Of a stretch of DNA of 64,000 nt, positions 1-64,000 are shown piece by piece; position 1 is the stretch's first letter, and the number at the start of each line of letters is the position of its first letter. The stretch comes from Alphaproteobacteria bacterium. GTDB lineage: Bacteria > Pseudomonadota > Alphaproteobacteria > SP197. Location: assembly GCA_964291265.2 (NCBI GenBank), contig OZ219747.1, forward strand, positions 2,432,001-2,496,000. Reading direction: 5' to 3'. Both the position numbers and the translations under genes were made by a program. The notes under the pieces are model-generated. The model saw only the letters and a list, made by a program, of their open reading frames with translations, was not told the DNA's origin and ran no database searches.

Positions 1-2
1 AA

Positions 3-1448
3 AACCGGCAGCAAACGGACAACGTGCGGATTGAACTCATCGTCGAAGGGGTGGATGAGGACAGGTCCTGGGCATGCGGCCTCGAGTTCGATTACGCCAA
101 CGAAGAGTCGTTCTACTGCCGCCCCTTGCGCCTCGACCACGACAGACCGCCAGGAAGAATGCCTGTGCCGCGCGAGGCCGCATTCGTTCGCGTTGCATTT
201 CTGCCTCCCATGTCGGAGCTCGCTGCCAGTGAGACGCGCCTTGACCAGGGGGCCGTCAATGTGAGGGTGGGAGAGGGCCGCACCGCCGAGATACTCCGCA
301 ACCTGTGCCATCGCGTCGTCGAGGAGGATCCAGACCGATGGGACACGCTGGTGGGACGGATGCAGGATCATTTCGGTGTGAAGCTCGACAGGCCTCTCTA
401 TGTGGCGGAGAGGGGCGAAATCACCATGGGATACCGGGAGCGTGGCGCGGCCCTTGATCTGTCGTCAAGTGGGCGGGGACTGCAGCAGACGCTGCTGATA
501 CTCTCCTACATGTATGCCAACCCAGGCGCCGTCGTGCTGCTGGACGAGCCGGATGCGCACCTCGAGATCCTTCGCCAGCGCCATGTCTACAACCTGATAT
601 CGGAGGTTGCCATGGAGGGCGGCAACCAGGTCGTCGCGGCAAGCCATTCGGAGGTGCTCCTGAATGAAGCCGCCGGCAAGGATCTCGTCATCGCTTTCGT
701 CGGCAAGCCGCATCGCATTGGTGACAAGACAGGCGAAGTGGCCAAGGCTCTCGGTGACATCGGATTCGACCAGTACTGCCAGGCTGAACAGACGGGTTGG
801 GTCCTCTACCTCGAGGGCCCGACGGATCTTGCCATGCTGCGCTCCTTCGCCAGGCGCCTGGGGAAGCGTGACGCCGTCCGGGCGCTCGAGAAACCGTTTG
901 TCCACTACGTCGGGAACAATCCACGTGCTGCGGCGCGTCATTTTCACGGCCTCAGGGAAGCGCTCCCGAAGCTGCAGGGAATCGCACTCTTCGACCGTCT
1001 CGATGGTGGCGGGCCCGTCAGGCCGCCGTTCCCGCACCTCGTCTGGAGGCGGCGCGAGTTCGAGAACTACCTCACCACCGAAGCAACCCTCGATGCCTAC
1101 GCCTGCGCGTCCGTCATGGAGAAAGGCGCATTGCCCCTCTTCACGGCGGCGGAAGTCGACACGCGGCGGACGGCCATGCGCGAGGCGATATCCGAGGTGA
1201 GCGGTGCGCTGGCCACCCTGCACGGCAGGTCACCCTGGGACGCGGATGTCAAGGCAAGCGACGAGGTCCTGACTCCGGTGTTCCGGGCGTACTTTGCCAG
1301 GCTGGACCTGCCCGACCTCATGAACAAGAAGAGTTTCCATGAGCTTGCCGACCATGTTCCCGATGATGGAATTGACCCCGAGATCGGCGAAAAACTGGAT
1401 GCGATCGTTGCCGTATGCGCCGATGCCATACCGGCTGCGGAAGACTGA
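3..1448 (+). CDS. ATP-dependent nuclease, OLD-like (ABC-type ATPase + TOPRIM), 5'-truncated by window edge
   Basis: ABC signature LSSSGRGLQQ, Walker B VVLLDEPDAHL, H-loop ASHS, then TOPRIM-like LYLEGPTD and LFDRLD. The frame is open to the window start and Walker A is not visible. Confidence 0.75.
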   Translation, partial: NRQQTDNVRIELIVEGVDEDRSWACGLEFDYANEESFYCRPLRLDHDRPPGRMPVPREAAFVRVAFLPPMSELAASETRLDQGAVNVRVGEGRTAEILRNLCHRVVEEDPDRWDTLVGRMQDHFGVKLDRPLYVAERGEITMGYRERGAALDLSSSGRGLQQTLLILSYMYANPGAVVLLDEPDAHLEILRQRHVYNLISEVAMEGGNQVVAASHSEVLLNEAAGKDLVIAFVGKPHRIGDKTGEVAKALGDIGFDQYCQAEQTGWVLYLEGPTDLAMLRSFARRLGKRDAVRALEKPFVHYVGNNPRAAARHFHGLREALPKLQGIALFDRLDGGGPVRPPFPHLVWRRREFENYLTTEATLDAYACASVMEKGALPLFTAAEVDTRRTAMREAISEVSGALATLHGRSPWDADVKASDEVLTPVFRAYFARLDLPDLMNKKSFHELADHVPDDGIDPEIGEKLDAIVAVCADAIPAAED

Positions 1449-1501
1449 GCACCCTTCGGGATGCGGTGAGACCAGGCAGCCGGTTCCCTCCTCCTGGCGT
1501 G

Positions 1502-2311
1502 TCAGGGCGCCAGGAGGACCTCATGGAGACAGCTGGCGATTCCCCGCTGCGGATTCCACTGGGGCGGATTGCCGAGGGAGACCTCCTGGAACGGAATGCC
1601 GTCGAGCCAGGTGGTGGAGCGCAGGTGGAGATGGCCGTAGATCACGGCGCGGGCGCTGTACCGGAGGTGCCATCCCCTCGTTCTGCGCGTGCCGCACCAC
1701 GGGCTGAAACGCGGAATGCGAGGCAGGCGGGCGTGCTGCTCCTCGAGGGGGAAATGATTGACGAGGATCGTCGGCTGGCCGGAGGGAAGGGACTCGAGCC
1801 GGCACGCGGCCCTGGCGCAGAGATGGGCGCACCATGAGGCACGGTCGGAAAAGGGGTCGGGATGGAGAAAGGACTCGTCGGCACACACGACACCGTCCTC
1901 ACGCGCCCAGGCGATGACCTGATCGGCGGCCACGGCCTCCGGGCGAAAACTGTAGTCGTAGAGAAGGAAGAGCGGCACAACGACGGTGCTCTCTCCCGCT
2001 CCGGCATAGATCGGCCAGGGATCGTCCGGCGTCGTGATGCCGTGCGAGCGGGCCATGGCTACCAGCTTGTCATAGAGCGCCTTGCCGCGCTGATCGTCGT
2101 TTCTGGACCACAGTTCGTGGTTGCCGGGAATCCAGATGACCTTCGCGAACTTCCGCTTCAGGACCTGGAAGCACCAGTCGAGGTGGAGGGAGCCGTTCGT
2201 CACGTCACCAGCCACGATGAGCCAGTCCTCCGGCTTGTCCGGAAGCTCCTCGAGGGCGGCCCGGTTGACCGGATGCGTGAGGTGGAGGTCGGAGATGGCC
2301 CAGAGTGTCAT
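1502..2311 (-). CDS. Calcineurin-like metallophosphoesterase, PptH/Rv2795c-like
   Basis: Motifs SDLH, AGDV, PGNHELW, NHFP, YGHLH; blocks FLLYDYSF and WCGT. ATG at 2311 overlaps the stop of the upstream gene. Confidence 0.85.
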   Translation of the reverse strand: MTLWAISDLHLTHPVNRAALEELPDKPEDWLIVAGDVTNGSLHLDWCFQVLKRKFAKVIWIPGNHELWSRNDDQRGKALYDKLVAMARSHGITTPDDPWPIYAGAGESTVVVPLFLLYDYSFRPEAVAADQVIAWAREDGVVCADESFLHPDPFSDRASWCAHLCARAACRLESLPSGQPTILVNHFPLEEQHARLPRIPRFSPWCGTRRTRGWHLRYSARAVIYGHLHLRSTTWLDGIPFQEVSLGNPPQWNPQRGIASCLHEVLLAP

Positions 2312-2790
2312 GATTCGGCGGACCGCGCCGCCTGGTAGCGCCCCATGACCTCGGGAGGCCACGCCGCCCGCGGATCGTAGAAGGCGTCGAAGACCGGCGC
2401 ACCGTCGGCAATGTGCACCCACGGGCGACGGGTCGAGGTGTAGATGTGAACGTCCGGCGCCATGACTCCCTGGTCGTCGAGCGTGCCGACGCGGACGAAG
2501 GAGATCGCCGTGCCCGAGGCGCCGTAGTGACTCCACAACGCAACCCGGCACCGCGGACATCGCACGATCTTCTGGCCCTTGCCGCTTGCGCTCGGCGTGT
2601 CAACCGTCTCGGGCGCGCCGCTCAGAATCTCGACAAGGCTTCTTTCGATCATGGCGTTGAGCGCGAAGGCGGAACCGGTTTCGCGCTGGCACCATGTGCA
2701 GTGGCAGCAGTGAACAATGAGTGGCGTGCCGGTGACGCGGTACCTGACAGCGGCGCAGCTGCAACCGCCTTCAACAGGTGACGGTGTCAT
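2308..2790 (-). CDS. GFA/CENP-V family protein
   Basis: GGCSCAAVRY, CCHCTWCQRETGS and RCPRC Zn motifs; GGAGGG RBS upstream of the ATG. Confidence 0.9.
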   Translation of the reverse strand: MTPSPVEGGCSCAAVRYRVTGTPLIVHCCHCTWCQRETGSAFALNAMIERSLVEILSGAPETVDTPSASGKGQKIVRCPRCRVALWSHYGASGTAISFVRVGTLDDQGVMAPDVHIYTSTRRPWVHIADGAPVFDAFYDPRAAWPPEVMGRYQAARSAES

Positions 2791-3255
2791 GATCCCTCCC
2801 TCTCGGCGCTTGCGCGGCTTCTGACGGGGATTCCGTCGATTCCGCTCGCATTGTCTGATGGTTCCGGGTGTGTGCTCCTCGACCGGCTGGCAAGAAATCG
2901 GCCAAGGGGCTTGTCTCCGCGACGATGATCTCCGCCCCCGCAAACAAATCAATGTCGCACGTTTCCTTCCCGGGCCCAGTCGCACGTTTTCTTCCCGTGT
3001 TCCATGCTTTCCTGCGTCCATGTCTGGATTTTCCTCGATGCGGTCGAGGCCAAGCGCTGCCGCCCGGAGGGATGCCGGCATTGCGGCGGTCGGCTCCACA
3101 GCGCGCGGTATCCGCCCAAGCCGCACGCGCCTGCGCCTTTCCGCAGACACTGTCGCGGCCGCTGCACCCGTCTCACGAGGCGCGCTCCTGGTGGACGGCG
3201 GCGGAACACCTGTCCTATAAGGCACTCCTCGTCTTCAACAGCCGGAATGTCCTTC

Positions 3256-3675
3256 ATGAAGGAGCGTACACTCTCGATCATCAAGCCTGACGCCACCCGT
3301 CGCAACCTCACGGGCAGGATCAATGCCATGCTCGAAGATGCCGGACTGCGGATTGTCGCCCAGAAACGCACCCGGCTCACCGTTGACGAGGCCAGGACCT
3401 TCTATGCCGTGCACCGGGAACGCGCCTTCTTTGATACCCTTGTCACGTTCATGACCTCGGGGCCGGTGGTCGTGCAGGTGCTGGAGGGCCCGGATGCCGT
3501 CGCCCGCTACCGGGAGACCATGGGAGCGACCAACCCCGACCAGGCCGCGGACGGGACCATTCGCAAGGTGTTTGCCGAATCCGTGGAGGCCAACTCGGTT
3601 CATGGGTCCGATTCGCCGGACAACGCGGCAACCGAGATTGCCTTCTTCTTTTCGGCGCGTGACATCGTCGGTTGA
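3256..3675 (+). CDS. ndk: Nucleoside diphosphate kinase
   Basis: [32 protein letters not shown]. Confidence 0.97.
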
Positions 3676-3684
3676 GAGACTCCT

Positions 3685-4329
3685 TCAGGACGCCGGGTTG
3701 ATCAGCATGTCGTCTGGCCGTACCGGAGCATCGACAACGACGCACTCCTCGACGACCCTGGCACGGCCCTGCAGCACGAGATTGAGGGCCAGGGGATAGA
3801 TCCTGTGTTCCGCCACGAGGACGCGGTCGGCGAGACTCTTCTCGTCGTCTCCCGAAAGCACCGGGACGGCGGCCTGGGCGATGATGGGGCCGGCGTCTGG
3901 TCGAGGGCGGACGAAGTGCACCGTGCAGCCGGTGATCATGACGCCGCTCTCCAGGACGCGGCGATGACAGGCGGTTCCGGGAAAGGCGGGGAGCAGGGAA
4001 GGGTGAATGTTGAGGATGCGGTCGCGCCAGGCCTGCGTGAAACCGGGTGTCAGGATCCGCATGAATCCGGCAAGGCAGATCAGGCTGCACCCTGCCTGGT
4101 TCGCCACGTGGTCGAGTTCGGCATCGAAGGCTTCCCTGCTCGCATAGTCGGACGCTTCGACGACACGGTGGTCGATGCCGGCTTTCCGCGCCTTCTCCAG
4201 GCCCGGAGCCCTGGACCGGCTGGACGCGACGACGCCGATGTCTCCGGCGAGATCGCCCCTGGACCGGGCATCGATCAATGCCTGGAGGTTGGAGCCGCGT
4301 CCCGAGATGAAGACGGCAATCCTCGTCAT
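3685..4329 (-). CDS. purN: Phosphoribosylglycinamide formyltransferase
   Basis: ISGRGSNLQAL, LAGFMRIL, LNIHPSLLP, GCTVHFV. Confidence 0.97.
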   Translation of the reverse strand: MTRIAVFISGRGSNLQALIDARSRGDLAGDIGVVASSRSRAPGLEKARKAGIDHRVVEASDYASREAFDAELDHVANQAGCSLICLAGFMRILTPGFTQAWRDRILNIHPSLLPAFPGTACHRRVLESGVMITGCTVHFVRPRPDAGPIIAQAAVPVLSGDDEKSLADRVLVAEHRIYPLALNLVLQGRARVVEECVVVDAPVRPDDMLINPAS

Positions 4330-5381
4330 GCCAGCCAGCCGTCGTGAGCATCAATCAGGACACGCGGTTCACCATCCGCCGATTCGAGGGCGCCGATGAC
4401 CGACACGGTCTCGCCATGGCCTTTCAGGATGCTCTCGACATGCGCTCCGCCATCCCTTGCCGCCACCAGCACCATGCCGACGCCGCAATTAAACGTGCGC
4501 AGCATCTCGCCATCATCGATGGTGTCCCTCGCCAGCCAGGAAAACACCGGGTCCACCGGCCAGCTGCCGACCTCGATGTGCGCGGCGAGGCCGGCGGGGA
4601 GAATCCGGGGAACGTTCTCGACGAGGCCACCGCCGGTGATGTGGGCAATTCCCTTGACATGACCTGTGGAGATGGCTGCAAGAACGCTCCTGACGTAGAT
4701 GCGGGTGGGTCGCAGCAGCACGTCGGCCAGACGCTGACGAGGGGCGAAGGGGGCTGCGCCATCGAGCGGGACCGTCCGTTCGTCGAGAATCCGGCGGACG
4801 AGCGAGAACCCGTTGGAGTGGATGCCGTCCGAGGCGAGAGCCAGAAGGATATCGCCGGCCTCCATGGTGCTCCCGGGAAGCAGGGTGCCGCGTTCCGCAG
4901 CGCCCACACAGAACCCGGCGAGATCGTAGTCCCCGACGGCGTAGATGCCGGGCATTTCGGCTGTTTCCCCTCCGATGAGGGCGCACCCCGCCATCCTGCA
5001 ACCGGCGGCGATGCCGGCTATGACCGTCGCGCCGGTCTGCGCATCGAGTTCACCCATGGCGAGGTAATCGAGAAAGAACAGGGGTTCTGCACCCTGGGCC
5101 AGGACATCGTTGACGCTCATGGCCACGCAGTCGATGCCTATGGTGTCGTGGATGCCGGTGTCCATGGCGAGACGCAACTTGGTGCCGACACCGTCCGTGG
5201 CCGAGACCAGCACCGGGTCGCGGTATCCCGCCGACCGCAGATCGAAGAGACCGCCGAAGCCACCGAGCCTGGCGTCGGCGCCGGGACGCCGCGTGGACGC
5301 GGCGAGGGGTGTCGCGGCATCGACGATGCGGCGCCCGGCATCGAGACTGACCCCTGCATCCTGGTAGGTGAGACCCGTCAT
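4326..5381 (-). CDS. purM: Phosphoribosylformylglycinamidine cyclo-ligase (AIR synthase)
   Basis: LTYQDAGV, TDGVGTK, GGETAEMPG, HSNGFSL, HITGGG, TFNCGVG; coupled to purN. Confidence 0.97.
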   Translation of the reverse strand: MTGLTYQDAGVSLDAGRRIVDAATPLAASTRRPGADARLGGFGGLFDLRSAGYRDPVLVSATDGVGTKLRLAMDTGIHDTIGIDCVAMSVNDVLAQGAEPLFFLDYLAMGELDAQTGATVIAGIAAGCRMAGCALIGGETAEMPGIYAVGDYDLAGFCVGAAERGTLLPGSTMEAGDILLALASDGIHSNGFSLVRRILDERTVPLDGAAPFAPRQRLADVLLRPTRIYVRSVLAAISTGHVKGIAHITGGGLVENVPRILPAGLAAHIEVGSWPVDPVFSWLARDTIDDGEMLRTFNCGVGMVLVAARDGGAHVESILKGHGETVSVIGALESADGEPRVLIDAHDGWLA

Positions 5382-5536
5382 GCCGGTCGCTCCCTCACAC
5401 ATGGCTTCGCCGGGCGGCATGCGACATCCGGCAACGACGAGACCGTTGTCCCGGTCTCGCACCCCACCCGCGGCACTGGTAGGATGGCTGCACATTACGT
5501 CATGACCGCATCATTGCAACGAGAGGCCGGCTGACC

Positions 5537-6598
5537 ATGCCTTTGAAGATGTGGAGGCTTGGCCTTGTCACGTGTGCCGTGTTCGTTGCCGCGCCGCCGC
5601 TGGTGGCTGACGGGGAAGTCTTCACGATTTCCGGTGTGGTCGTCGACGAAACGGCCGAAGACACCCGTCTGGCCCGCATGCGGGCTCTTCGCTCGGCTCT
5701 GCACATCGCCTGGAGCGATCTCGCGAGGCGTCTCGTTCGAGGCGACCCCGAGGCCATCCTCGACCAGGAAGACGCCACGCTCGACACTCTCGTGCAGGGT
5801 CTTGAATTCGATGACGAGAAGATGTCGGCAGGACGCTACCAGGCGGTCATCCGCGTCCGGTTCCAGGCGGACGCGGTGCTGGAGATTCTCGGTCGGTCCG
5901 GTGTCAGCCACCTCGGCACACCGGGACCGGTTCTCGTGGTGCTGCCGGTGCTGCAGGCAGGCCCGCAACGTGTCCTCTGGGAAGATTCGAATGCCTGGCT
6001 TTCCGCCTGGCAGCGCTCCAGTGGCGGAAACAGTGCCGTCGAACTCGTCGTGCCCGGCGGGGACCTTCGGGATATCGGTCTCATCGATGCTGCGGGCGCA
6101 CTCTCGCAGGACTGGAGTCTCCTGGCGCCGCTGGTGTCGCGCCATCGCGCAGACGGGGTTCTCGTCGCTCATGCCAGGAAGGACGGGAACATCTTTCGTC
6201 AACGGCTCACCTGGATTGACGAGGACGGAGCAGACCCCGTCCTCATGGCGCGCAACGTGCCGCAGACATGGTCGATGGAGGCTCTCGGCCGCGCGGTCGA
6301 GGCGAGCCGTGCCGGTATCGACGAGCACTGGGCAGCCATGGCGCTGGCGCCGGCCGGTCCGGTCGTTGCCGTCTTCGCCGACATCCCCGTGACAAGCCTC
6401 ACGGAGTGGGTCGATGTGCGCGATCGCCTCGAGAGCGCCCCGGCCCTGCAGGCGGTGGTTCCGCTTCTCGTCTCGACGACGAGAGTACGCGCCAGACTGC
6501 TCTACACCGGAACCCGCGGGGACCTTCTCTTGCGCATGCGTCGAGCCGGCCTCGATGTCGATGCCCGGGCGGGCCTCCTGACCATTGTGAAGCGGTGA
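5537..6598 (+). CDS. Exported protein, DUF2066-like
   Basis: N-terminal signal peptide; sits between divergent purM and hda, the usual position for this family. Confidence 0.65.
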   Translation: MPLKMWRLGLVTCAVFVAAPPLVADGEVFTISGVVVDETAEDTRLARMRALRSALHIAWSDLARRLVRGDPEAILDQEDATLDTLVQGLEFDDEKMSAGRYQAVIRVRFQADAVLEILGRSGVSHLGTPGPVLVVLPVLQAGPQRVLWEDSNAWLSAWQRSSGGNSAVELVVPGGDLRDIGLIDAAGALSQDWSLLAPLVSRHRADGVLVAHARKDGNIFRQRLTWIDEDGADPVLMARNVPQTWSMEALGRAVEASRAGIDEHWAAMALAPAGPVVAVFADIPVTSLTEWVDVRDRLESAPALQAVVPLLVSTTRVRARLLYTGTRGDLLLRMRRAGLDVDARAGLLTIVKR

Positions 6599-7278
6599 AC
6601 CAGTACGTCTTCGAATACGATCACCAACCGGCCTTCGATGAGGCGGAGTTCCTCGTCGCCGACAGCAATGCCGAAGCCAGGGCCTGGATCGATCGTTGGC
6701 CGGACTGGGATGGTCGGGGTCTCGCCATCTGGGGCCCCAGAGGGTCGGGCAAGTCACACCTGGCGGACATCTGGCGTCGAAGGAGCGGCGCCAGGCAGGT
6801 GAACGCTGCCGAGATTGACCCGGACTTCTTCGCCTCCTGGCAATGCAGCAATCTGGTCCTGCAGGAGCCGGCAGGCGGCTTCAGCGAATCCGGTCTGCTG
6901 CATGTCGTCAATCTCGTGAAAGAGGAGGGCGGGTACCTCCTCATCACGGATACGGCGCCGCCCGCTCGTTGGCGCGTCTCTTTGCCCGATCTTCGTTCGC
7001 GGCTGGCGGCATTGCCGGCGGTGGCGATCGGCCGACCGGAGGACGACCTGATTGCCGCCGTGCTGTCGAAACAGTTCCGCGACCGCCAGATCACGGTCGG
7101 TGACGGAGTTATCTCATATCTCGTCGTGCGCATGGAACGGTCCTTTGACGCCATCGGCGTCATCGTCGAGACTCTCGACCGGCTGTCGCTCGTCGAGAAG
7201 AGGCCGATCACCGTGCCCCGGGCCAGGCGTGCGCTCGAGACGGCATTTCTGAACTCATCACCCGACGGGGAGACATGA
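6595..7278 (+). CDS. hda: DnaA regulatory inactivator HdaA
   Basis: Clamp-binding-like QYVF at the N-terminus, Walker A GPRGSGKS, LPDLRSRL, RMERSF; GTG overlaps the upstream stop. Confidence 0.85.
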   Translation: MNQYVFEYDHQPAFDEAEFLVADSNAEARAWIDRWPDWDGRGLAIWGPRGSGKSHLADIWRRRSGARQVNAAEIDPDFFASWQCSNLVLQEPAGGFSESGLLHVVNLVKEEGGYLLITDTAPPARWRVSLPDLRSRLAALPAVAIGRPEDDLIAAVLSKQFRDRQITVGDGVISYLVVRMERSFDAIGVIVETLDRLSLVEKRPITVPRARRALETAFLNSSPDGET

Positions 7279-8060
7279 CGATGAAGACAGGTCTGGCAGG
7301 CCGCAAGGCCATCGTGTGTGCATCGAGCAAGGGCCTGGGACGGGCCTGCGCCGAGGCCTTGGCCGCCGAAGGGTGCGACGTGCTGATCAACGGCCGCACG
7401 GTCGAGACGGTGACCGAGACGGCGGCGGCGATCAGGAAGGCATGCCCGGAAGTCGAAGTCAGGGAAGTCCCCGGCGATGTCACGCAGGGAGATGTGCAGG
7501 AGGCCCTGGTTCATGCTTGGGATGCGCCTGACATTCTCGTCAACAATGCCGGCGGCCCACCGCCTGGCGATTTTCGCGCGTGGGAGAGGGGGGACTGGAT
7601 CCGCGCTCTCGATGCCAACATGCTGACCGCCATCATGCTGATCAGGGCGACGGTGGACGGCATGATGGAGCGGGGATTCGGGCGCATCGTCAACATCACG
7701 TCGGCGGCGGTGAAGTCGCCCATCGAGACACTCGGCCTGTCCAACGGCGCGCGTGCCGGATTGACAGGATTCTGTGCCGGTCTCGCTCGCCAGACCGTGG
7801 CCCGCAACGTGACCATCAACGGTCTGCTCCCGGGGCCCTTCGCGACCGACCGGTTGCGCCAGACCATGACCGGGCGCATGGAGTCGGGAATGAGCCTGGA
7901 GGAAGCCATGGCGCGCGAGGCCCGCGGCAATCCGGCGGGGCGTTTCGGTGAACCGGATGAATTCGGCGCGGCCTGCGTGTTCCTGTGCAGCGCAAGGGCC
8001 GGGTTCATCACCGGCCAGAATCTGGTGCTCGACGGCGGCGCCTTCAGGGGCACGCTCTAG
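7275..8060 (+). CDS. SDR family oxidoreductase
   Basis: ASSKGLGRA, LVNNAGGPPPG, NGLLPG, FITGQNLVLDGG. Confidence 0.9.
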   Translation: MTMKTGLAGRKAIVCASSKGLGRACAEALAAEGCDVLINGRTVETVTETAAAIRKACPEVEVREVPGDVTQGDVQEALVHAWDAPDILVNNAGGPPPGDFRAWERGDWIRALDANMLTAIMLIRATVDGMMERGFGRIVNITSAAVKSPIETLGLSNGARAGLTGFCAGLARQTVARNVTINGLLPGPFATDRLRQTMTGRMESGMSLEEAMAREARGNPAGRFGEPDEFGAACVFLCSARAGFITGQNLVLDGGAFRGTL

Positions 8061-8264
8061 GCGCTCGGGCAGGGGAGATCATTCGCCTGTCTGCGTGGCG
8101 CGAGCGCTGTCCCATCCAACTTTGGACGAAGCGTTCGCAAGGCGCGATGCGGAAAACAACGTCCTGGGCTCTCGATGCGCATCTGTTCATCGCCGAAGCC
8201 GGCTGGGATGCGAGGCCTCGCGGGATTCCCGGATCCGGCATCATCGCCCGTGGCGTGCGGCGGG

Positions 8265-9134
8265 TCAGCGTCGCCTCGCGAAAGACCTTCTCACGAGGGA
8301 GGGAATCGGTCGCAGGAAGGATTCGACGTACCGGGCGCGGGACAGAATGACCCGTTCAGCCAGCGGGTCGCGGCGGTCGAGTTCCGCTCTGAGTTTCCCG
8401 GCAATCGTGACGATCACGGCGCATTCCATGGAAAAACGCAGCCCCCGGACCCGGTCGGGCAACGGTGCTGCCCGTTCCAGCAGGTCTCCGGTGGCAGCAA
8501 GGCAGCGGTCGAGAACACGGCGCATGGCGGCTGTCGAGCGGCCGCGGTCAAGGGCCTCGACGCCGATGCCGGCTTCGCGAAACCACGCAAGGGGGATGTA
8601 GACCCTGTCGAGGCGGGTGCGATCCGTCTTGCAGTCCTGCAGGTGATTGAGCACCTGAAGGGCGCTGCAGAGACTGTCCGAAGCCTCGTAGGCAGAGTCC
8701 GGTTCGCCGTGGAGGTCGATGAGGTAGCGTCCCACGGGCGCCGCCGAGCGAGAGCAGTAGTTCAGGAGATCGTCCCAGGTTTCGTAGCGCCATGTCGTTG
8801 CGTCCTGGCGAAAGGCGTCCAGAAGATCGATCGCGTGGCGGTTCGACACACCGGTCTCACCGAGACTTCGGGCGAGAGCGAGCGCCGAAGAGGGCGCAGC
8901 GGAGTCTGCCCGAGGGTTGACGAGGGCCCGGGCGAAGAGGTCGAGGCGGGCGATCTTGTCGTCCGTCCCGAGTTCCGGGTTGTCGGCAATGTCGTCGGCG
9001 GCCCGGGCGAAGGCGTAGAAGAGATGCGCATGGCGGCGGAAGGGGCGGGCCATCAGACGCGAGGCAACGGGAAAGTTCTCGTCTCCGGCATCCTTGCCGG
9101 ATGGGGTTTCGGGCTGTTCCCGCAAACGCGTCAC
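8265..9134 (-). CDS. hpnC: Squalene synthase HpnC
   Basis: [48 protein letters not shown]; GTG overlaps the rnhA stop. Confidence 0.9.
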
Positions 9135-9607
9135 GGTGCGCCCTGCTGTCGGGCGCCCCTGTTGGCGTGTCGCTGCATTCCCTTGCGCGCCAAGCGGTCG
9201 GCGCATTCGTTGCCGGGATCGCCGGCATGCCCCCTGACCCATTGCCAGTCGACCTTGTAACGGGCGATCAGTGAATCGAGCGTGCGCCACAGGTCGGCAT
9301 TCTTGACCGGCTGGCGGCTGGCGGTGGTCCAGCCGTTGGCCTTCCAGCGGTGAATCCACGATGTGATTCCCTGGCGCAGGTACTGGCTGTCGGTGAAGAG
9401 GGTGACCGGGGCCGGTCGGCAGAGCGCTTCCAGGGCGCGGATTGCTGCGGTCAGTTCCATGCGGTTGGAGGTGGTCCAGTCTTCCCCGCCGCAGATTTCC
9501 TTCCTGTGCCCGTGCCACTCGAGCAATGCCCCCCAGCCTCCCGGTCCGGGATTGCCGGAACAGGCGCCGTCGGTGTGGATCACGATGTAGTCGGGCGCCG
9601 AGGTCAC
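9131..9607 (-). CDS. rnhA: Ribonuclease HI
   Basis: [47 protein letters not shown]. Confidence 0.97.
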
Positions 9608-10554
9608 GGGTTCAGCCAAGGGTGGTTGCGGTGATAGCGCATGACCCTGAGGAACTCGCCAGGGTCCTTCGGTGTCACAATGGCCCCTCCCACGGGATTG
9701 AGCCAGTCATAGAGTCGGGTCAGCAGGAAGCGCAGGGCGGCGCCCCGCGCCAGCAGGGAGAGAGCAGATCTTTCCGCCTCTTCGAGAGGTCGGCGGGAGG
9801 CGTAGCCATCGATCAGGGAACGTCCCCTGGCGGCATCGAACCGCGCCGCACCGGTGAAGCACCATGCGTTGAGGCATACCGCGACATCGTAGGCGAGGAG
9901 ATCGTTGCAGGCGAAGTAGAAGTCGATCAGACCCGTCAGCCGCGGTCCGCGGAAGAACACGTTGTCGCTGAAGAGGTCGGCGTGGATAACGCCGTGTGGC
10001 AGGTCCCGGGGCCAGCATTCATGGAGTATGTCGAGTTCCCTGGAGATCTCGTCGGCAAGACCCGGTTCCACCTCGTCGGCCCGCTCGCGGCACTGACCCG
10101 CCAGAGTGTTCCATGACTCCAGTCCCAGGGCGTTGGGACGATGCATGGCAAAGTCGGCTCCCGCGAGATGCATCTCCGCCAGCGCGTTTCCCACGGCGCT
10201 GCAGTGACGGGACTCGATGACCCCCGGCGACACGCCCTCGAGGAAACTGATCAGGGCAGCCGCCTTGCCAGCGAGCCGCTTGAGCGCGCGTCCCCTGCAG
10301 TCCCTGATCGGAGTGGGACAGGGCACACCACGAGCGGCGAGATGTTCCATGAGACCAAGAAAGAATGGCAGATCCTTCTCCTTCACCCGCTTCTCGTAGA
10401 GGGTGAGGATGTAGGGTCCGGAGTCGGTCATGACAAGGTAGTTGCTGTTCTCGACGCCTTCCGCGATACCCTTCATGGCAAGGATGTTGCCGACATCGTA
10501 GTCGGCGAGAAAGACAGCGAGTTCCTCGGTCGCGACATCGGTGTAGACGGCCAT
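9604..10554 (-). CDS. thrB: Homoserine kinase (type II)
   Basis: [45 protein letters not shown]. Confidence 0.95.
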
Positions 10555-10566
10555 CGAACCGCCCGT

Positions 10567-11499
10567 TCAGCGGGCCAGGGCGTGTGGCAGTCTGAAGTGG
10601 ACATCCTCCTCGGAGACCCGGACGTCCCTGATTGTCACATCATGGTGGTCGCGCAGATACCCGAGCACGTCCTGAACGAGAGTCTCGGGCGCCGATGCAC
10701 CGGCCGTGAGACCGAGTGTCGACACGCCATCGAGATCAAGACCCGCCAGGTGGCAGGCATTCTCGATGAGACAGGCCCTTCCCGCCCCGGCCTTCAGCGC
10801 CTCTTCGACGAGCCTGGAGGAGTTCGACGATGCGGCGGACCCTACCACCAGAACCAGGTCGCTTTCGGGAGCGATGGCCCGCACGGCGGCCTGCCGATTG
10901 GTGGTGGCATAGCAGATGTCCTGTCGATGTGGTCCGTGGATGCCGGGAAAGCGTCTGCGGAGCACGTCGACGATATCCCTGGTGTCATCGACCGAGAGCG
11001 TTGTCTGGGTGATGTAGGCGAGTTCCTGATCGCCGCCGGGGTCCACGGATTCTGCTTCCTCGCGATTCTGCACCAGAAGGATGCTGTCTTCCGGCAGCTG
11101 CCCCATGGTGCCCACCACTTCCGGGTGCCCCTCGTGGCCGACGAGAATCATCCTGCGGCCCTTGCGGTGATGTTTCTGCGCCTCGATGTGGACCTTGGTG
11201 ACGAGCGGGCATGTCGCATCGAAGTGGACGAGGTTCCGCCGGCGCGCTTCCTCCGGCACCGCTTTCGGCACGCCGTGTGCCGAGAACACCACGGGCCGGT
11301 CGGTCTGCTCGATCTCTTCGAGTTCCTCGACGAACACCACACCCTTGGCTTCGAGGGACGCCACCACATGCCGGTTGTGGACGATTTCGTGCCGCACGTA
11401 GACCGGAGCGCCGTAGAGTTCGAGCGTTCGCTCGACGATCTCGATCGCCCGGTCGACACCGGCACAGCAACCCCTGGGACTGGCAAGGAGTATCTCCAT
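10567..11499 (-). CDS. ispH: 4-hydroxy-3-methylbut-2-enyl diphosphate reductase
   Basis: PRGCCAGVDRAI, EIVHN, FSAHG, DATCPLVTKVH, ICYATTNRQ, SSNS, TAGASAP. Confidence 0.97.
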   Translation of the reverse strand: MEILLASPRGCCAGVDRAIEIVERTLELYGAPVYVRHEIVHNRHVVASLEAKGVVFVEELEEIEQTDRPVVFSAHGVPKAVPEEARRRNLVHFDATCPLVTKVHIEAQKHHRKGRRMILVGHEGHPEVVGTMGQLPEDSILLVQNREEAESVDPGGDQELAYITQTTLSVDDTRDIVDVLRRRFPGIHGPHRQDICYATTNRQAAVRAIAPESDLVLVVGSAASSNSSRLVEEALKAGAGRACLIENACHLAGLDLDGVSTLGLTAGASAPETLVQDVLGYLRDHHDVTIRDVRVSEEDVHFRLPHALAR

Positions 11500-11587
11500 G
11501 ATCACATCGTTCTGCTTGTTTGCGGCGGCGCCGGGTTCTATTCTGGGACGCTAGACCATAACTTGCCGTGTGAGAGAAGGACAAGGC

Positions 11588-11830
11588 ATGAGTGAAGGTG
11601 CCGTCGTGGCCGCGAAATCTCCTTTCAAGGTGGAGCTCAAGGAAGGCGAAAGGCAGTTCTGGTGCAGTTGCGGTCGCAGCGCCCGGCAGCCTTTTTGCGA
11701 TGGTTCCCACAAGGGAACCGGCTTCGTGCCCATCACCTTCATCCCCGACAAGACGGGCACGGCCTGGCTGTGCGCCTGCAAGCGGACCGGGAACCGTCCC
11801 TACTGTGACGGTACCCACGGTTCTCTCTAG
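11588..11830 (+). CDS. CDGSH iron-sulfur domain protein (two CDGSH motifs, MiNT/CISD3-like)
   Basis: WCSCGRSARQPFCDGSH and LCACKRTGNRPYCDGTH. Confidence 0.93.
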   Translation: MSEGAVVAAKSPFKVELKEGERQFWCSCGRSARQPFCDGSHKGTGFVPITFIPDKTGTAWLCACKRTGNRPYCDGTHGSL

Positions 11831-11870
11831 GACCGTCCGTTCGTCGCGGTCCGCAGGCGGAACCGGAACC

Positions 11871-12443
11871 ATGCGATGCCGCCTGCCCCTGTCGGCAGCA
11901 TGTCGGCGACTTGTCACCGGGATTTGCCGGGGTTGGGCCATCGGGTCGTGTCTTCTCGTGCTGCCCGTCCTGCTCCATGCCTGTGCCGGTGAGGAGGTGT
12001 TGTCGGTCGAGGCCACCTGTCCCGACCTGCTGCTGGTGGCCGAGGCATCGCGTCTCGTCATCCATGGCGAAGGGGATGACGCGCCCGGCCATGTCGCGAG
12101 CATCGGCGGGCTGAGATGGTCATGTTCGTTCCTGCCGGAGAGTCACCGCGTGCGCCTCACCGCACATCTCGAAATCCGTGTGACGACAATGCCGCGCGAT
12201 GCGCCACGGGATGTCTCCTTCCCCTTGTTCGTGGCGCTCGAGGATCGGGAGGGCAGGATCATTTCCAAGAAGGCGGTCGAATCGCCCGTGCGCATTCTCC
12301 CGGGTTCGGGGGAGATCGTCTACAGCCAGGCGATCGATCAGGAGTTTGCCTATGCCCGCATGAGCGATGTCGCCGCGCACACGGTCTACACCGGTTTCCA
12401 GGTGAGTCCCGAGGACCTGGCACGGTCCCGGACGGGATCGTGA
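11871..12443 (+). CDS. Hypothetical protein, probable lipoprotein
   Basis: Hydrophobic stretch ending LHAC, then CP, a beta-rich body and a terminal GFQ; start codon uncertain. Confidence 0.6.
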   Translation: MRCRLPLSAACRRLVTGICRGWAIGSCLLVLPVLLHACAGEEVLSVEATCPDLLLVAEASRLVIHGEGDDAPGHVASIGGLRWSCSFLPESHRVRLTAHLEIRVTTMPRDAPRDVSFPLFVALEDREGRIISKKAVESPVRILPGSGEIVYSQAIDQEFAYARMSDVAAHTVYTGFQVSPEDLARSRTGS

Positions 12444-12535
12444 ACATCCTCGAGCCTGCATGCTGAGGCCGAGTCCCGGGATGTCGGTCCGGGACCTTTG
12501 CATGCGGCCGTGATTCAGCACAAGGACCCTGATCG

Positions 12536-13828
12536 ATGGCGAACGTCGTGGTTGTCGGCTCCCAGTGGGGAGACGAGGGCAAGGGAAAGATCGTCGACTG
12601 GCTTTCGGAACGCGCCGACGTCGTGGTGCGCTTCCAGGGCGGACACAATGCCGGCCACACACTCGAGGTGGGGAACCGTGTCTTCAGGCTGTCGTTGCTG
12701 CCCTCGGGCGTGGTGCGGCCCGGCAAGCTCTCGATTATCGGGAACGGCGTGGTCATCGACCCCTGGGCTCTCTTCCGCGAAATCGGGAAGATCGGCGAAC
12801 AGGGCGTGTCGGTCACACCCGAAAGCCTGCTGATTTCGGAGAGCGCCCATCTCATCCTGCCGTTTCATGGTGAACTCGACCGAGCCCGGGAGGCGGCGCG
12901 GCGCGATGCCGCCATCGGCACGACCGGGCGGGGTATCGGTCCGGCCTACGAGGACCGGGTGGCGCGTCGGGGCCTGCGCGTGTGTGACCTTGCCGATGAC
13001 GGGACACTCCAGGCGAAGCTCTCCGGTCTTGTCGATCATCACGACGTGCTGCGCCGTTCGCTGGGACTCGATGCGGTCGACCGGGACACGCTGATCACGG
13101 ACCTGCAGCGGGTTGCCGGGCCCCTGCTGGAGTTCTCCCGCCCCGTCTGGAAGGAACTCGATCAACTCCGCCGCAGCGGCAGACGCATTCTGTTCGAGGG
13201 AGCGCAAGGTCATTTTCTCGATGTCGATCACGGAACCTTTCCCTACGTGACATCGTCGAACACCCTGGCTGCTGCCGCGGCAACGGGCTCCGGGATTGGT
13301 TCCCACGCCCTTCACTATGTCCTGGGCATCACCAAGGCCTACACCACCAGGGTGGGTGCAGGACCCTTTCCCACGGAACAGGAGAACGATGTCGGCCGCA
13401 TACTCCGGGAGCGCGGCCAGGAGTTCGGTACGGTGACGGGACGGCCGCGGCGTTGTGGCTGGTTCGATGCCGTCATGGTTCGGCAGGCCATCAAGGTCGG
13501 TGGCATCCGGGGAATTGCATTGACCAAGCTCGACGTGCTGGACGGCATCGACGAAATCAGGGTCTGCACGAGGTATCGATGGCAGGGCCGCGATCTTGAC
13601 CATCTCCCTGCCATGTCGGTCCGGCAGGCCGAGGTGGAGGCGCGCTACGAGACCTTGGACGGTTGGCGGGAGAACACCCGAGGCGCTCGCTCATGGGGGG
13701 AGCTGCCGGCGACCTGCATCAAGTACGTCCGCCGCATCGAGGAACTGATCGAGGCTCCCGTGGCCCTTCTGTCAACCGGTCCGAATCGCGACGACACGAT
13801 TCGCGTGACCGATCCCTTTGCTGACTGA
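12536..13828 (+). CDS. purA: Adenylosuccinate synthetase
   Basis: [57 protein letters not shown]. Confidence 0.98.
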
Positions 13829-13831
13829 CGT

Positions 13832-14719
13832 TCAGGCGTCGGCGACACGCATGCGTTCCGCCGCCGCCTTGTGCATGGCCTTCTGGATCTTCTCGAACGC
13901 ACGGGCCTCGATCTGGCGAACCCTCTCCCGGCTGATGCCATACTCGCGCGAGAGATCCTCGAGGGTCTTGGGGTCTTCCGAGAGGCGGCGTTCGACAAGG
14001 ATGTGGCGTTCGCGGACGTTCAGGATCTCCATGGCGTCGGCGAGGAGTTCACGGCGTGTTTCCAGTTCCTCCGACTCGCCGAGGGTCTCTTCCTGGTTCT
14101 TCCGGTCATCGACCAGAAAGTCCATCCATTCGCCGTCGCCGCCTGGCTGCAGCGGAGCATTCAGGGAGTGATCCGGACCGGAAAGACGCCGGTTCATGCT
14201 GATGACGTCCTGCTCCGTCACGTCGAGACGCGATGCGATTTCCTGCACTGTCTCGAGGGGCAGATCTCCATCATCGATCGCCTGAAGCTGGCGCTTGATT
14301 TTCCGCAGGTTGAAGAACAGTTTCTTCTGCGCCGCAGTCGTGCCGATCTTGACCAGCGACCAGGAGTGAAGGATGTACTCCTGGATGGCGGCACGGATCC
14401 ACCACATGGCATAGGTGGCAAGACGGAAGCCCCTGTCAGGGTCGAACCGCTTGACCGCCTGCATGAGGCCGACATTGCCCTCGGAAATGAGTTCGGCCAG
14501 AGGAAGGCCGTAGCCCCGGTAACCCATGGCGATCTTGGCGACAAGGCGCAGATGGCTGGTGACAAGCCGGTGGGCCGCATCGACATCGCCGGCGTCGCGC
14601 CACCGCTTGGCCAGCTCGAACTCCTGGTCGGCCTCCAGCATCGGGAATTTCCTGATTTCCCTCAGATAACCGGAGAGACTGCTTTCCGGCGTCAGCGCCG
14701 GAAGATCTGCACGCGCCAT
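13832..14719 (-). CDS. rpoH: RNA polymerase sigma factor RpoH (sigma-32)
   Basis: [17 protein letters not shown], RpoH box [19 protein letters not shown]. Confidence 0.96.
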
Positions 14720-14990
14720 GAGTTCCTTGTTCCCTTGAGCGCCGCCATCGTACCACGGCTGCGAAGTTCTTCATGCATGCGCCGCCTGCACTGCAGGACT
14801 GTCTGCGGCGCATTGCATTCGATGCAGGACCGGGGACGGCTGTCGCGATCCTGGAACCGTTTCCGCGCAGCCGTGGTGGCGACTCCTCCACGCCCATGAC
14901 CTTCGCGTCCCTCACGATCCGCAGTCCTTGTGGCCCCGAGTTCCGGGCAGGGCCTCGAGATGCTCGCCCGACCTGAAGAGGCCGGGCCGG

Positions 14991-15920
14991 CTAGTCCCGG
15001 CCTGCCTGCGGACTGTCGAGGCAGTCGATGAAGGCGAGGATGTCCGGGGGAAGTTCGGAGCGGTACTCGAGGTAGTCGCCCGTTGCCGGATGATGGAACC
15101 CGAGGGTGGCCGCATGGAGGGCCTGGCGCGCCATGCGCGCGGACCTGCCGCCATAGAGAGTATCGCCCAGCACGGGGTGACCTTTCGAGGCCGTGTGAAC
15201 GCGAATCTGGTGCGTTCTTCCGGTGGCGAGAGAACACCGCAGAAGTGTCGCTGAACGGCCCCAGTTGCGGTGTGTCCGGTAGCGCGTCAGAGCCGGCTTG
15301 CCTCCTTCCCGGACGGCCATGCGCTTGCGATGGCGGGCATCGCGCCCGATGGCGCCGGTGATCTCTCCGGCAGGAGGAAGCATGCGCCCCCTGACGAGGG
15401 CAAGGTACTCCCTCGCGATGCGGCGGGCGGACAGCTCCGCCGAGAGCCTGATGTGGGCATCGTCGGTCTTGGCAACGACCATCAGACCGCTGGTGTCCTT
15501 GTCGAGGCGGTGAACGATGCCCGGACGGGCTTCTCCGCCGATGCCGGAAAGGGAGTCCCCGCAGTGGGACAGCAATGCGTGGACGAGGGTTCCACTGGCA
15601 TGACCGGCGCCGGGATGGACCACGAGTCCGGCCGGCTTGTCGATGACGAGAAGATGATCGTCCTCGTGGATGATGACGAGCGGAATGTCCTCGGCCGCCA
15701 GGGCGGGCTCGGCCGGCGGCGGCACCCGAAGAACAAGGAGGTCCTCCGGTTTGACCCCCAGGGATGTCTCCGTTACCGTCCGGCCGCCGCTGGTCAGACA
15801 TCCCTTCTGGATGAGGGCCTTGATCCGGGTTCGCGACAGGTTCGCAAAGGCCTGGGCGAGGACCCTGTCGATCCTGTCTCCCGCCTCTTCGGTGGTGACG
15901 GTATGTTCGCGTATCTCCAT
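14991..15920 (-). CDS. rluD: RluA/RluD family 23S rRNA pseudouridine synthase
   Basis: S4-like N-terminus, KPAGLVVHP, IVHRLDKDTSG, TGRTHQIRVH, QALHA; upstream of rpoH as in many alphaproteobacteria. Confidence 0.9.
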   Translation of the reverse strand: MEIREHTVTTEEAGDRIDRVLAQAFANLSRTRIKALIQKGCLTSGGRTVTETSLGVKPEDLLVLRVPPPAEPALAAEDIPLVIIHEDDHLLVIDKPAGLVVHPGAGHASGTLVHALLSHCGDSLSGIGGEARPGIVHRLDKDTSGLMVVAKTDDAHIRLSAELSARRIAREYLALVRGRMLPPAGEITGAIGRDARHRKRMAVREGGKPALTRYRTHRNWGRSATLLRCSLATGRTHQIRVHTASKGHPVLGDTLYGGRSARMARQALHAATLGFHHPATGDYLEYRSELPPDILAFIDCLDSPQAGRD

Positions 15921-15962
15921 CGTGACGCCACCATAATCCGAGAATCCCTGTCGGGAACCAGA

Positions 15963-16262
15963 ATGGAACGCTTCCTGTCCATGATCAAAGCCGTTGTCAT
16001 CGGGCTTGGCGTCCTCATCGTCGTGCTCACGGGCGTCCTTGTCGCCGGTGTCCTCGACCGGGGCAGCGACACCACGCCGATCGGTGACCACAGGGACGGC
16101 GCCGTCGCCCTGCCGGCGGGTTCCAGGGTGCTTTCCATCGCCTCGGATGACAGTCGGCTGTCGCTGCTCCTCGAACTGGCGTCCGGTTCCCGGGTTGTCC
16201 TGACCATCGATGGCCTCACCGGGGAACCGCTCTCCACGCTCGAGCTCATTCCCCGCCCCTGA
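15963..16262 (+). CDS. Small membrane-anchored hypothetical protein
   Basis: N-terminal TM helix followed by short beta strands; divergent from rluD. Confidence 0.65.
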   Translation: MERFLSMIKAVVIGLGVLIVVLTGVLVAGVLDRGSDTTPIGDHRDGAVALPAGSRVLSIASDDSRLSLLLELASGSRVVLTIDGLTGEPLSTLELIPRP

Positions 16263-16473
16263 TCAGGTGCGCACCCCTGGTCGCCGTTGACGCAGGGGGC
16301 CATGGTGCCGTCGAGGCCGGTCCTGTCAGGGGGCGGCGGACCTGAGTTCCCCATTCCCGTTGGTTCGGGGCTCCCCGCCGTGGTCAGTGGACGTATCCTG
16401 CGTTCATGCGTCCTCTGTGTTGTGTGCGCCTGGCGCCGGGGGGTAGGTTGTCGTGACGGACCGGGAACCGTTC

Positions 16474-18075
16474 ATGGCGAGGTACTTTCTGACGAAGACG
16501 CCGGTTGATCCGGGTTCCCTTGTGGAGGTCGGTGGGGCTCCGGTTCTGGCGCGCCATGATGTGCTGATGCAGGCGTTGTCGGGGGTGGCGGAGCCTGCGA
16601 GCGCGAGTGTTCTGGCGGAGCCTGTGCTCAGTCTTGGCAACGACCGGGCGGCGGCGACGGTGTCGTGGTACACCAGCCATGCCGGTGAGGCGCAGCGTCT
16701 GTCGGACCTGGACCCTGACCGCCGTGAGGCGGTGGAGTCTGTGTTGCGCGTGCGCCTGGCGGATGTTGCCCGTGGCCTGTCGGATCCCACGTTCGGGGCC
16801 CTGGTGGGCGGTGCGCTCAATGTGATGGACCCTGGCGATGTGTGGGTTGTGTCAGGTCAGCCGGTTGTGGTGGGCTGGGGCATGGCGCCCGGTGATGTGG
16901 CGCGGGATCGGCATTTTGCGGCGACCATGGGGCGGTGGCTTGCGTTGGCGCCGCGGGATGCGCCGTTGCCGCCTGCGGAGAGGGCTGATGTGCCGCCACC
17001 CCCTCCTCCTCCGCCCGTGGTGACGGCAGGGGGAGGCGGCGTCTGGCGCTGGGTGCCTCTGGCGCTGCTGTTGCTCGTGACGGCGGCGGTGCTGGTGTGG
17101 TTGCTTCTGCCGGGCACGCGGGTGCTGCCTCCGGAGCCCCGGGAAGGAGTTGTGGGGGATGCCGAGGCGCTGCGCATGGTGCGCGAGGCGAACGCCGCCC
17201 TGGAGAGCCGGATCGTGGAACTCGAGATGGCGATTGCCGGTGCGGTGTGTCTTGCCGATGGCGAGCTGGAGTTGCCGGACGGGCGCCGTCCCGAGGACAT
17301 CCTGCCGCCGCTTCCCGGAGTTGCCGAGGCGCCGTCGGGTTCCCGCCGGGGCGAGTCGGAGGCGTCCCTGGCGGAGCCGGCGACGCTTCTGGAGTTGATC
17401 GAGGAGCGCACGGTCATGGTGGTGGCCGGTGACGGTGAGAGGCTGAGCCTGGGGAGCGGTTTCTTTGTTGCCGGGGATCTGGTGATGACCAACGAGCACG
17501 TGGTGTCGGGCAAGGGGGGGATCGGTGTTCTCAACAGGTCTCTTGGGTTCCTGCATCGGGCCGAGGTTGTGGGCCTTGACGGTCCCATTGAGGCGACGGG
17601 CGGCGACTTTGCGCTGTTGCGCGTGGCGGATGCGGACCAGCCGTTCTTTTCCTTCGTGGAGGCCGAGGGTTCGCTGCGTCTTCAGTCTGTCATTGCGGCG
17701 GGCTATCCCGATCTCATCGTGAGTTCGGATGCGGCGTTCATTGCCCTGATGGAGGGTGATGCCGCCTCGATTCCGGATGTGGCGCTGACGGAGGGGATTG
17801 TCAGCGCGGAACAGGCTCTCCGGGCGGCCCCGGGTGTTGTGGCGGACGTGTTGATTCACACGGCGGACATATCCAGGGGCAATTCCGGCGGTCCGCTGAT
17901 TGACCGGTGTGGCCGCGTGGTGGGGGTCAACACGCTGACGCGTTCGGACGACGAGGTGATGCGGCGTCTCGACATTGCGCTGCGGGCGTCGGGCGCCGTG
18001 GACTTTCTTGAGGCGGCGGGTGTTCCCGTGGTGTCGGGCGGGGAGGCGTGCGCGCCCGCGGCGCCTGACGGGTGA
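16474..18075 (+). CDS. SrfA-like N-terminal domain + TM + trypsin-like (S1) serine protease
   Basis: Catalytic triad GSGFFV...TNEHVV (H), GDFALL (D), GNSGGPL (S); poly-Pro linker and TM; N-terminus is paralogous to 18919..20112. Confidence 0.85.
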   Translation: MARYFLTKTPVDPGSLVEVGGAPVLARHDVLMQALSGVAEPASASVLAEPVLSLGNDRAAATVSWYTSHAGEAQRLSDLDPDRREAVESVLRVRLADVARGLSDPTFGALVGGALNVMDPGDVWVVSGQPVVVGWGMAPGDVARDRHFAATMGRWLALAPRDAPLPPAERADVPPPPPPPPVVTAGGGGVWRWVPLALLLLVTAAVLVWLLLPGTRVLPPEPREGVVGDAEALRMVREANAALESRIVELEMAIAGAVCLADGELELPDGRRPEDILPPLPGVAEAPSGSRRGESEASLAEPATLLELIEERTVMVVAGDGERLSLGSGFFVAGDLVMTNEHVVSGKGGIGVLNRSLGFLHRAEVVGLDGPIEATGGDFALLRVADADQPFFSFVEAEGSLRLQSVIAAGYPDLIVSSDAAFIALMEGDAASIPDVALTEGIVSAEQALRAAPGVVADVLIHTADISRGNSGGPLIDRCGRVVGVNTLTRSDDEVMRRLDIALRASGAVDFLEAAGVPVVSGGEACAPAAPDG

Positions 18076-18902
18076 GGGGGCGTGGCGGCCTTGTGGCGGC
18101 GTTGGTCGGGGTGCCGGTGCTTGTCGTGCTGGCGCTGTGGATTGCCTCGCTTCTTCTGGAGAGTTGCGCCCTTGGTCCACTGACCCGCTGGCTGGGCGCC
18201 TGTCCGTCGGCGGCGGTCGGCGTCTCGGGTGACCTCGATGCCGAGATGGAGCACACCGGCCGCCTGGAGGACCGGGTGCGTCGGCTTGAACGCCATCTGG
18301 CGCTGTTGCGCGACTGTCCCCGGGTGCTGCCGGAGCCGCCCCCCGCAGGCCCGCAGCCCGTGCCTGCGCAGGAGCCTTCTGCGCCCCCGGAAGAACCGCT
18401 CCCCGCAGACGATTCCGACCCGCCGGAGGAGGACCGGTTGCCGGCGGCAGACGAGGAGTCGTCGGAATTCGACGAGAGGCTGGAAGACCAGGAGGGAGAG
18501 GTCAGCGAGGAGTTGACGGTGACGCTCATCTGGAATGATGAATCCGATCTCGACCTTGAAGTGCACTGCCCCGGAGGCGGGGCGGTGGGGGTCGTTGCGC
18601 AGGGCTGTGGCGGCGGCATTCTCGACGTGGACGCCAACGGATATGGATCCGGAGGCCTGAGGATGATGGCAAGGCCTGTGGAGAACATCCGTTTTCGCAG
18701 AGAGGCGCCGGAAGGAGAATACTGGGTCCGCATCTTCATTGCGGAAGCCTACGAGACGTCCCGAGGAGATGATCGCCGGCGCAACCTGGGACGCCATCCG
18801 TTCAGTGTCAGGGTCATCTCGCGGGGAGAAGCGACAGTGTTCGAGGGTTTTCATGAAGGCCTCGGTCGTGGTGATGTCTGGCTGAGTTTCACCCACGAGT
18901 GA
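18072..18902 (+). CDS. Membrane protein with coiled coil and C-terminal DUF2135/YfaP-like domain
   Basis: N-terminal TM, acidic Pro-rich linker, VTLIWNDESDLDLEVHCP...LDVDAN...PVENI...GEYWV. Confidence 0.7.
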   Translation: MRGRGGLVAALVGVPVLVVLALWIASLLLESCALGPLTRWLGACPSAAVGVSGDLDAEMEHTGRLEDRVRRLERHLALLRDCPRVLPEPPPAGPQPVPAQEPSAPPEEPLPADDSDPPEEDRLPAADEESSEFDERLEDQEGEVSEELTVTLIWNDESDLDLEVHCPGGGAVGVVAQGCGGGILDVDANGYGSGGLRMMARPVENIRFRREAPEGEYWVRIFIAEAYETSRGDDRRRNLGRHPFSVRVISRGEATVFEGFHEGLGRGDVWLSFTHE

Positions 18903-18918
18903 GGGAAACACCGCATCG

Positions 18919-20112
18919 ATGCCCGAAACCCTTGTGACCCGTACCTATGCGGAGGGCCTGAGACCGCTCGGGACCGCATCGCAACGCAACCCCGCGCTGA
19001 TCGCGGAGACCTTGCGGGTCCATCTCACCCCGGCCCACGTCCTGCTCTTCTGCGAGCCGTCACCGACGCCGGACGGCGTGGCGACGGACTGGTACGCGCA
19101 GTGCGTCGGGGCTGTGCGACAACTCGACAGTCTCGAGGGGGACGAGGCTTCCACTGCCCGCACGCGGCTGGGCGAGCTGGTCGGGGATATCCTCGCCCTT
19201 GCCGATCGTCTGGAGGCTGTCGGCGGCCAGTCGGACCGGCGTCTGGCGGAGGCACTGCGCAATGGCGTGGAGGTGCCGGCCAGCGATGCCATCTGGCTCA
19301 TGGGCGATCAGCCCCTCCTTGTCACCTGGGGCTACGCGCGCGATATCGACAAGGCGCCTCGTGGCATCATACGCCGGTTCATACCCGCAAGACCTCCTCC
19401 GCCCCCGCCACCCCCGTCCAGGGTCGTCGGGGATGCCGTGGCCGCGCCCGGCCGGCAAGGATCCGCGCCCGACGTCCTGTGGTGGCTGGGCTGGCTTCTC
19501 CTGACGGTGCTCGTCATGCTGGTGTTCTGGCTGCTGGTCGCGCCTTGCGCCGTGGTGCTGCCGGGCCTGGCGCCCTTCGGCAGGTGTCCGCCCGTCCCCT
19601 CGATGGCGCTCGTGGAGGAACGGCAAGTCCTCGACACACTCGAGAATCGCGTCGCCATGCTGGAACGTGAACTCGCTCTTCTCGACGGAAACTGCCGGGA
19701 AGAGCCCGACGAGGCGACCGATATCGTCCTCCAGGAAGGCGGGACCATGGGGGCCGTCAACATCATCCTGTCCTGGCAGGGCAGCGCCGATCTCGACCTT
19801 TCGGTGAGCTGCCCCGGTGGCGGAGTGATCGATTTCCGGAACAAGCAGGCCTGTGGCGGCGAGCTCGACATCGATGCCAACGTCGGCTTCACGATGCCGG
19901 CACCGGTCGAGAACGTCGTTTTCGACGACATGCCGAGCGCCGGAACCTACCCGGTCCAGGTCCATCTCCATGATTACCGGAACGATGACCCGGGCGCGCC
20001 GAGGCACTTCACGCTGACCGTCGTCATTGACGGCGAGGAAACGGTTCACAATGGTACTGTCGACGGTGACAATGCACGTTGGCGCACGGACATCGTGATG
20101 GGAGGCGTCTGA
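18919..20112 (+). CDS. SrfA-like membrane protein with C-terminal DUF2135/YfaP-like domain
   Basis: Immediately precedes srfB; EP...DWY...PLLVTWG N-domain, poly-Pro, TM, LSWQGSADLDL...LDIDAN...PVENV. Confidence 0.7.
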   Translation: MPETLVTRTYAEGLRPLGTASQRNPALIAETLRVHLTPAHVLLFCEPSPTPDGVATDWYAQCVGAVRQLDSLEGDEASTARTRLGELVGDILALADRLEAVGGQSDRRLAEALRNGVEVPASDAIWLMGDQPLLVTWGYARDIDKAPRGIIRRFIPARPPPPPPPPSRVVGDAVAAPGRQGSAPDVLWWLGWLLLTVLVMLVFWLLVAPCAVVLPGLAPFGRCPPVPSMALVEERQVLDTLENRVAMLERELALLDGNCREEPDEATDIVLQEGGTMGAVNIILSWQGSADLDLSVSCPGGGVIDFRNKQACGGELDIDANVGFTMPAPVENVVFDDMPSAGTYPVQVHLHDYRNDDPGAPRHFTLTVVIDGEETVHNGTVDGDNARWRTDIVMGGV

Positions 20113-23100
20113 TGAGGGAGAAGGAAGCGATCCTTCGCCCGGTTTCCGACTGGGGAGACACGATCACGCTGATCCCCTTCAGCGGGGTCCAGATGCTCGA
20201 CTTCGGATTCAACCTCGACGGCGTGCCGTTTCGTTCCCGACGCTTCATTGAACGGGTCACGCACCAGGAAGGCGGTGACGCCGCCTGCGATCTCATCCCT
20301 CTCGTCGACGAGGAAGACCGCAACGAAGGGATTCGTGCGGCCGGGAACATCGATGACGTCGAGTATGGCTTGCGGGCAGTGCAGGGCCTTGAACCCTTCC
20401 TCGAGAAGTGGGTTCCGGTGCCGATCCTGCGTGTCAGGCCGGGTCTGGGTTCCGACCGCAGCGAGCGCCATGATGACGGCCCTTTCGGATGGGCGCGGTT
20501 GCGGGTGGTCGAACTCGAGCGCAGCGATCCCGATACCGGCCATTCGCACCGCATCCAGATCGCGTTCGACACGACGCTGGTCGACGAGGGACCGGGGGGA
20601 CGCTATCTGCAGCCCCTCTTCAAGGACAGCGAGGACGAGCGGGAGTTTCGCCTGGTCAGCAGTGCCGACCACGTCACGCCGTTCCTGACATATGTCCAGG
20701 ACGACGAAACCCTGTCCGGGAAGGTGGATACCCAGGCCTGGGTGGCGGACTGGATCGAGGAAATCTTCATCGAGTTCAAGAAGGCAAGAGTCGGCAGACG
20801 CGCCCTCAGGGACGAGGATTTTCCCTACCGTCTCGAACATCTTGCACGGTTCCTGACCCTCCTGGCATTCATCGATTCCGCAGTCAGGGTGCCACGCTTC
20901 AAGCTCGTCGACGTGGTCTCGGACGAAGCCAGGCATGCACCGCTCGATGTCGACCTAGTCCTCGACATCGGCAACAGCAGGACCTGTGGCATTCTCATCG
21001 AGAGCGCGGCTGGCCAGACTTCGGTCGATCTTTCGAACTCCTATAGTCTGGAGATTCGCGACCTGTCGAGACCGGAGCTTCACTCGACTGGTGTGATCGA
21101 CAGCAGGGTCGAATTCGCCGCGGCGGAGTTCGGACGCGAACACATCGCCCGGCGCTCCGGACGCCGGGATGCCTTCCAGTGGCCCTCGATCGTGCGAACC
21201 GGACCGGAAGCCAATCGCATGGTTCGCCAGGAGGAAGGCACCGAGACGGCCTCGGGCCTGTCGTCGCCCAAGCGCTATCTCTGGGACCTCGAGCCATCGG
21301 TGAGCGAATGGCGATTCCAGAATCACATGGACGCGCAGAACATGCCGCGCATCGCCCGGTCCGCGTGCCGCTATCTCAACGACAACGGCGATGTCATCGA
21401 GCAGGTCAGGCGCGACGTCTCGGACCGTCTGCGTGACCGCAAGGACGCGAAGGTCGACATGGCGGTCAGGCCCAGGTTTTCCCGCTCGGCGCTCTACGGA
21501 TTCCTTGTCGGAGAACTGATCAGTCATGCGCTGGTGCAGATCAACGACCCGGCCTCCAGGGCCCGGCGGGCACGTTCTGCCGTCCCCCGGCGCCTGCGCA
21601 CCGTCATCCTCACCCTGCCTTCGGCGACACCCATGCAGGAGCAGGCGATCATCCGTTCCAGAGCCGAGGGAGCGGTTCGTCTGATCTGGTCCATTCTCGG
21701 CTTCGGAGAGGACGCCGCGGCCACCTGTTCCCGGCCAAGGCTGGTTGTTGACTGGGATGAAGCGAGTTGCACCCAGCTGGTCTGGCTCTACACCGAGATC
21801 GCCCGCAAGTTCGAAGGCAGGATCGACGAATACATGGCGCTCAAGGGACGGCCCAGAGTCCAGGAAGACGGCGGAGCCCCGGAAAACTCCATCCGCCTCG
21901 CCTGCATCGACATCGGCGGCGGCACCACCGATCTCATGGTGACCTCCTACTTCGGCGAGCGCGACAAGCTCATGATCCCGCGTCAGGTATTTCGCGAGGG
22001 TTTTCGCATTGCCGGCGACGATGTCACGCGCGAGGTGGTGGCATCGATCGTCCTGGGCCGCATCGCCGATTCCATCGAGGCCGCAGGCGGCGCCTGGGTC
22101 CGCGAGCGACTGTGCGAGCTCTTTGGCGGCGATGTGGGCGGCATGGATCAACGGATGCGCCAGATGCGCCGGCAGTTTTCCCTGAGGATTCTGGCGCCGC
22201 TGGCGGTTGCCACGCTGCACGCATGCGAGAACATCGCAGAGGATGCCACGTTCGAAATCCGCGTGGCGGACGTCCTCGGGTATCGTGAAGACGGGAATGG
22301 AACGCTGGAGCTCGACGTGCCCTCAGGTCTTGTCGCCTACCTCGAAGACCCGGTTCGGGAGGCCGGGGCACGCGACTGGCGCCTTGCCGATGCCACGATG
22401 AGGATTCGCCGTTTCGAGGTTGATGCATCGGTACGCGGCGTTCTGCAGAAGGCCCTGCAGGACATGGGCAGGGTGATCGACCATCTCGGCGTCGACGTGA
22501 TCCTGCTGACCGGGCGGCCCTCCAGGCTTCCGGCTGTCCGGGCACTGATCCGTGACATGATGATCGTGCCGCCGGACCGCCTGGTGTCCATGCATCGCTA
22601 CCGCGTCGAGGAGTGGTATCCCTTCCGCGATCCCGTGACCAACCAGGTCGGCGACCCGAAGAGCACGGTGGCGGTGGGAGGCATGCTGTGCGCTCTCAGT
22701 TCAAGCCGCATCGCCAGTTTCCGCCTGCGCTCCGAGCACCTGCAGATGCGCTCCACGGCCCGATTCGTCGGCGTCATGCATACCGCCGGGCAGATCTTCG
22801 ACAGGGACGTGCTCTTTGCCGAGGACGACGGCATGGCGCCGGGCGATGCTGTCGAGGATGAGGCGGTGCTTGCCGCCTACAACCCGGTTCACGTGGGCTT
22901 CCGCCAGATTGCCGATGAGAGGTGGACGACAACGCCGCTCTACCTCCTCGACTTTGCCAATGAGAGTGTGTTGAAACGCCCCCTCCCGGTGCGGGTGACA
23001 CTGAGACGGCGTGACTCCCATGCGGACCCCGAGAACCCCGATCACGTTCTGCGTCTCGAGGCGGCGAGGGAGGCGTTTGTGGTTGACTACGTCGAGGATG

Positions 23101-23204
23101 GCGCAGGCGATGCCTGTCACCGCGACGATGTCAGGCTGCGTCTGCAGACGCTCGGGCCCGAGGACCACTACTGGCTCGACACCGGCATCGTCCGGCTGGC
23201 GTGA
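20112..23204 (+). CDS. srfB: Virulence factor SrfB family (actin/Hsp70-like ATPase fold)
   Basis: About 1030 aa; VDLVLDIGNSRTCG, GLSSPKRYLWD, WDEASC, IDIGGGTTDL, LLTGRPSRLP, DPKSTVAVG, YWLDTG. Confidence 0.9.
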   Translation: MREKEAILRPVSDWGDTITLIPFSGVQMLDFGFNLDGVPFRSRRFIERVTHQEGGDAACDLIPLVDEEDRNEGIRAAGNIDDVEYGLRAVQGLEPFLEKWVPVPILRVRPGLGSDRSERHDDGPFGWARLRVVELERSDPDTGHSHRIQIAFDTTLVDEGPGGRYLQPLFKDSEDEREFRLVSSADHVTPFLTYVQDDETLSGKVDTQAWVADWIEEIFIEFKKARVGRRALRDEDFPYRLEHLARFLTLLAFIDSAVRVPRFKLVDVVSDEARHAPLDVDLVLDIGNSRTCGILIESAAGQTSVDLSNSYSLEIRDLSRPELHSTGVIDSRVEFAAAEFGREHIARRSGRRDAFQWPSIVRTGPEANRMVRQEEGTETASGLSSPKRYLWDLEPSVSEWRFQNHMDAQNMPRIARSACRYLNDNGDVIEQVRRDVSDRLRDRKDAKVDMAVRPRFSRSALYGFLVGELISHALVQINDPASRARRARSAVPRRLRTVILTLPSATPMQEQAIIRSRAEGAVRLIWSILGFGEDAAATCSRPRLVVDWDEASCTQLVWLYTEIARKFEGRIDEYMALKGRPRVQEDGGAPENSIRLACIDIGGGTTDLMVTSYFGERDKLMIPRQVFREGFRIAGDDVTREVVASIVLGRIADSIEAAGGAWVRERLCELFGGDVGGMDQRMRQMRRQFSLRILAPLAVATLHACENIAEDATFEIRVADVLGYREDGNGTLELDVPSGLVAYLEDPVREAGARDWRLADATMRIRRFEVDASVRGVLQKALQDMGRVIDHLGVDVILLTGRPSRLPAVRALIRDMMIVPPDRLVSMHRYRVEEWYPFRDPVTNQVGDPKSTVAVGGMLCALSSSRIASFRLRSEHLQMRSTARFVGVMHTAGQIFDRDVLFAEDDGMAPGDAVEDEAVLAAYNPVHVGFRQIADERWTTTPLYLLDFANESVLKRPLPVRVTLRRRDSHADPENPDHVLRLEAAREAFVVDYVEDGAGDACHRDDVRLRLQTLGPEDHYWLDTGIVRLA

Positions 23205-23219
23205 GGGATGGGGCATGTC

Positions 23220-25880
23220 ATGAGCGAGCGCGCTGAAGGACTGGCGAAACGCTGCCTCGCGGTGGCGGATCTGGCAAGCCGGGCCGGCGCCTGGATCAGC
23301 GATGACGCCAACCGGGAAAAGGTCGGCGCCCAGGGGCCTGCATTCGCCCGGGACTTCCGCCGCGCACGGGTTCGCGCCGACAAGCTTGCCACGGCAGCCG
23401 GCCGGAACATGTGCGTGGGTGTCTATGGACCGAGCCAGGCCGGCAAGTCCTATCTCATTTCGGTGCTCGCAAGGCCAAGGGGCGGAGATCTCGTGGCGGC
23501 CTTCGACGGCGCCAGGCGCCCCGTCACCTACCTCGACGAGATCAATCCGGAGGGACAGGGAGAATCGACGGGCCTCGTCACCAGGTTCACCACACGCAAG
23601 GTGCCGGCGCCTCCGGGTTATCCGGTCGGGGTCAGCCTGCTTTCGGAAGCGGACATCGCAAGGGTGTTGATCAACTCCTTTGCCGAGGATGGCGACAACA
23701 CGGAGACCCCACCGTCGGCGGAAGAGATCGAACAGTTGCTGGAGACGGCACGAGGGCAGGCAGGCGACCCGGGTCAGGCCATGACCATCGAGGAGATGTG
23801 GGATGTGCAGGATTACGTCGTCAGTCACTTCGGTCACCTCGCCTACTTCGCTCCCCTGGCCGACTACTGGAACCGTGCGGCCGACCTTGTGCCGCGGGTC
23901 AACCTGGCCACGCGAGCCGGTCTCCTCGCCGTTTTCTGGGGGCGCCATGCGCCCCTGACGGACCTCTACCTCGCGCTCGCCGGACATCTTGAAGCGCTCG
24001 GCGGAGTCCGCGATGCCTTCGTTCCTCTCGAGGCCCTCGTTCCACGCGAAACGTCGATCATCGATGTTCAGACCCTGAAGGACCTGGACCGCAAGGCGCA
24101 CGGCAATCTCGATCCGGTCGAGGTGACAACCGGGGACGGTGCCGTGGCACGCATCGGGAGGGGACATCTGTGTGCCATGGTGGCCGAGATGATCATTCCC
24201 ATGGCGGGTGTGCCGTGGGAGTTCATGCACAGGACCGATCTTCTCGACTTTCCCGGCACACGGAATCGCTTCACCCATGATCTCGGCCGGTTCCTTGCCG
24301 AGGGCGAATCGCCGGTCTCCCAGCTCTTCCTGCGCGGCAAGGTCGCCTATCTCTTCGATCGCTATGTTGCCGAACAGGAAATGACCTCGATGATCCTGTG
24401 CATCGGCGACGGCAACATGGAGGCGAAGGATCTTCCGGGACTTGTCGAGAACTGGGTGGCTGCAACCCATGGCGACACGCCTGCCCGGCGGGCCGAGGCA
24501 CGGTGCATCCTGTTCTTCGTGCTCACCAAGTTCGATACACTGCTCGTCGAATCCGGCGGTTCAGGTGATGATCCGACGACGCGGTTCGAAAGGCGTATCC
24601 AGAATTCAATGGTGGAACCCTTCGGAAAGATGGCTGACGCCTGGATCAACGAATGGTTGCCGCAAACGCCCTTCAACAACACCTACTGGATGCGCAATCC
24701 GACCTACGAAGCGCCGTTGATCGCCTATGATGCGGACCGTCGCGAAGCCGCCATTCGCGAGGACATGATGGAACGACTCGAGACCCTGCGTCAGGGGGCG
24801 GTGGCGGCGCCGCTGGTCCAGCGTCATTTCTCCGATCCCCAGGCGGCCTGGGAGGCGGCGCTGACGATCGACGATGGGGGTGTCGGCCGACTGGCGGAAG
24901 CGCTGGCCGATGTCTGCCACATCGAGACCAAGCTTGACCAGATCAGTGATCAGCTGGATATCCTGATCGACGGCATCCAGCGTCCGCTCTCCCGGTTCCA
25001 TGTCTCCTCGGATCTCAAGGAGAGGCTGGCTCTGAGGCAGGAGGCGGCCGACACCGTCCTCGATAGTCTCGACATGTGCTTTGACGACAACCGGTTCGCC
25101 GAACTCCTCGAGGATCTGATGATCGACCCGGCGGTCGCTGCCGACCGCATGGCGCGCGTGCCCGGCGGTATTTTCATTGTCGCCGAAGGTCAGCAGCCCC
25201 CGCCCGGTGATTCGGTGGCCGCTGGCGGTCGGTCGGCAAGGCCCCGCCCCGGAGGGCGGCGGCAGGCGGAGGCGAAACCTCCCGTCGACACCGCAGAGGG
25301 ACCAAGGACAAGGCGCATGACCATGGAGGCCTTCCAGGCGGAACGTGCGCTGACGACGTGGATCGATGGCCTGCATGATCTCGCCGTCCGCCCGGAGTGG
25401 CGGCGGCGGTTCAGTCTGACCGAGCAGACGGCGAGCGACCTCGTGGCCGAACTCATCGAGGCGGCCCGACGCCTCCCTCTCCATGACGACATCGTGACCG
25501 CGCTCAGGAAGTGGAATTTCTCCCTCCACTCGGACCGCCGTGCCGCGCCTGCGGCGGCGATCGCGGCCGAGGCCATCAACTCCTTTGTTGCCCGTCTCGG
25601 CATGGACAGATTACCGCAGGACAGGCGTCCGCAGGTTGAACTGGAAGGGAACAGGACACGGCCGGTGTTCGGGGAGCGGCCCTCCAGGGATGATGTCACG
25701 TCCTTCTCGTTTGCTTACGGCACCGGCACCGAGGATCGGTTTGTCGACTGGACCCATGGCCTCTTCCGGGTCTTCGAGGACAATGCCCGGTGCGTTGGCG
25801 GAGAGACCGTGGATACGGAGCAGAACCTCGTGCTCGGCGAGATTGTCGCAAGGCTTGAGGCGAACAGGATGGCGACATGA
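23220..25880 (+). CDS. srfC: Virulence factor SrfC family (P-loop, GTPase-like)
   Basis: GVYGPSQAGKSYLIS, INPEG..ESTGLVTRFT, DLLDFPG, RGKVAYLFDRY, LTKFD; follows srfB. Confidence 0.88.
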   Translation: MSERAEGLAKRCLAVADLASRAGAWISDDANREKVGAQGPAFARDFRRARVRADKLATAAGRNMCVGVYGPSQAGKSYLISVLARPRGGDLVAAFDGARRPVTYLDEINPEGQGESTGLVTRFTTRKVPAPPGYPVGVSLLSEADIARVLINSFAEDGDNTETPPSAEEIEQLLETARGQAGDPGQAMTIEEMWDVQDYVVSHFGHLAYFAPLADYWNRAADLVPRVNLATRAGLLAVFWGRHAPLTDLYLALAGHLEALGGVRDAFVPLEALVPRETSIIDVQTLKDLDRKAHGNLDPVEVTTGDGAVARIGRGHLCAMVAEMIIPMAGVPWEFMHRTDLLDFPGTRNRFTHDLGRFLAEGESPVSQLFLRGKVAYLFDRYVAEQEMTSMILCIGDGNMEAKDLPGLVENWVAATHGDTPARRAEARCILFFVLTKFDTLLVESGGSGDDPTTRFERRIQNSMVEPFGKMADAWINEWLPQTPFNNTYWMRNPTYEAPLIAYDADRREAAIREDMMERLETLRQGAVAAPLVQRHFSDPQAAWEAALTIDDGGVGRLAEALADVCHIETKLDQISDQLDILIDGIQRPLSRFHVSSDLKERLALRQEAADTVLDSLDMCFDDNRFAELLEDLMIDPAVAADRMARVPGGIFIVAEGQQPPPGDSVAAGGRSARPRPGGRRQAEAKPPVDTAEGPRTRRMTMEAFQAERALTTWIDGLHDLAVRPEWRRRFSLTEQTASDLVAELIEAARRLPLHDDIVTALRKWNFSLHSDRRAAPAAAIAAEAINSFVARLGMDRLPQDRRPQVELEGNRTRPVFGERPSRDDVTSFSFAYGTGTEDRFVDWTHGLFRVFEDNARCVGGETVDTEQNLVLGEIVARLEANRMAT

Positions 25881-26794
25881 CGTTCAGGATCATTCCGGAC
25901 CCCCGCCACCCGCTGGGAGGACACGCCCTTCTCACCATGGACGAGGGACAATCGACCGGCAACGGTCAGCTGACCATCCGCCGGTCCTATGACTTGCGCT
26001 ACCTCGGAGCATCGGGCTGGCAATTGGCCAAGGCAACGCTCGGGCCTCTGGAGTCCGCCGCGAACGGCCTCATTCTCGGTCCCGATGTGGTGCGTCATGT
26101 TGACGAATTCGACAACCTCGAGATCACGTTCGAGGGCGGCAGCGCCGGCAGCGTCGTATGGCCCGGCAGCGTCCTTCTTGCTCCCGATGCGGCGCGCGAC
26201 GGCGGTTTCGCCAGGAGCGTGACTGAACACGCACCGGATGTTCCCGTGGTGGCGGCAGGGCAGACGGAAACTGAAGGAGAAGGTGAACCACCACCGGCCG
26301 ACAGCCCTCACGCCTCACGTCGTGGCGCCTGCGTCGTCCTTGCCCTGGTGGTCGTGGTCCTCGGGATAGCAGCGGCTCTCTACGTTCTGCGGGACGATAT
26401 CGTCGAGCCGCAGACGGCGAAGACGGGGCTGCCGTGCAGCGATGATGCCGTGACCGGTGTCGCGGAGACAGACTTGCTGCTTGAATGGGTCGAGCGATGC
26501 GGGACCGACGAGGGAGTCGCTCCGCAAACGCGGTTGTCGGTTGTCGAAAGACTGATTGGCAAGACACCGGATGCGCTTGTCGTCATGGGCGGCTGGTACG
26601 ATCCGGCCCTTGAATCCGATTCGTCCCCCTTCGAAAGGCCAGCCCTCGAGATTGCGGCGCGCTACTACGCCGACGCCGCCGACGCCGGGGTTGATGGCGC
26701 ACAGGGTCTTCTCGATGACGTCTGCGGGCGTCTCGATGCGGACAACTTCATGCAGAACGACGCCATTGATCTCTACTGTGGAGGAGGGCAGTGA
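25877..26794 (+). CDS. Membrane protein with C-terminal Sel1-like helices
   Basis: Beta-rich N-terminus, TM segment, then ALVVMGGWYDP...AARYYADAADAG; coupled to both neighbours. Confidence 0.6.
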   Translation: MTFRIIPDPRHPLGGHALLTMDEGQSTGNGQLTIRRSYDLRYLGASGWQLAKATLGPLESAANGLILGPDVVRHVDEFDNLEITFEGGSAGSVVWPGSVLLAPDAARDGGFARSVTEHAPDVPVVAAGQTETEGEGEPPPADSPHASRRGACVVLALVVVVLGIAAALYVLRDDIVEPQTAKTGLPCSDDAVTGVAETDLLLEWVERCGTDEGVAPQTRLSVVERLIGKTPDALVVMGGWYDPALESDSSPFERPALEIAARYYADAADAGVDGAQGLLDDVCGRLDADNFMQNDAIDLYCGGGQ

Positions 26795-28737
26795 TGCGTC
26801 TGCGCCTCATGGTGCTCGCCGTTGTTGCGGTCCTGGCGGGTGTGGTCGGTTCGGCCGTTGAAGCCCAGGGGGAGAGGCCGCTCCTGATCGATGGCACGAA
26901 CACGCTCTATCAACGTGTTCTCACGCGCCCCGGCACACCACGCTTCGATGCGCCTCAAGGCGTTGTCCAGGACCTCTACCCTGCGTTCCAGCCTCTCTAT
27001 GTCTTTGGCCGTGAAGGTTCCTGGCTCCAGGTCGGGGGAGCGGCCGGGATGCCGGCCGAAGGATGGGTGAACGAGGACGCCACGATCGACTGGCGCTACA
27101 ATGTCGTTGCCGCATTCACAAGCACTGCAGGCAGGGAGCGCCAGCTCCTCTTTTCCGATCTCGCGTCACTGGACAGTCTGATCCAGAGCGAGGCCACGGT
27201 GTCGCTGGCCCGCGAGTTGAGGCAGACCATTGATGAAGGAGGGTCCGGGGAGACGTCGGGGGTGATCTCGATTGAACCGGCCGAATACGTCGACATCAAC
27301 GATGCCGAGACCTTCTATGTCCTGCCGATCCTCGAGTTCCACGAGGATTTCCATCCCATGAGCGCTGAGCTGTTTCTGAAGATGCGTGTCGCCTCGGTCC
27401 CGTTGCAGGACGAACCGATCGCCGAGCCTCCATTGCTGGAAGACTCCATCCGGGACTCTGATGCCGGCATCATGATCGTGCTCGACACCACCCGGTCGAT
27501 GGGGCCTTTCATTGCCGAAACCCTCGAGGTCATGGAGGAGGAGATCCGCAGGATTGCGAACACGGAAACCGGCGAGAGGGTGCATTTCGGCATCCTGGGC
27601 TTTCGTGACAATCCCGCCGCCGCCGAGGGAATCGAGTACCGGGTTCGCGTCTTTTGTCCCCTCGACAGGGACAACGCCGTTGATGCGCCACTTGCCGCGC
27701 TCTCGTCCATGGAGGTCGCCGGAGTGTCCACGCCCGGCTACAACGAGGACAGTCTTGCGGCCATCCGCCATGCCCTGGAGGAGACCGACTGGGCGCCAGG
27801 TGGCATGGAATTCGTCAAGAAACTCATCATCCTCGTGACCGATGCCGGGCCCAAGACTGCGCGGGATCCCAATGCCGAGACCGACATCAACGCTGCATCT
27901 CTTCAGGCGATGGCAAGGGAGCAGGATGTCGGCATCATCGTCATCCATCTCCTCACGCCGGATGGGGTGGCGAACCACGAGTACGCGGCGAACCACTACC
28001 GGGAACTTGCCGCGGCACTCGGCCATGTCTTCTATTATCCGGTGGCCGGTGGGCCGCAGGATTTTGGCACCGAAGTCCGTTCGACCATCACCGGGGTCAT
28101 GTCCCAGGTTTCCAGAAACCTCGAGGGTGAACTCACCGAGGTGCCAGAGCCTGACGAGACCGGTGCATTGCCCGAGGGGGCGGAACTCGATGTGCTCGGA
28201 CTGGCCATGGAACTTGCCTATCTCGGGCGTGTGCTCGAAACACGGGCGCCGGACGTGTTCGAGGCCTGGGTGGCGGACCGGGCGCTCGAGGACTCGCGCA
28301 AGGTCGCGGTCGAACCGCGCCTGCTGATTACGAAGAACCAGCTGTCGTCGCTGCGCGACGTGCTTGATGCCGTGCTCGAGGTCGGGGAGAACACCCAGAC
28401 GCGCGGTGCGGCGCACGATTTTTTCGGCCGACTTCAGGGCGCCGTATCGCGCATGGCCCAGGATCCCGACAGGTTGATCAACACCGATTTCGATACCCTT
28501 GGGAGCGCCTTTGGCGAATTTCTGGAGGGACTTCCCTATCAGAGCCGGGTGATGGAGATCACCCAGGAACGCTGGGACAGCATGGGAACGGGACGACGTC
28601 AGATCATCGATGACCTGAGAAGCCGTTTCCTGCTCTATGAACGCTGGCATGACGACCCCTCACTGTGGGTGGCGCTCTACGACGACGCGCCCGACGGCGA
28701 GCATGTCTATGCCATGCCCTTCGGAGCCCTGCCCTGA
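26791..28737 (+). CDS. Exported vWA-domain protein resembling the periplasmic part of T6SS kinase PpkA (no kinase domain)
   Basis: Signal peptide, RPLLIDGTNTLYQRVLTRPG, SH3-like segment, MIDAS-like VLDTTRSMG and LVTDAG, LPYQS, terminal VYAMPFGALP. Confidence 0.75.
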   Translation: MMRLRLMVLAVVAVLAGVVGSAVEAQGERPLLIDGTNTLYQRVLTRPGTPRFDAPQGVVQDLYPAFQPLYVFGREGSWLQVGGAAGMPAEGWVNEDATIDWRYNVVAAFTSTAGRERQLLFSDLASLDSLIQSEATVSLARELRQTIDEGGSGETSGVISIEPAEYVDINDAETFYVLPILEFHEDFHPMSAELFLKMRVASVPLQDEPIAEPPLLEDSIRDSDAGIMIVLDTTRSMGPFIAETLEVMEEEIRRIANTETGERVHFGILGFRDNPAAAEGIEYRVRVFCPLDRDNAVDAPLAALSSMEVAGVSTPGYNEDSLAAIRHALEETDWAPGGMEFVKKLIILVTDAGPKTARDPNAETDINAASLQAMAREQDVGIIVIHLLTPDGVANHEYAANHYRELAAALGHVFYYPVAGGPQDFGTEVRSTITGVMSQVSRNLEGELTEVPEPDETGALPEGAELDVLGLAMELAYLGRVLETRAPDVFEAWVADRALEDSRKVAVEPRLLITKNQLSSLRDVLDAVLEVGENTQTRGAAHDFFGRLQGAVSRMAQDPDRLINTDFDTLGSAFGEFLEGLPYQSRVMEITQERWDSMGTGRRQIIDDLRSRFLLYERWHDDPSLWVALYDDAPDGEHVYAMPFGALP

Positions 28738-28748
28738 CAAGGGCGGCC

Positions 28749-29462
28749 ATGCGCTTCGTCCTCGAGCGCGTGTCGCGCACCCTGGAGAGTTCCACCCGCA
28801 GGTTCGAACTCGATATCCCGGCCTTCAAGGTGGATCGCGGCGAGGTGGTCGCCCTTGTCGGCGACAGCGGTTCGGGCAAGACGGCTATGATGGAGCTTCT
28901 CGCGCTCGCTGCGGCACCCGATGAAGGCGGGTGCTTCGTGCTGGCTGGCGATGAAGAGGTCGACATTGCCAGACTGTGGCGTCAGGCACGGTTGAAGGAT
29001 CTCGCCGCGACAAGGAGCCGGCATCTCGGATTCGTGGCCCAGACCGGCGGACTCCTCGAGTTTCTGACGGTGAGGGAGAATGTGGCTCTGGCTCAGGATG
29101 TCGCCCGCAGGCATGACCGTCAGCGTGTCGACCGGCTGGCCCGGACACTGGGCCTTGAGAGCGTCCTCGATGAACGCCCGGCCGGGCTGTCCATCGGACA
29201 GCGCCAGCGGACCGCGATCCTGCGCGCCCTCGCTCATCGTCCGTCCTTTGTCATCGCCGATGAACCGACCTCGGCGCTCGACCCCCGCACCGCCCGTGAA
29301 GTCATCGATCTCCTTCTCGAGACAGCGGCAGGCGAGGGGGCGGGCATCATTGTTTCGACCCACAACGTTGCGCTGATGTCCCACGCCGGCGTCGAGACTG
29401 TCCCTGTCGTGCCCGTTTCCGGAACGGCTCACTGGGTCAGTCGCGTGGAGCGCCGGCGATGA
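28749..29462 (+). CDS. ABC transporter ATP-binding protein (TagT/LolD-like)
   Basis: GDSGSGKT, LSIGQRQR, IADEPTSALD, STH. Confidence 0.9.
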   Translation: MRFVLERVSRTLESSTRRFELDIPAFKVDRGEVVALVGDSGSGKTAMMELLALAAAPDEGGCFVLAGDEEVDIARLWRQARLKDLAATRSRHLGFVAQTGGLLEFLTVRENVALAQDVARRHDRQRVDRLARTLGLESVLDERPAGLSIGQRQRTAILRALAHRPSFVIADEPTSALDPRTAREVIDLLLETAAGEGAGIIVSTHNVALMSHAGVETVPVVPVSGTAHWVSRVERRR

Positions 29463-30655
29463 TCCTCGTCCGCCTTGCCATCGCCGACCTCTGGCACGAC
29501 CGGATCATGGCGCTCTGCAACATGGCCGCCATCATCGGCATCGTGGCACCGCTTGGCATTCTCTCCGGCATCAAGACGGGTGTTGTCGATGCCCTCATCC
29601 ACGATCTCGCCACCCGCCCTGACATCCTGCGGGTCGCCATCTCGGGCAATCACGGGTTTGCACCGGGCGATATCGAGGAGGTGGCGGGCTGGCAGGAAAC
29701 CGGATTCGCGGTTCCGTCGTCGCGGTCCATAGCCCGGCGTCTCATGGTCCGTCGCGAAGGCGGAACCGTCATCCGCCGCGCCGCGCTCGTTGCCACAGGT
29801 GCGGGTGAACCCTGGCTCGCCGACAGTGAGGTCATCACCGAGGACGAGGTGGCGGCGAGTTCCGCTCTGGCACGGCGTCTCGACCTTGTCCCCGGTGATC
29901 GTCTCGAAGCGGTTGCGCGCCGTGGCGAGACCGGCGAGACCGTGCTGACACTGACGCTGAAGGTCGCAGCGGTGCTGCCCCGGGGCACGCTGGCCGGAGA
30001 CGGGTTGCTGATGACGCCCGCCCTCATGGACGACATCGAGGCCTTCTATGACGGCTACGCGGTGACACGTCTCGGCATGGACGAGGGCCGACCGCTGATC
30101 GAGAGAACGCGACTGGCCGAAAGCATGCGTCTCTATGCCGCAGATCTGTTATCCGTAGCTCCTCTCGAAGACCGTCTCGAGAAACGGTTCGGCATCGAGG
30201 CCTCGTCGGATGCCTCAGAGGTCGAAGCGACTCTCGATCTCGAACGCCGCCTCGGCCTTGCCCTCGATCTCGTGGTCGCTGCGGCGACCGCAGGGCTGTT
30301 TGCCGCCCTTGCGGCAAGCTTCTGGTCGATGACACGGGCACGCAGGCGGGGTCTTGCCGTGCTGGCGATGATCGGCATGCCACCGGCGCGTCTGGCCTGC
30401 TATCCGGTGTGTGTGGCGCTCGTGACGGCGCTCTTCGGCCTTGCCGGCACCGCCGGTCTCGTCATGGGCGGTGCGGTCGCAGCCACCCGCCTGTTCGGCG
30501 GGGATCTTCCGGGCGACGCATCCTTCATGCCGTCGCCTGGCGACGCAGCGCGCCTTTGCGCCGGTGTCCTCGTCATCTCCGCGGCGGCCTCCTTCCTCGC
30601 TGCCCGGGAGGCTGCCTGCACCCAACCCGGCGCCGTCTTCAGAGAGGAGGCATGA
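29459..30655 (+). CDS. FtsX/MacB-like ABC permease (TagS-like)
   Basis: One N-terminal TM, a large periplasmic loop containing RLYA, and three C-terminal TMs. Confidence 0.8.
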   Translation: MILVRLAIADLWHDRIMALCNMAAIIGIVAPLGILSGIKTGVVDALIHDLATRPDILRVAISGNHGFAPGDIEEVAGWQETGFAVPSSRSIARRLMVRREGGTVIRRAALVATGAGEPWLADSEVITEDEVAASSALARRLDLVPGDRLEAVARRGETGETVLTLTLKVAAVLPRGTLAGDGLLMTPALMDDIEAFYDGYAVTRLGMDEGRPLIERTRLAESMRLYAADLLSVAPLEDRLEKRFGIEASSDASEVEATLDLERRLGLALDLVVAAATAGLFAALAASFWSMTRARRRGLAVLAMIGMPPARLACYPVCVALVTALFGLAGTAGLVMGGAVAATRLFGGDLPGDASFMPSPGDAARLCAGVLVISAAASFLAAREAACTQPGAVFREEA

Positions 30656-44428: not shown

Positions 44429-46822
44429 ATGCATGAAGAATCAAAACACAACGCGCGACTCGACCCGCTTGCCGATCTCATCGATTCCGTCGATCGGCCC
44501 GGCGACTACTGTGCGCATGGCCAAGTCCTTGCTCCGATGCCGCGAATCCGGGTGGGCACGGGCGAGATCCTGTCGTTTCCCATCCCTCCTGCGCAGGCGG
44601 TGGCGCTGATCGAATCGGCTTCAAGGGCGCCCTATGGCCGTGGTCCGGAGACGATCGTGGATCGCACGGTTCGCGATTGCTGGCAGATCGAACCCGGTCG
44701 GGTCGAGGTGGGCGGTCGTGCATGGCCCGAGACGCTGCGCGACATCCTGAGGCGGACCGCCGAAGGCTTGGGCTACTCGTCGGAGGCGGTGTCGGCGAGC
44801 CTGTACAAGGTTCTGATCTACGAAAGGGGCGGGTTCTTCGCACCGCACCGCGACACGGAAAAAACCGACGGGATGGTCGCCACTCTGGTGATTTCGTTGC
44901 CCGTGGCGGGCACCGGTGGAGAACTGGTTGTCCGTCACCGGGACCGGGAAACCACCGTCGACATGCTAACCGACGAACCCTCGGAACTGGTGTATGCCGC
45001 CTTCTATGCGGACTGCGAGCACGAAATCCACCCCGTGACCGAAGGATACCGAGTTTGTCTGGTCTATAATCTGGTGGTCGAGGAAGGCAGGAGCGTTCCG
45101 ACGAAGGCACCGGATTACGGCACCAAGGTGGCCGCCATTGCGGATGAGCTCGACGCCCGTTTCCGCGACCCCGAATCAGCCGCGAAGCTCGTCTGGATGC
45201 TTGAGCACGACTACAGCGAGGCCGGACTCTCGTTCCGCACCCTGAAGAACACGGACAGCGCCGTCGGACGGGTGATGATGGAGGCCGCCCGGCGTGCCGG
45301 TTGCGTGCTGCACGCTGCAACCGTGCACATCGAGGAACACGCCTCGGTCATCTGGTACGGCGGCTGGGAGCACGAGACCGAAGATGTCGATGAGAGCGAC
45401 TACGATTTGGTGGAGACTGTCGATTCCCTCCGTTGGCTCGATGGTTGGGTGTGCGCCGACGGTATGTCGGCGGAGTACGGCAAGCTGGAACTGTGCGATG
45501 GCGAACTGATGCGGGCGGACGAGCTTGCAGACGAGGAGCCCGACTCGCATCGCCTGTTCGAAGCCACGGGAAACGAGGGGGCCAGTGTCGAACGACTCTA
45601 CCGTCGGGCCGCGCTGGTGGTCTGGCCGCAGGCGGAGAGCATGAAGGTGCTGGCTCCTGCGGGCGGTGGCGCCCTGGTGTCGTTTGTGGAGGCCGAACGG
45701 GATCGGGAACGGGCAGGGACGGGTACTGGCCGTTCGGTCCGGGACTGGGCCTGCGAATTGGCGAAGGCATGGCCGAAACCCTCACCCACTCTCCATTACC
45801 TGAAGGGCGGCATCGGATCGTGGCGGGAACACTGTGTGAAGGCCCTGCAACTGCTGCACGCGATCGGCAACCGAAGCGCAGTGGCGCACTTTCTCGAAAC
45901 CGTGGTGCTGCCTTACTACGGGGCTGCCATGAACGATGCGTTGGTGGCCGTCATCTCACGAGAAGACGCAAGGGAGATGGGTGTTCTCTTGGACCGACTG
46001 GTGCGTTCCCAACTCGGTCGGGAGATCGATGGTATCCTGAACCTCATATGCATCCTCTGCGAGCGATTGGACGGTGGGAGAGACACGCCTTGGCGGCCGG
46101 TTCTGCGGGAGACCGTACTGGTTGCCTGTGCGTCGCTTCACGCCCTTTGCCGACCTCGCGATGATGCCCGGGGCACGAGGACGGAGAACCGCATGGTGCC
46201 TGTTTCCGTAGACACTCTACAGGCGCTCTTTCGCCTGGTGTGGCGGTACGATCTGGAGCAGCAGGCGTCCGAGGCGGCATCCTTCTTCAGGGCTCAACCC
46301 GATCTGCTTCCTCCTGACCGGAACGTGCCGACCCTGCTGGCCGCTCTGCACACAGAGCACGGCAATGGCCGAACCGGAACCAGCGCGGCGTTCGAGGCGC
46401 TGTGGCGGCACGGGGCCGCGTTCCTTTTGTGCCGGAGCAGCCATCCACCCGCGCCGCCAAAGGACTGGACCCTTCCGATAGATGGCCTCCGGTGCTCGTG
46501 CGAGCGGTGCGACGCTTTGCGTCAGTTCTGCCTCGACGGCGAAGCGCGGGTTCGGCATTTCGCGGTTCGGCAGGACTTGAGAAGCCACCTCAGGCAGCAG
46601 ATCGAAACCAGCGGAATCGACATGTGTTACAAAACCGAGAGGCGGGGCAACCCGCACCGTCTCGTTTGTACCAAGACTCGTGCCAGCCATGAAAATCGCA
46701 TGCAACAGTACAACGGCGACATCGTCGAAATGCGCCGGCTGATAGGGCTGGCAAGGAGTGTGCCCGGTGTTGCCGGCGTGGCGGAGGATCTGAGTGCAGC
46801 CGTCGGGCGGGCGCAGAGTTAG
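44429..46822 (+). CDS. 2OG-Fe(II) oxygenase-domain protein with long helical C-terminal region
   Basis: YKVLIYERGGFFAPHRDTEK (HxD), DCEHEI (H), GYRVCLVY (R); C-terminal CSCERC...H...CTK. Confidence 0.85.
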   Translation: MHEESKHNARLDPLADLIDSVDRPGDYCAHGQVLAPMPRIRVGTGEILSFPIPPAQAVALIESASRAPYGRGPETIVDRTVRDCWQIEPGRVEVGGRAWPETLRDILRRTAEGLGYSSEAVSASLYKVLIYERGGFFAPHRDTEKTDGMVATLVISLPVAGTGGELVVRHRDRETTVDMLTDEPSELVYAAFYADCEHEIHPVTEGYRVCLVYNLVVEEGRSVPTKAPDYGTKVAAIADELDARFRDPESAAKLVWMLEHDYSEAGLSFRTLKNTDSAVGRVMMEAARRAGCVLHAATVHIEEHASVIWYGGWEHETEDVDESDYDLVETVDSLRWLDGWVCADGMSAEYGKLELCDGELMRADELADEEPDSHRLFEATGNEGASVERLYRRAALVVWPQAESMKVLAPAGGGALVSFVEAERDRERAGTGTGRSVRDWACELAKAWPKPSPTLHYLKGGIGSWREHCVKALQLLHAIGNRSAVAHFLETVVLPYYGAAMNDALVAVISREDAREMGVLLDRLVRSQLGREIDGILNLICILCERLDGGRDTPWRPVLRETVLVACASLHALCRPRDDARGTRTENRMVPVSVDTLQALFRLVWRYDLEQQASEAASFFRAQPDLLPPDRNVPTLLAALHTEHGNGRTGTSAAFEALWRHGAAFLLCRSSHPPAPPKDWTLPIDGLRCSCERCDALRQFCLDGEARVRHFAVRQDLRSHLRQQIETSGIDMCYKTERRGNPHRLVCTKTRASHENRMQQYNGDIVEMRRLIGLARSVPGVAGVAEDLSAAVGRAQS

Positions 46823-47128
46823 GCCGCTTGATGTGTTGAGGTCCGTCCGGAGGATTCTGGTAGGTGACGGCCGGAGCGCCGTCACTGAGCCATCGCTTCA
46901 GTTGAACGGTTCTCGGCATGCCCGTTCGGCCCAAGGTGGGTTCAGCAGACGGGCAGTGTTCCGCACTCCGGATCGTCCTGTGTCGTAACTACCCAGGTAC
47001 CTCGTCAGGTCTGAGTCTGTGTTGACGTTGGGTGCGGTTTTGGTGTCGTCGGTTTGTTGATTCTGCGCGTCTTGACTTACTAGGCCGGTGAGCCTATGAG
47101 TTGCCCTCTGTCATGAGGGGAGCGGCCG

Positions 47129-47798
47129 TTGGGGTACTTCGGATCGAAGGCGACGCCGGGTTTGTGCCAGGCGCTGATTGCGATGATGCCGCCGCACTCT
47201 GTCTACATTGAGAGCCATCTGGGGGGCGGCGCGCTGATGAAGCGCAAGCCTGCGTCTGTGCGCTCGATCGGGATTGACCGTGATGAGCGTGCGCTTGAGG
47301 CCTTTGAGTGCGCTTATCCGGTGGAGTTGGTGCACGGCTGTGCTCACTCCTTCCTGGCTTCGTTCCCGTTTCTGGGTCCGGAGCTGGTCTACAGCGATCC
47401 GCCCTATCTGCACGCGACGCGGCGTTCGTCGCAGCGCTACCGCTTCGAGTACGAGGAGGCGGACCATGTTGCGCTCCTTGAACTGCTCAAGGGCCTGCCC
47501 TGTCAGGTGATGGTCTCGGGCCACCCGTGAAGCGCTCTATGACGATCTTCTGGCGGGCTGGCGCCGGGTGGCGCTGCAGGTGACGACCCAGGCCCAGGTG
47601 CGGACCGAGGTGGTATGGTTCAACTTTGCTCCCGACCGGGTGCACTGGTCGCGCTACGCGGGGCGGAACTTCACCGCCCGCCAGTGCATCAAGCGCAAGG
47701 CGGCCAACTGGGGGCGGCGCTATGAGGCCATGCCGCCGGGGGAACGTCTGGCCGTGCTGGCGGCGATCATGGCCGTCGAGGCCGGGGAGGGTTCGTGA
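47129..47798 (+). pseudogene. Dam/D12-class DNA adenine methyltransferase, interrupted (TGA plus +1 shift at 47528-47531)
   Basis: GYFGSK, YIESHLGGGA, GID, YSDPPY, VMVSGH; the downstream frame continues ALYDDLLAGW...RTEVVWFNF. Confidence 0.8.
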
Positions 47799-49336
47799 CC
47801 GTCTCGCGCTGGCGCGAGGACCTCGCCGCCCATGACGAGGCCTTCGTGGGCCTGCAGGATCTGTTCAGTCCACACTCCTTCGCCGTGACTGCCGTCAAGG
47901 CCCTCCGGGATTGGGGCCAGGGGATGTTGCGCCTGAGCGTGGCGCTGGTCGGGGAGATCGAGGCGCTGGAGCGGGAGAACACCGGCTTGCGCGAACGGAT
48001 TGATGCACTCGAGCGCAGCGCCGCGCTCGACAGCTCCACCAGCTCCAAGCCACCGGCCAGCGACGGTCCGAAGAAGAAGAGCGGAAACCGACAGAAGCGC
48101 ACCCGGAGCCAGCGCGGCAAGTCCGACAGGCCCAGTGGCGGTCAGCGCGGCCACGAGGGAGTCACCCTGAAGCAGGCCGAGAACCCGGACCACGTCGTCG
48201 ATCATGCCCCATCCGCCTGTAAGGGCTGCGGCGCGGCGCTGTCGGATGATGACCGTCACGCAGAACCCGTCTGTCGGCAGGTCTTCGACATGCCCGAGCC
48301 GCAGCCCCTCGAGGTCACCGAACATCGCGCCCATCGCTGTCTCTGCGCCGCCTGCGGCGCCGTGACAACAGCCGCCTTCCCGCACGGCGTGAGCGCCCCG
48401 GTCCAGTACGGGCCGCGCATCACCGCCTGGGTGACCTACCTGTTGCACGCCCAGTTCATTCCCGAGAAGCGCGTCGCCGAGGTCATGAGCGACCTCTCCG
48501 CCGTCAGGATCTCAACCGCCACCATCGCCGCCATGGGCAGGCGCACCGCCCGGCGCTTCGAGAGCTTCCTCGATCATGTCGCAGAGATCATCCGCACCCA
48601 AGCCCCGGTCAAACACCTCGACGAGACCGGTATCCGCATCAACGGCCAGACCCACTGGCTCCATGTGCTGTGCACCCCCTTGCTCACCATCCTGCGCATC
48701 GCCACCGGGCGCAAACACATCGACGAGACACTCAACGGCATCGTCATCCATGACGACTTGGCCACTTACTTCACTCTCGAGGGCGTGCGCCACGGTGCCT
48801 GCAACGCCCATCGCTCGCGCGAACTCCAGGCTCTGATCGAGATCGAGAAGGAAGACTGGGCCACCGCCATGCACAGGCTCCTCACCCGTGCCAACAGAGC
48901 CGCCCGCTTCGCCCGCAAGAACGACCGCGACATCCCCGCTTCACTCCTCGCCCGCATCTCGCAAGCCTGGGACAGGATCCTCGAGCAGGCCATCGCTTCC
49001 CACGAACAGAGGCCGCCGCTCCAGCCCGGAAAGCGCGGACGACGAAAACGCCGCATCGGCCACAACCTCGCGCTTCGCCTTCAGAAGCACAAGGACGGCT
49101 GCCTGCGCTTCCTCACCAACCCGCAAGTCCCGTTCTCCAACAACCAGGCCGAGCAAGACTTCCGCATGAGCAAGCTGCGCCAGAAAATCTCGGGCGGCTT
49201 CCGATCCATGCAGGGCGCATGGGACTTCGCCAAGCTGCGATCCGTCATCTCCATCGCCCGAAAACAGGGCTGGAATGTCCTCGAAACACTGGCCCACCCC
49301 GATCCCATACAGCTGATCCCGAAACTGCGCTTCTGA
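47795..49336 (+). CDS. IS66 family transposase
   Basis: Coiled coil then DSSTSSKPPASD, GGQRGHEG, Zn finger CKGCG...RQVFD...CAACG, HLDETG, HDD, NNQAEQDFR, KISGGFRS. Confidence 0.95.
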   Translation: MTVSRWREDLAAHDEAFVGLQDLFSPHSFAVTAVKALRDWGQGMLRLSVALVGEIEALERENTGLRERIDALERSAALDSSTSSKPPASDGPKKKSGNRQKRTRSQRGKSDRPSGGQRGHEGVTLKQAENPDHVVDHAPSACKGCGAALSDDDRHAEPVCRQVFDMPEPQPLEVTEHRAHRCLCAACGAVTTAAFPHGVSAPVQYGPRITAWVTYLLHAQFIPEKRVAEVMSDLSAVRISTATIAAMGRRTARRFESFLDHVAEIIRTQAPVKHLDETGIRINGQTHWLHVLCTPLLTILRIATGRKHIDETLNGIVIHDDLATYFTLEGVRHGACNAHRSRELQALIEIEKEDWATAMHRLLTRANRAARFARKNDRDIPASLLARISQAWDRILEQAIASHEQRPPLQPGKRGRRKRRIGHNLALRLQKHKDGCLRFLTNPQVPFSNNQAEQDFRMSKLRQKISGGFRSMQGAWDFAKLRSVISIARKQGWNVLETLAHPDPIQLIPKLRF

Positions 49337-49943
49337 CATCCCTCCTCGGCGCCATCAGACCGCAGCCATCAATCCACCTCCCGTCAGGACTCGGCGAAAT
49401 CAGACCTGGGCAGTTACCCTGTGTCTGCCTTGATGCCCGAATCCAGCTGCACTCGACAGGATGTCGGTGGGTCGGGTCGCTCTCAAGACAAGCGATCAGA
49501 GTGCGGCGTTGTTTGTTCGCCCGCCATTGTGCGACGTGCGCACCCGATGCCTTCGCGGAATCGCTCGCCGGGTGCGCACAGTGTGCCGTGGTCTGGACAT
49601 GGCTTTCGAGCGAGCAACTTCCCGATCGTCGGCAGGTGTATCGTCGGGGGCCAGGGCGCGGAACGCAGAGCTGTGGCGTAGCTCATGGAATCACGCATCG
49701 TCCAGGTTCGTGCAGGCCATGACAACGGCTCCGGGAGACCATCCACCAAGCGCGTGCGGCGGCGGAGCCAGTCGCCGTGGGAAGCACCGGAAGCGCGTTC
49801 GATCGCCTCGCACATTGCGCTCGTCTCGGCCTGTCCGGGGCTGGCGCCCTTGTCTGAACTCCTGCTCCTGAGCGTGGTGCGTGGGCAGGCGCAGGGTCTC
49901 GTTCCGGAGTGCAATGTTGCCTGCCGGACCACTGGGCTTGTCT

Positions 49944-50414
49944 TCACTCCTGTTCGCTGCGTTCCTGATCAAAGCGGCGACGACCCAGACGCGCCTGATA
50001 GTCATGCCCGCGCCAGCCCGCGCGGAACAGCCACTGTTCTTCCGGTTGCCGTCGGGCGAGCGCCGGGGAGACTTCCACCTCGTCGAAGCCGCTGCGCCGG
50101 ACCATGGCGTACTGATCGGCGAGGATGTGGCCTGCCGCACGCAGCCGGCCCCGGTAGCCCAAGAGCCGCAGGCAGCGAGCCAGCGAGAAACCGCGGCCGT
50201 CCGTGTGCGACTGGAATGAAACGCGAATGAGTGCAATGCGCTCGAAGTGTGGCACGAAATCCTCGGCCGTCGCCGTGTTCTCGACATCGAGCGCAACCCC
50301 CTCAGGCAGGGCAGCGTGATCGTCCTCTCGACTCCAGCGGACAAACTCGCCGTGCCAGTCGTCGTCATGAAAACCGGTGTCGCGAACGAGAATCCCGGAG
50401 ACCACGCTTCCCAC
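49944..50414 (-). CDS. DUF934 family protein
   Basis: DGRGFSLAR.LR..GY.G.LRA.GHIL.DQY...RRSGFD; typical sulfite reductase operon member. Confidence 0.85.
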   Translation of the reverse strand: MGSVVSGILVRDTGFHDDDWHGEFVRWSREDDHAALPEGVALDVENTATAEDFVPHFERIALIRVSFQSHTDGRGFSLARCLRLLGYRGRLRAAGHILADQYAMVRRSGFDEVEVSPALARRQPEEQWLFRAGWRGHDYQARLGRRRFDQERSEQE

Positions 50415-50416
50415 GG

Positions 50417-52086
50417 CTAGCGCCCTGCGATCGGAGCGGTGTCGGGATAGAGCGCCGCCTTGAAGGGCTGCATGCCGACGCGCCGGTATGTTGAGAGAAA
50501 GGCCTCGTCCTCGTTGGACCGGAGGTCGAGGTAGGCATCGATCAACCGCTCCACGGCAGGGATGATGTCGTCTGCCGCGAAGCCAGGGCCGGCGCGTTCA
50601 CCGAGCGCGGTCGTTTCCGTTCCGTCGCCACCGAGAGTGATCTGGTAGTTCTCTGCTCCGGCGCGGTCGAGACCAAGAATGCCGATGTGCCCGACATGGT
50701 GGTGCCCGCAGGCGTTGATGCAGCCGGATATCTTGATCTTGAGATCGCCGATCAGGCGCTCGTCCCCACGCTCCTTCATCCGGGTGGCGATGCCCTGGGC
50801 AATCGGGATGGAGCGGGCGGTAGCGAGGTTGCAGTAGTCCAGCCCGGGGCAGGCAATGATGTCCGATGCCAGCCCGACATTGGCGGTCGCGAGATCCGCC
50901 TTGCGCAGTGCTGCATGAAGCGCCGGCACATCGCGCTTGTGCACGTGGGGCAGAATGCAGTTCTGTTCATGGCTGATCCGGATTTCGTCATGGCCATATC
51001 GCTCCGCCAGGTCGGCGATGACGCGCATCTGTCCTGCGGTGGCATCGCCCGGCGTGGCGCCGTGGGTCTTGAGCGAGATGGTGACGATTGCGTACGCGGG
51101 ATTCCGGTGCGGGCAGAGGTTGGAATCGACGAACGATCGGAAAACCGGGTCGTGCGCAAGCGTCGCGTCGAATGCTCCTGTCGGCGCCTCGATGAATGCC
51201 GGCGCCGCGAACATCGCGCCGATGCGCTTCAAGAGAGCCTGGTGCGTACCGCGGAACGCCTTGCGTTGAATCAGGAAGCGTTGCTCGACACGGTCGCGGA
51301 AGGCCTCGAACCATGCTCGTTGACCGTGATCTTGATGCGCGCCTTGTACTTGTTGTCGCGGCGCCCGATGGTGTTGTAGACCTGCAGGATGGACTCGACG
51401 TAGGGTAGCAGGTCAGCCTCAGGCAGGTAGTCGCGGATGACCGAGCCTATCACCGGGGTGCGCCCGAGCCCGCCGCCCACCACAACCTCGTAGCCGATCT
51501 CATCCGCCTCATTGCGGATCATGCGCAGACCGATGTCATGAGCGCGGGTCACGGCACGGTCGACCGGGGAACCGCTCACTGCGATCTTGAACTTTCTCGG
51601 CAGGAACGCGAATTCCGGGTGATCCGTCGACCATTGCCGGAGCAGTTCGGCGGTCGGGCGGGGGTCGGCGACCTCGTCGGCGGCCGCACCGGCAAAATGG
51701 TCGGCTGTAATGTTGCGCACACAGTTGCCGGACGTCTGGATTGCATGCATCCCGACGTCCGCGAGAGCGTCGAGAATATCCGGCACGTCCTTGAGCCTGG
51801 GCCAGTTGAACTGGACGTTCTGACGCGTCGTGAAGTGTCCGTAGCCCTTGTCCCAACGTTCCGCGACTTGGGCCAGCTGGCGCATCTGCCGACTGTCCAG
51901 CGTTCCGTAAGGAATGGCCACACGAAGCATGTAGGCGTGCAACTGCAGGTAGAGCCCGTTCATCAGTCTGAGGGGCTTGAACTCCTCTTCGGTCAGGGAA
52001 CCTTCAATGCGGCGCTCCACCTGCTGGCGGAACTGCGCGACCCGTCTGCGTACGAATTCCCGGTCGAAGCTGTCGTATCTGTACAC
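50417..52086 (-). pseudogene. cysI: Sulfite/nitrite reductase hemoprotein, split by a 1-nt frameshift near 51310
   Basis: RLMNGLYLQLHAYMLR, HFTTRQN, TSGNCVRN, LPRKFK; second frame ACPGLDYCNLA, SGCINACGHH; span is 1670 nt (not a multiple of 3). Confidence 0.9.
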
Positions 52087-52089
52087 GCG

Positions 52090-52392
52090 TCAACTCCCCG
52101 CCTGCTTGCCATGGCAGTAGTTGGAGGGCCCGGTCGCGCGAAGGACCTCCCGGATGTGAACCGGTTCTGGTCCCCGGTGACCTTCACGCACAGCCGCCAT
52201 CAGATAGGGCCCGACAACGGCATCTTCTTGCGCCTCGGCTGCTGCAAGGCTTCGGTGCGCTTCGCCTTCGTCCTCGAAGAGGTAGGCATCAACCGGGCGG
52301 CGCGTCCAGGCGCCATCGGGCGCAAGATAGACCACGCCGCCATCGAAGAGGTCGTTCGCGGTGAGAACGCACGGCTTGAAGGCGCGGGCCAT
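52090..52392 (-). CDS. DUF2849 family protein
   Basis: LTANDLFDGGVVY, VVGPY, HIREVLRATGPS; between cysG and cysI. Confidence 0.85.
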   Translation of the reverse strand: MARAFKPCVLTANDLFDGGVVYLAPDGAWTRRPVDAYLFEDEGEAHRSLAAAEAQEDAVVGPYLMAAVREGHRGPEPVHIREVLRATGPSNYCHGKQAGS

Positions 52393-53795
52393 CACACGGC
52401 CTCCCGACTGACCTCGAGGTCCGCCTGCCCCTTGCGCATGGCGGCGCGAGGCAGGACTCCGAGCATCAAGACCACCGGCCCCCCAGGACGTGTCTCGTCC
52501 AGCGCGTCGGGCAGATCGAGAAGCGTCGTTGAGACGATCCGCTTGTCCTGGCGCGAAGCGTTCTCGATGATCGTGATCGGCGTCGATGGCGCAGCCCCGC
52601 GCATCAGAAGTCGTCCGCGCAGGAAGGCGGCCGCGCGCTTGCCCATGTAGACCGCGGCGACGGATCCGGGCCGGGCAAGGGTGGTCCAGTCATGCTCGGC
52701 GAACCCGTCAACGTCACGGGCCGCGATGAGGCGAAGCTCCGAGTTGCGACCGCGCCGCGTCAGCGAGACACCCATGTCCGCAGCCGCGCCAGCGGCCGCC
52801 GTGATTCCCGGAACAACCTCCCAAGGGATGCCCGCGGCCTCCAGCACCTGGATCTCTTCGTCCAGCCTGCCGAACACCGCCGGATCGCCGGACTTGAGGC
52901 GGATCACGTGCCCTCCTTCCCGGGCGCGGCGCACCAGCAGCGCGTTGATGCGCGCCTGCGACCACGACGGGCCGTATCCGGACTTGCCTGCGCAGATGCG
53001 TTCCGCTTCCCGTCGTGCGAGCTCAAGCACCTGTACCGAGACCAGTCGGTCATGCACCACGATGTCCGCCTCGTGCAGACGGTTGCGCGCCTTGAGAGTG
53101 AGCAGTTCCGGGTCGCCTGGCCCCGCGCCCACGAATGAAACCAGACCGGAAGGGCGCGTCGCGGCGGCAGTCTCATCAAGCAGCGAACGGAGCGCTTCCA
53201 GGGCGCCGTTCCTGCCCTCCCTGGCATAGCTCCGGGGGCCGCGCCGGAAGAAGTACTCTGACCAGAACGCCCGTCGCATCCGGCCCGAAGGCACGCCTTC
53301 GCACCTGCTCCGGAATACCTGTGCGATGCGCGCGAGCGGTCCCAGGGACATCGGCAGTTGCGCCTCGATTGCCGCCTTGAGGCTTCGGGCCAGCACCGGG
53401 GCGGTCCCTTCCGTTCCGATGGCCACCGTGACCGGATCGCGGTCCACGATGGCGGGCGTCGTGAAGTCGCTGTCCTTGAGATTGTCGACGATGTTGACGG
53501 GAATCCTGCGCCGCCTCGCCAGTGCGCCAACGCGCGCATCCTCCGAGGCATCGTTGCTTGCGCAGTAGACGAGCGCGGCACCGTCGAGGTCGCCGGTCAC
53601 AACGCGGCGCCAGACGTGGCGCAACGCGCCGTCGCGGTGCCACGCCAGGATCTGCTGATCCGGGTCGGGACCGAACACCGAGATCTCGGCGTCGCTCTTC
53701 AGCAGCAGGCGCAGCTTGGCCACCGCAGCCTGCCCGGCGCCAGAGATGACAGCCCGTCGGCCCGCGAGGCGGAGGAAGATCGGGAAATGCTGCAC
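52392..53795 (-). CDS. cysG: Siroheme synthase
   Basis: HFPIF, NIVD....DFTTPAIVDR, VGAGPGDPELLTLKA, RLKSGDP.VFGR, VPGITAA. Confidence 0.95.
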   Translation of the reverse strand: MQHFPIFLRLAGRRAVISGAGQAAVAKLRLLLKSDAEISVFGPDPDQQILAWHRDGALRHVWRRVVTGDLDGAALVYCASNDASEDARVGALARRRRIPVNIVDNLKDSDFTTPAIVDRDPVTVAIGTEGTAPVLARSLKAAIEAQLPMSLGPLARIAQVFRSRCEGVPSGRMRRAFWSEYFFRRGPRSYAREGRNGALEALRSLLDETAAATRPSGLVSFVGAGPGDPELLTLKARNRLHEADIVVHDRLVSVQVLELARREAERICAGKSGYGPSWSQARINALLVRRAREGGHVIRLKSGDPAVFGRLDEEIQVLEAAGIPWEVVPGITAAAGAAADMGVSLTRRGRNSELRLIAARDVDGFAEHDWTTLARPGSVAAVYMGKRAAAFLRGRLLMRGAAPSTPITIIENASRQDKRIVSTTLLDLPDALDETRPGGPVVLMLGVLPRAAMRKGQADLEVSREAV

Positions 53796-53941
53796 GGCGA
53801 CTGCCCGTTGTCGTTTTCTCAAGGGGTCCGACAACTGTACGGTTTTTCTGGACCTGAGACAACACTCCTATACAATTGGGATGATTTTCACGAATACGAG
53901 CGCGTTACGGAAATATCTTTACGCACGTTGCGGAGGTGGAG

Positions 53942-54403
53942 ATGGCAGTCCAGCTCGATGGTGTCGACCGGAAAGTTCTTGCGGCAATGCAGGAGGACGC
54001 TTCGCGCTCCCTTGATGACATCGCGGAGAAGGCCGGCGCCTCTCGGACGTCGGTGTGGCACAGAATACGGAAGCTTCGGGCTGCCGGGATCATTCGACAG
54101 AACACGGTTCTCCTCGACCCCGACAAGCTGGGACTGGAGGCGTGCTTCTTCGTGCTCATCCGGACTTCCGAACACCAGAAGGACTGGCAGGACCGGTTCC
54201 TGGAGACGCTGAAGGGGCGCCCGGAGGTGATGGAAGCCCACCGTCTGGCGGGCGATGTCGACTACATCCTCAAGGTCCGCGTGGAAAACGCCAGGGCCTA
54301 TGACGATTTCTATCAGGCGCTCATTTCCCAGGTGAAGATCTTCAACATCACCTCCCTTCTGTCCATGGAGGAAATCAAGTCGTCGACCGAGTTGCCTCTG
54401 TGA
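53942..54403 (+). CDS. Lrp/AsnC family regulator (DecR-like)
   Basis: LDGVDRKVL, WHRIRKL, HRLAGDVDYILKV, MEEIKS; divergent from cysG. Confidence 0.9.
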   Translation: MAVQLDGVDRKVLAAMQEDASRSLDDIAEKAGASRTSVWHRIRKLRAAGIIRQNTVLLDPDKLGLEACFFVLIRTSEHQKDWQDRFLETLKGRPEVMEAHRLAGDVDYILKVRVENARAYDDFYQALISQVKIFNITSLLSMEEIKSSTELPL

Positions 54404-54859
54404 GTGCAGGATGATGGCAGGCGCGCCTTGGCACGTGGCGAACACCGATCGGAGTTCGAAACAGCCAGCCGGTCGACCAGGTGGCGGACCCGGCGCCGGT
54501 CGAACCCAGCATGCTTCCCACTTGCGCCAGGTTGATCGCGATGCGTCGCTCGGCGAGACCACTTGGCGTCAATGTGTCGGGGAGAGAAGCACCCGCTCAT
54601 CGCATCGCGGCGGCGCCGAACCAAACGTTCGGGCCGCCATGTCGTTCACTGCAGCGTCGGGATGCTGAAACAGGTCTTGGCCGCATCCGCTTGCGTCACT
54701 GCGTCCGTTGCGCCGTAAGAGAGCTGAGCACCTGCGATCATGCGGCCAGCCCAAGGACGCCCGGACTCGTCGGACGGCTGTTGACGCAATCCGTTCGTGC
54801 CGGCTGGAACCAGTTGCGCATTCGCACCGAGGCTGGAGCGCGTATCAAACCAGTGACGG

Positions 54860-56827
54860 TCACGCGCCGATTGCCATGCCGGCCCTGAGCCCGTCGAGCA
54901 CCGCCTCCTCCGCCGTACGAGGCGATAGCGCATCGCCGATCACGTGCACTTCGCCCGGCCAGCCGGCGAGTTCGCCGGCAAGCGCCGTATCGCTCGCCGT
55001 GCCCTGACACAACACCAGGGTCTCCACGTCATCGCAGATGATCGAATCGTCGGTCACCGTGTGCTGCAGATAAACGGTGTCACGGTCGGCGCCGAACAGC
55101 CGTGCGTAGGTGATGATCTCGACGCCGAGCCTGGAGAGCTGGCCGATCCAGTGATCGCGCACTGCCTCCTGAAGGTTCTGTCCCGGGACCATTCCGGTGA
55201 CCGCCAGGCGTACACGGCAGCCGTCTCGGGCCAGCTTTTCGGCGAGGCCCAACCCGATCCAGTCACTCTTCCAGTCCGCAATCAGTACGGAGCTGCCGAC
55301 ATTGGCTTCGCCCCGGATGACCGACCAGGACTCGACCACGTGGGTCTCGTCTTCCCCCTCGACCGCGGGCAGGTAGGGCCGGCCACCGGTCGCGACGACT
55401 GCGGCGTCGGGACCGGCGTCGCGAATGGCCTTCGCCGTGACTGCGGCGCTGCGCTTGACGCGTACGCCCATGAGCTCCATCTCGCGAACGAGGTTGGTCA
55501 CGATACCGCCAAACTCGGCTCGCCCGGGAAGGGCCTGGGCCAGAAGGGCCTGCCCGCCGAGCCTGCCGCTCCGTTCGTAGAGTGTCACGTCGTGGCCGCG
55601 TTCCGCAAGCACCGCGGCGGCCTTCATTCCCGCCGGACCACCGCCCACGACCCAGATAGTCCTGCGCCGGTGCGCCGGCGACTTGATGTGGTCGAACGCG
55701 AGTTCGCGTCCGGTTTCGGGGTGCTGGATGCAGGAGACGGCGTGATACTGCAGTCGATGACCGAAGCATGCCTGGTTGCAGGCGATGCAGCTGCGGATGT
55801 CGTCCACGCGCCCGGCTTCGGCCTTCGCGGCGAACATGGGATCGGCGATCATGCCACGCACCATGCCGACCATGTCGGCCTGACCGCTGGCAATGATGTC
55901 CTCGGCGAGGTGTGGCTGGTTGACTCGCCCGGCCACCAGAACCGGTAGCGTCAGATGCTGTCTCAATGCTCCCGCGCAGGCCGCGACGTGACCCGGTTCG
56001 ATCGCCATGGGCGGAACGACCTCAATCCAACCTCGCGCCGTCTGCGTGTTGCCTCCGATGACGTTGATGTAGTCGACAAGGCCCCGGTCCTCAAGCACCC
56101 GGCAGACCTCCAGCACCTCGCCGGAGTCCATGGCCCCGGGCGTGGCGTCTGCGTCGCTGATCCTGACACCGAGGATCGGATCACAGCCGATGCGGGCCCG
56201 CGCGGCCTCGAGGATCTCGACGAGGAACCGCATGCGATTCTCGAGGCTTCCACCGTAGGCGTCGTCGCGCCGGTTCACCCTGGGATTCAGAAACTGGGCG
56301 ATCAGATAGCCCATGCTGGCCAGGATCTCGACGCCGTCGAGGCCGCCTTCGACGATATGGCCGGCGGCTCGCGCGTAGGAGTCGACCAGCTCGGCAAGCA
56401 GCGCCGGAGTGGCCGGTGTCGGCATGACGCTGTAGCGCTCGAACGGCACCGAAGACGACGAGACCGCCGGACGACGCGCGCCGTCCGGCGTGGCCCGAAC
56501 GGCCGCGCCCGGGTGAAAGAGCTGACCCAGGATCATGCAGTCGTGCCCGTGGACGGCGTCGGCCAGGCGCCGGAAGCCGGGCACGATGCCGGGCTCGCCC
56601 GCCAGCAGGTAACCGAAGGCGAGATCGAAGCTGGGATGCATCGACATCCCTTCGATGACGATCATGCCGGCGCCACCCCGGGCGCGTGCCTCGTGATAGG
56701 CGATGAGCGCGTCGGAGACCTTTCCCCGGTCACCGAGCGACGTACCGTGGGCCGGAAAGAACAACCGGTTCCGGATCCTGTGGCCCCGGATCCTGATCGG
56801 CTGGAACAAGTGCGGGAAGACGGACAT
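54860..56827 (-). CDS. NADH:flavin oxidoreductase (OYE barrel + 4Fe-4S + FAD; DgcA/StcD-like)
   Basis: RARGGAG, QLFHPG, GYLIAQF, NRRDDAYGGSLENRMRF, CIACNQAC...CIQHP, VVGGGPAG. Confidence 0.88.
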   Translation of the reverse strand: MSVFPHLFQPIRIRGHRIRNRLFFPAHGTSLGDRGKVSDALIAYHEARARGGAGMIVIEGMSMHPSFDLAFGYLLAGEPGIVPGFRRLADAVHGHDCMILGQLFHPGAAVRATPDGARRPAVSSSSVPFERYSVMPTPATPALLAELVDSYARAAGHIVEGGLDGVEILASMGYLIAQFLNPRVNRRDDAYGGSLENRMRFLVEILEAARARIGCDPILGVRISDADATPGAMDSGEVLEVCRVLEDRGLVDYINVIGGNTQTARGWIEVVPPMAIEPGHVAACAGALRQHLTLPVLVAGRVNQPHLAEDIIASGQADMVGMVRGMIADPMFAAKAEAGRVDDIRSCIACNQACFGHRLQYHAVSCIQHPETGRELAFDHIKSPAHRRRTIWVVGGGPAGMKAAAVLAERGHDVTLYERSGRLGGQALLAQALPGRAEFGGIVTNLVREMELMGVRVKRSAAVTAKAIRDAGPDAAVVATGGRPYLPAVEGEDETHVVESWSVIRGEANVGSSVLIADWKSDWIGLGLAEKLARDGCRVRLAVTGMVPGQNLQEAVRDHWIGQLSRLGVEIITYARLFGADRDTVYLQHTVTDDSIICDDVETLVLCQGTASDTALAGELAGWPGEVHVIGDALSPRTAEEAVLDGLRAGMAIGA

Positions 56828-56935
56828 GGCCGATTTCCGTGACGTTCGGACCGCCTGAGCAACGCAATGTGGCTTGATGCCATGGTCTCCGCCAATTGTA
56901 TACTCTTCAGTGGACTCGACCCCGGGGGTACAGCC

Positions 56936-58087
56936 ATGGACCACAGGGTTGTTGGGCGGCGCTCGTCCTGGAGCGACGTGGAGGCGCTTGCTGGGGCGGA
57001 TGCCCTGGAAGCACTGGAGAGGCCGGTCGACAGGGCGTCGGCATTGCCCAACGTGTGCTACACGAACGCGGCGTGGCAGGAGCTTGAGTTCGAGCGCCTC
57101 TTCGCCCGAAGCTGGTTTGTCGCCGGCTTCGTCCAGGACGTGCCGCAGCCCGGTGATGTCATGCCGGTCGATGCCCTCGGGACGCCGCTCCTCGTGCTGC
57201 GCGGCGTGGATGGCGAGGTCCGCGTCTTCCACAACGTGTGTCGCTACCGGCGCGCGGTGCTGGTCTCCGAGCAGTGCTCGGGGCTCCGGGAACTCGTCTC
57301 TCCCGGCCACGGCTGGACCTACGGGCTCGATGGTTCGCTCCGGGGCTGTCCACGCGGCGGTCACGACGATGCGCCTGGACTGGTGCCGGTGCGTTCGGAG
57401 GTGTGGCACCACTGGATATTCGTCAACTTGGATGGCGAGGCGCCCGCGCTGCAGGACTACCTGGCGCCGGCGGCAGACCTCGTCCGTGGCTACGACCTTG
57501 CGGCATCACGTCATGCCGGGACAGTGCGTTTCGAGGTCGCGGCCAACTGGAAGCTGGCGCTGGAGAACTACATCGAACCCTACCATGTCTTCTCGGCCCA
57601 TCCGAGGTTGCATGCCTTCGTTGCGATGTCGGAACGGACGCCGAGCCGAATCGATCGTCACGTGATGTGGAATCGCTATCTCTTCAAGGCGGCCGAACCT
57701 GGAAGAGGCGACGGACTGCCCTACTTCCCGAACCTGTCGGACGAGGCCGTCCGCCAGGGTGTCTGGTTCATCCTTCCCACGGCCTTTGGCGTCGAAGTCT
57801 ATCCGGATCACGTGGCGAGCTTTCACGTTGCGCCGGTCGCACCTGACCGTTGCCGCGAGCGCATCGACGTCTACCTGGTCGGTGAGGCTGCCACCTCGCC
57901 TGACTGGGCGGACGGACGCCAGGCCGTGCTCGACATGTGGGACGAACTCAATCACGAGGACATGGGCCTCATCGAGAGCATGCAGAGGGGCCGGATGTCG
58001 CCGGCCTACGATGGCGGTTGTCTGTCGGAGTACTGGGACGAGGCTCCTCTCCATCTCAGCCGCATGGTCGTCGAAGGCATGCGCTGA
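56936..58087 (+). CDS. Rieske non-heme oxygenase alpha subunit (choline monooxygenase-like), degenerate Rieske motif
   Basis: FHNVCRY...SPGHGWTYGLDG, ANWKLALENYIEPYH...H, terminal ED...ESMQRG. Confidence 0.85.
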   Translation: MDHRVVGRRSSWSDVEALAGADALEALERPVDRASALPNVCYTNAAWQELEFERLFARSWFVAGFVQDVPQPGDVMPVDALGTPLLVLRGVDGEVRVFHNVCRYRRAVLVSEQCSGLRELVSPGHGWTYGLDGSLRGCPRGGHDDAPGLVPVRSEVWHHWIFVNLDGEAPALQDYLAPAADLVRGYDLAASRHAGTVRFEVAANWKLALENYIEPYHVFSAHPRLHAFVAMSERTPSRIDRHVMWNRYLFKAAEPGRGDGLPYFPNLSDEAVRQGVWFILPTAFGVEVYPDHVASFHVAPVAPDRCRERIDVYLVGEAATSPDWADGRQAVLDMWDELNHEDMGLIESMQRGRMSPAYDGGCLSEYWDEAPLHLSRMVVEGMR

Positions 58088-58467
58088 CCCTTGTCGGGTT
58101 CCAGGCGGTCATGATCCCTCCGACGTCCTGGATTGATGTCATTGGTTGTGCAGCGGGTCGTGGTCCTTCGCCGTGATGTTCATGGGAACACTCCGGTCGG
58201 GAATGTCCTTCCGGAGCCAGAAGGCGCGGTTCCGCTGCCTGGCTCGGGTCGCCTCTTCCTTGCCGCCGTCCGGGTGTTCGGGTATCGAATGAAGCCTGTT
58301 GTCGATTCCGAGTACCCACGGTCAGGATCGCGAGGTGCGTCCGGTTTCAGATTCCGATGTCATCTGACGCCGAGCGGAACCGGTCGGCATGGGCCGACCG
58401 ACGGACGTGGTGGTCGCCTGGCGATCCTGATCGCGATACCGTCATCCGGACCCGACAAGGAGGGATC

Positions 58468-60099
58468 ATGCGCGCAAGCAAGTCGAGAATCGTGCTCATC
58501 GCCATGGCAGCTGTCGTTCTGGCGGGCAGCCTCTCCCCGGCCTGGAGCGCTGACGCCCACCCGGTCACGGGCGAAACCCTGTCGGACGACCAGACCTTCA
58601 CCTATCGCCTGCTCGACCAGTTTCCGACCCTCGACCCGCAGCTCAACCAGGACGTGTCAGGGTTCCACGTGATCCGCGACCTCTTCGAAGGCCTCCTGAG
58701 CCAGGACGCCGAGGGCAACCTCGTGCCGGGGGTGGCGACGCATTTCGTGGCGTCTGACAACAACACGACCTACACGTTCACACTGCGCAGGGACGCCGAA
58801 TGGTCGAACGGCGATCAAGTGACTGCGCATGATTTCGTCTACGCATGGAGGCGGGCGGTAGACCCTGTCACCGCTTCGCCCTACGGCTGGTACCTTGAAC
58901 TCACTCAGATCGAGAACGCAGCGGACATCCTGACCGGTGAAAGGGAGCCTTCCGAACTCGGGGTGCGTGCCGTGGACGATCACACCCTCGAAGTGAGGTT
59001 GTTCGCTCCCCTGCCTTACTTTCCGGCGATGACGACCTATGCGACGCTGTTCCCGACGCACCAGGCGACCATCGAGGCTCATGGCGCCAAGTGGACGGAA
59101 CCCGGGAACATGGTCTCCAACGGTGCCTACGTGCTCACGGATCTGGTGCTGAACGAATACCACAGGCGCGTGAAGAATCCCGAGTACTGGGATGCCGACA
59201 GCGTGATCATCGAGGAGGTGACAGGCCTCGTCATCAACGATGACAACCAGGCCCTGACCCGTTATCGCGCCGGTGAACTCGATCACCTCCAGCCCCTGCC
59301 CGCCGGCCAGTTTCCGGCGCTCAGGGAAGAAATGCCCGACGAGGCCACCAGTGTCCCGCGTCTGTGTTCCTACTACTACGCCATCAACCACAGCGAGAGC
59401 GGGCATGCCGCACTGCAGGACGCGCGCGTGCGCAGGGCACTCGGCATGGCCATCGACCGCGACGTGATCGTCGAACGCCTGCTCAAGGGCGGCCAGTGGC
59501 CCGCCTACAGTTTCACGCATCTCAAGACTGCAGGCTTCGTGATGCCCGAGATCGCTTATGCGGCGCTCTCTCAGGCCGAGCGCGACGGCGAGGCCAGGCG
59601 CCTCATGGAGGCTTCCGGGATCGAAGACCTGACGCTCAGACTGATCTACAACACCTCCGAAAGCCACAAGCAGATCGCCACTGTCATCAGCCAGATGTGG
59701 AAGCAGAAACTCGGCGTGACTACGGAACTGGCCAACTTCGAATGGAAGACCTACCTCAACATCATGGACAATCAGGAATTCGACCTCGCCCGATCAGGGT
59801 GGTGCGGCGACTACAACGAGGCGTCGACCTTTCTCGACCTGCTCACCACTGCCCATGGCGCGAATCGCGGCAAGTACTCGAACCCTGACGTCGACGAACT
59901 CATGAGCGCCTCGAAGACCGTCGGCGACCCGGGCGCGGTCTACGCCGAGGTCGAACAGATCCTTGCCGAGGACATGGCCATCATTCCGATCTATCACTAC
60001 GCCAACACGTTCCTGCTCTCCAGCGACATACGGGGCTGGCCCTATGACAACGTCGAGAACAACTGGTACTCGAAGAACCTCTATCGCGTAGCGGACTGA
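58468..60099 (+). CDS. oppA: Oligopeptide ABC transporter substrate-binding protein
   Basis: Signal peptide, TLDPQ, LFEGL, WSNGDQVTAHDFVYAW, SNGAY, GWCGDYNE. Confidence 0.92.
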   Translation: MRASKSRIVLIAMAAVVLAGSLSPAWSADAHPVTGETLSDDQTFTYRLLDQFPTLDPQLNQDVSGFHVIRDLFEGLLSQDAEGNLVPGVATHFVASDNNTTYTFTLRRDAEWSNGDQVTAHDFVYAWRRAVDPVTASPYGWYLELTQIENAADILTGEREPSELGVRAVDDHTLEVRLFAPLPYFPAMTTYATLFPTHQATIEAHGAKWTEPGNMVSNGAYVLTDLVLNEYHRRVKNPEYWDADSVIIEEVTGLVINDDNQALTRYRAGELDHLQPLPAGQFPALREEMPDEATSVPRLCSYYYAINHSESGHAALQDARVRRALGMAIDRDVIVERLLKGGQWPAYSFTHLKTAGFVMPEIAYAALSQAERDGEARRLMEASGIEDLTLRLIYNTSESHKQIATVISQMWKQKLGVTTELANFEWKTYLNIMDNQEFDLARSGWCGDYNEASTFLDLLTTAHGANRGKYSNPDVDELMSASKTVGDPGAVYAEVEQILAEDMAIIPIYHYANTFLLSSDIRGWPYDNVENNWYSKNLYRVAD

Positions 60100-60129
60100 T
60101 CGCAGGTCCCGAAACGTCCGGATTGGCGG

Positions 60130-61053
60130 ATGATCCAGTACGTTGCCAGGCGTCTTGCGGTCGCTGTGCCGACCCTCCTCGTTCTCATCATCGTTTCCTA
60201 TGTCCTGATGCATGCTGCTCCGGGCGGCCCGTTCGACACCGAGCGTACCCTGCCGCCGGAGGTCATGGCCAATCTTCAGCACAAGTACGGTCTCGATCAG
60301 CCGCTCGTCGTTCAGATCTGGCGCTATGTCGTTTCCGTCGTGACCAAATTCGATTTCGGACCGTCGTTCCAGTACACGGACCAGACGGTCAATGACGTGA
60401 TTCGCCAGGGTTTCCCGGTGACACTGACCTACGGCGCGTGGTCGTTCCTGGTGGCGGTCCTGGCGGGCGTCTCGCTGGGTATCGCGGCGGCCATCTCCCA
60501 CAACTCCTTTCTCGACTACCTCTGCGTTGGCGTTTCCGTCGGCGCCCAAGTCCTCCCGAACTTCGTTCTCGCGCCTGTGCTGACAATGGTCTTCACCCTT
60601 TGGCTGGCCTGGCTTCCGGGCGGAGGCTGGCAGGGCGGGCACTGGTCCTACGTCATCCTGCCGGTCATCGCGCTCTCGACGTCGTTCATGGCCTCGATCG
60701 CTCGCATGACCAGATCGTCCATGCTGGAGGCGCTGAATGCCGACTTCATTCGCACCGCACGGGCCAAGGGGCTGCCGATGCGCCAGATCGTGTGCCGCCA
60801 CGCACTCAAACCCACGATGCTGCCGGTGATCTCCTATCTCGGGCCGACATTCGTTGGCATGATCACCGGCTCCGTTGTGATTGACGTGTTCTTTGCGACT
60901 GGTGGAATCGGCCAGTTCTTCGTCAACTCGGCGCTGAATCGCGACTATCCGGTGATCATGGGAATCACCATCCTGTCGGGTGCGCTCACCATTGCCTTCA
61001 ACCTCGCGGTCGACCTGCTCTACGCCTGGTTGGACCCGCGCATCCGGTACTGA
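60130..61053 (+). CDS. oppB: Oligopeptide ABC permease
   Basis: APGGPF, DFGPS, FIRTARAKGL, NRDY, LDPRIRY. Confidence 0.93.
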   Translation: MIQYVARRLAVAVPTLLVLIIVSYVLMHAAPGGPFDTERTLPPEVMANLQHKYGLDQPLVVQIWRYVVSVVTKFDFGPSFQYTDQTVNDVIRQGFPVTLTYGAWSFLVAVLAGVSLGIAAAISHNSFLDYLCVGVSVGAQVLPNFVLAPVLTMVFTLWLAWLPGGGWQGGHWSYVILPVIALSTSFMASIARMTRSSMLEALNADFIRTARAKGLPMRQIVCRHALKPTMLPVISYLGPTFVGMITGSVVIDVFFATGGIGQFFVNSALNRDYPVIMGITILSGALTIAFNLAVDLLYAWLDPRIRY

Positions 61054-61054
61054 C

Positions 61055-61990
61055 GTGTCGCCCCTTCTCTTCGGCCACCGCGCCATCCGGTCCCCGGCCA
61101 CGACCGGCGACTCGGATGCCTCCGGTGGCCGCTCGCTCTGGCAGGACGCACGTGGCCGCTTTCTCCGCAACCGTGCCGCGGTGACCAGTCTTGCGGTTCT
61201 CGCACTCCTTGTTTTCTTCGTGCTCTTCGGTGACATCCTTGCAGCCTGGTCCAACGAAGAGATCGACTGGTCCATGCTCGGCAAAGTTGCGGAGGAAGGC
61301 GGCCCCTCGTTCACCAACGGCCACTACTTCGGGGTGGACGAACTGGGGCGCGACCTCTTTGCGCGTACGGTACAGGGAACCGGAATATCGCTGATGGTCG
61401 GCGTTCTGGGGGCCCTGGTCTCGATGGTGGTCGGTACCCTCTACGGGGCCGTGGCGGGATACGTCGGCGGCGCGGTGGACAACGTCATGATGCGCGTTGT
61501 CGATGTGTTGATGGCCATTCCCTACATGTTCGTGCTGATCGTGTTCATGGTCGTGTTCGGTCGTTCCATCCTGATGCTGTTCGTGGGCATCGGACTCATC
61601 AGCTGGCTCGACATGGCGCGCATCGCGCGGGGACAGACGCTCTCCATCAAGAACCGTGACTTTGTCGAAGCCGCCGTCGCGATCGGCGTCGGCCCTGGAA
61701 AGATCATCCTGCGCCACATCATCCCCAATCTTCTGGGCGTGGTCGCTGTCTACGCGACACTGCTCGTACCTTCTATGATCATCTACGAGAGTTTCATCAG
61801 CTTTCTCGGCCTCGGCGTGCAGGAACCCGACACGAGCCTGGGTGCGCTCATCAGCGACGGAGCGGGCCAGATGCAGTACGGCACACTCTGGCAGCTCCTG
61901 TTCCCGCTCTTCTTCTTCGTCACCACGCTGTTCGCGTTCTTCTTCGTCGGCGACGGATTGCGCGATGCGCTGGATCCCAGGGACCGATGA
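61055..61990 (+). CDS. oppC: Oligopeptide ABC permease
   Basis: SLWQDA, HYFGVDELGRDLF, ARIARGQ, ESFISFLGLG, GDGLRDALDPR. Confidence 0.92.
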   Translation: MSPLLFGHRAIRSPATTGDSDASGGRSLWQDARGRFLRNRAAVTSLAVLALLVFFVLFGDILAAWSNEEIDWSMLGKVAEEGGPSFTNGHYFGVDELGRDLFARTVQGTGISLMVGVLGALVSMVVGTLYGAVAGYVGGAVDNVMMRVVDVLMAIPYMFVLIVFMVVFGRSILMLFVGIGLISWLDMARIARGQTLSIKNRDFVEAAVAIGVGPGKIILRHIIPNLLGVVAVYATLLVPSMIIYESFISFLGLGVQEPDTSLGALISDGAGQMQYGTLWQLLFPLFFFVTTLFAFFFVGDGLRDALDPRDR

Positions 61991-61993
61991 GTC

Positions 61994-62965
61994 GTGACCC
62001 TGCTTCAGGTGCGTGACCTCAGCGTTTCCTTCCGGACAGGCGACGGCACGGTCAACGCCGTGAACGGGGTCGACCTCGCGGTCGCGGATGGACAGGCAAT
62101 TGCCGTGGTCGGCGAGAGCGGTTCGGGCAAGAGCCAGATCATGCACGCCATCATGGGACTCCTGGCGCGAAACGGCACGGCGTCGGGCTCGATCCTGTTT
62201 GATGGCACGGAACTGCTGGGTCTTGACGAGCGTGCTTTCAACCGGATTCGCGCACGCGAGATCGCGATGGTCTTTCAGGATCCGATGACGGCGCTCAATC
62301 CCTACATGAGAGTCTCGCACCAGATGACCGAGGTGCTGACGTTGCACGAGGGCCTGGGCCGGGGCGAGGCGCTCGGTGAAGCGGTCCGCCTGCTCGACGC
62401 CATGGAAGTGCCCGAGGCGCGTACCCGCATCGCCATGTATCCGCATGAATTGTCCGGCGGCATGCGCCAGCGGGTGCTGATCGCGATGGCGCTGCTTTGC
62501 CGTCCTCGCCTGCTGATCGCAGACGAACCCACCACGGCGCTCGACGCCACGGTTCGCGGCCAGATCATGCGCCTTCTCGGAGACGTGAAGTCGAGGTTCG
62601 ACACCGCCGTCATTCTCGTCACTCACGATGCCGGCATCGTCGCGGGACACTGCGACGAGATGGTCGTGCTCTACGGCGGCCAGGTGATGGAAAGCGGTCC
62701 GGTGGCTCAGACATTCGCCGCACCGCACCACCCCTACACACGCGGCCTGCTGGATGCCGTGCCGAGGCTCGACCGCGACGACGAGAGGTTGCGCGCCATC
62801 CCCGGAGACCCGCCGGGCATGCACCGGCTTCCCGGCGGCTGCCCCTATGCGGCGCGTTGTCCGCGGGCGGACGAGCGCTGTCATCATGTGCGGCCTCCCG
62901 GCGTCAGTCATGCACCGGGCCGGAGGGTTGCCTGTCACTGGCCCCTGGTAGGCGGTGGGGAATGA
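61994..62965 (+). CDS. oppD: Oligopeptide ABC ATP-binding protein
   Basis: [46 protein letters not shown]. Confidence 0.93.
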
Positions 62966-63942
62966 ACGAACCCCTTCTTTCCGTGAGGGACCTATGCGTC
63001 ACCTTCCGCGTGCGTCCGGGAGGGCGTCCCCCCTGGTCCCCACCGAAAGAGCTTCGAGCCGTCCGGGGCGTCGGATTTGATCTCGCTCCGGCCGAAACGC
63101 TCGGTATCGTCGGCGAGAGCGGATCCGGCAAGTCCACCCTTGCCCGCTCCCTGATCGGGACGGTGCCCGCCACCGGGGGCCGGGCGCTGTGGCAGGGCAG
63201 GGATATGCTGGCTCTGGATCCCGCAGAGCGCCGGCTCCTGCGCCGCGACATGCAGATGATCTTCCAGGATCCCCTGGGGGCCCTGGATCCCCGCATGACG
63301 GCTGGCAAGATCATCGCAGAACCTCTCGTGACCCATGAACCGGGCCTGTCAAGGCACGAGATCGCATCGCGAGTGAGAGGGCTGCTCGAGCGGGTGGGCC
63401 TGCTTCCCGAACACATCAACCGCTACCCCCACGAGTTTTCCGGCGGCCAGTGCCAGCGCATCGGCATTGCCCGCGCACTCATCGTCGAGCCCAGGCTCCT
63501 GATCTGCGACGAACCCGTCTCGGCGCTCGACGTCAGCGTGCAGGCCCAGATCGTCAACCTGCTTCGCGACCTGCAGCGCGACCTTGAACTCTCGCTGATC
63601 TTCATCTCTCACGATCTGAGTGTGGTGAAGCACATCGCTGACCGGATTCTGGTGTTCTACCTCGGCAGGGTCATGGAGCATGGCGCGGCACGCGATCTCG
63701 TTCGCGATCCACGCCATCCCTATACCCGCGCCCTGATCGCGGCGACGCCGGTCCCCGATCCCGCCAAGGAGCGCGGAGGTCCGGCCGCGGGTCTCGAGGG
63801 CGAGGTGCCGTCGCCCCTGTCGCCCCCTTCCGGATGCGTGTTTCGCACCCGCTGTCCTCTGGCCCGCCAATCCTGCGCCGAGGCCGTTCCGGCATTGCAG
63901 GAACACGACGACGGTCGTTTCGTGGCCTGTCCTTTTGGCTGA
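62962..63942 (+). CDS. oppF: Oligopeptide ABC ATP-binding protein
   Basis: [38 protein letters not shown]. Confidence 0.93.
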
Positions 63943-64000
63943 GACGGGACAGACCGGGTCGAGCGTGCCTGACCTCGCTCACTGGAAGGCGCCAGACGTC

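What the first reader, a model, noticed from the sequence alone, without database searches (positions are those of the whole stretch)
16474..20112. Domain-shuffled trio of SrfA-like membrane proteins, one carrying an intact trypsin protease
Seen: genes 1 and 3 share an N-domain (EP...WY...G...L..L; DVWVVSGQPVVVGWG vs DAIWLMGDQPLLVTWG), a poly-Pro linker, a TM and a coiled coil ending in Cys. Genes 2 and 3 share a C-domain (W...DLDL.V.CP.GG...CGG..LD.DAN...PVEN). The architectures are A-protease, B, and A-B. Inference: a hetero-oligomeric receptor assembled via coiled coils with swappable extracytoplasmic domains, the protease being the variable effector, as in NTPase-coupled conflict systems.
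Basis: partly seen in the sequence, partly recalled or inferred. Interest (0 to 1): 0.7.

Follow-up and report, generated by a model that had tools for sequence, protein, structure and literature searches.

The report
SrfA membrane subunits with swappable tips
Three neighbouring membrane-protein genes share an anchor and stalk but carry different tips, one a protease with all catalytic residues, and relatives exchange such tips, so the poorly understood SrfABC system likely works as a modular machine that responds to cell-envelope damage.

Summary
The trio is real. Gene 1 is SrfA-N/TM/stalk/trypsin (H342, D378, S471), gene 2 is TM/stalk/domain B, gene 3 is SrfA-N/TM/stalk/domain B. They head an srfB-srfC operon whose tail is homologous, in order, to the T6SS damage sensor PpkA(periplasmic part)-TagT-TagS-TagR, in a genome where no T6SS sheath gene was found. 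In 77 other srfB loci, 100 SrfA-N proteins carry lipocalin (54), vWA (11), B (10), trypsin (9) or rarer tips. Within this genus, neighbouring paralogues are 91-100% identical in DNA through head and stalk but keep different tips. A hetero-oligomer through the Cys-ended coiled coil has only weak support (model score 0.36 against 0.05; co-occurrence not significant once kinship is counted). Most likely the stalk bundles a periplasmic protease and capture tips onto a cytoplasmic Hsp70-like ATPase and dynamin-like GTPase during envelope damage. Nothing functional was tested. Verdict: new variant of a known, unexplained system.

The parts
16474..18075 (+). Gene 1: SrfA-N head (about res 1-160), Pro linker, TM 194-212, coiled coil ending Cys259, trypsin-like domain without PDZ (H342 at 17497, D378 at 17605, S471 at 17884)
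   Evidence: 348 homologues at E<=0.001 among 7997 scored candidates
18072..18902 (+). Gene 2: headless subunit; N-terminal TM 7-25, Cys32/Cys44, coiled coil ending Cys82, acidic Pro linker, domain B (18471-18899)
18919..20112 (+). Gene 3: SrfA-N head, poly-Pro, TM 195-213, Cys210/Cys223, coiled coil ending Cys259, domain B (19717-20103), a predicted TerD/DUF2135-like beta-sandwich
20112..23204 (+). srfB (PF07520); carries Hsp70/actin-type motifs DIGNSRT, DEA, DIGGGTTD, GRPS, DPK
   Evidence: motif names recalled from the Hsp70/actin fold, no profile or structure hit obtained
23208..25880 (+). srfC (PF10139); carries GTPase motifs GPSQAGKS, T, DFPG, TKFD
   Evidence: 'dynamin-like' is inferred from motifs and size, no structure hit
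25877..26794 (+). Single-TM protein conserved after srfC; some homologues have Sel1/TPR repeats
26791..28737 (+). vWA protein: kinase-less homologue of the periplasmic part of T6SS kinase PpkA
   Evidence: 31% over 646 columns, E 3e-88
28749..29462 (+). ABC ATPase, TagT homologue
   Evidence: 42-47% to the gene after ppkA in 4 of 4 T6SS loci
29459..30655 (+). FtsX-type permease, TagS homologue
   Evidence: 30-32% in 4 of 4 T6SS loci
30652..32253 (+). FGE-sulfatase-domain protein, TagR homologue
   Evidence: 32-33% in 4 of 4 T6SS loci; next gene in T6SS locus L130 is TagQ NF041250

Best explanation
The three genes are SrfA-family single-membrane-segment proteins built from a shared head, anchor and Cys-ended stalk with exchangeable tips, and they likely bundle through the stalk into one inner-membrane complex that would put a protease and two capture domains in the periplasm and connect them to the cytoplasmic NTPases SrfB and SrfC. 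Step by step. Shown: architecture, intact triad, tip exchange and homogenisation of head and stalk in relatives, and homology of the operon tail to PpkA(periplasmic)-TagT-TagS-TagR. From the literature: SrfA-N is modelled as a catalytically dead kinase fold that docks SrfB, then SrfC; TagQR-PpkA senses outer-membrane damage. Inferred: damage is sensed by the TagR/vWA/ABC module; with no kinase and no T6SS, the signal goes to SrfB (ATPase) and SrfC (GTPase), which assemble on the SrfA heads at the damaged site; the stalk, probably locked by its single terminal Cys, holds the trypsin tip next to B or lipocalin tips, which catch proteins or lipids for cutting or removal while SrfC remodels the membrane. 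Gene 2 has no head and would join only through the stalk. The protease is the constant working subunit; the binding tips are the variable part.
For: Tip classes on 100 SrfA-N proteins in 77 loci. L108: adjacent N-B and N-lipocalin genes 91-99% identical per 100 nt over the first 800 nt, then 27-52%. L100 and L105: gene 1 copies 100% and 99.6% within a genome but 96% between genomes; gene 2 stalks 100% within, 92.4% between; gene 2 tips 65-66% within, 88.5-90.8% between matching copies. Stalk present in 33 of 40 multi-paralogue loci and 0 of 17 single-srfA loci. All 20 loci with a headless stalk protein also have a head-bearing stalk protein (9 are this family, 1 is cut by a contig end). Three-chain model: score 0.36, best control 0.05, runs agree in at least 52% of contacts, partner pLDDT at least 65; this mark was reached by 116 of 157 solved complexes and 2 of 215 mismatches, but at 0.60 or under by only 18 of the 157 and by both mismatches, so it is weak. 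All three stalks contain R-h-x-x-h-E (motif per PMC3653964 passages). Sensor homology. No VipA match in the own genome, rated 100% complete. SrfA-N is fused to a different serine protease, subtilisin, in 2 Bacteroidota loci.
Against: No functional or expression data. The stalk/multi-paralogue link and the B/trypsin link are not significant after kinship (5 and 4 independent pairs, p 0.5 and 1); B with trypsin (11 of 13 against 9 of 49) is mostly one clade. The trimer motif is not family-wide (22 of 28, 1 of 15, 7 of 46). Salmonella-type loci lack both stalk and Tag module yet keep srfABC, so the sensor is not essential to SrfABC. No tagQ beside this operon; a TagQ-like lipoprotein lies elsewhere in the genome (E 3.3e-10). 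The kinase-like fold of SrfA-N was not reproduced here (HHalign probability 1%; fold search filled by domain B). Purified SrfA, B and C of Xenorhabdus are reported as cytotoxic (PMC6950479 passages).
Confidence: 0.45

Rival explanations
1. Regulated proteolysis relay: the trypsin subunit works like DegS or MarP, cutting a partner (gene 2, gene 3, the single-TM protein or the vWA protein) when the tips bind a ligand; cleavage carries the signal inward to SrfBC and replaces PpkA phosphorylation.
For: Best NCBIfam matches are MarP and HtrA/DegS models, all below cut-off; the PpkA homologue has lost its kinase; protease fused to SrfA-N twice, trypsin and subtilisin; gene 2 overlaps gene 1 and is duplicated with it.
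Against: No PDZ domain; 42 of 62 surveyed loci have no trypsin tip; no sigma/anti-sigma pair noticed beside the loci in the maps, not searched for specifically.
Confidence: 0.17
2. The paralogues are separate homo-oligomeric receptors that share SrfBC in turn; the stalk only self-assembles and gene 2 is a free decoy or accessory protein.
For: The complex score is weak; gene 1's stalk is the most divergent of the three (87-92% profile probability); a headless stalk-lipocalin gene sits far from the operon in this genome.
Against: Single-srfA loci have no stalk (0 of 17); headless forms were always found with a head-bearing stalk protein (20 of 20); replacing gene 1's chain dropped the score to 0.05.
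Confidence: 0.15
3. Exported toxin or conflict system: SrfABC is a tripartite toxin, released for example in vesicles, and the protease is a swappable effector tip (first reader; SrfABC literature).
For: Cytotoxicity reports (PMC6950479); vesicle export proposed in bioRxiv 10.64898/2026.09.18.752743; constant base with variable tip resembles polymorphic toxins; patchy presence, 10 of 22 same-genus genomes.
Against: Protease lineage is stable, one change on the tree; the common variable tips are non-enzymatic by family match (lipocalin, vWA, B); membrane anchor and no N-terminal signal in genes 1 and 3; no small immunity-like ORF between the genes; same chromosomal site in 7 of 7 same-genus loci with upstream flank.
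Confidence: 0.12
4. Envelope biogenesis or surface-display machine: SrfBC power assembly or export of lipoproteins/adhesins with the Lol-like ABC and FGE protein, and the tips are adhesion or cargo-binding modules.
For: LolD/FtsX-type ABC and GldK-like FGE matches; B resembles Ca-binding and adhesin beta-sandwiches; Campbell 2013 saw the cluster in host-associated Deltaproteobacteria.
Against: The same four genes are the closest to the T6SS sensor, whose ABC did not change TagQ/TagR localisation (PMC13713981 discussion); no outer-membrane channel gene in the loci maps.
Confidence: 0.1

Closest known systems
SrfA of SrfABC (NCBIfam NF040486; Salmonella, Xenorhabdus, Haemophilus; bioRxiv 10.64898/2026.09.18.752743)
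   Same: SrfA-N head, one TM, position directly before srfB-srfC, downstream vWA/ABC/permease/FGE cassette.
   Different: Three paralogues, none with the lipocalin tip; trypsin and B tips; a headless subunit; Cys-ended coiled-coil stalk absent from single-srfA loci; tip exchange. The preprint section read (9, part 1 of 2) describes only the lipocalin form; its supplements were not seen.
TagQRST-PpkA membrane-damage sensor of Pseudomonas H1-T6SS (PMC13713981; link to srfBC first noted in PMC3608642)
   Same: PpkA periplasmic part, TagT, TagS, TagR homologues in the same order (30-47% identity).
   Different: No kinase domain on the PpkA homologue, no adjacent tagQ, no T6SS sheath gene found; output inferred to be SrfABC.
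Membrane-anchored periplasmic S1 proteases DegS/HtrA and MarP
   Same: TM anchor, trypsin domain, GNSGG motif.
   Different: Cytoplasmic SrfA-N head, coiled-coil stalk, no PDZ; scores far below those families' cut-offs.
TerD / DUF2135 (YfaP-like) / PPC beta-sandwiches
   Same: Predicted fold (TerD Z 8.1, rmsd 3.7, 113 aligned), DLDL motif, invariant acidic residues.
   Different: Only weak sequence matches; has its own Cys pair; ligand unknown.
Polymorphic toxin systems and NTPase-coupled ternary conflict systems
   Same: Constant base with variable C-terminal module; trypsin, vWA and NTPase partners.
   Different: Tips are membrane-tethered and mostly non-enzymatic, the protease is not the variable part, no immunity gene seen.

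Membership tests
SrfA family (NF040486) | N-terminal SrfA-N domain | tested here: met
   Genes 1 and 3 hit profile positions 18-173 and 29-167; gene 2 has none
SrfA family (NF040486) | Whole-protein score over curated cut-off (150 bits) | tested here: not met
   30.7 and 56.1 bits; a Salmonella-type SrfA scored 574.8
SrfA family (NF040486) | C-terminal lipocalin-like domain | tested here: not met
   Lipocalin-tip HMM hits only an unlinked gene in this genome
SrfA family (NF040486) | Kinase-like fold of the head | tested here: inconclusive
   HHalign to PpkA kinases probability 1%; fold search dominated by domain B; claim rests on the preprint
SrfABC operon | srfB and srfC directly downstream | tested here: met
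   PF07520 E 7.7e-303, PF10139 E 2.4e-245
SrfABC operon | SrfA-SrfB-SrfC complex, cytotoxicity | not testable with these tools
   Reported for Xenorhabdus; not examined for this locus
Trypsin-like S1 protease | His-Asp-Ser triad | tested here: met
   H342, D378, S471 invariant in 46 of 46; TN.H in 31 of 31 and G[ND]SG in 29 of 31 trypsin tips
Trypsin-like S1 protease | Proteolytic activity | not testable with these tools
   Needs assay
HtrA/DegS | PDZ domain and family cut-off | tested here: not met
   No PDZ hit; all HtrA/DegS/MarP models below cut-off
TerD / DUF2135 | Fold and profile match of domain B | tested here: inconclusive
   TerD Z 8.1 and 7.2; DUF2135 weak in 8 of 24 members, best E 1e-4; Atlas DUF2135 clusters 0.94-0.95
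TagQRST-PpkA sensor | PpkA periplasmic domain, TagT, TagS, TagR in order | tested here: met
TagQRST-PpkA sensor | Kinase domain fused to the PpkA periplasmic domain | tested here: not met
   Match starts at PpkA residue 382; window protein is 648 aa with no kinase hit
TagQRST-PpkA sensor | Adjacent tagQ and a T6SS | tested here: not met
   M23 peptidase gene follows on the other strand; TagQ-like gene unlinked; VipA 0 matches (only this one T6SS family searched)
Polymorphic toxin system | Constant N-terminal part with exchanged C-terminal tips | tested here: met
Polymorphic toxin system | Variable tip is the toxin, followed by an immunity gene | tested here: not met
   Protease lineage stable; following genes are membrane paralogues
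NTPase-coupled ternary conflict systems | Named NTPase plus effector-associated domains of those systems | not tested
   Recalled only; PADLOC not searched; no such Pfam domain on the 10 operon-region proteins scanned

The most novel reading that the evidence does not exclude
SrfABC is a widespread, T6SS-independent envelope damage-response machine: the tit-for-tat sensor (TagRST plus kinase-less PpkA) rewired to an Hsp70-like ATPase and a dynamin-like GTPase, which dock on a disulfide-locked coiled-coil trimer whose periplasmic tips form a combinatorial repertoire (protease plus variable binders) kept diverse by gene conversion, a bacterial variable-receptor system in the periplasm.
Probability: 0.3. 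Interest if true: 0.88.

Novelty: new variant of a known kind. Interest (0 to 1): 0.62.

Why it matters
SrfABC has been labelled a virulence factor or toxin for years without a mechanism. This locus and its relatives show that SrfA is a family of membrane-tethered subunits with exchangeable periplasmic tips, one of which is an enzyme with a known catalytic serine. That gives the first simple handle (Ser471Ala, stalk Cys mutants) and a clear prediction (response to outer-membrane damage) that can be tested in harmless laboratory alphaproteobacteria. If true, it also shows that the T6SS damage sensor has a second, kinase-free output.

Tried and rejected
Pairwise BLASTP of the two heads: not significant; profiles were needed. 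Sequence searches of solved structures for the gene 2 profile, SrfB profile and SrfC: nothing meaningful. Foldseek on both models: no match at E<=0.001. SrfB and SrfC profiles found no DnaK/MreB or GTPase in the own genome, so those labels rest on motifs. SrfA-N against PpkA kinases: no support. An apparent fusion of the single-TM gene with vWA in L042 was an ORF-extension artefact. A first coiled-coil heuristic missed genes 1 and 2 and was replaced by a leave-locus-out matrix. B/trypsin co-occurrence as proof of partnership: rejected after the kinship test. Trimer motif as family-wide feature: rejected. Expression: no RNA holder listed. Promoter/terminator scan: no more than chance. The careful tree did not finish; the quick tree was used. 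The profile search of protein representatives for domain B never ran, so B's wider family is known only from Pfam and the Atlas. Literature searches that found no description of multi-paralogue srfA arrays, protease tips or the stalk; most subscription journals are outside that library and the preprint's supplements were not seen.
Full report
Observation. The three ORFs lie at 16474-18075, 18072-18902 and 18919-20112 on the + strand, tightly packed and followed by srfB and srfC. Genes 2 and 3 share domain B (34%, E 1e-15). Genes 1 and 3 share the head, but only at profile level: BLASTP E 1.6, NF040486 E 2.2e-7 and 4.2e-15, HHalign 99.7%. Each has one hydrophobic segment followed by a coiled coil that ends in a single Cys (259, 82, 259); the three TM-stalk profiles align at 87-98%. 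Gene 1's trypsin triad is invariant in 46 of 46 aligned homologues (46 chosen from the 120 listed). N-in, C-out topology is inferred from the lack of a signal peptide on genes 1 and 3, the basic N-terminus of gene 2 and the paired Cys in the tips; no topology predictor was available.

Survey. srfB was found in 21 of 401 genomes of the class and 10 of 22 other genomes of the genus. I took 19 loci from the first set and 59 from a named collection, dropped one duplicate, and found 100 SrfA-N proteins in 77 loci. Their C-terminal parts cluster as lipocalin-like 54, vWA 11, B 10, trypsin 9, a Reyranella type 5, TerD-like 2, and 9 singletons (Pfam labels). Two Bacteroidota proteins carry a subtilisin, which agrees with earlier scan note e1-3055797. 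Headless TM-tip forms recur with trypsin, lipocalin and B tips.

Exchange is recent and local. In the genus, L104 has eight paralogues in a row and L108 four. In L108 the N-B and N-lipocalin genes are 91-99% identical per 100 nt for 800 nt and 27-52% after; the break lies just past the stalk Cys. L100 and L105 each carry two gene 1-gene 2 units. Gene 1 copies are 100% and 99.6% alike within a genome and 96% between genomes; gene 2 stalks 100% within and 92.4% between; gene 2 tips 65-66% within but 88.5-90.8% between matching copies. The simplest reading is an old duplication whose base is homogenised by gene conversion while two tips are kept; a collapsed assembly of near-identical copies cannot be excluded for the 100% values.

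Which part varies. On a quick tree of 107 heads (near-duplicate genus rows from L101, L102, L103, L105 and one L100 copy left out; one L104 row labelled lipocalin by hand), the 14 trypsin proteins need one change (support 83), B needs 9, lipocalin 11 and vWA 7, of which 3, 3 and 2 are forced by well-supported branches. The protease is thus a stable lineage across several alphaproteobacterial families; B and lipocalin are the swapping tips.

Domain B. Its model is confident (pLDDT 95.8). Best structural matches are TerD (Z 8.1, rmsd 3.7, 113 aligned; Z 7.2) and, lower, C-terminal domains of subtilases (Z 5.2-5.6, 29-31% identity); the tool warns that Z near 8 may be only a common arrangement. 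DUF2135 matches weakly in 8 of 24 members and in the Atlas. W20, D25, D27, D51, D53 and E65 are invariant in 24 of 24, which fits Ca2+ binding by analogy with TerD (inference).

Hetero-oligomer. A stalk was scored in 33 of 40 multi-paralogue loci and 0 of 17 single-srfA loci (nine contig-cut loci and six near-duplicate or same-family loci left out), and all 20 loci with a headless stalk protein also hold a head-bearing one. Against this, the kinship-corrected test has only 5 independent pairs (p 0.5), and the B/trypsin link (11 of 13 against 9 of 49) collapses to mostly one clade. The three-chain model scored 0.36 against a best control of 0.05, contacts agreeing in at least 52%, partner pLDDT at least 65; by the tool's own counts (116 of 157 solved and 2 of 215 mismatched pairs reach the mark, but only 18 solved and both mismatches do so at 0.60 or under) this is weak, and the controls were not coiled coils. 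All three stalks have R-h-x-x-h-E, a trimer motif that also occurs in some dimers (PMC3653964 passages), but it is not family-wide.

Context. SrfB keeps Hsp70/actin-type motifs and SrfC G1-G4 motifs at near invariance in 36 and 30 aligned sequences; the fold names are my recall, not a database hit. The vWA gene matches residues 382-999 of a protein named PpkA (31%, E 3e-88), and the ABC, permease and FGE genes match the next three genes in 4 of 4 T6SS loci, where the following gene is TagQ. Lipoproteins after the FGE gene in other srf loci are TagQ homologues, and this genome has one elsewhere. VipA was not found here. Campbell 2013 (PMC3608642, passages) already noted tagQRST and ppkA homologues beside srfBC. 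Kolesnikov 2026 (PMC13713981, abstract and sections 13, 14) shows TagQR complex formation on membrane damage and models its binding to PpkA's periplasmic domain. The 2026 preprint (10.64898/2026.09.18.752743, passages, outline and section 9 part 1) models SrfA-N as a dead kinase fold docking SrfB then SrfC and calls the system a vesicle-exported toxin. Hu-type cytotoxicity data are in PMC6950479 (passages).

Mechanism and verdict. Most likely (0.45) the trio forms a stalk-bundled membrane adaptor that presents a constant protease and variable binding tips in the periplasm and couples them to SrfBC when the Tag-like module reports envelope damage. Rivals are a proteolytic signal relay (0.17), separate homo-oligomers (0.15), an exported toxin (0.12) and an export/display machine (0.10). 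The modular, tip-swapping architecture itself is well shown; every functional step is inferred. I found no description of these arrays, tips or stalk in six literature searches, with the library limits noted. New variant of a known kind; interest 0.62.

Noticed in passing
window 16474-18075: Gene 1 has the third most G+T-rich fourfold codon sites of 2164 long ORFs in the genome (0.75; mean 0.45, sd 0.06), behind only the two tuf copies, whose profile it nearly copies; groEL, fusA, rpoB, dnaK are C-rich. Possibly a mark of repeated gene conversion; unexplained.
   Followed up: partly
L110:8388-9056 (-), G000 C2:1607387-1608055: Lone headless TM-stalk-lipocalin gene about 840 kb from the operon, with a gene 2-type stalk; a candidate fourth subunit.
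   Followed up: partly
G000 C2:3965436-3966194 (-): TagQ-like lipoprotein not linked to the operon (E 3.3e-10).
   Followed up: no
L087:1128-9802: Headless trypsin followed by five tandem SrfA-N/lipocalin paralogues in a deltaproteobacterial genome.
   Followed up: no
L064:16589-19024; L089:17274-19391: Bacteroidota SrfA-N proteins with a subtilisin domain, placed after srfC.
   Followed up: partly
L027, L033, L034, L035 upstream of srfA genes: Headless TM-trypsin gene transcribed divergently from an SrfA-N/vWA plus SrfA-N/lipocalin pair.
   Followed up: partly
L102 (srfB), L103:6330-7406, L041:8647-9977: Relatives with an internal stop in srfB, a shortened gene 3 and a split N/B gene; decay or assembly errors.
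   Followed up: no
plasmid collection: The kinase-less PpkA-like vWA gene is on 126 plasmid records, 114 of them Klebsiella.
   Followed up: no
window 17203-18589 in run X2: One contig over the 3' part of gene 1 and the start of gene 2 has depth 89.8 against 52.7 and 30.1 on either side; may be a collapsed duplicate, but depth is not copy number.
   Followed up: no
window 35592-40652 and 41069-49336: rRNA operon with tRNAs, followed by a PIN-domain gene, an HTH antitoxin-like gene, a 2OG-Fe(II) oxygenase and an IS66 transposase, possibly an island at the tRNA.
   Followed up: no
L094:7027-9876 (-): A true Ser/Thr kinase near a distant srfB homologue in a planctomycete.
   Followed up: no

Follow-up and report, generated by a model that had tools for sequence, protein, structure and literature searches.

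An insertion sequence (IS) of the IS66 family in an alphaproteobacterial genome carries, ahead of its transposase gene, a cassette made of a predicted promoter, a palindrome and a gene related to upf31 of IncP-1beta plasmids. The cassette is probably a portable autorepressor that limits transposase expression, the intact protein likely being dimeric and binding the palindrome. Passenger-carrying ISs, the single-ORF ISBst12 group and Upf31 autorepression are already known. No published description of such a cassette was found in the literature, with ISfinder, REBASE and the IS66 review lying outside this comparison, and the accessible part of the Upf31 report does not mention IS-borne homologues (PMC11997246).

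The window, that is, the whole 64,000-nucleotide stretch of contig OZ219747.1 that was analysed, contains the element at positions 46985-49417, flanked by genes for a 2OG-Fe(II) oxygenase and a DUF934 protein (Table 1). The size of 2,433 bp, the terminal inverted repeats matching at 13/14 positions and the perfect 8-bp target duplication, all proposed in the preliminary description, were confirmed at their positions. The host genome has five full-length copies, the other four of which match at 96.9-97.9% and have identical start and end bases. The empty-site allele with a single CCTGTGTC, for which a search had been recommended, was recovered in one contig of run X3 that joins 46976 to 49418 with eight ambiguous bases, one CCTGTGTC; the contig has 34 bases on the short side of the joint, and all three runs come from one study. 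In same-genus genomes, no empty site was found, and the left and right flanks were not conserved together. Because four other copies end at the same bases and an empty site is seen, the boundaries are not due to chance, and the element is a real, multi-copy and mobile member of the IS66 family.

Table 1. Features of the element and its target site (positions in the window)
Feature	Positions	Strand	Remarks
Left 8-bp target duplication, CCTGTGTC	46977..46984	+	Single copy at the empty site, run X3
Left inverted repeat, GTAACTACCCAGGT	46985..46998	+	Boundary identical in other copies
Predicted sigma-70 promoter: -35 TTGACT (47072-47077), 17 nt, weak -10 TATGAG (47095-47100)	47072..47100	+	Position conserved in family
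Predicted operator ACTAG-N10-CTATG over spacer and -10	47079..47098	.	Left arm degenerate in window lineage; family consensus CATAG-N10-CTATG
Predicted leader hairpin CCCTC-TGTCAT-GAGGG	47104..47119	+	Would cover part of the ribosome-binding site; ViennaRNA fold, no shuffle control
Upf31-family Dam-fold gene without target-recognition domain, broken	47129..47798	+	Stop and one-base frameshift at 47528-47531
IS66-family DDE transposase, 513 aa, uninterrupted	47795..49336	+	GTG start overlaps the original stop of the passenger (GTGA)
Right inverted repeat, minus strand reads GTAACTGCCCAGGT	49404..49417	-	
Right 8-bp target duplication, CCTGTGTC	49418..49425	+	Both duplications identical

Several other features were observed in the element and elsewhere in the genome. 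GANTC sites at window positions 47013, 47059 and 49388, near both ends and just 5' of the predicted -35, are a possible input for a host methylase. At G000:C2:517829-517960 and 1456114-1456457, short matches to the left and right ends lie close together and resemble MITE-like derivatives, with an internal deletion, of family A, the family of the window element. Elsewhere in the window, a sulfite reductase-like gene beside cysG (50417-52086, minus strand) seems to be split into two 271-codon ORFs, possibly by a frameshift, and a Phd/PIN toxin-antitoxin pair with an HTH antitoxin-like gene (40819-42193) lies just past the apparent end of an rRNA operon.

A DDE transposase, GTAA-type terminal inverted repeats and an 8-bp target duplication place the element in IS66. 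The transposase matches NF033517 at 277 bits (cut-off 180) and PF03050 with an E value of 1e-38, which upholds the earlier assignment. The GTGA overlap with the passenger gene at 47795-47798 was likewise confirmed; the 4-nt overlap recurs in 64 of the 73 GTDB loci with an IS66 transposase. No tnpA or tnpB of classical IS66 is present 5' of the transposase in the element, and the passenger is the sole upstream gene. The transposase is related to single-ORF members of the ISBst12 group, which has been described as single-ORF for ISDge4 in the accessible text of PMC12898284 (see also, in part, PMC8024623), and it is nested among passenger-less single-ORF elements with support of 95/90 and 100/100, in a tree without ISBst12 itself. 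The element departs from the one-ORF plan of this group in having a second gene after the left end, ahead of the transposase. On a Bradyrhizobium plasmid, an element with identical 14-bp ends, an 8-bp duplication and a 50% identical transposase has neither passenger nor palindrome; the passenger gene is therefore an add-on. The preliminary description had held that same-ended copies without the methyltransferase would count against its proposal, and this objection applies in part through the Bradyrhizobium element.

The passenger ORF that starts at 47129 meets a stop at 47528-47530 after 133 codons, and its final 88 codons lie in another frame, so that the 5' part keeps motif I and DPPY and the C-terminal helices are out of frame. 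With a score of 14.6 bits against Pfam D12, the window ORF is below the cut-off of 22. Of the complete DPPY-type Dam/D12 methyltransferase that had been proposed, the DPPY motif thus stands and the complete gene does not. Among nine family A copies examined, five have the same lesion and four an intact codon there; an intact family A protein is encoded at G000:C2:161882-162547, and the passenger is intact in a second carrier family (B) as well. Perfect 8- or 9-bp duplications surround 4/5 of the broken copies; the four intact ones comprise one with a 7/8 duplication match, two with none and one without a right end. Only three family A copies have an uninterrupted transposase, and the passenger is broken in all three. 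The broken allele fits a de-repressed or cheating lineage, of which the copies are few and all kin. An assembly artefact was rejected as the cause of the frameshift since the lesion is common to five dispersed copies; the depth at the lesion in run X1, unaccounted for by the listed alternative alleles, argues indirectly in the same direction. A contig of run X3 has two other letters at window positions 47529-47530 and lacks the one-base deletion, a hint that another out-of-frame allele exists at this spot.

Between families A and B, identity is 62% for the passenger and only 33% for the transposase. Both ends were found at 10 of the 12 loci examined, and all 10 complete copies have open passenger and transposase frames, nine with perfect 8-bp duplications. 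An intact passenger does not, therefore, block transposition.

A consensus promoter scan of the element returned no sites, and the promoter was inferred from conservation across the family. The operator set comprised 60 loci dereplicated at 90% from 153, of which 58 were anchored on TTGAC; locus L080, anchored on the wrong box, was excluded from later counts. The consensus, TTGACA-n-CATAG-N10-CTATG-CTG, consists of a -35, 17 bases and a -10, with the palindrome overlying the spacer and the -10. TAG is present at 57/58 anchored non-redundant loci and CTA at 53-57/58, and the 10-nt middle is unconserved. Spacing 10 scores at 54/60 loci and other spacings at 0-2, with a matrix built from those same loci. 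At 9.7 bits, the window operator is the best site in the element (the next scores 0.4) and falls below the 11-bit family threshold; no further operator copy occurs within the element, right end included. The host genome has ten sites of at least 11 bits, three of them variant left ends. At threshold, the palindrome was found in 0/10 passenger-less relatives.

Outside ISs, the promoter of plasmid pB3 reads CAGCATCG-N10-CGATGCTG directly after TTGA, in the same place and with the same spacing as the IS palindrome. Among phage homologues, 40 spacing-10 sites lie 5' of 24/36 representatives, at most one site occurs at any other spacing, and four sites are downstream. A palindrome shared by IS, IncP plasmid and phage homologues follows the protein, not the IS. 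Covariation between protein and operator was also considered: residue 181 follows a single operator base pair, in that the variant G9 or C26 accompanies 17/17 proteins without F181 but only 2/60 with it. It was rejected as evidence, as it is not significant after kinship correction and has only two independent supported pairs.

P2-like prophage homologues (L167-L246, e.g. L170, L176 and L202) have tandem arrays of the same split palindrome upstream, and the genes 3' of them include HicAB, ParE/HTH, Fic, GmrSD and ParM. A homologue between rep and portal genes (L275, NC_047817.1) also has a palindrome array. Restriction-site-like hexamers that abut the phage arrays include, in addition to those counted below, CTCGAG, ATCGAT and GGATCC. 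A word search of the literature for phage operator arrays found nothing.

The intact passenger aligns with Upf31 of pBP136 across its whole length at 44% identity (97/220), with F185 and W198 of Upf31 aligned to F181 and W194, and upf31.0 of IncP-1beta is among its plasmid relatives. Full-length homology, the C-terminal domain and the key aromatics of the Upf31 family are found in the intact copies, and the window copy loses the domain by frameshift; the inverted repeat in the gene's own promoter is likewise present, with a degenerate left arm in the window lineage. According to the accessible part of its report, Upf31 represses its own promoter about 50-fold (XylE from 4.76 to 0.09 units), repression is lost in Y180A, F185A and W198A and likewise in a truncated allele, and the proposed operator consists of CAGCATCG repeats (PMC11997246).

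Relatives of the intact protein number 2,747 at E<=1e-10 among 3,801 candidates. An IS66 transposase follows the gene at 73/76 GTDB, 65/80 metagenome and 0/80 viral loci, each scan covering the best 80 of more than 450 matches. Sixteen genomes in four phyla supply the 76 GTDB loci, one genome accounting for 34 of these, and six of the 15 metagenome loci without an IS66 partner have fewer than 100 bases downstream. Other partners are IS701-like (DDE_5) or DDE_Tnp_1-type transposases, two of them joined by 4-base overlaps. A blind scan for inverted repeats and duplications around non-IS66 partners gave nothing clear at 6/6 loci; one of these partners (L079) was later bounded via other copies, and here the cassette lies within an IS701-like element that has ends of its own and, in 4/5 copies, 5-bp duplications. 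Four other loci (L100, L108, L137 and L153) are unbounded and could be nested insertions. L074 was rejected as a non-IS66 partner, being an IS21-like insertion into an IS66 copy. What comes after the cassette at L123 and L155 is a weak DruA-like ORF and an ORF for an IS66 leucine zipper.

The preliminary description had placed the gene in the accessory slot of tnpA and tnpB. This does not hold, because a 3,631-bp IS66 element of genome G005 (G005:C1:1068849-1072479; L283:850-4480) has the cassette before a classical TnpC together with tnpB, which is located at the right end and read from the other strand, and because the cassette also precedes non-IS66 transposases; the passenger as a tnpA/tnpB substitute was accordingly rejected. 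The same genome has 11 equal-scoring passenger matches, and two copies (L284 and L285) have swapped flanks, the left of one matching the right of the other, which suggests recombination between copies.

When 114 transposases were dereplicated to 41 for a tree, a single clade of the passenger-bearing ones was rejected (p-AU 0.0002; LG+G4, with long branches present). IS-borne passengers form one group of 63 rows (SH-aLRT 99, in a quick tree of 103 passengers) in which partner types are intermixed. Since the carriers are not one clade but their passengers are, the cassette has been exchanged between transposases. Pairwise dN/dS values of 0.08-0.21 for the passenger (15 pairs), as compared to 0.08-0.35 for transposases, point to purifying selection on the passenger as strong as that on the transposase.

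By analogy with Upf31, the intact IS-borne protein would bind the palindrome as a dimer. Passenger and transposase would be read from one coupled transcript, which the bound repressor would lower; a newly arrived element would express transposase in a pulse until repressor accumulates and stay low thereafter. The product of the window copy would be no more than the N-terminal 133 residues, which would not repress, and this copy would have to rely on intact ones at other genomic sites. The presence of the cassette before unrelated transposases, including that of a bounded IS701-like element, fits control at the DNA level rather than contact with one transposase. The earlier idea that the gene modulates its own transposition survives in part: the dN/dS values indicate more than cargo and the gene probably bears on transposition, but it is broken in the window copy. 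Against an autorepressor, the invariant DPPY is unneeded by a pure repressor, the window operator is degenerate and its -10 weak, and intact cassettes do not stop multiplication, as seen in the 10 family B copies and in the single genome that supplies 34/76 GTDB loci. Further, cheaters can exploit a trans-acting repressor, and an explanation of why it is conserved in the long term would have to invoke entry into new hosts.

The preliminary description had proposed a mobile orphan DNA adenine methyltransferase, which would act genome-wide on a short or relaxed motif and protect against restriction or change the host methylome. Automatic names ('DNA adenine methylase') agree with this, as does the predicted structure of the intact protein (pLDDT 80), in which a Rossmann core is followed by two C-terminal helices and which matches many methyltransferases, Dam among them (TM 0.51-0.56). 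The SAM-binding motif I and DPPY (motif IV) stand in the alpha order of Dam and the D12 class, and a PDB sequence search returned only DpnM (E 0.0015) and two repeat-protein matches, the latter regarded as spurious. However, the distance from motif I to DPPY is 64 residues in intact copy L001 compared with 150 in E. coli Dam, where the residues between them are presumably the target-recognition domain, and the passenger lacks this domain. The window family is below the cut-offs of PF02086 and TIGR00571, and family B reaches 34.6 bits with PF02086 across only 42 residues. Dam controls IS10 and IS50; such Dam/GATC control of the element ends was rejected here, as no GATC occurs in the inverted repeats or promoter. 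The co-travelling palindrome is also left unexplained by a genome-wide enzyme, and, in the accessible part of its report, the homologue Upf31 gave no GATC methylation by DpnI/MboI and no SMRT signal when expressed from a vector in a methylase-free strain (PMC11997246). A Dam-like orphan methylase is thus very unlikely. The least probable reading is that the cassette has been captured only for its promoter and translational coupling, with the protein as neutral cargo. The spread of the broken allele, seen in the perfect duplications around its copies, and the transposition of sister elements without a cassette would fit this, but selection at the amino-acid level is as strong as on the transposase and the left arm of the palindrome is conserved though it lies within the promoter spacer.

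An operator-tethered methylase or methylation reader is somewhat better placed, although we consider it unlikely. Here, a C-terminal dimer would stand in for the absent recognition domain by docking on the palindrome, and bases next to the half-sites would be methylated, or flipped out and read, by the two catalytic domains; the promoter would act as an epigenetic switch that is reset when the DNA replicates or enters a new host, and all of this is compatible with repression. The SAM-binding motif and DPPY are invariant (DPPY in 120/120 closest homologues and 79/80 phage loci), and a rare 16-bp split site could escape SMRT motif calling of the kind used for Upf31. In phages, 50/80 half-sites have a palindromic hexamer at most 10 nt outside them (shuffled mean 7.9, maximum 17 of 1000), including CTGCAG (15), TGGCCA (11) and GGTACC (11), and 41 GATC occur in the IS leaders, where about 7 would be expected. 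However, kin inflate both the hexamer and the GATC counts, some hexamers are simply the junction of two adjoining operators, and hexamers are not in excess at IS operators (7 and 9 of 57, the shuffle level). No half-site adenine is constant across the IS, IncP and phage variants, and the negative DpnI/MboI and SMRT results for Upf31 weigh against this reading as well. In its broadest form, it would mean that ISs of several families captured a phage or plasmid methylase without recognition domain, which its C-terminal dimer re-aimed at a split operator to write or read adjacent methyl marks, a scenario that we entertain only tentatively. If true, transposition would have a built-in epigenetic switch that opens the transposase after replication or on arrival in a differently methylated host, and the restriction-site-like hexamers abutting operators in P2-like prophages would be read-out sites.

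The autorepressor reading points to a widespread, swappable module for the control of transposition; its homologues, counted above, are everywhere called 'DNA adenine methylase'. The Upf31 protein gains a precise candidate operator that insertion sequences, plasmids and phages have in common, which makes the question of Upf31 methylation directly testable. In addition, the host genome is a natural experiment, as one element is present in both intact and frameshifted forms and another has a variant operator.

Compared with known systems, the element resembles the ISBst12 group, with ISGst1 and ISGka4 as named members, in its zinc-finger transposase, GTAAC... ends, 8-bp duplication and lack of tnpA/tnpB; it differs from its 1.55-kb Bradyrhizobium sister in being about 900 bp longer due to the cassette, and hence in having two ORFs. 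Methyltransferase and regulator passengers occur in ISs, as in IS220 and ISNha5, respectively. As in transporter ISs (tIS), an extra gene lies between the left end and the transposase within one pair of ends (definition in PMC9330008; IS231 passengers in PMC2266710, both in part). Unlike in these, the passenger brings a promoter and palindrome, its reading frame meets that of the transposase in a common junction, and it is found again in other IS families; it therefore looks like part of a control circuit rather than freight. Dam and DpnM of the D12 class share the motif order, DPPY and fold, whereas in the passenger the stretch from motif I to DPPY is shorter by about 86 residues, extra C-terminal helices are present, and there is no GATC in the ends or promoter of its element. 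Among restriction-modification methyltransferases that regulate themselves, M.SsoII binds and M.CfrBI methylates its own promoter. The passenger is predicted to be, similarly, a methyltransferase-fold protein that regulates its own promoter; in contrast, no restriction enzyme is present, the regulated partner is a transposase, and methylation by the passenger is putative. The closest counterpart is Upf31 of the IncP-1beta plasmids pBP136, pB3 and R751, which has the same short Dam-like core with C-terminal helices and the same split palindrome with a 10-nt middle, starting within the TTGACA box. The IS gene differs in lying within an insertion sequence, 5' of a transposase and with no KorB partner on the element, and in having one operator with the half-site CATAG in place of clusters with CATCG.
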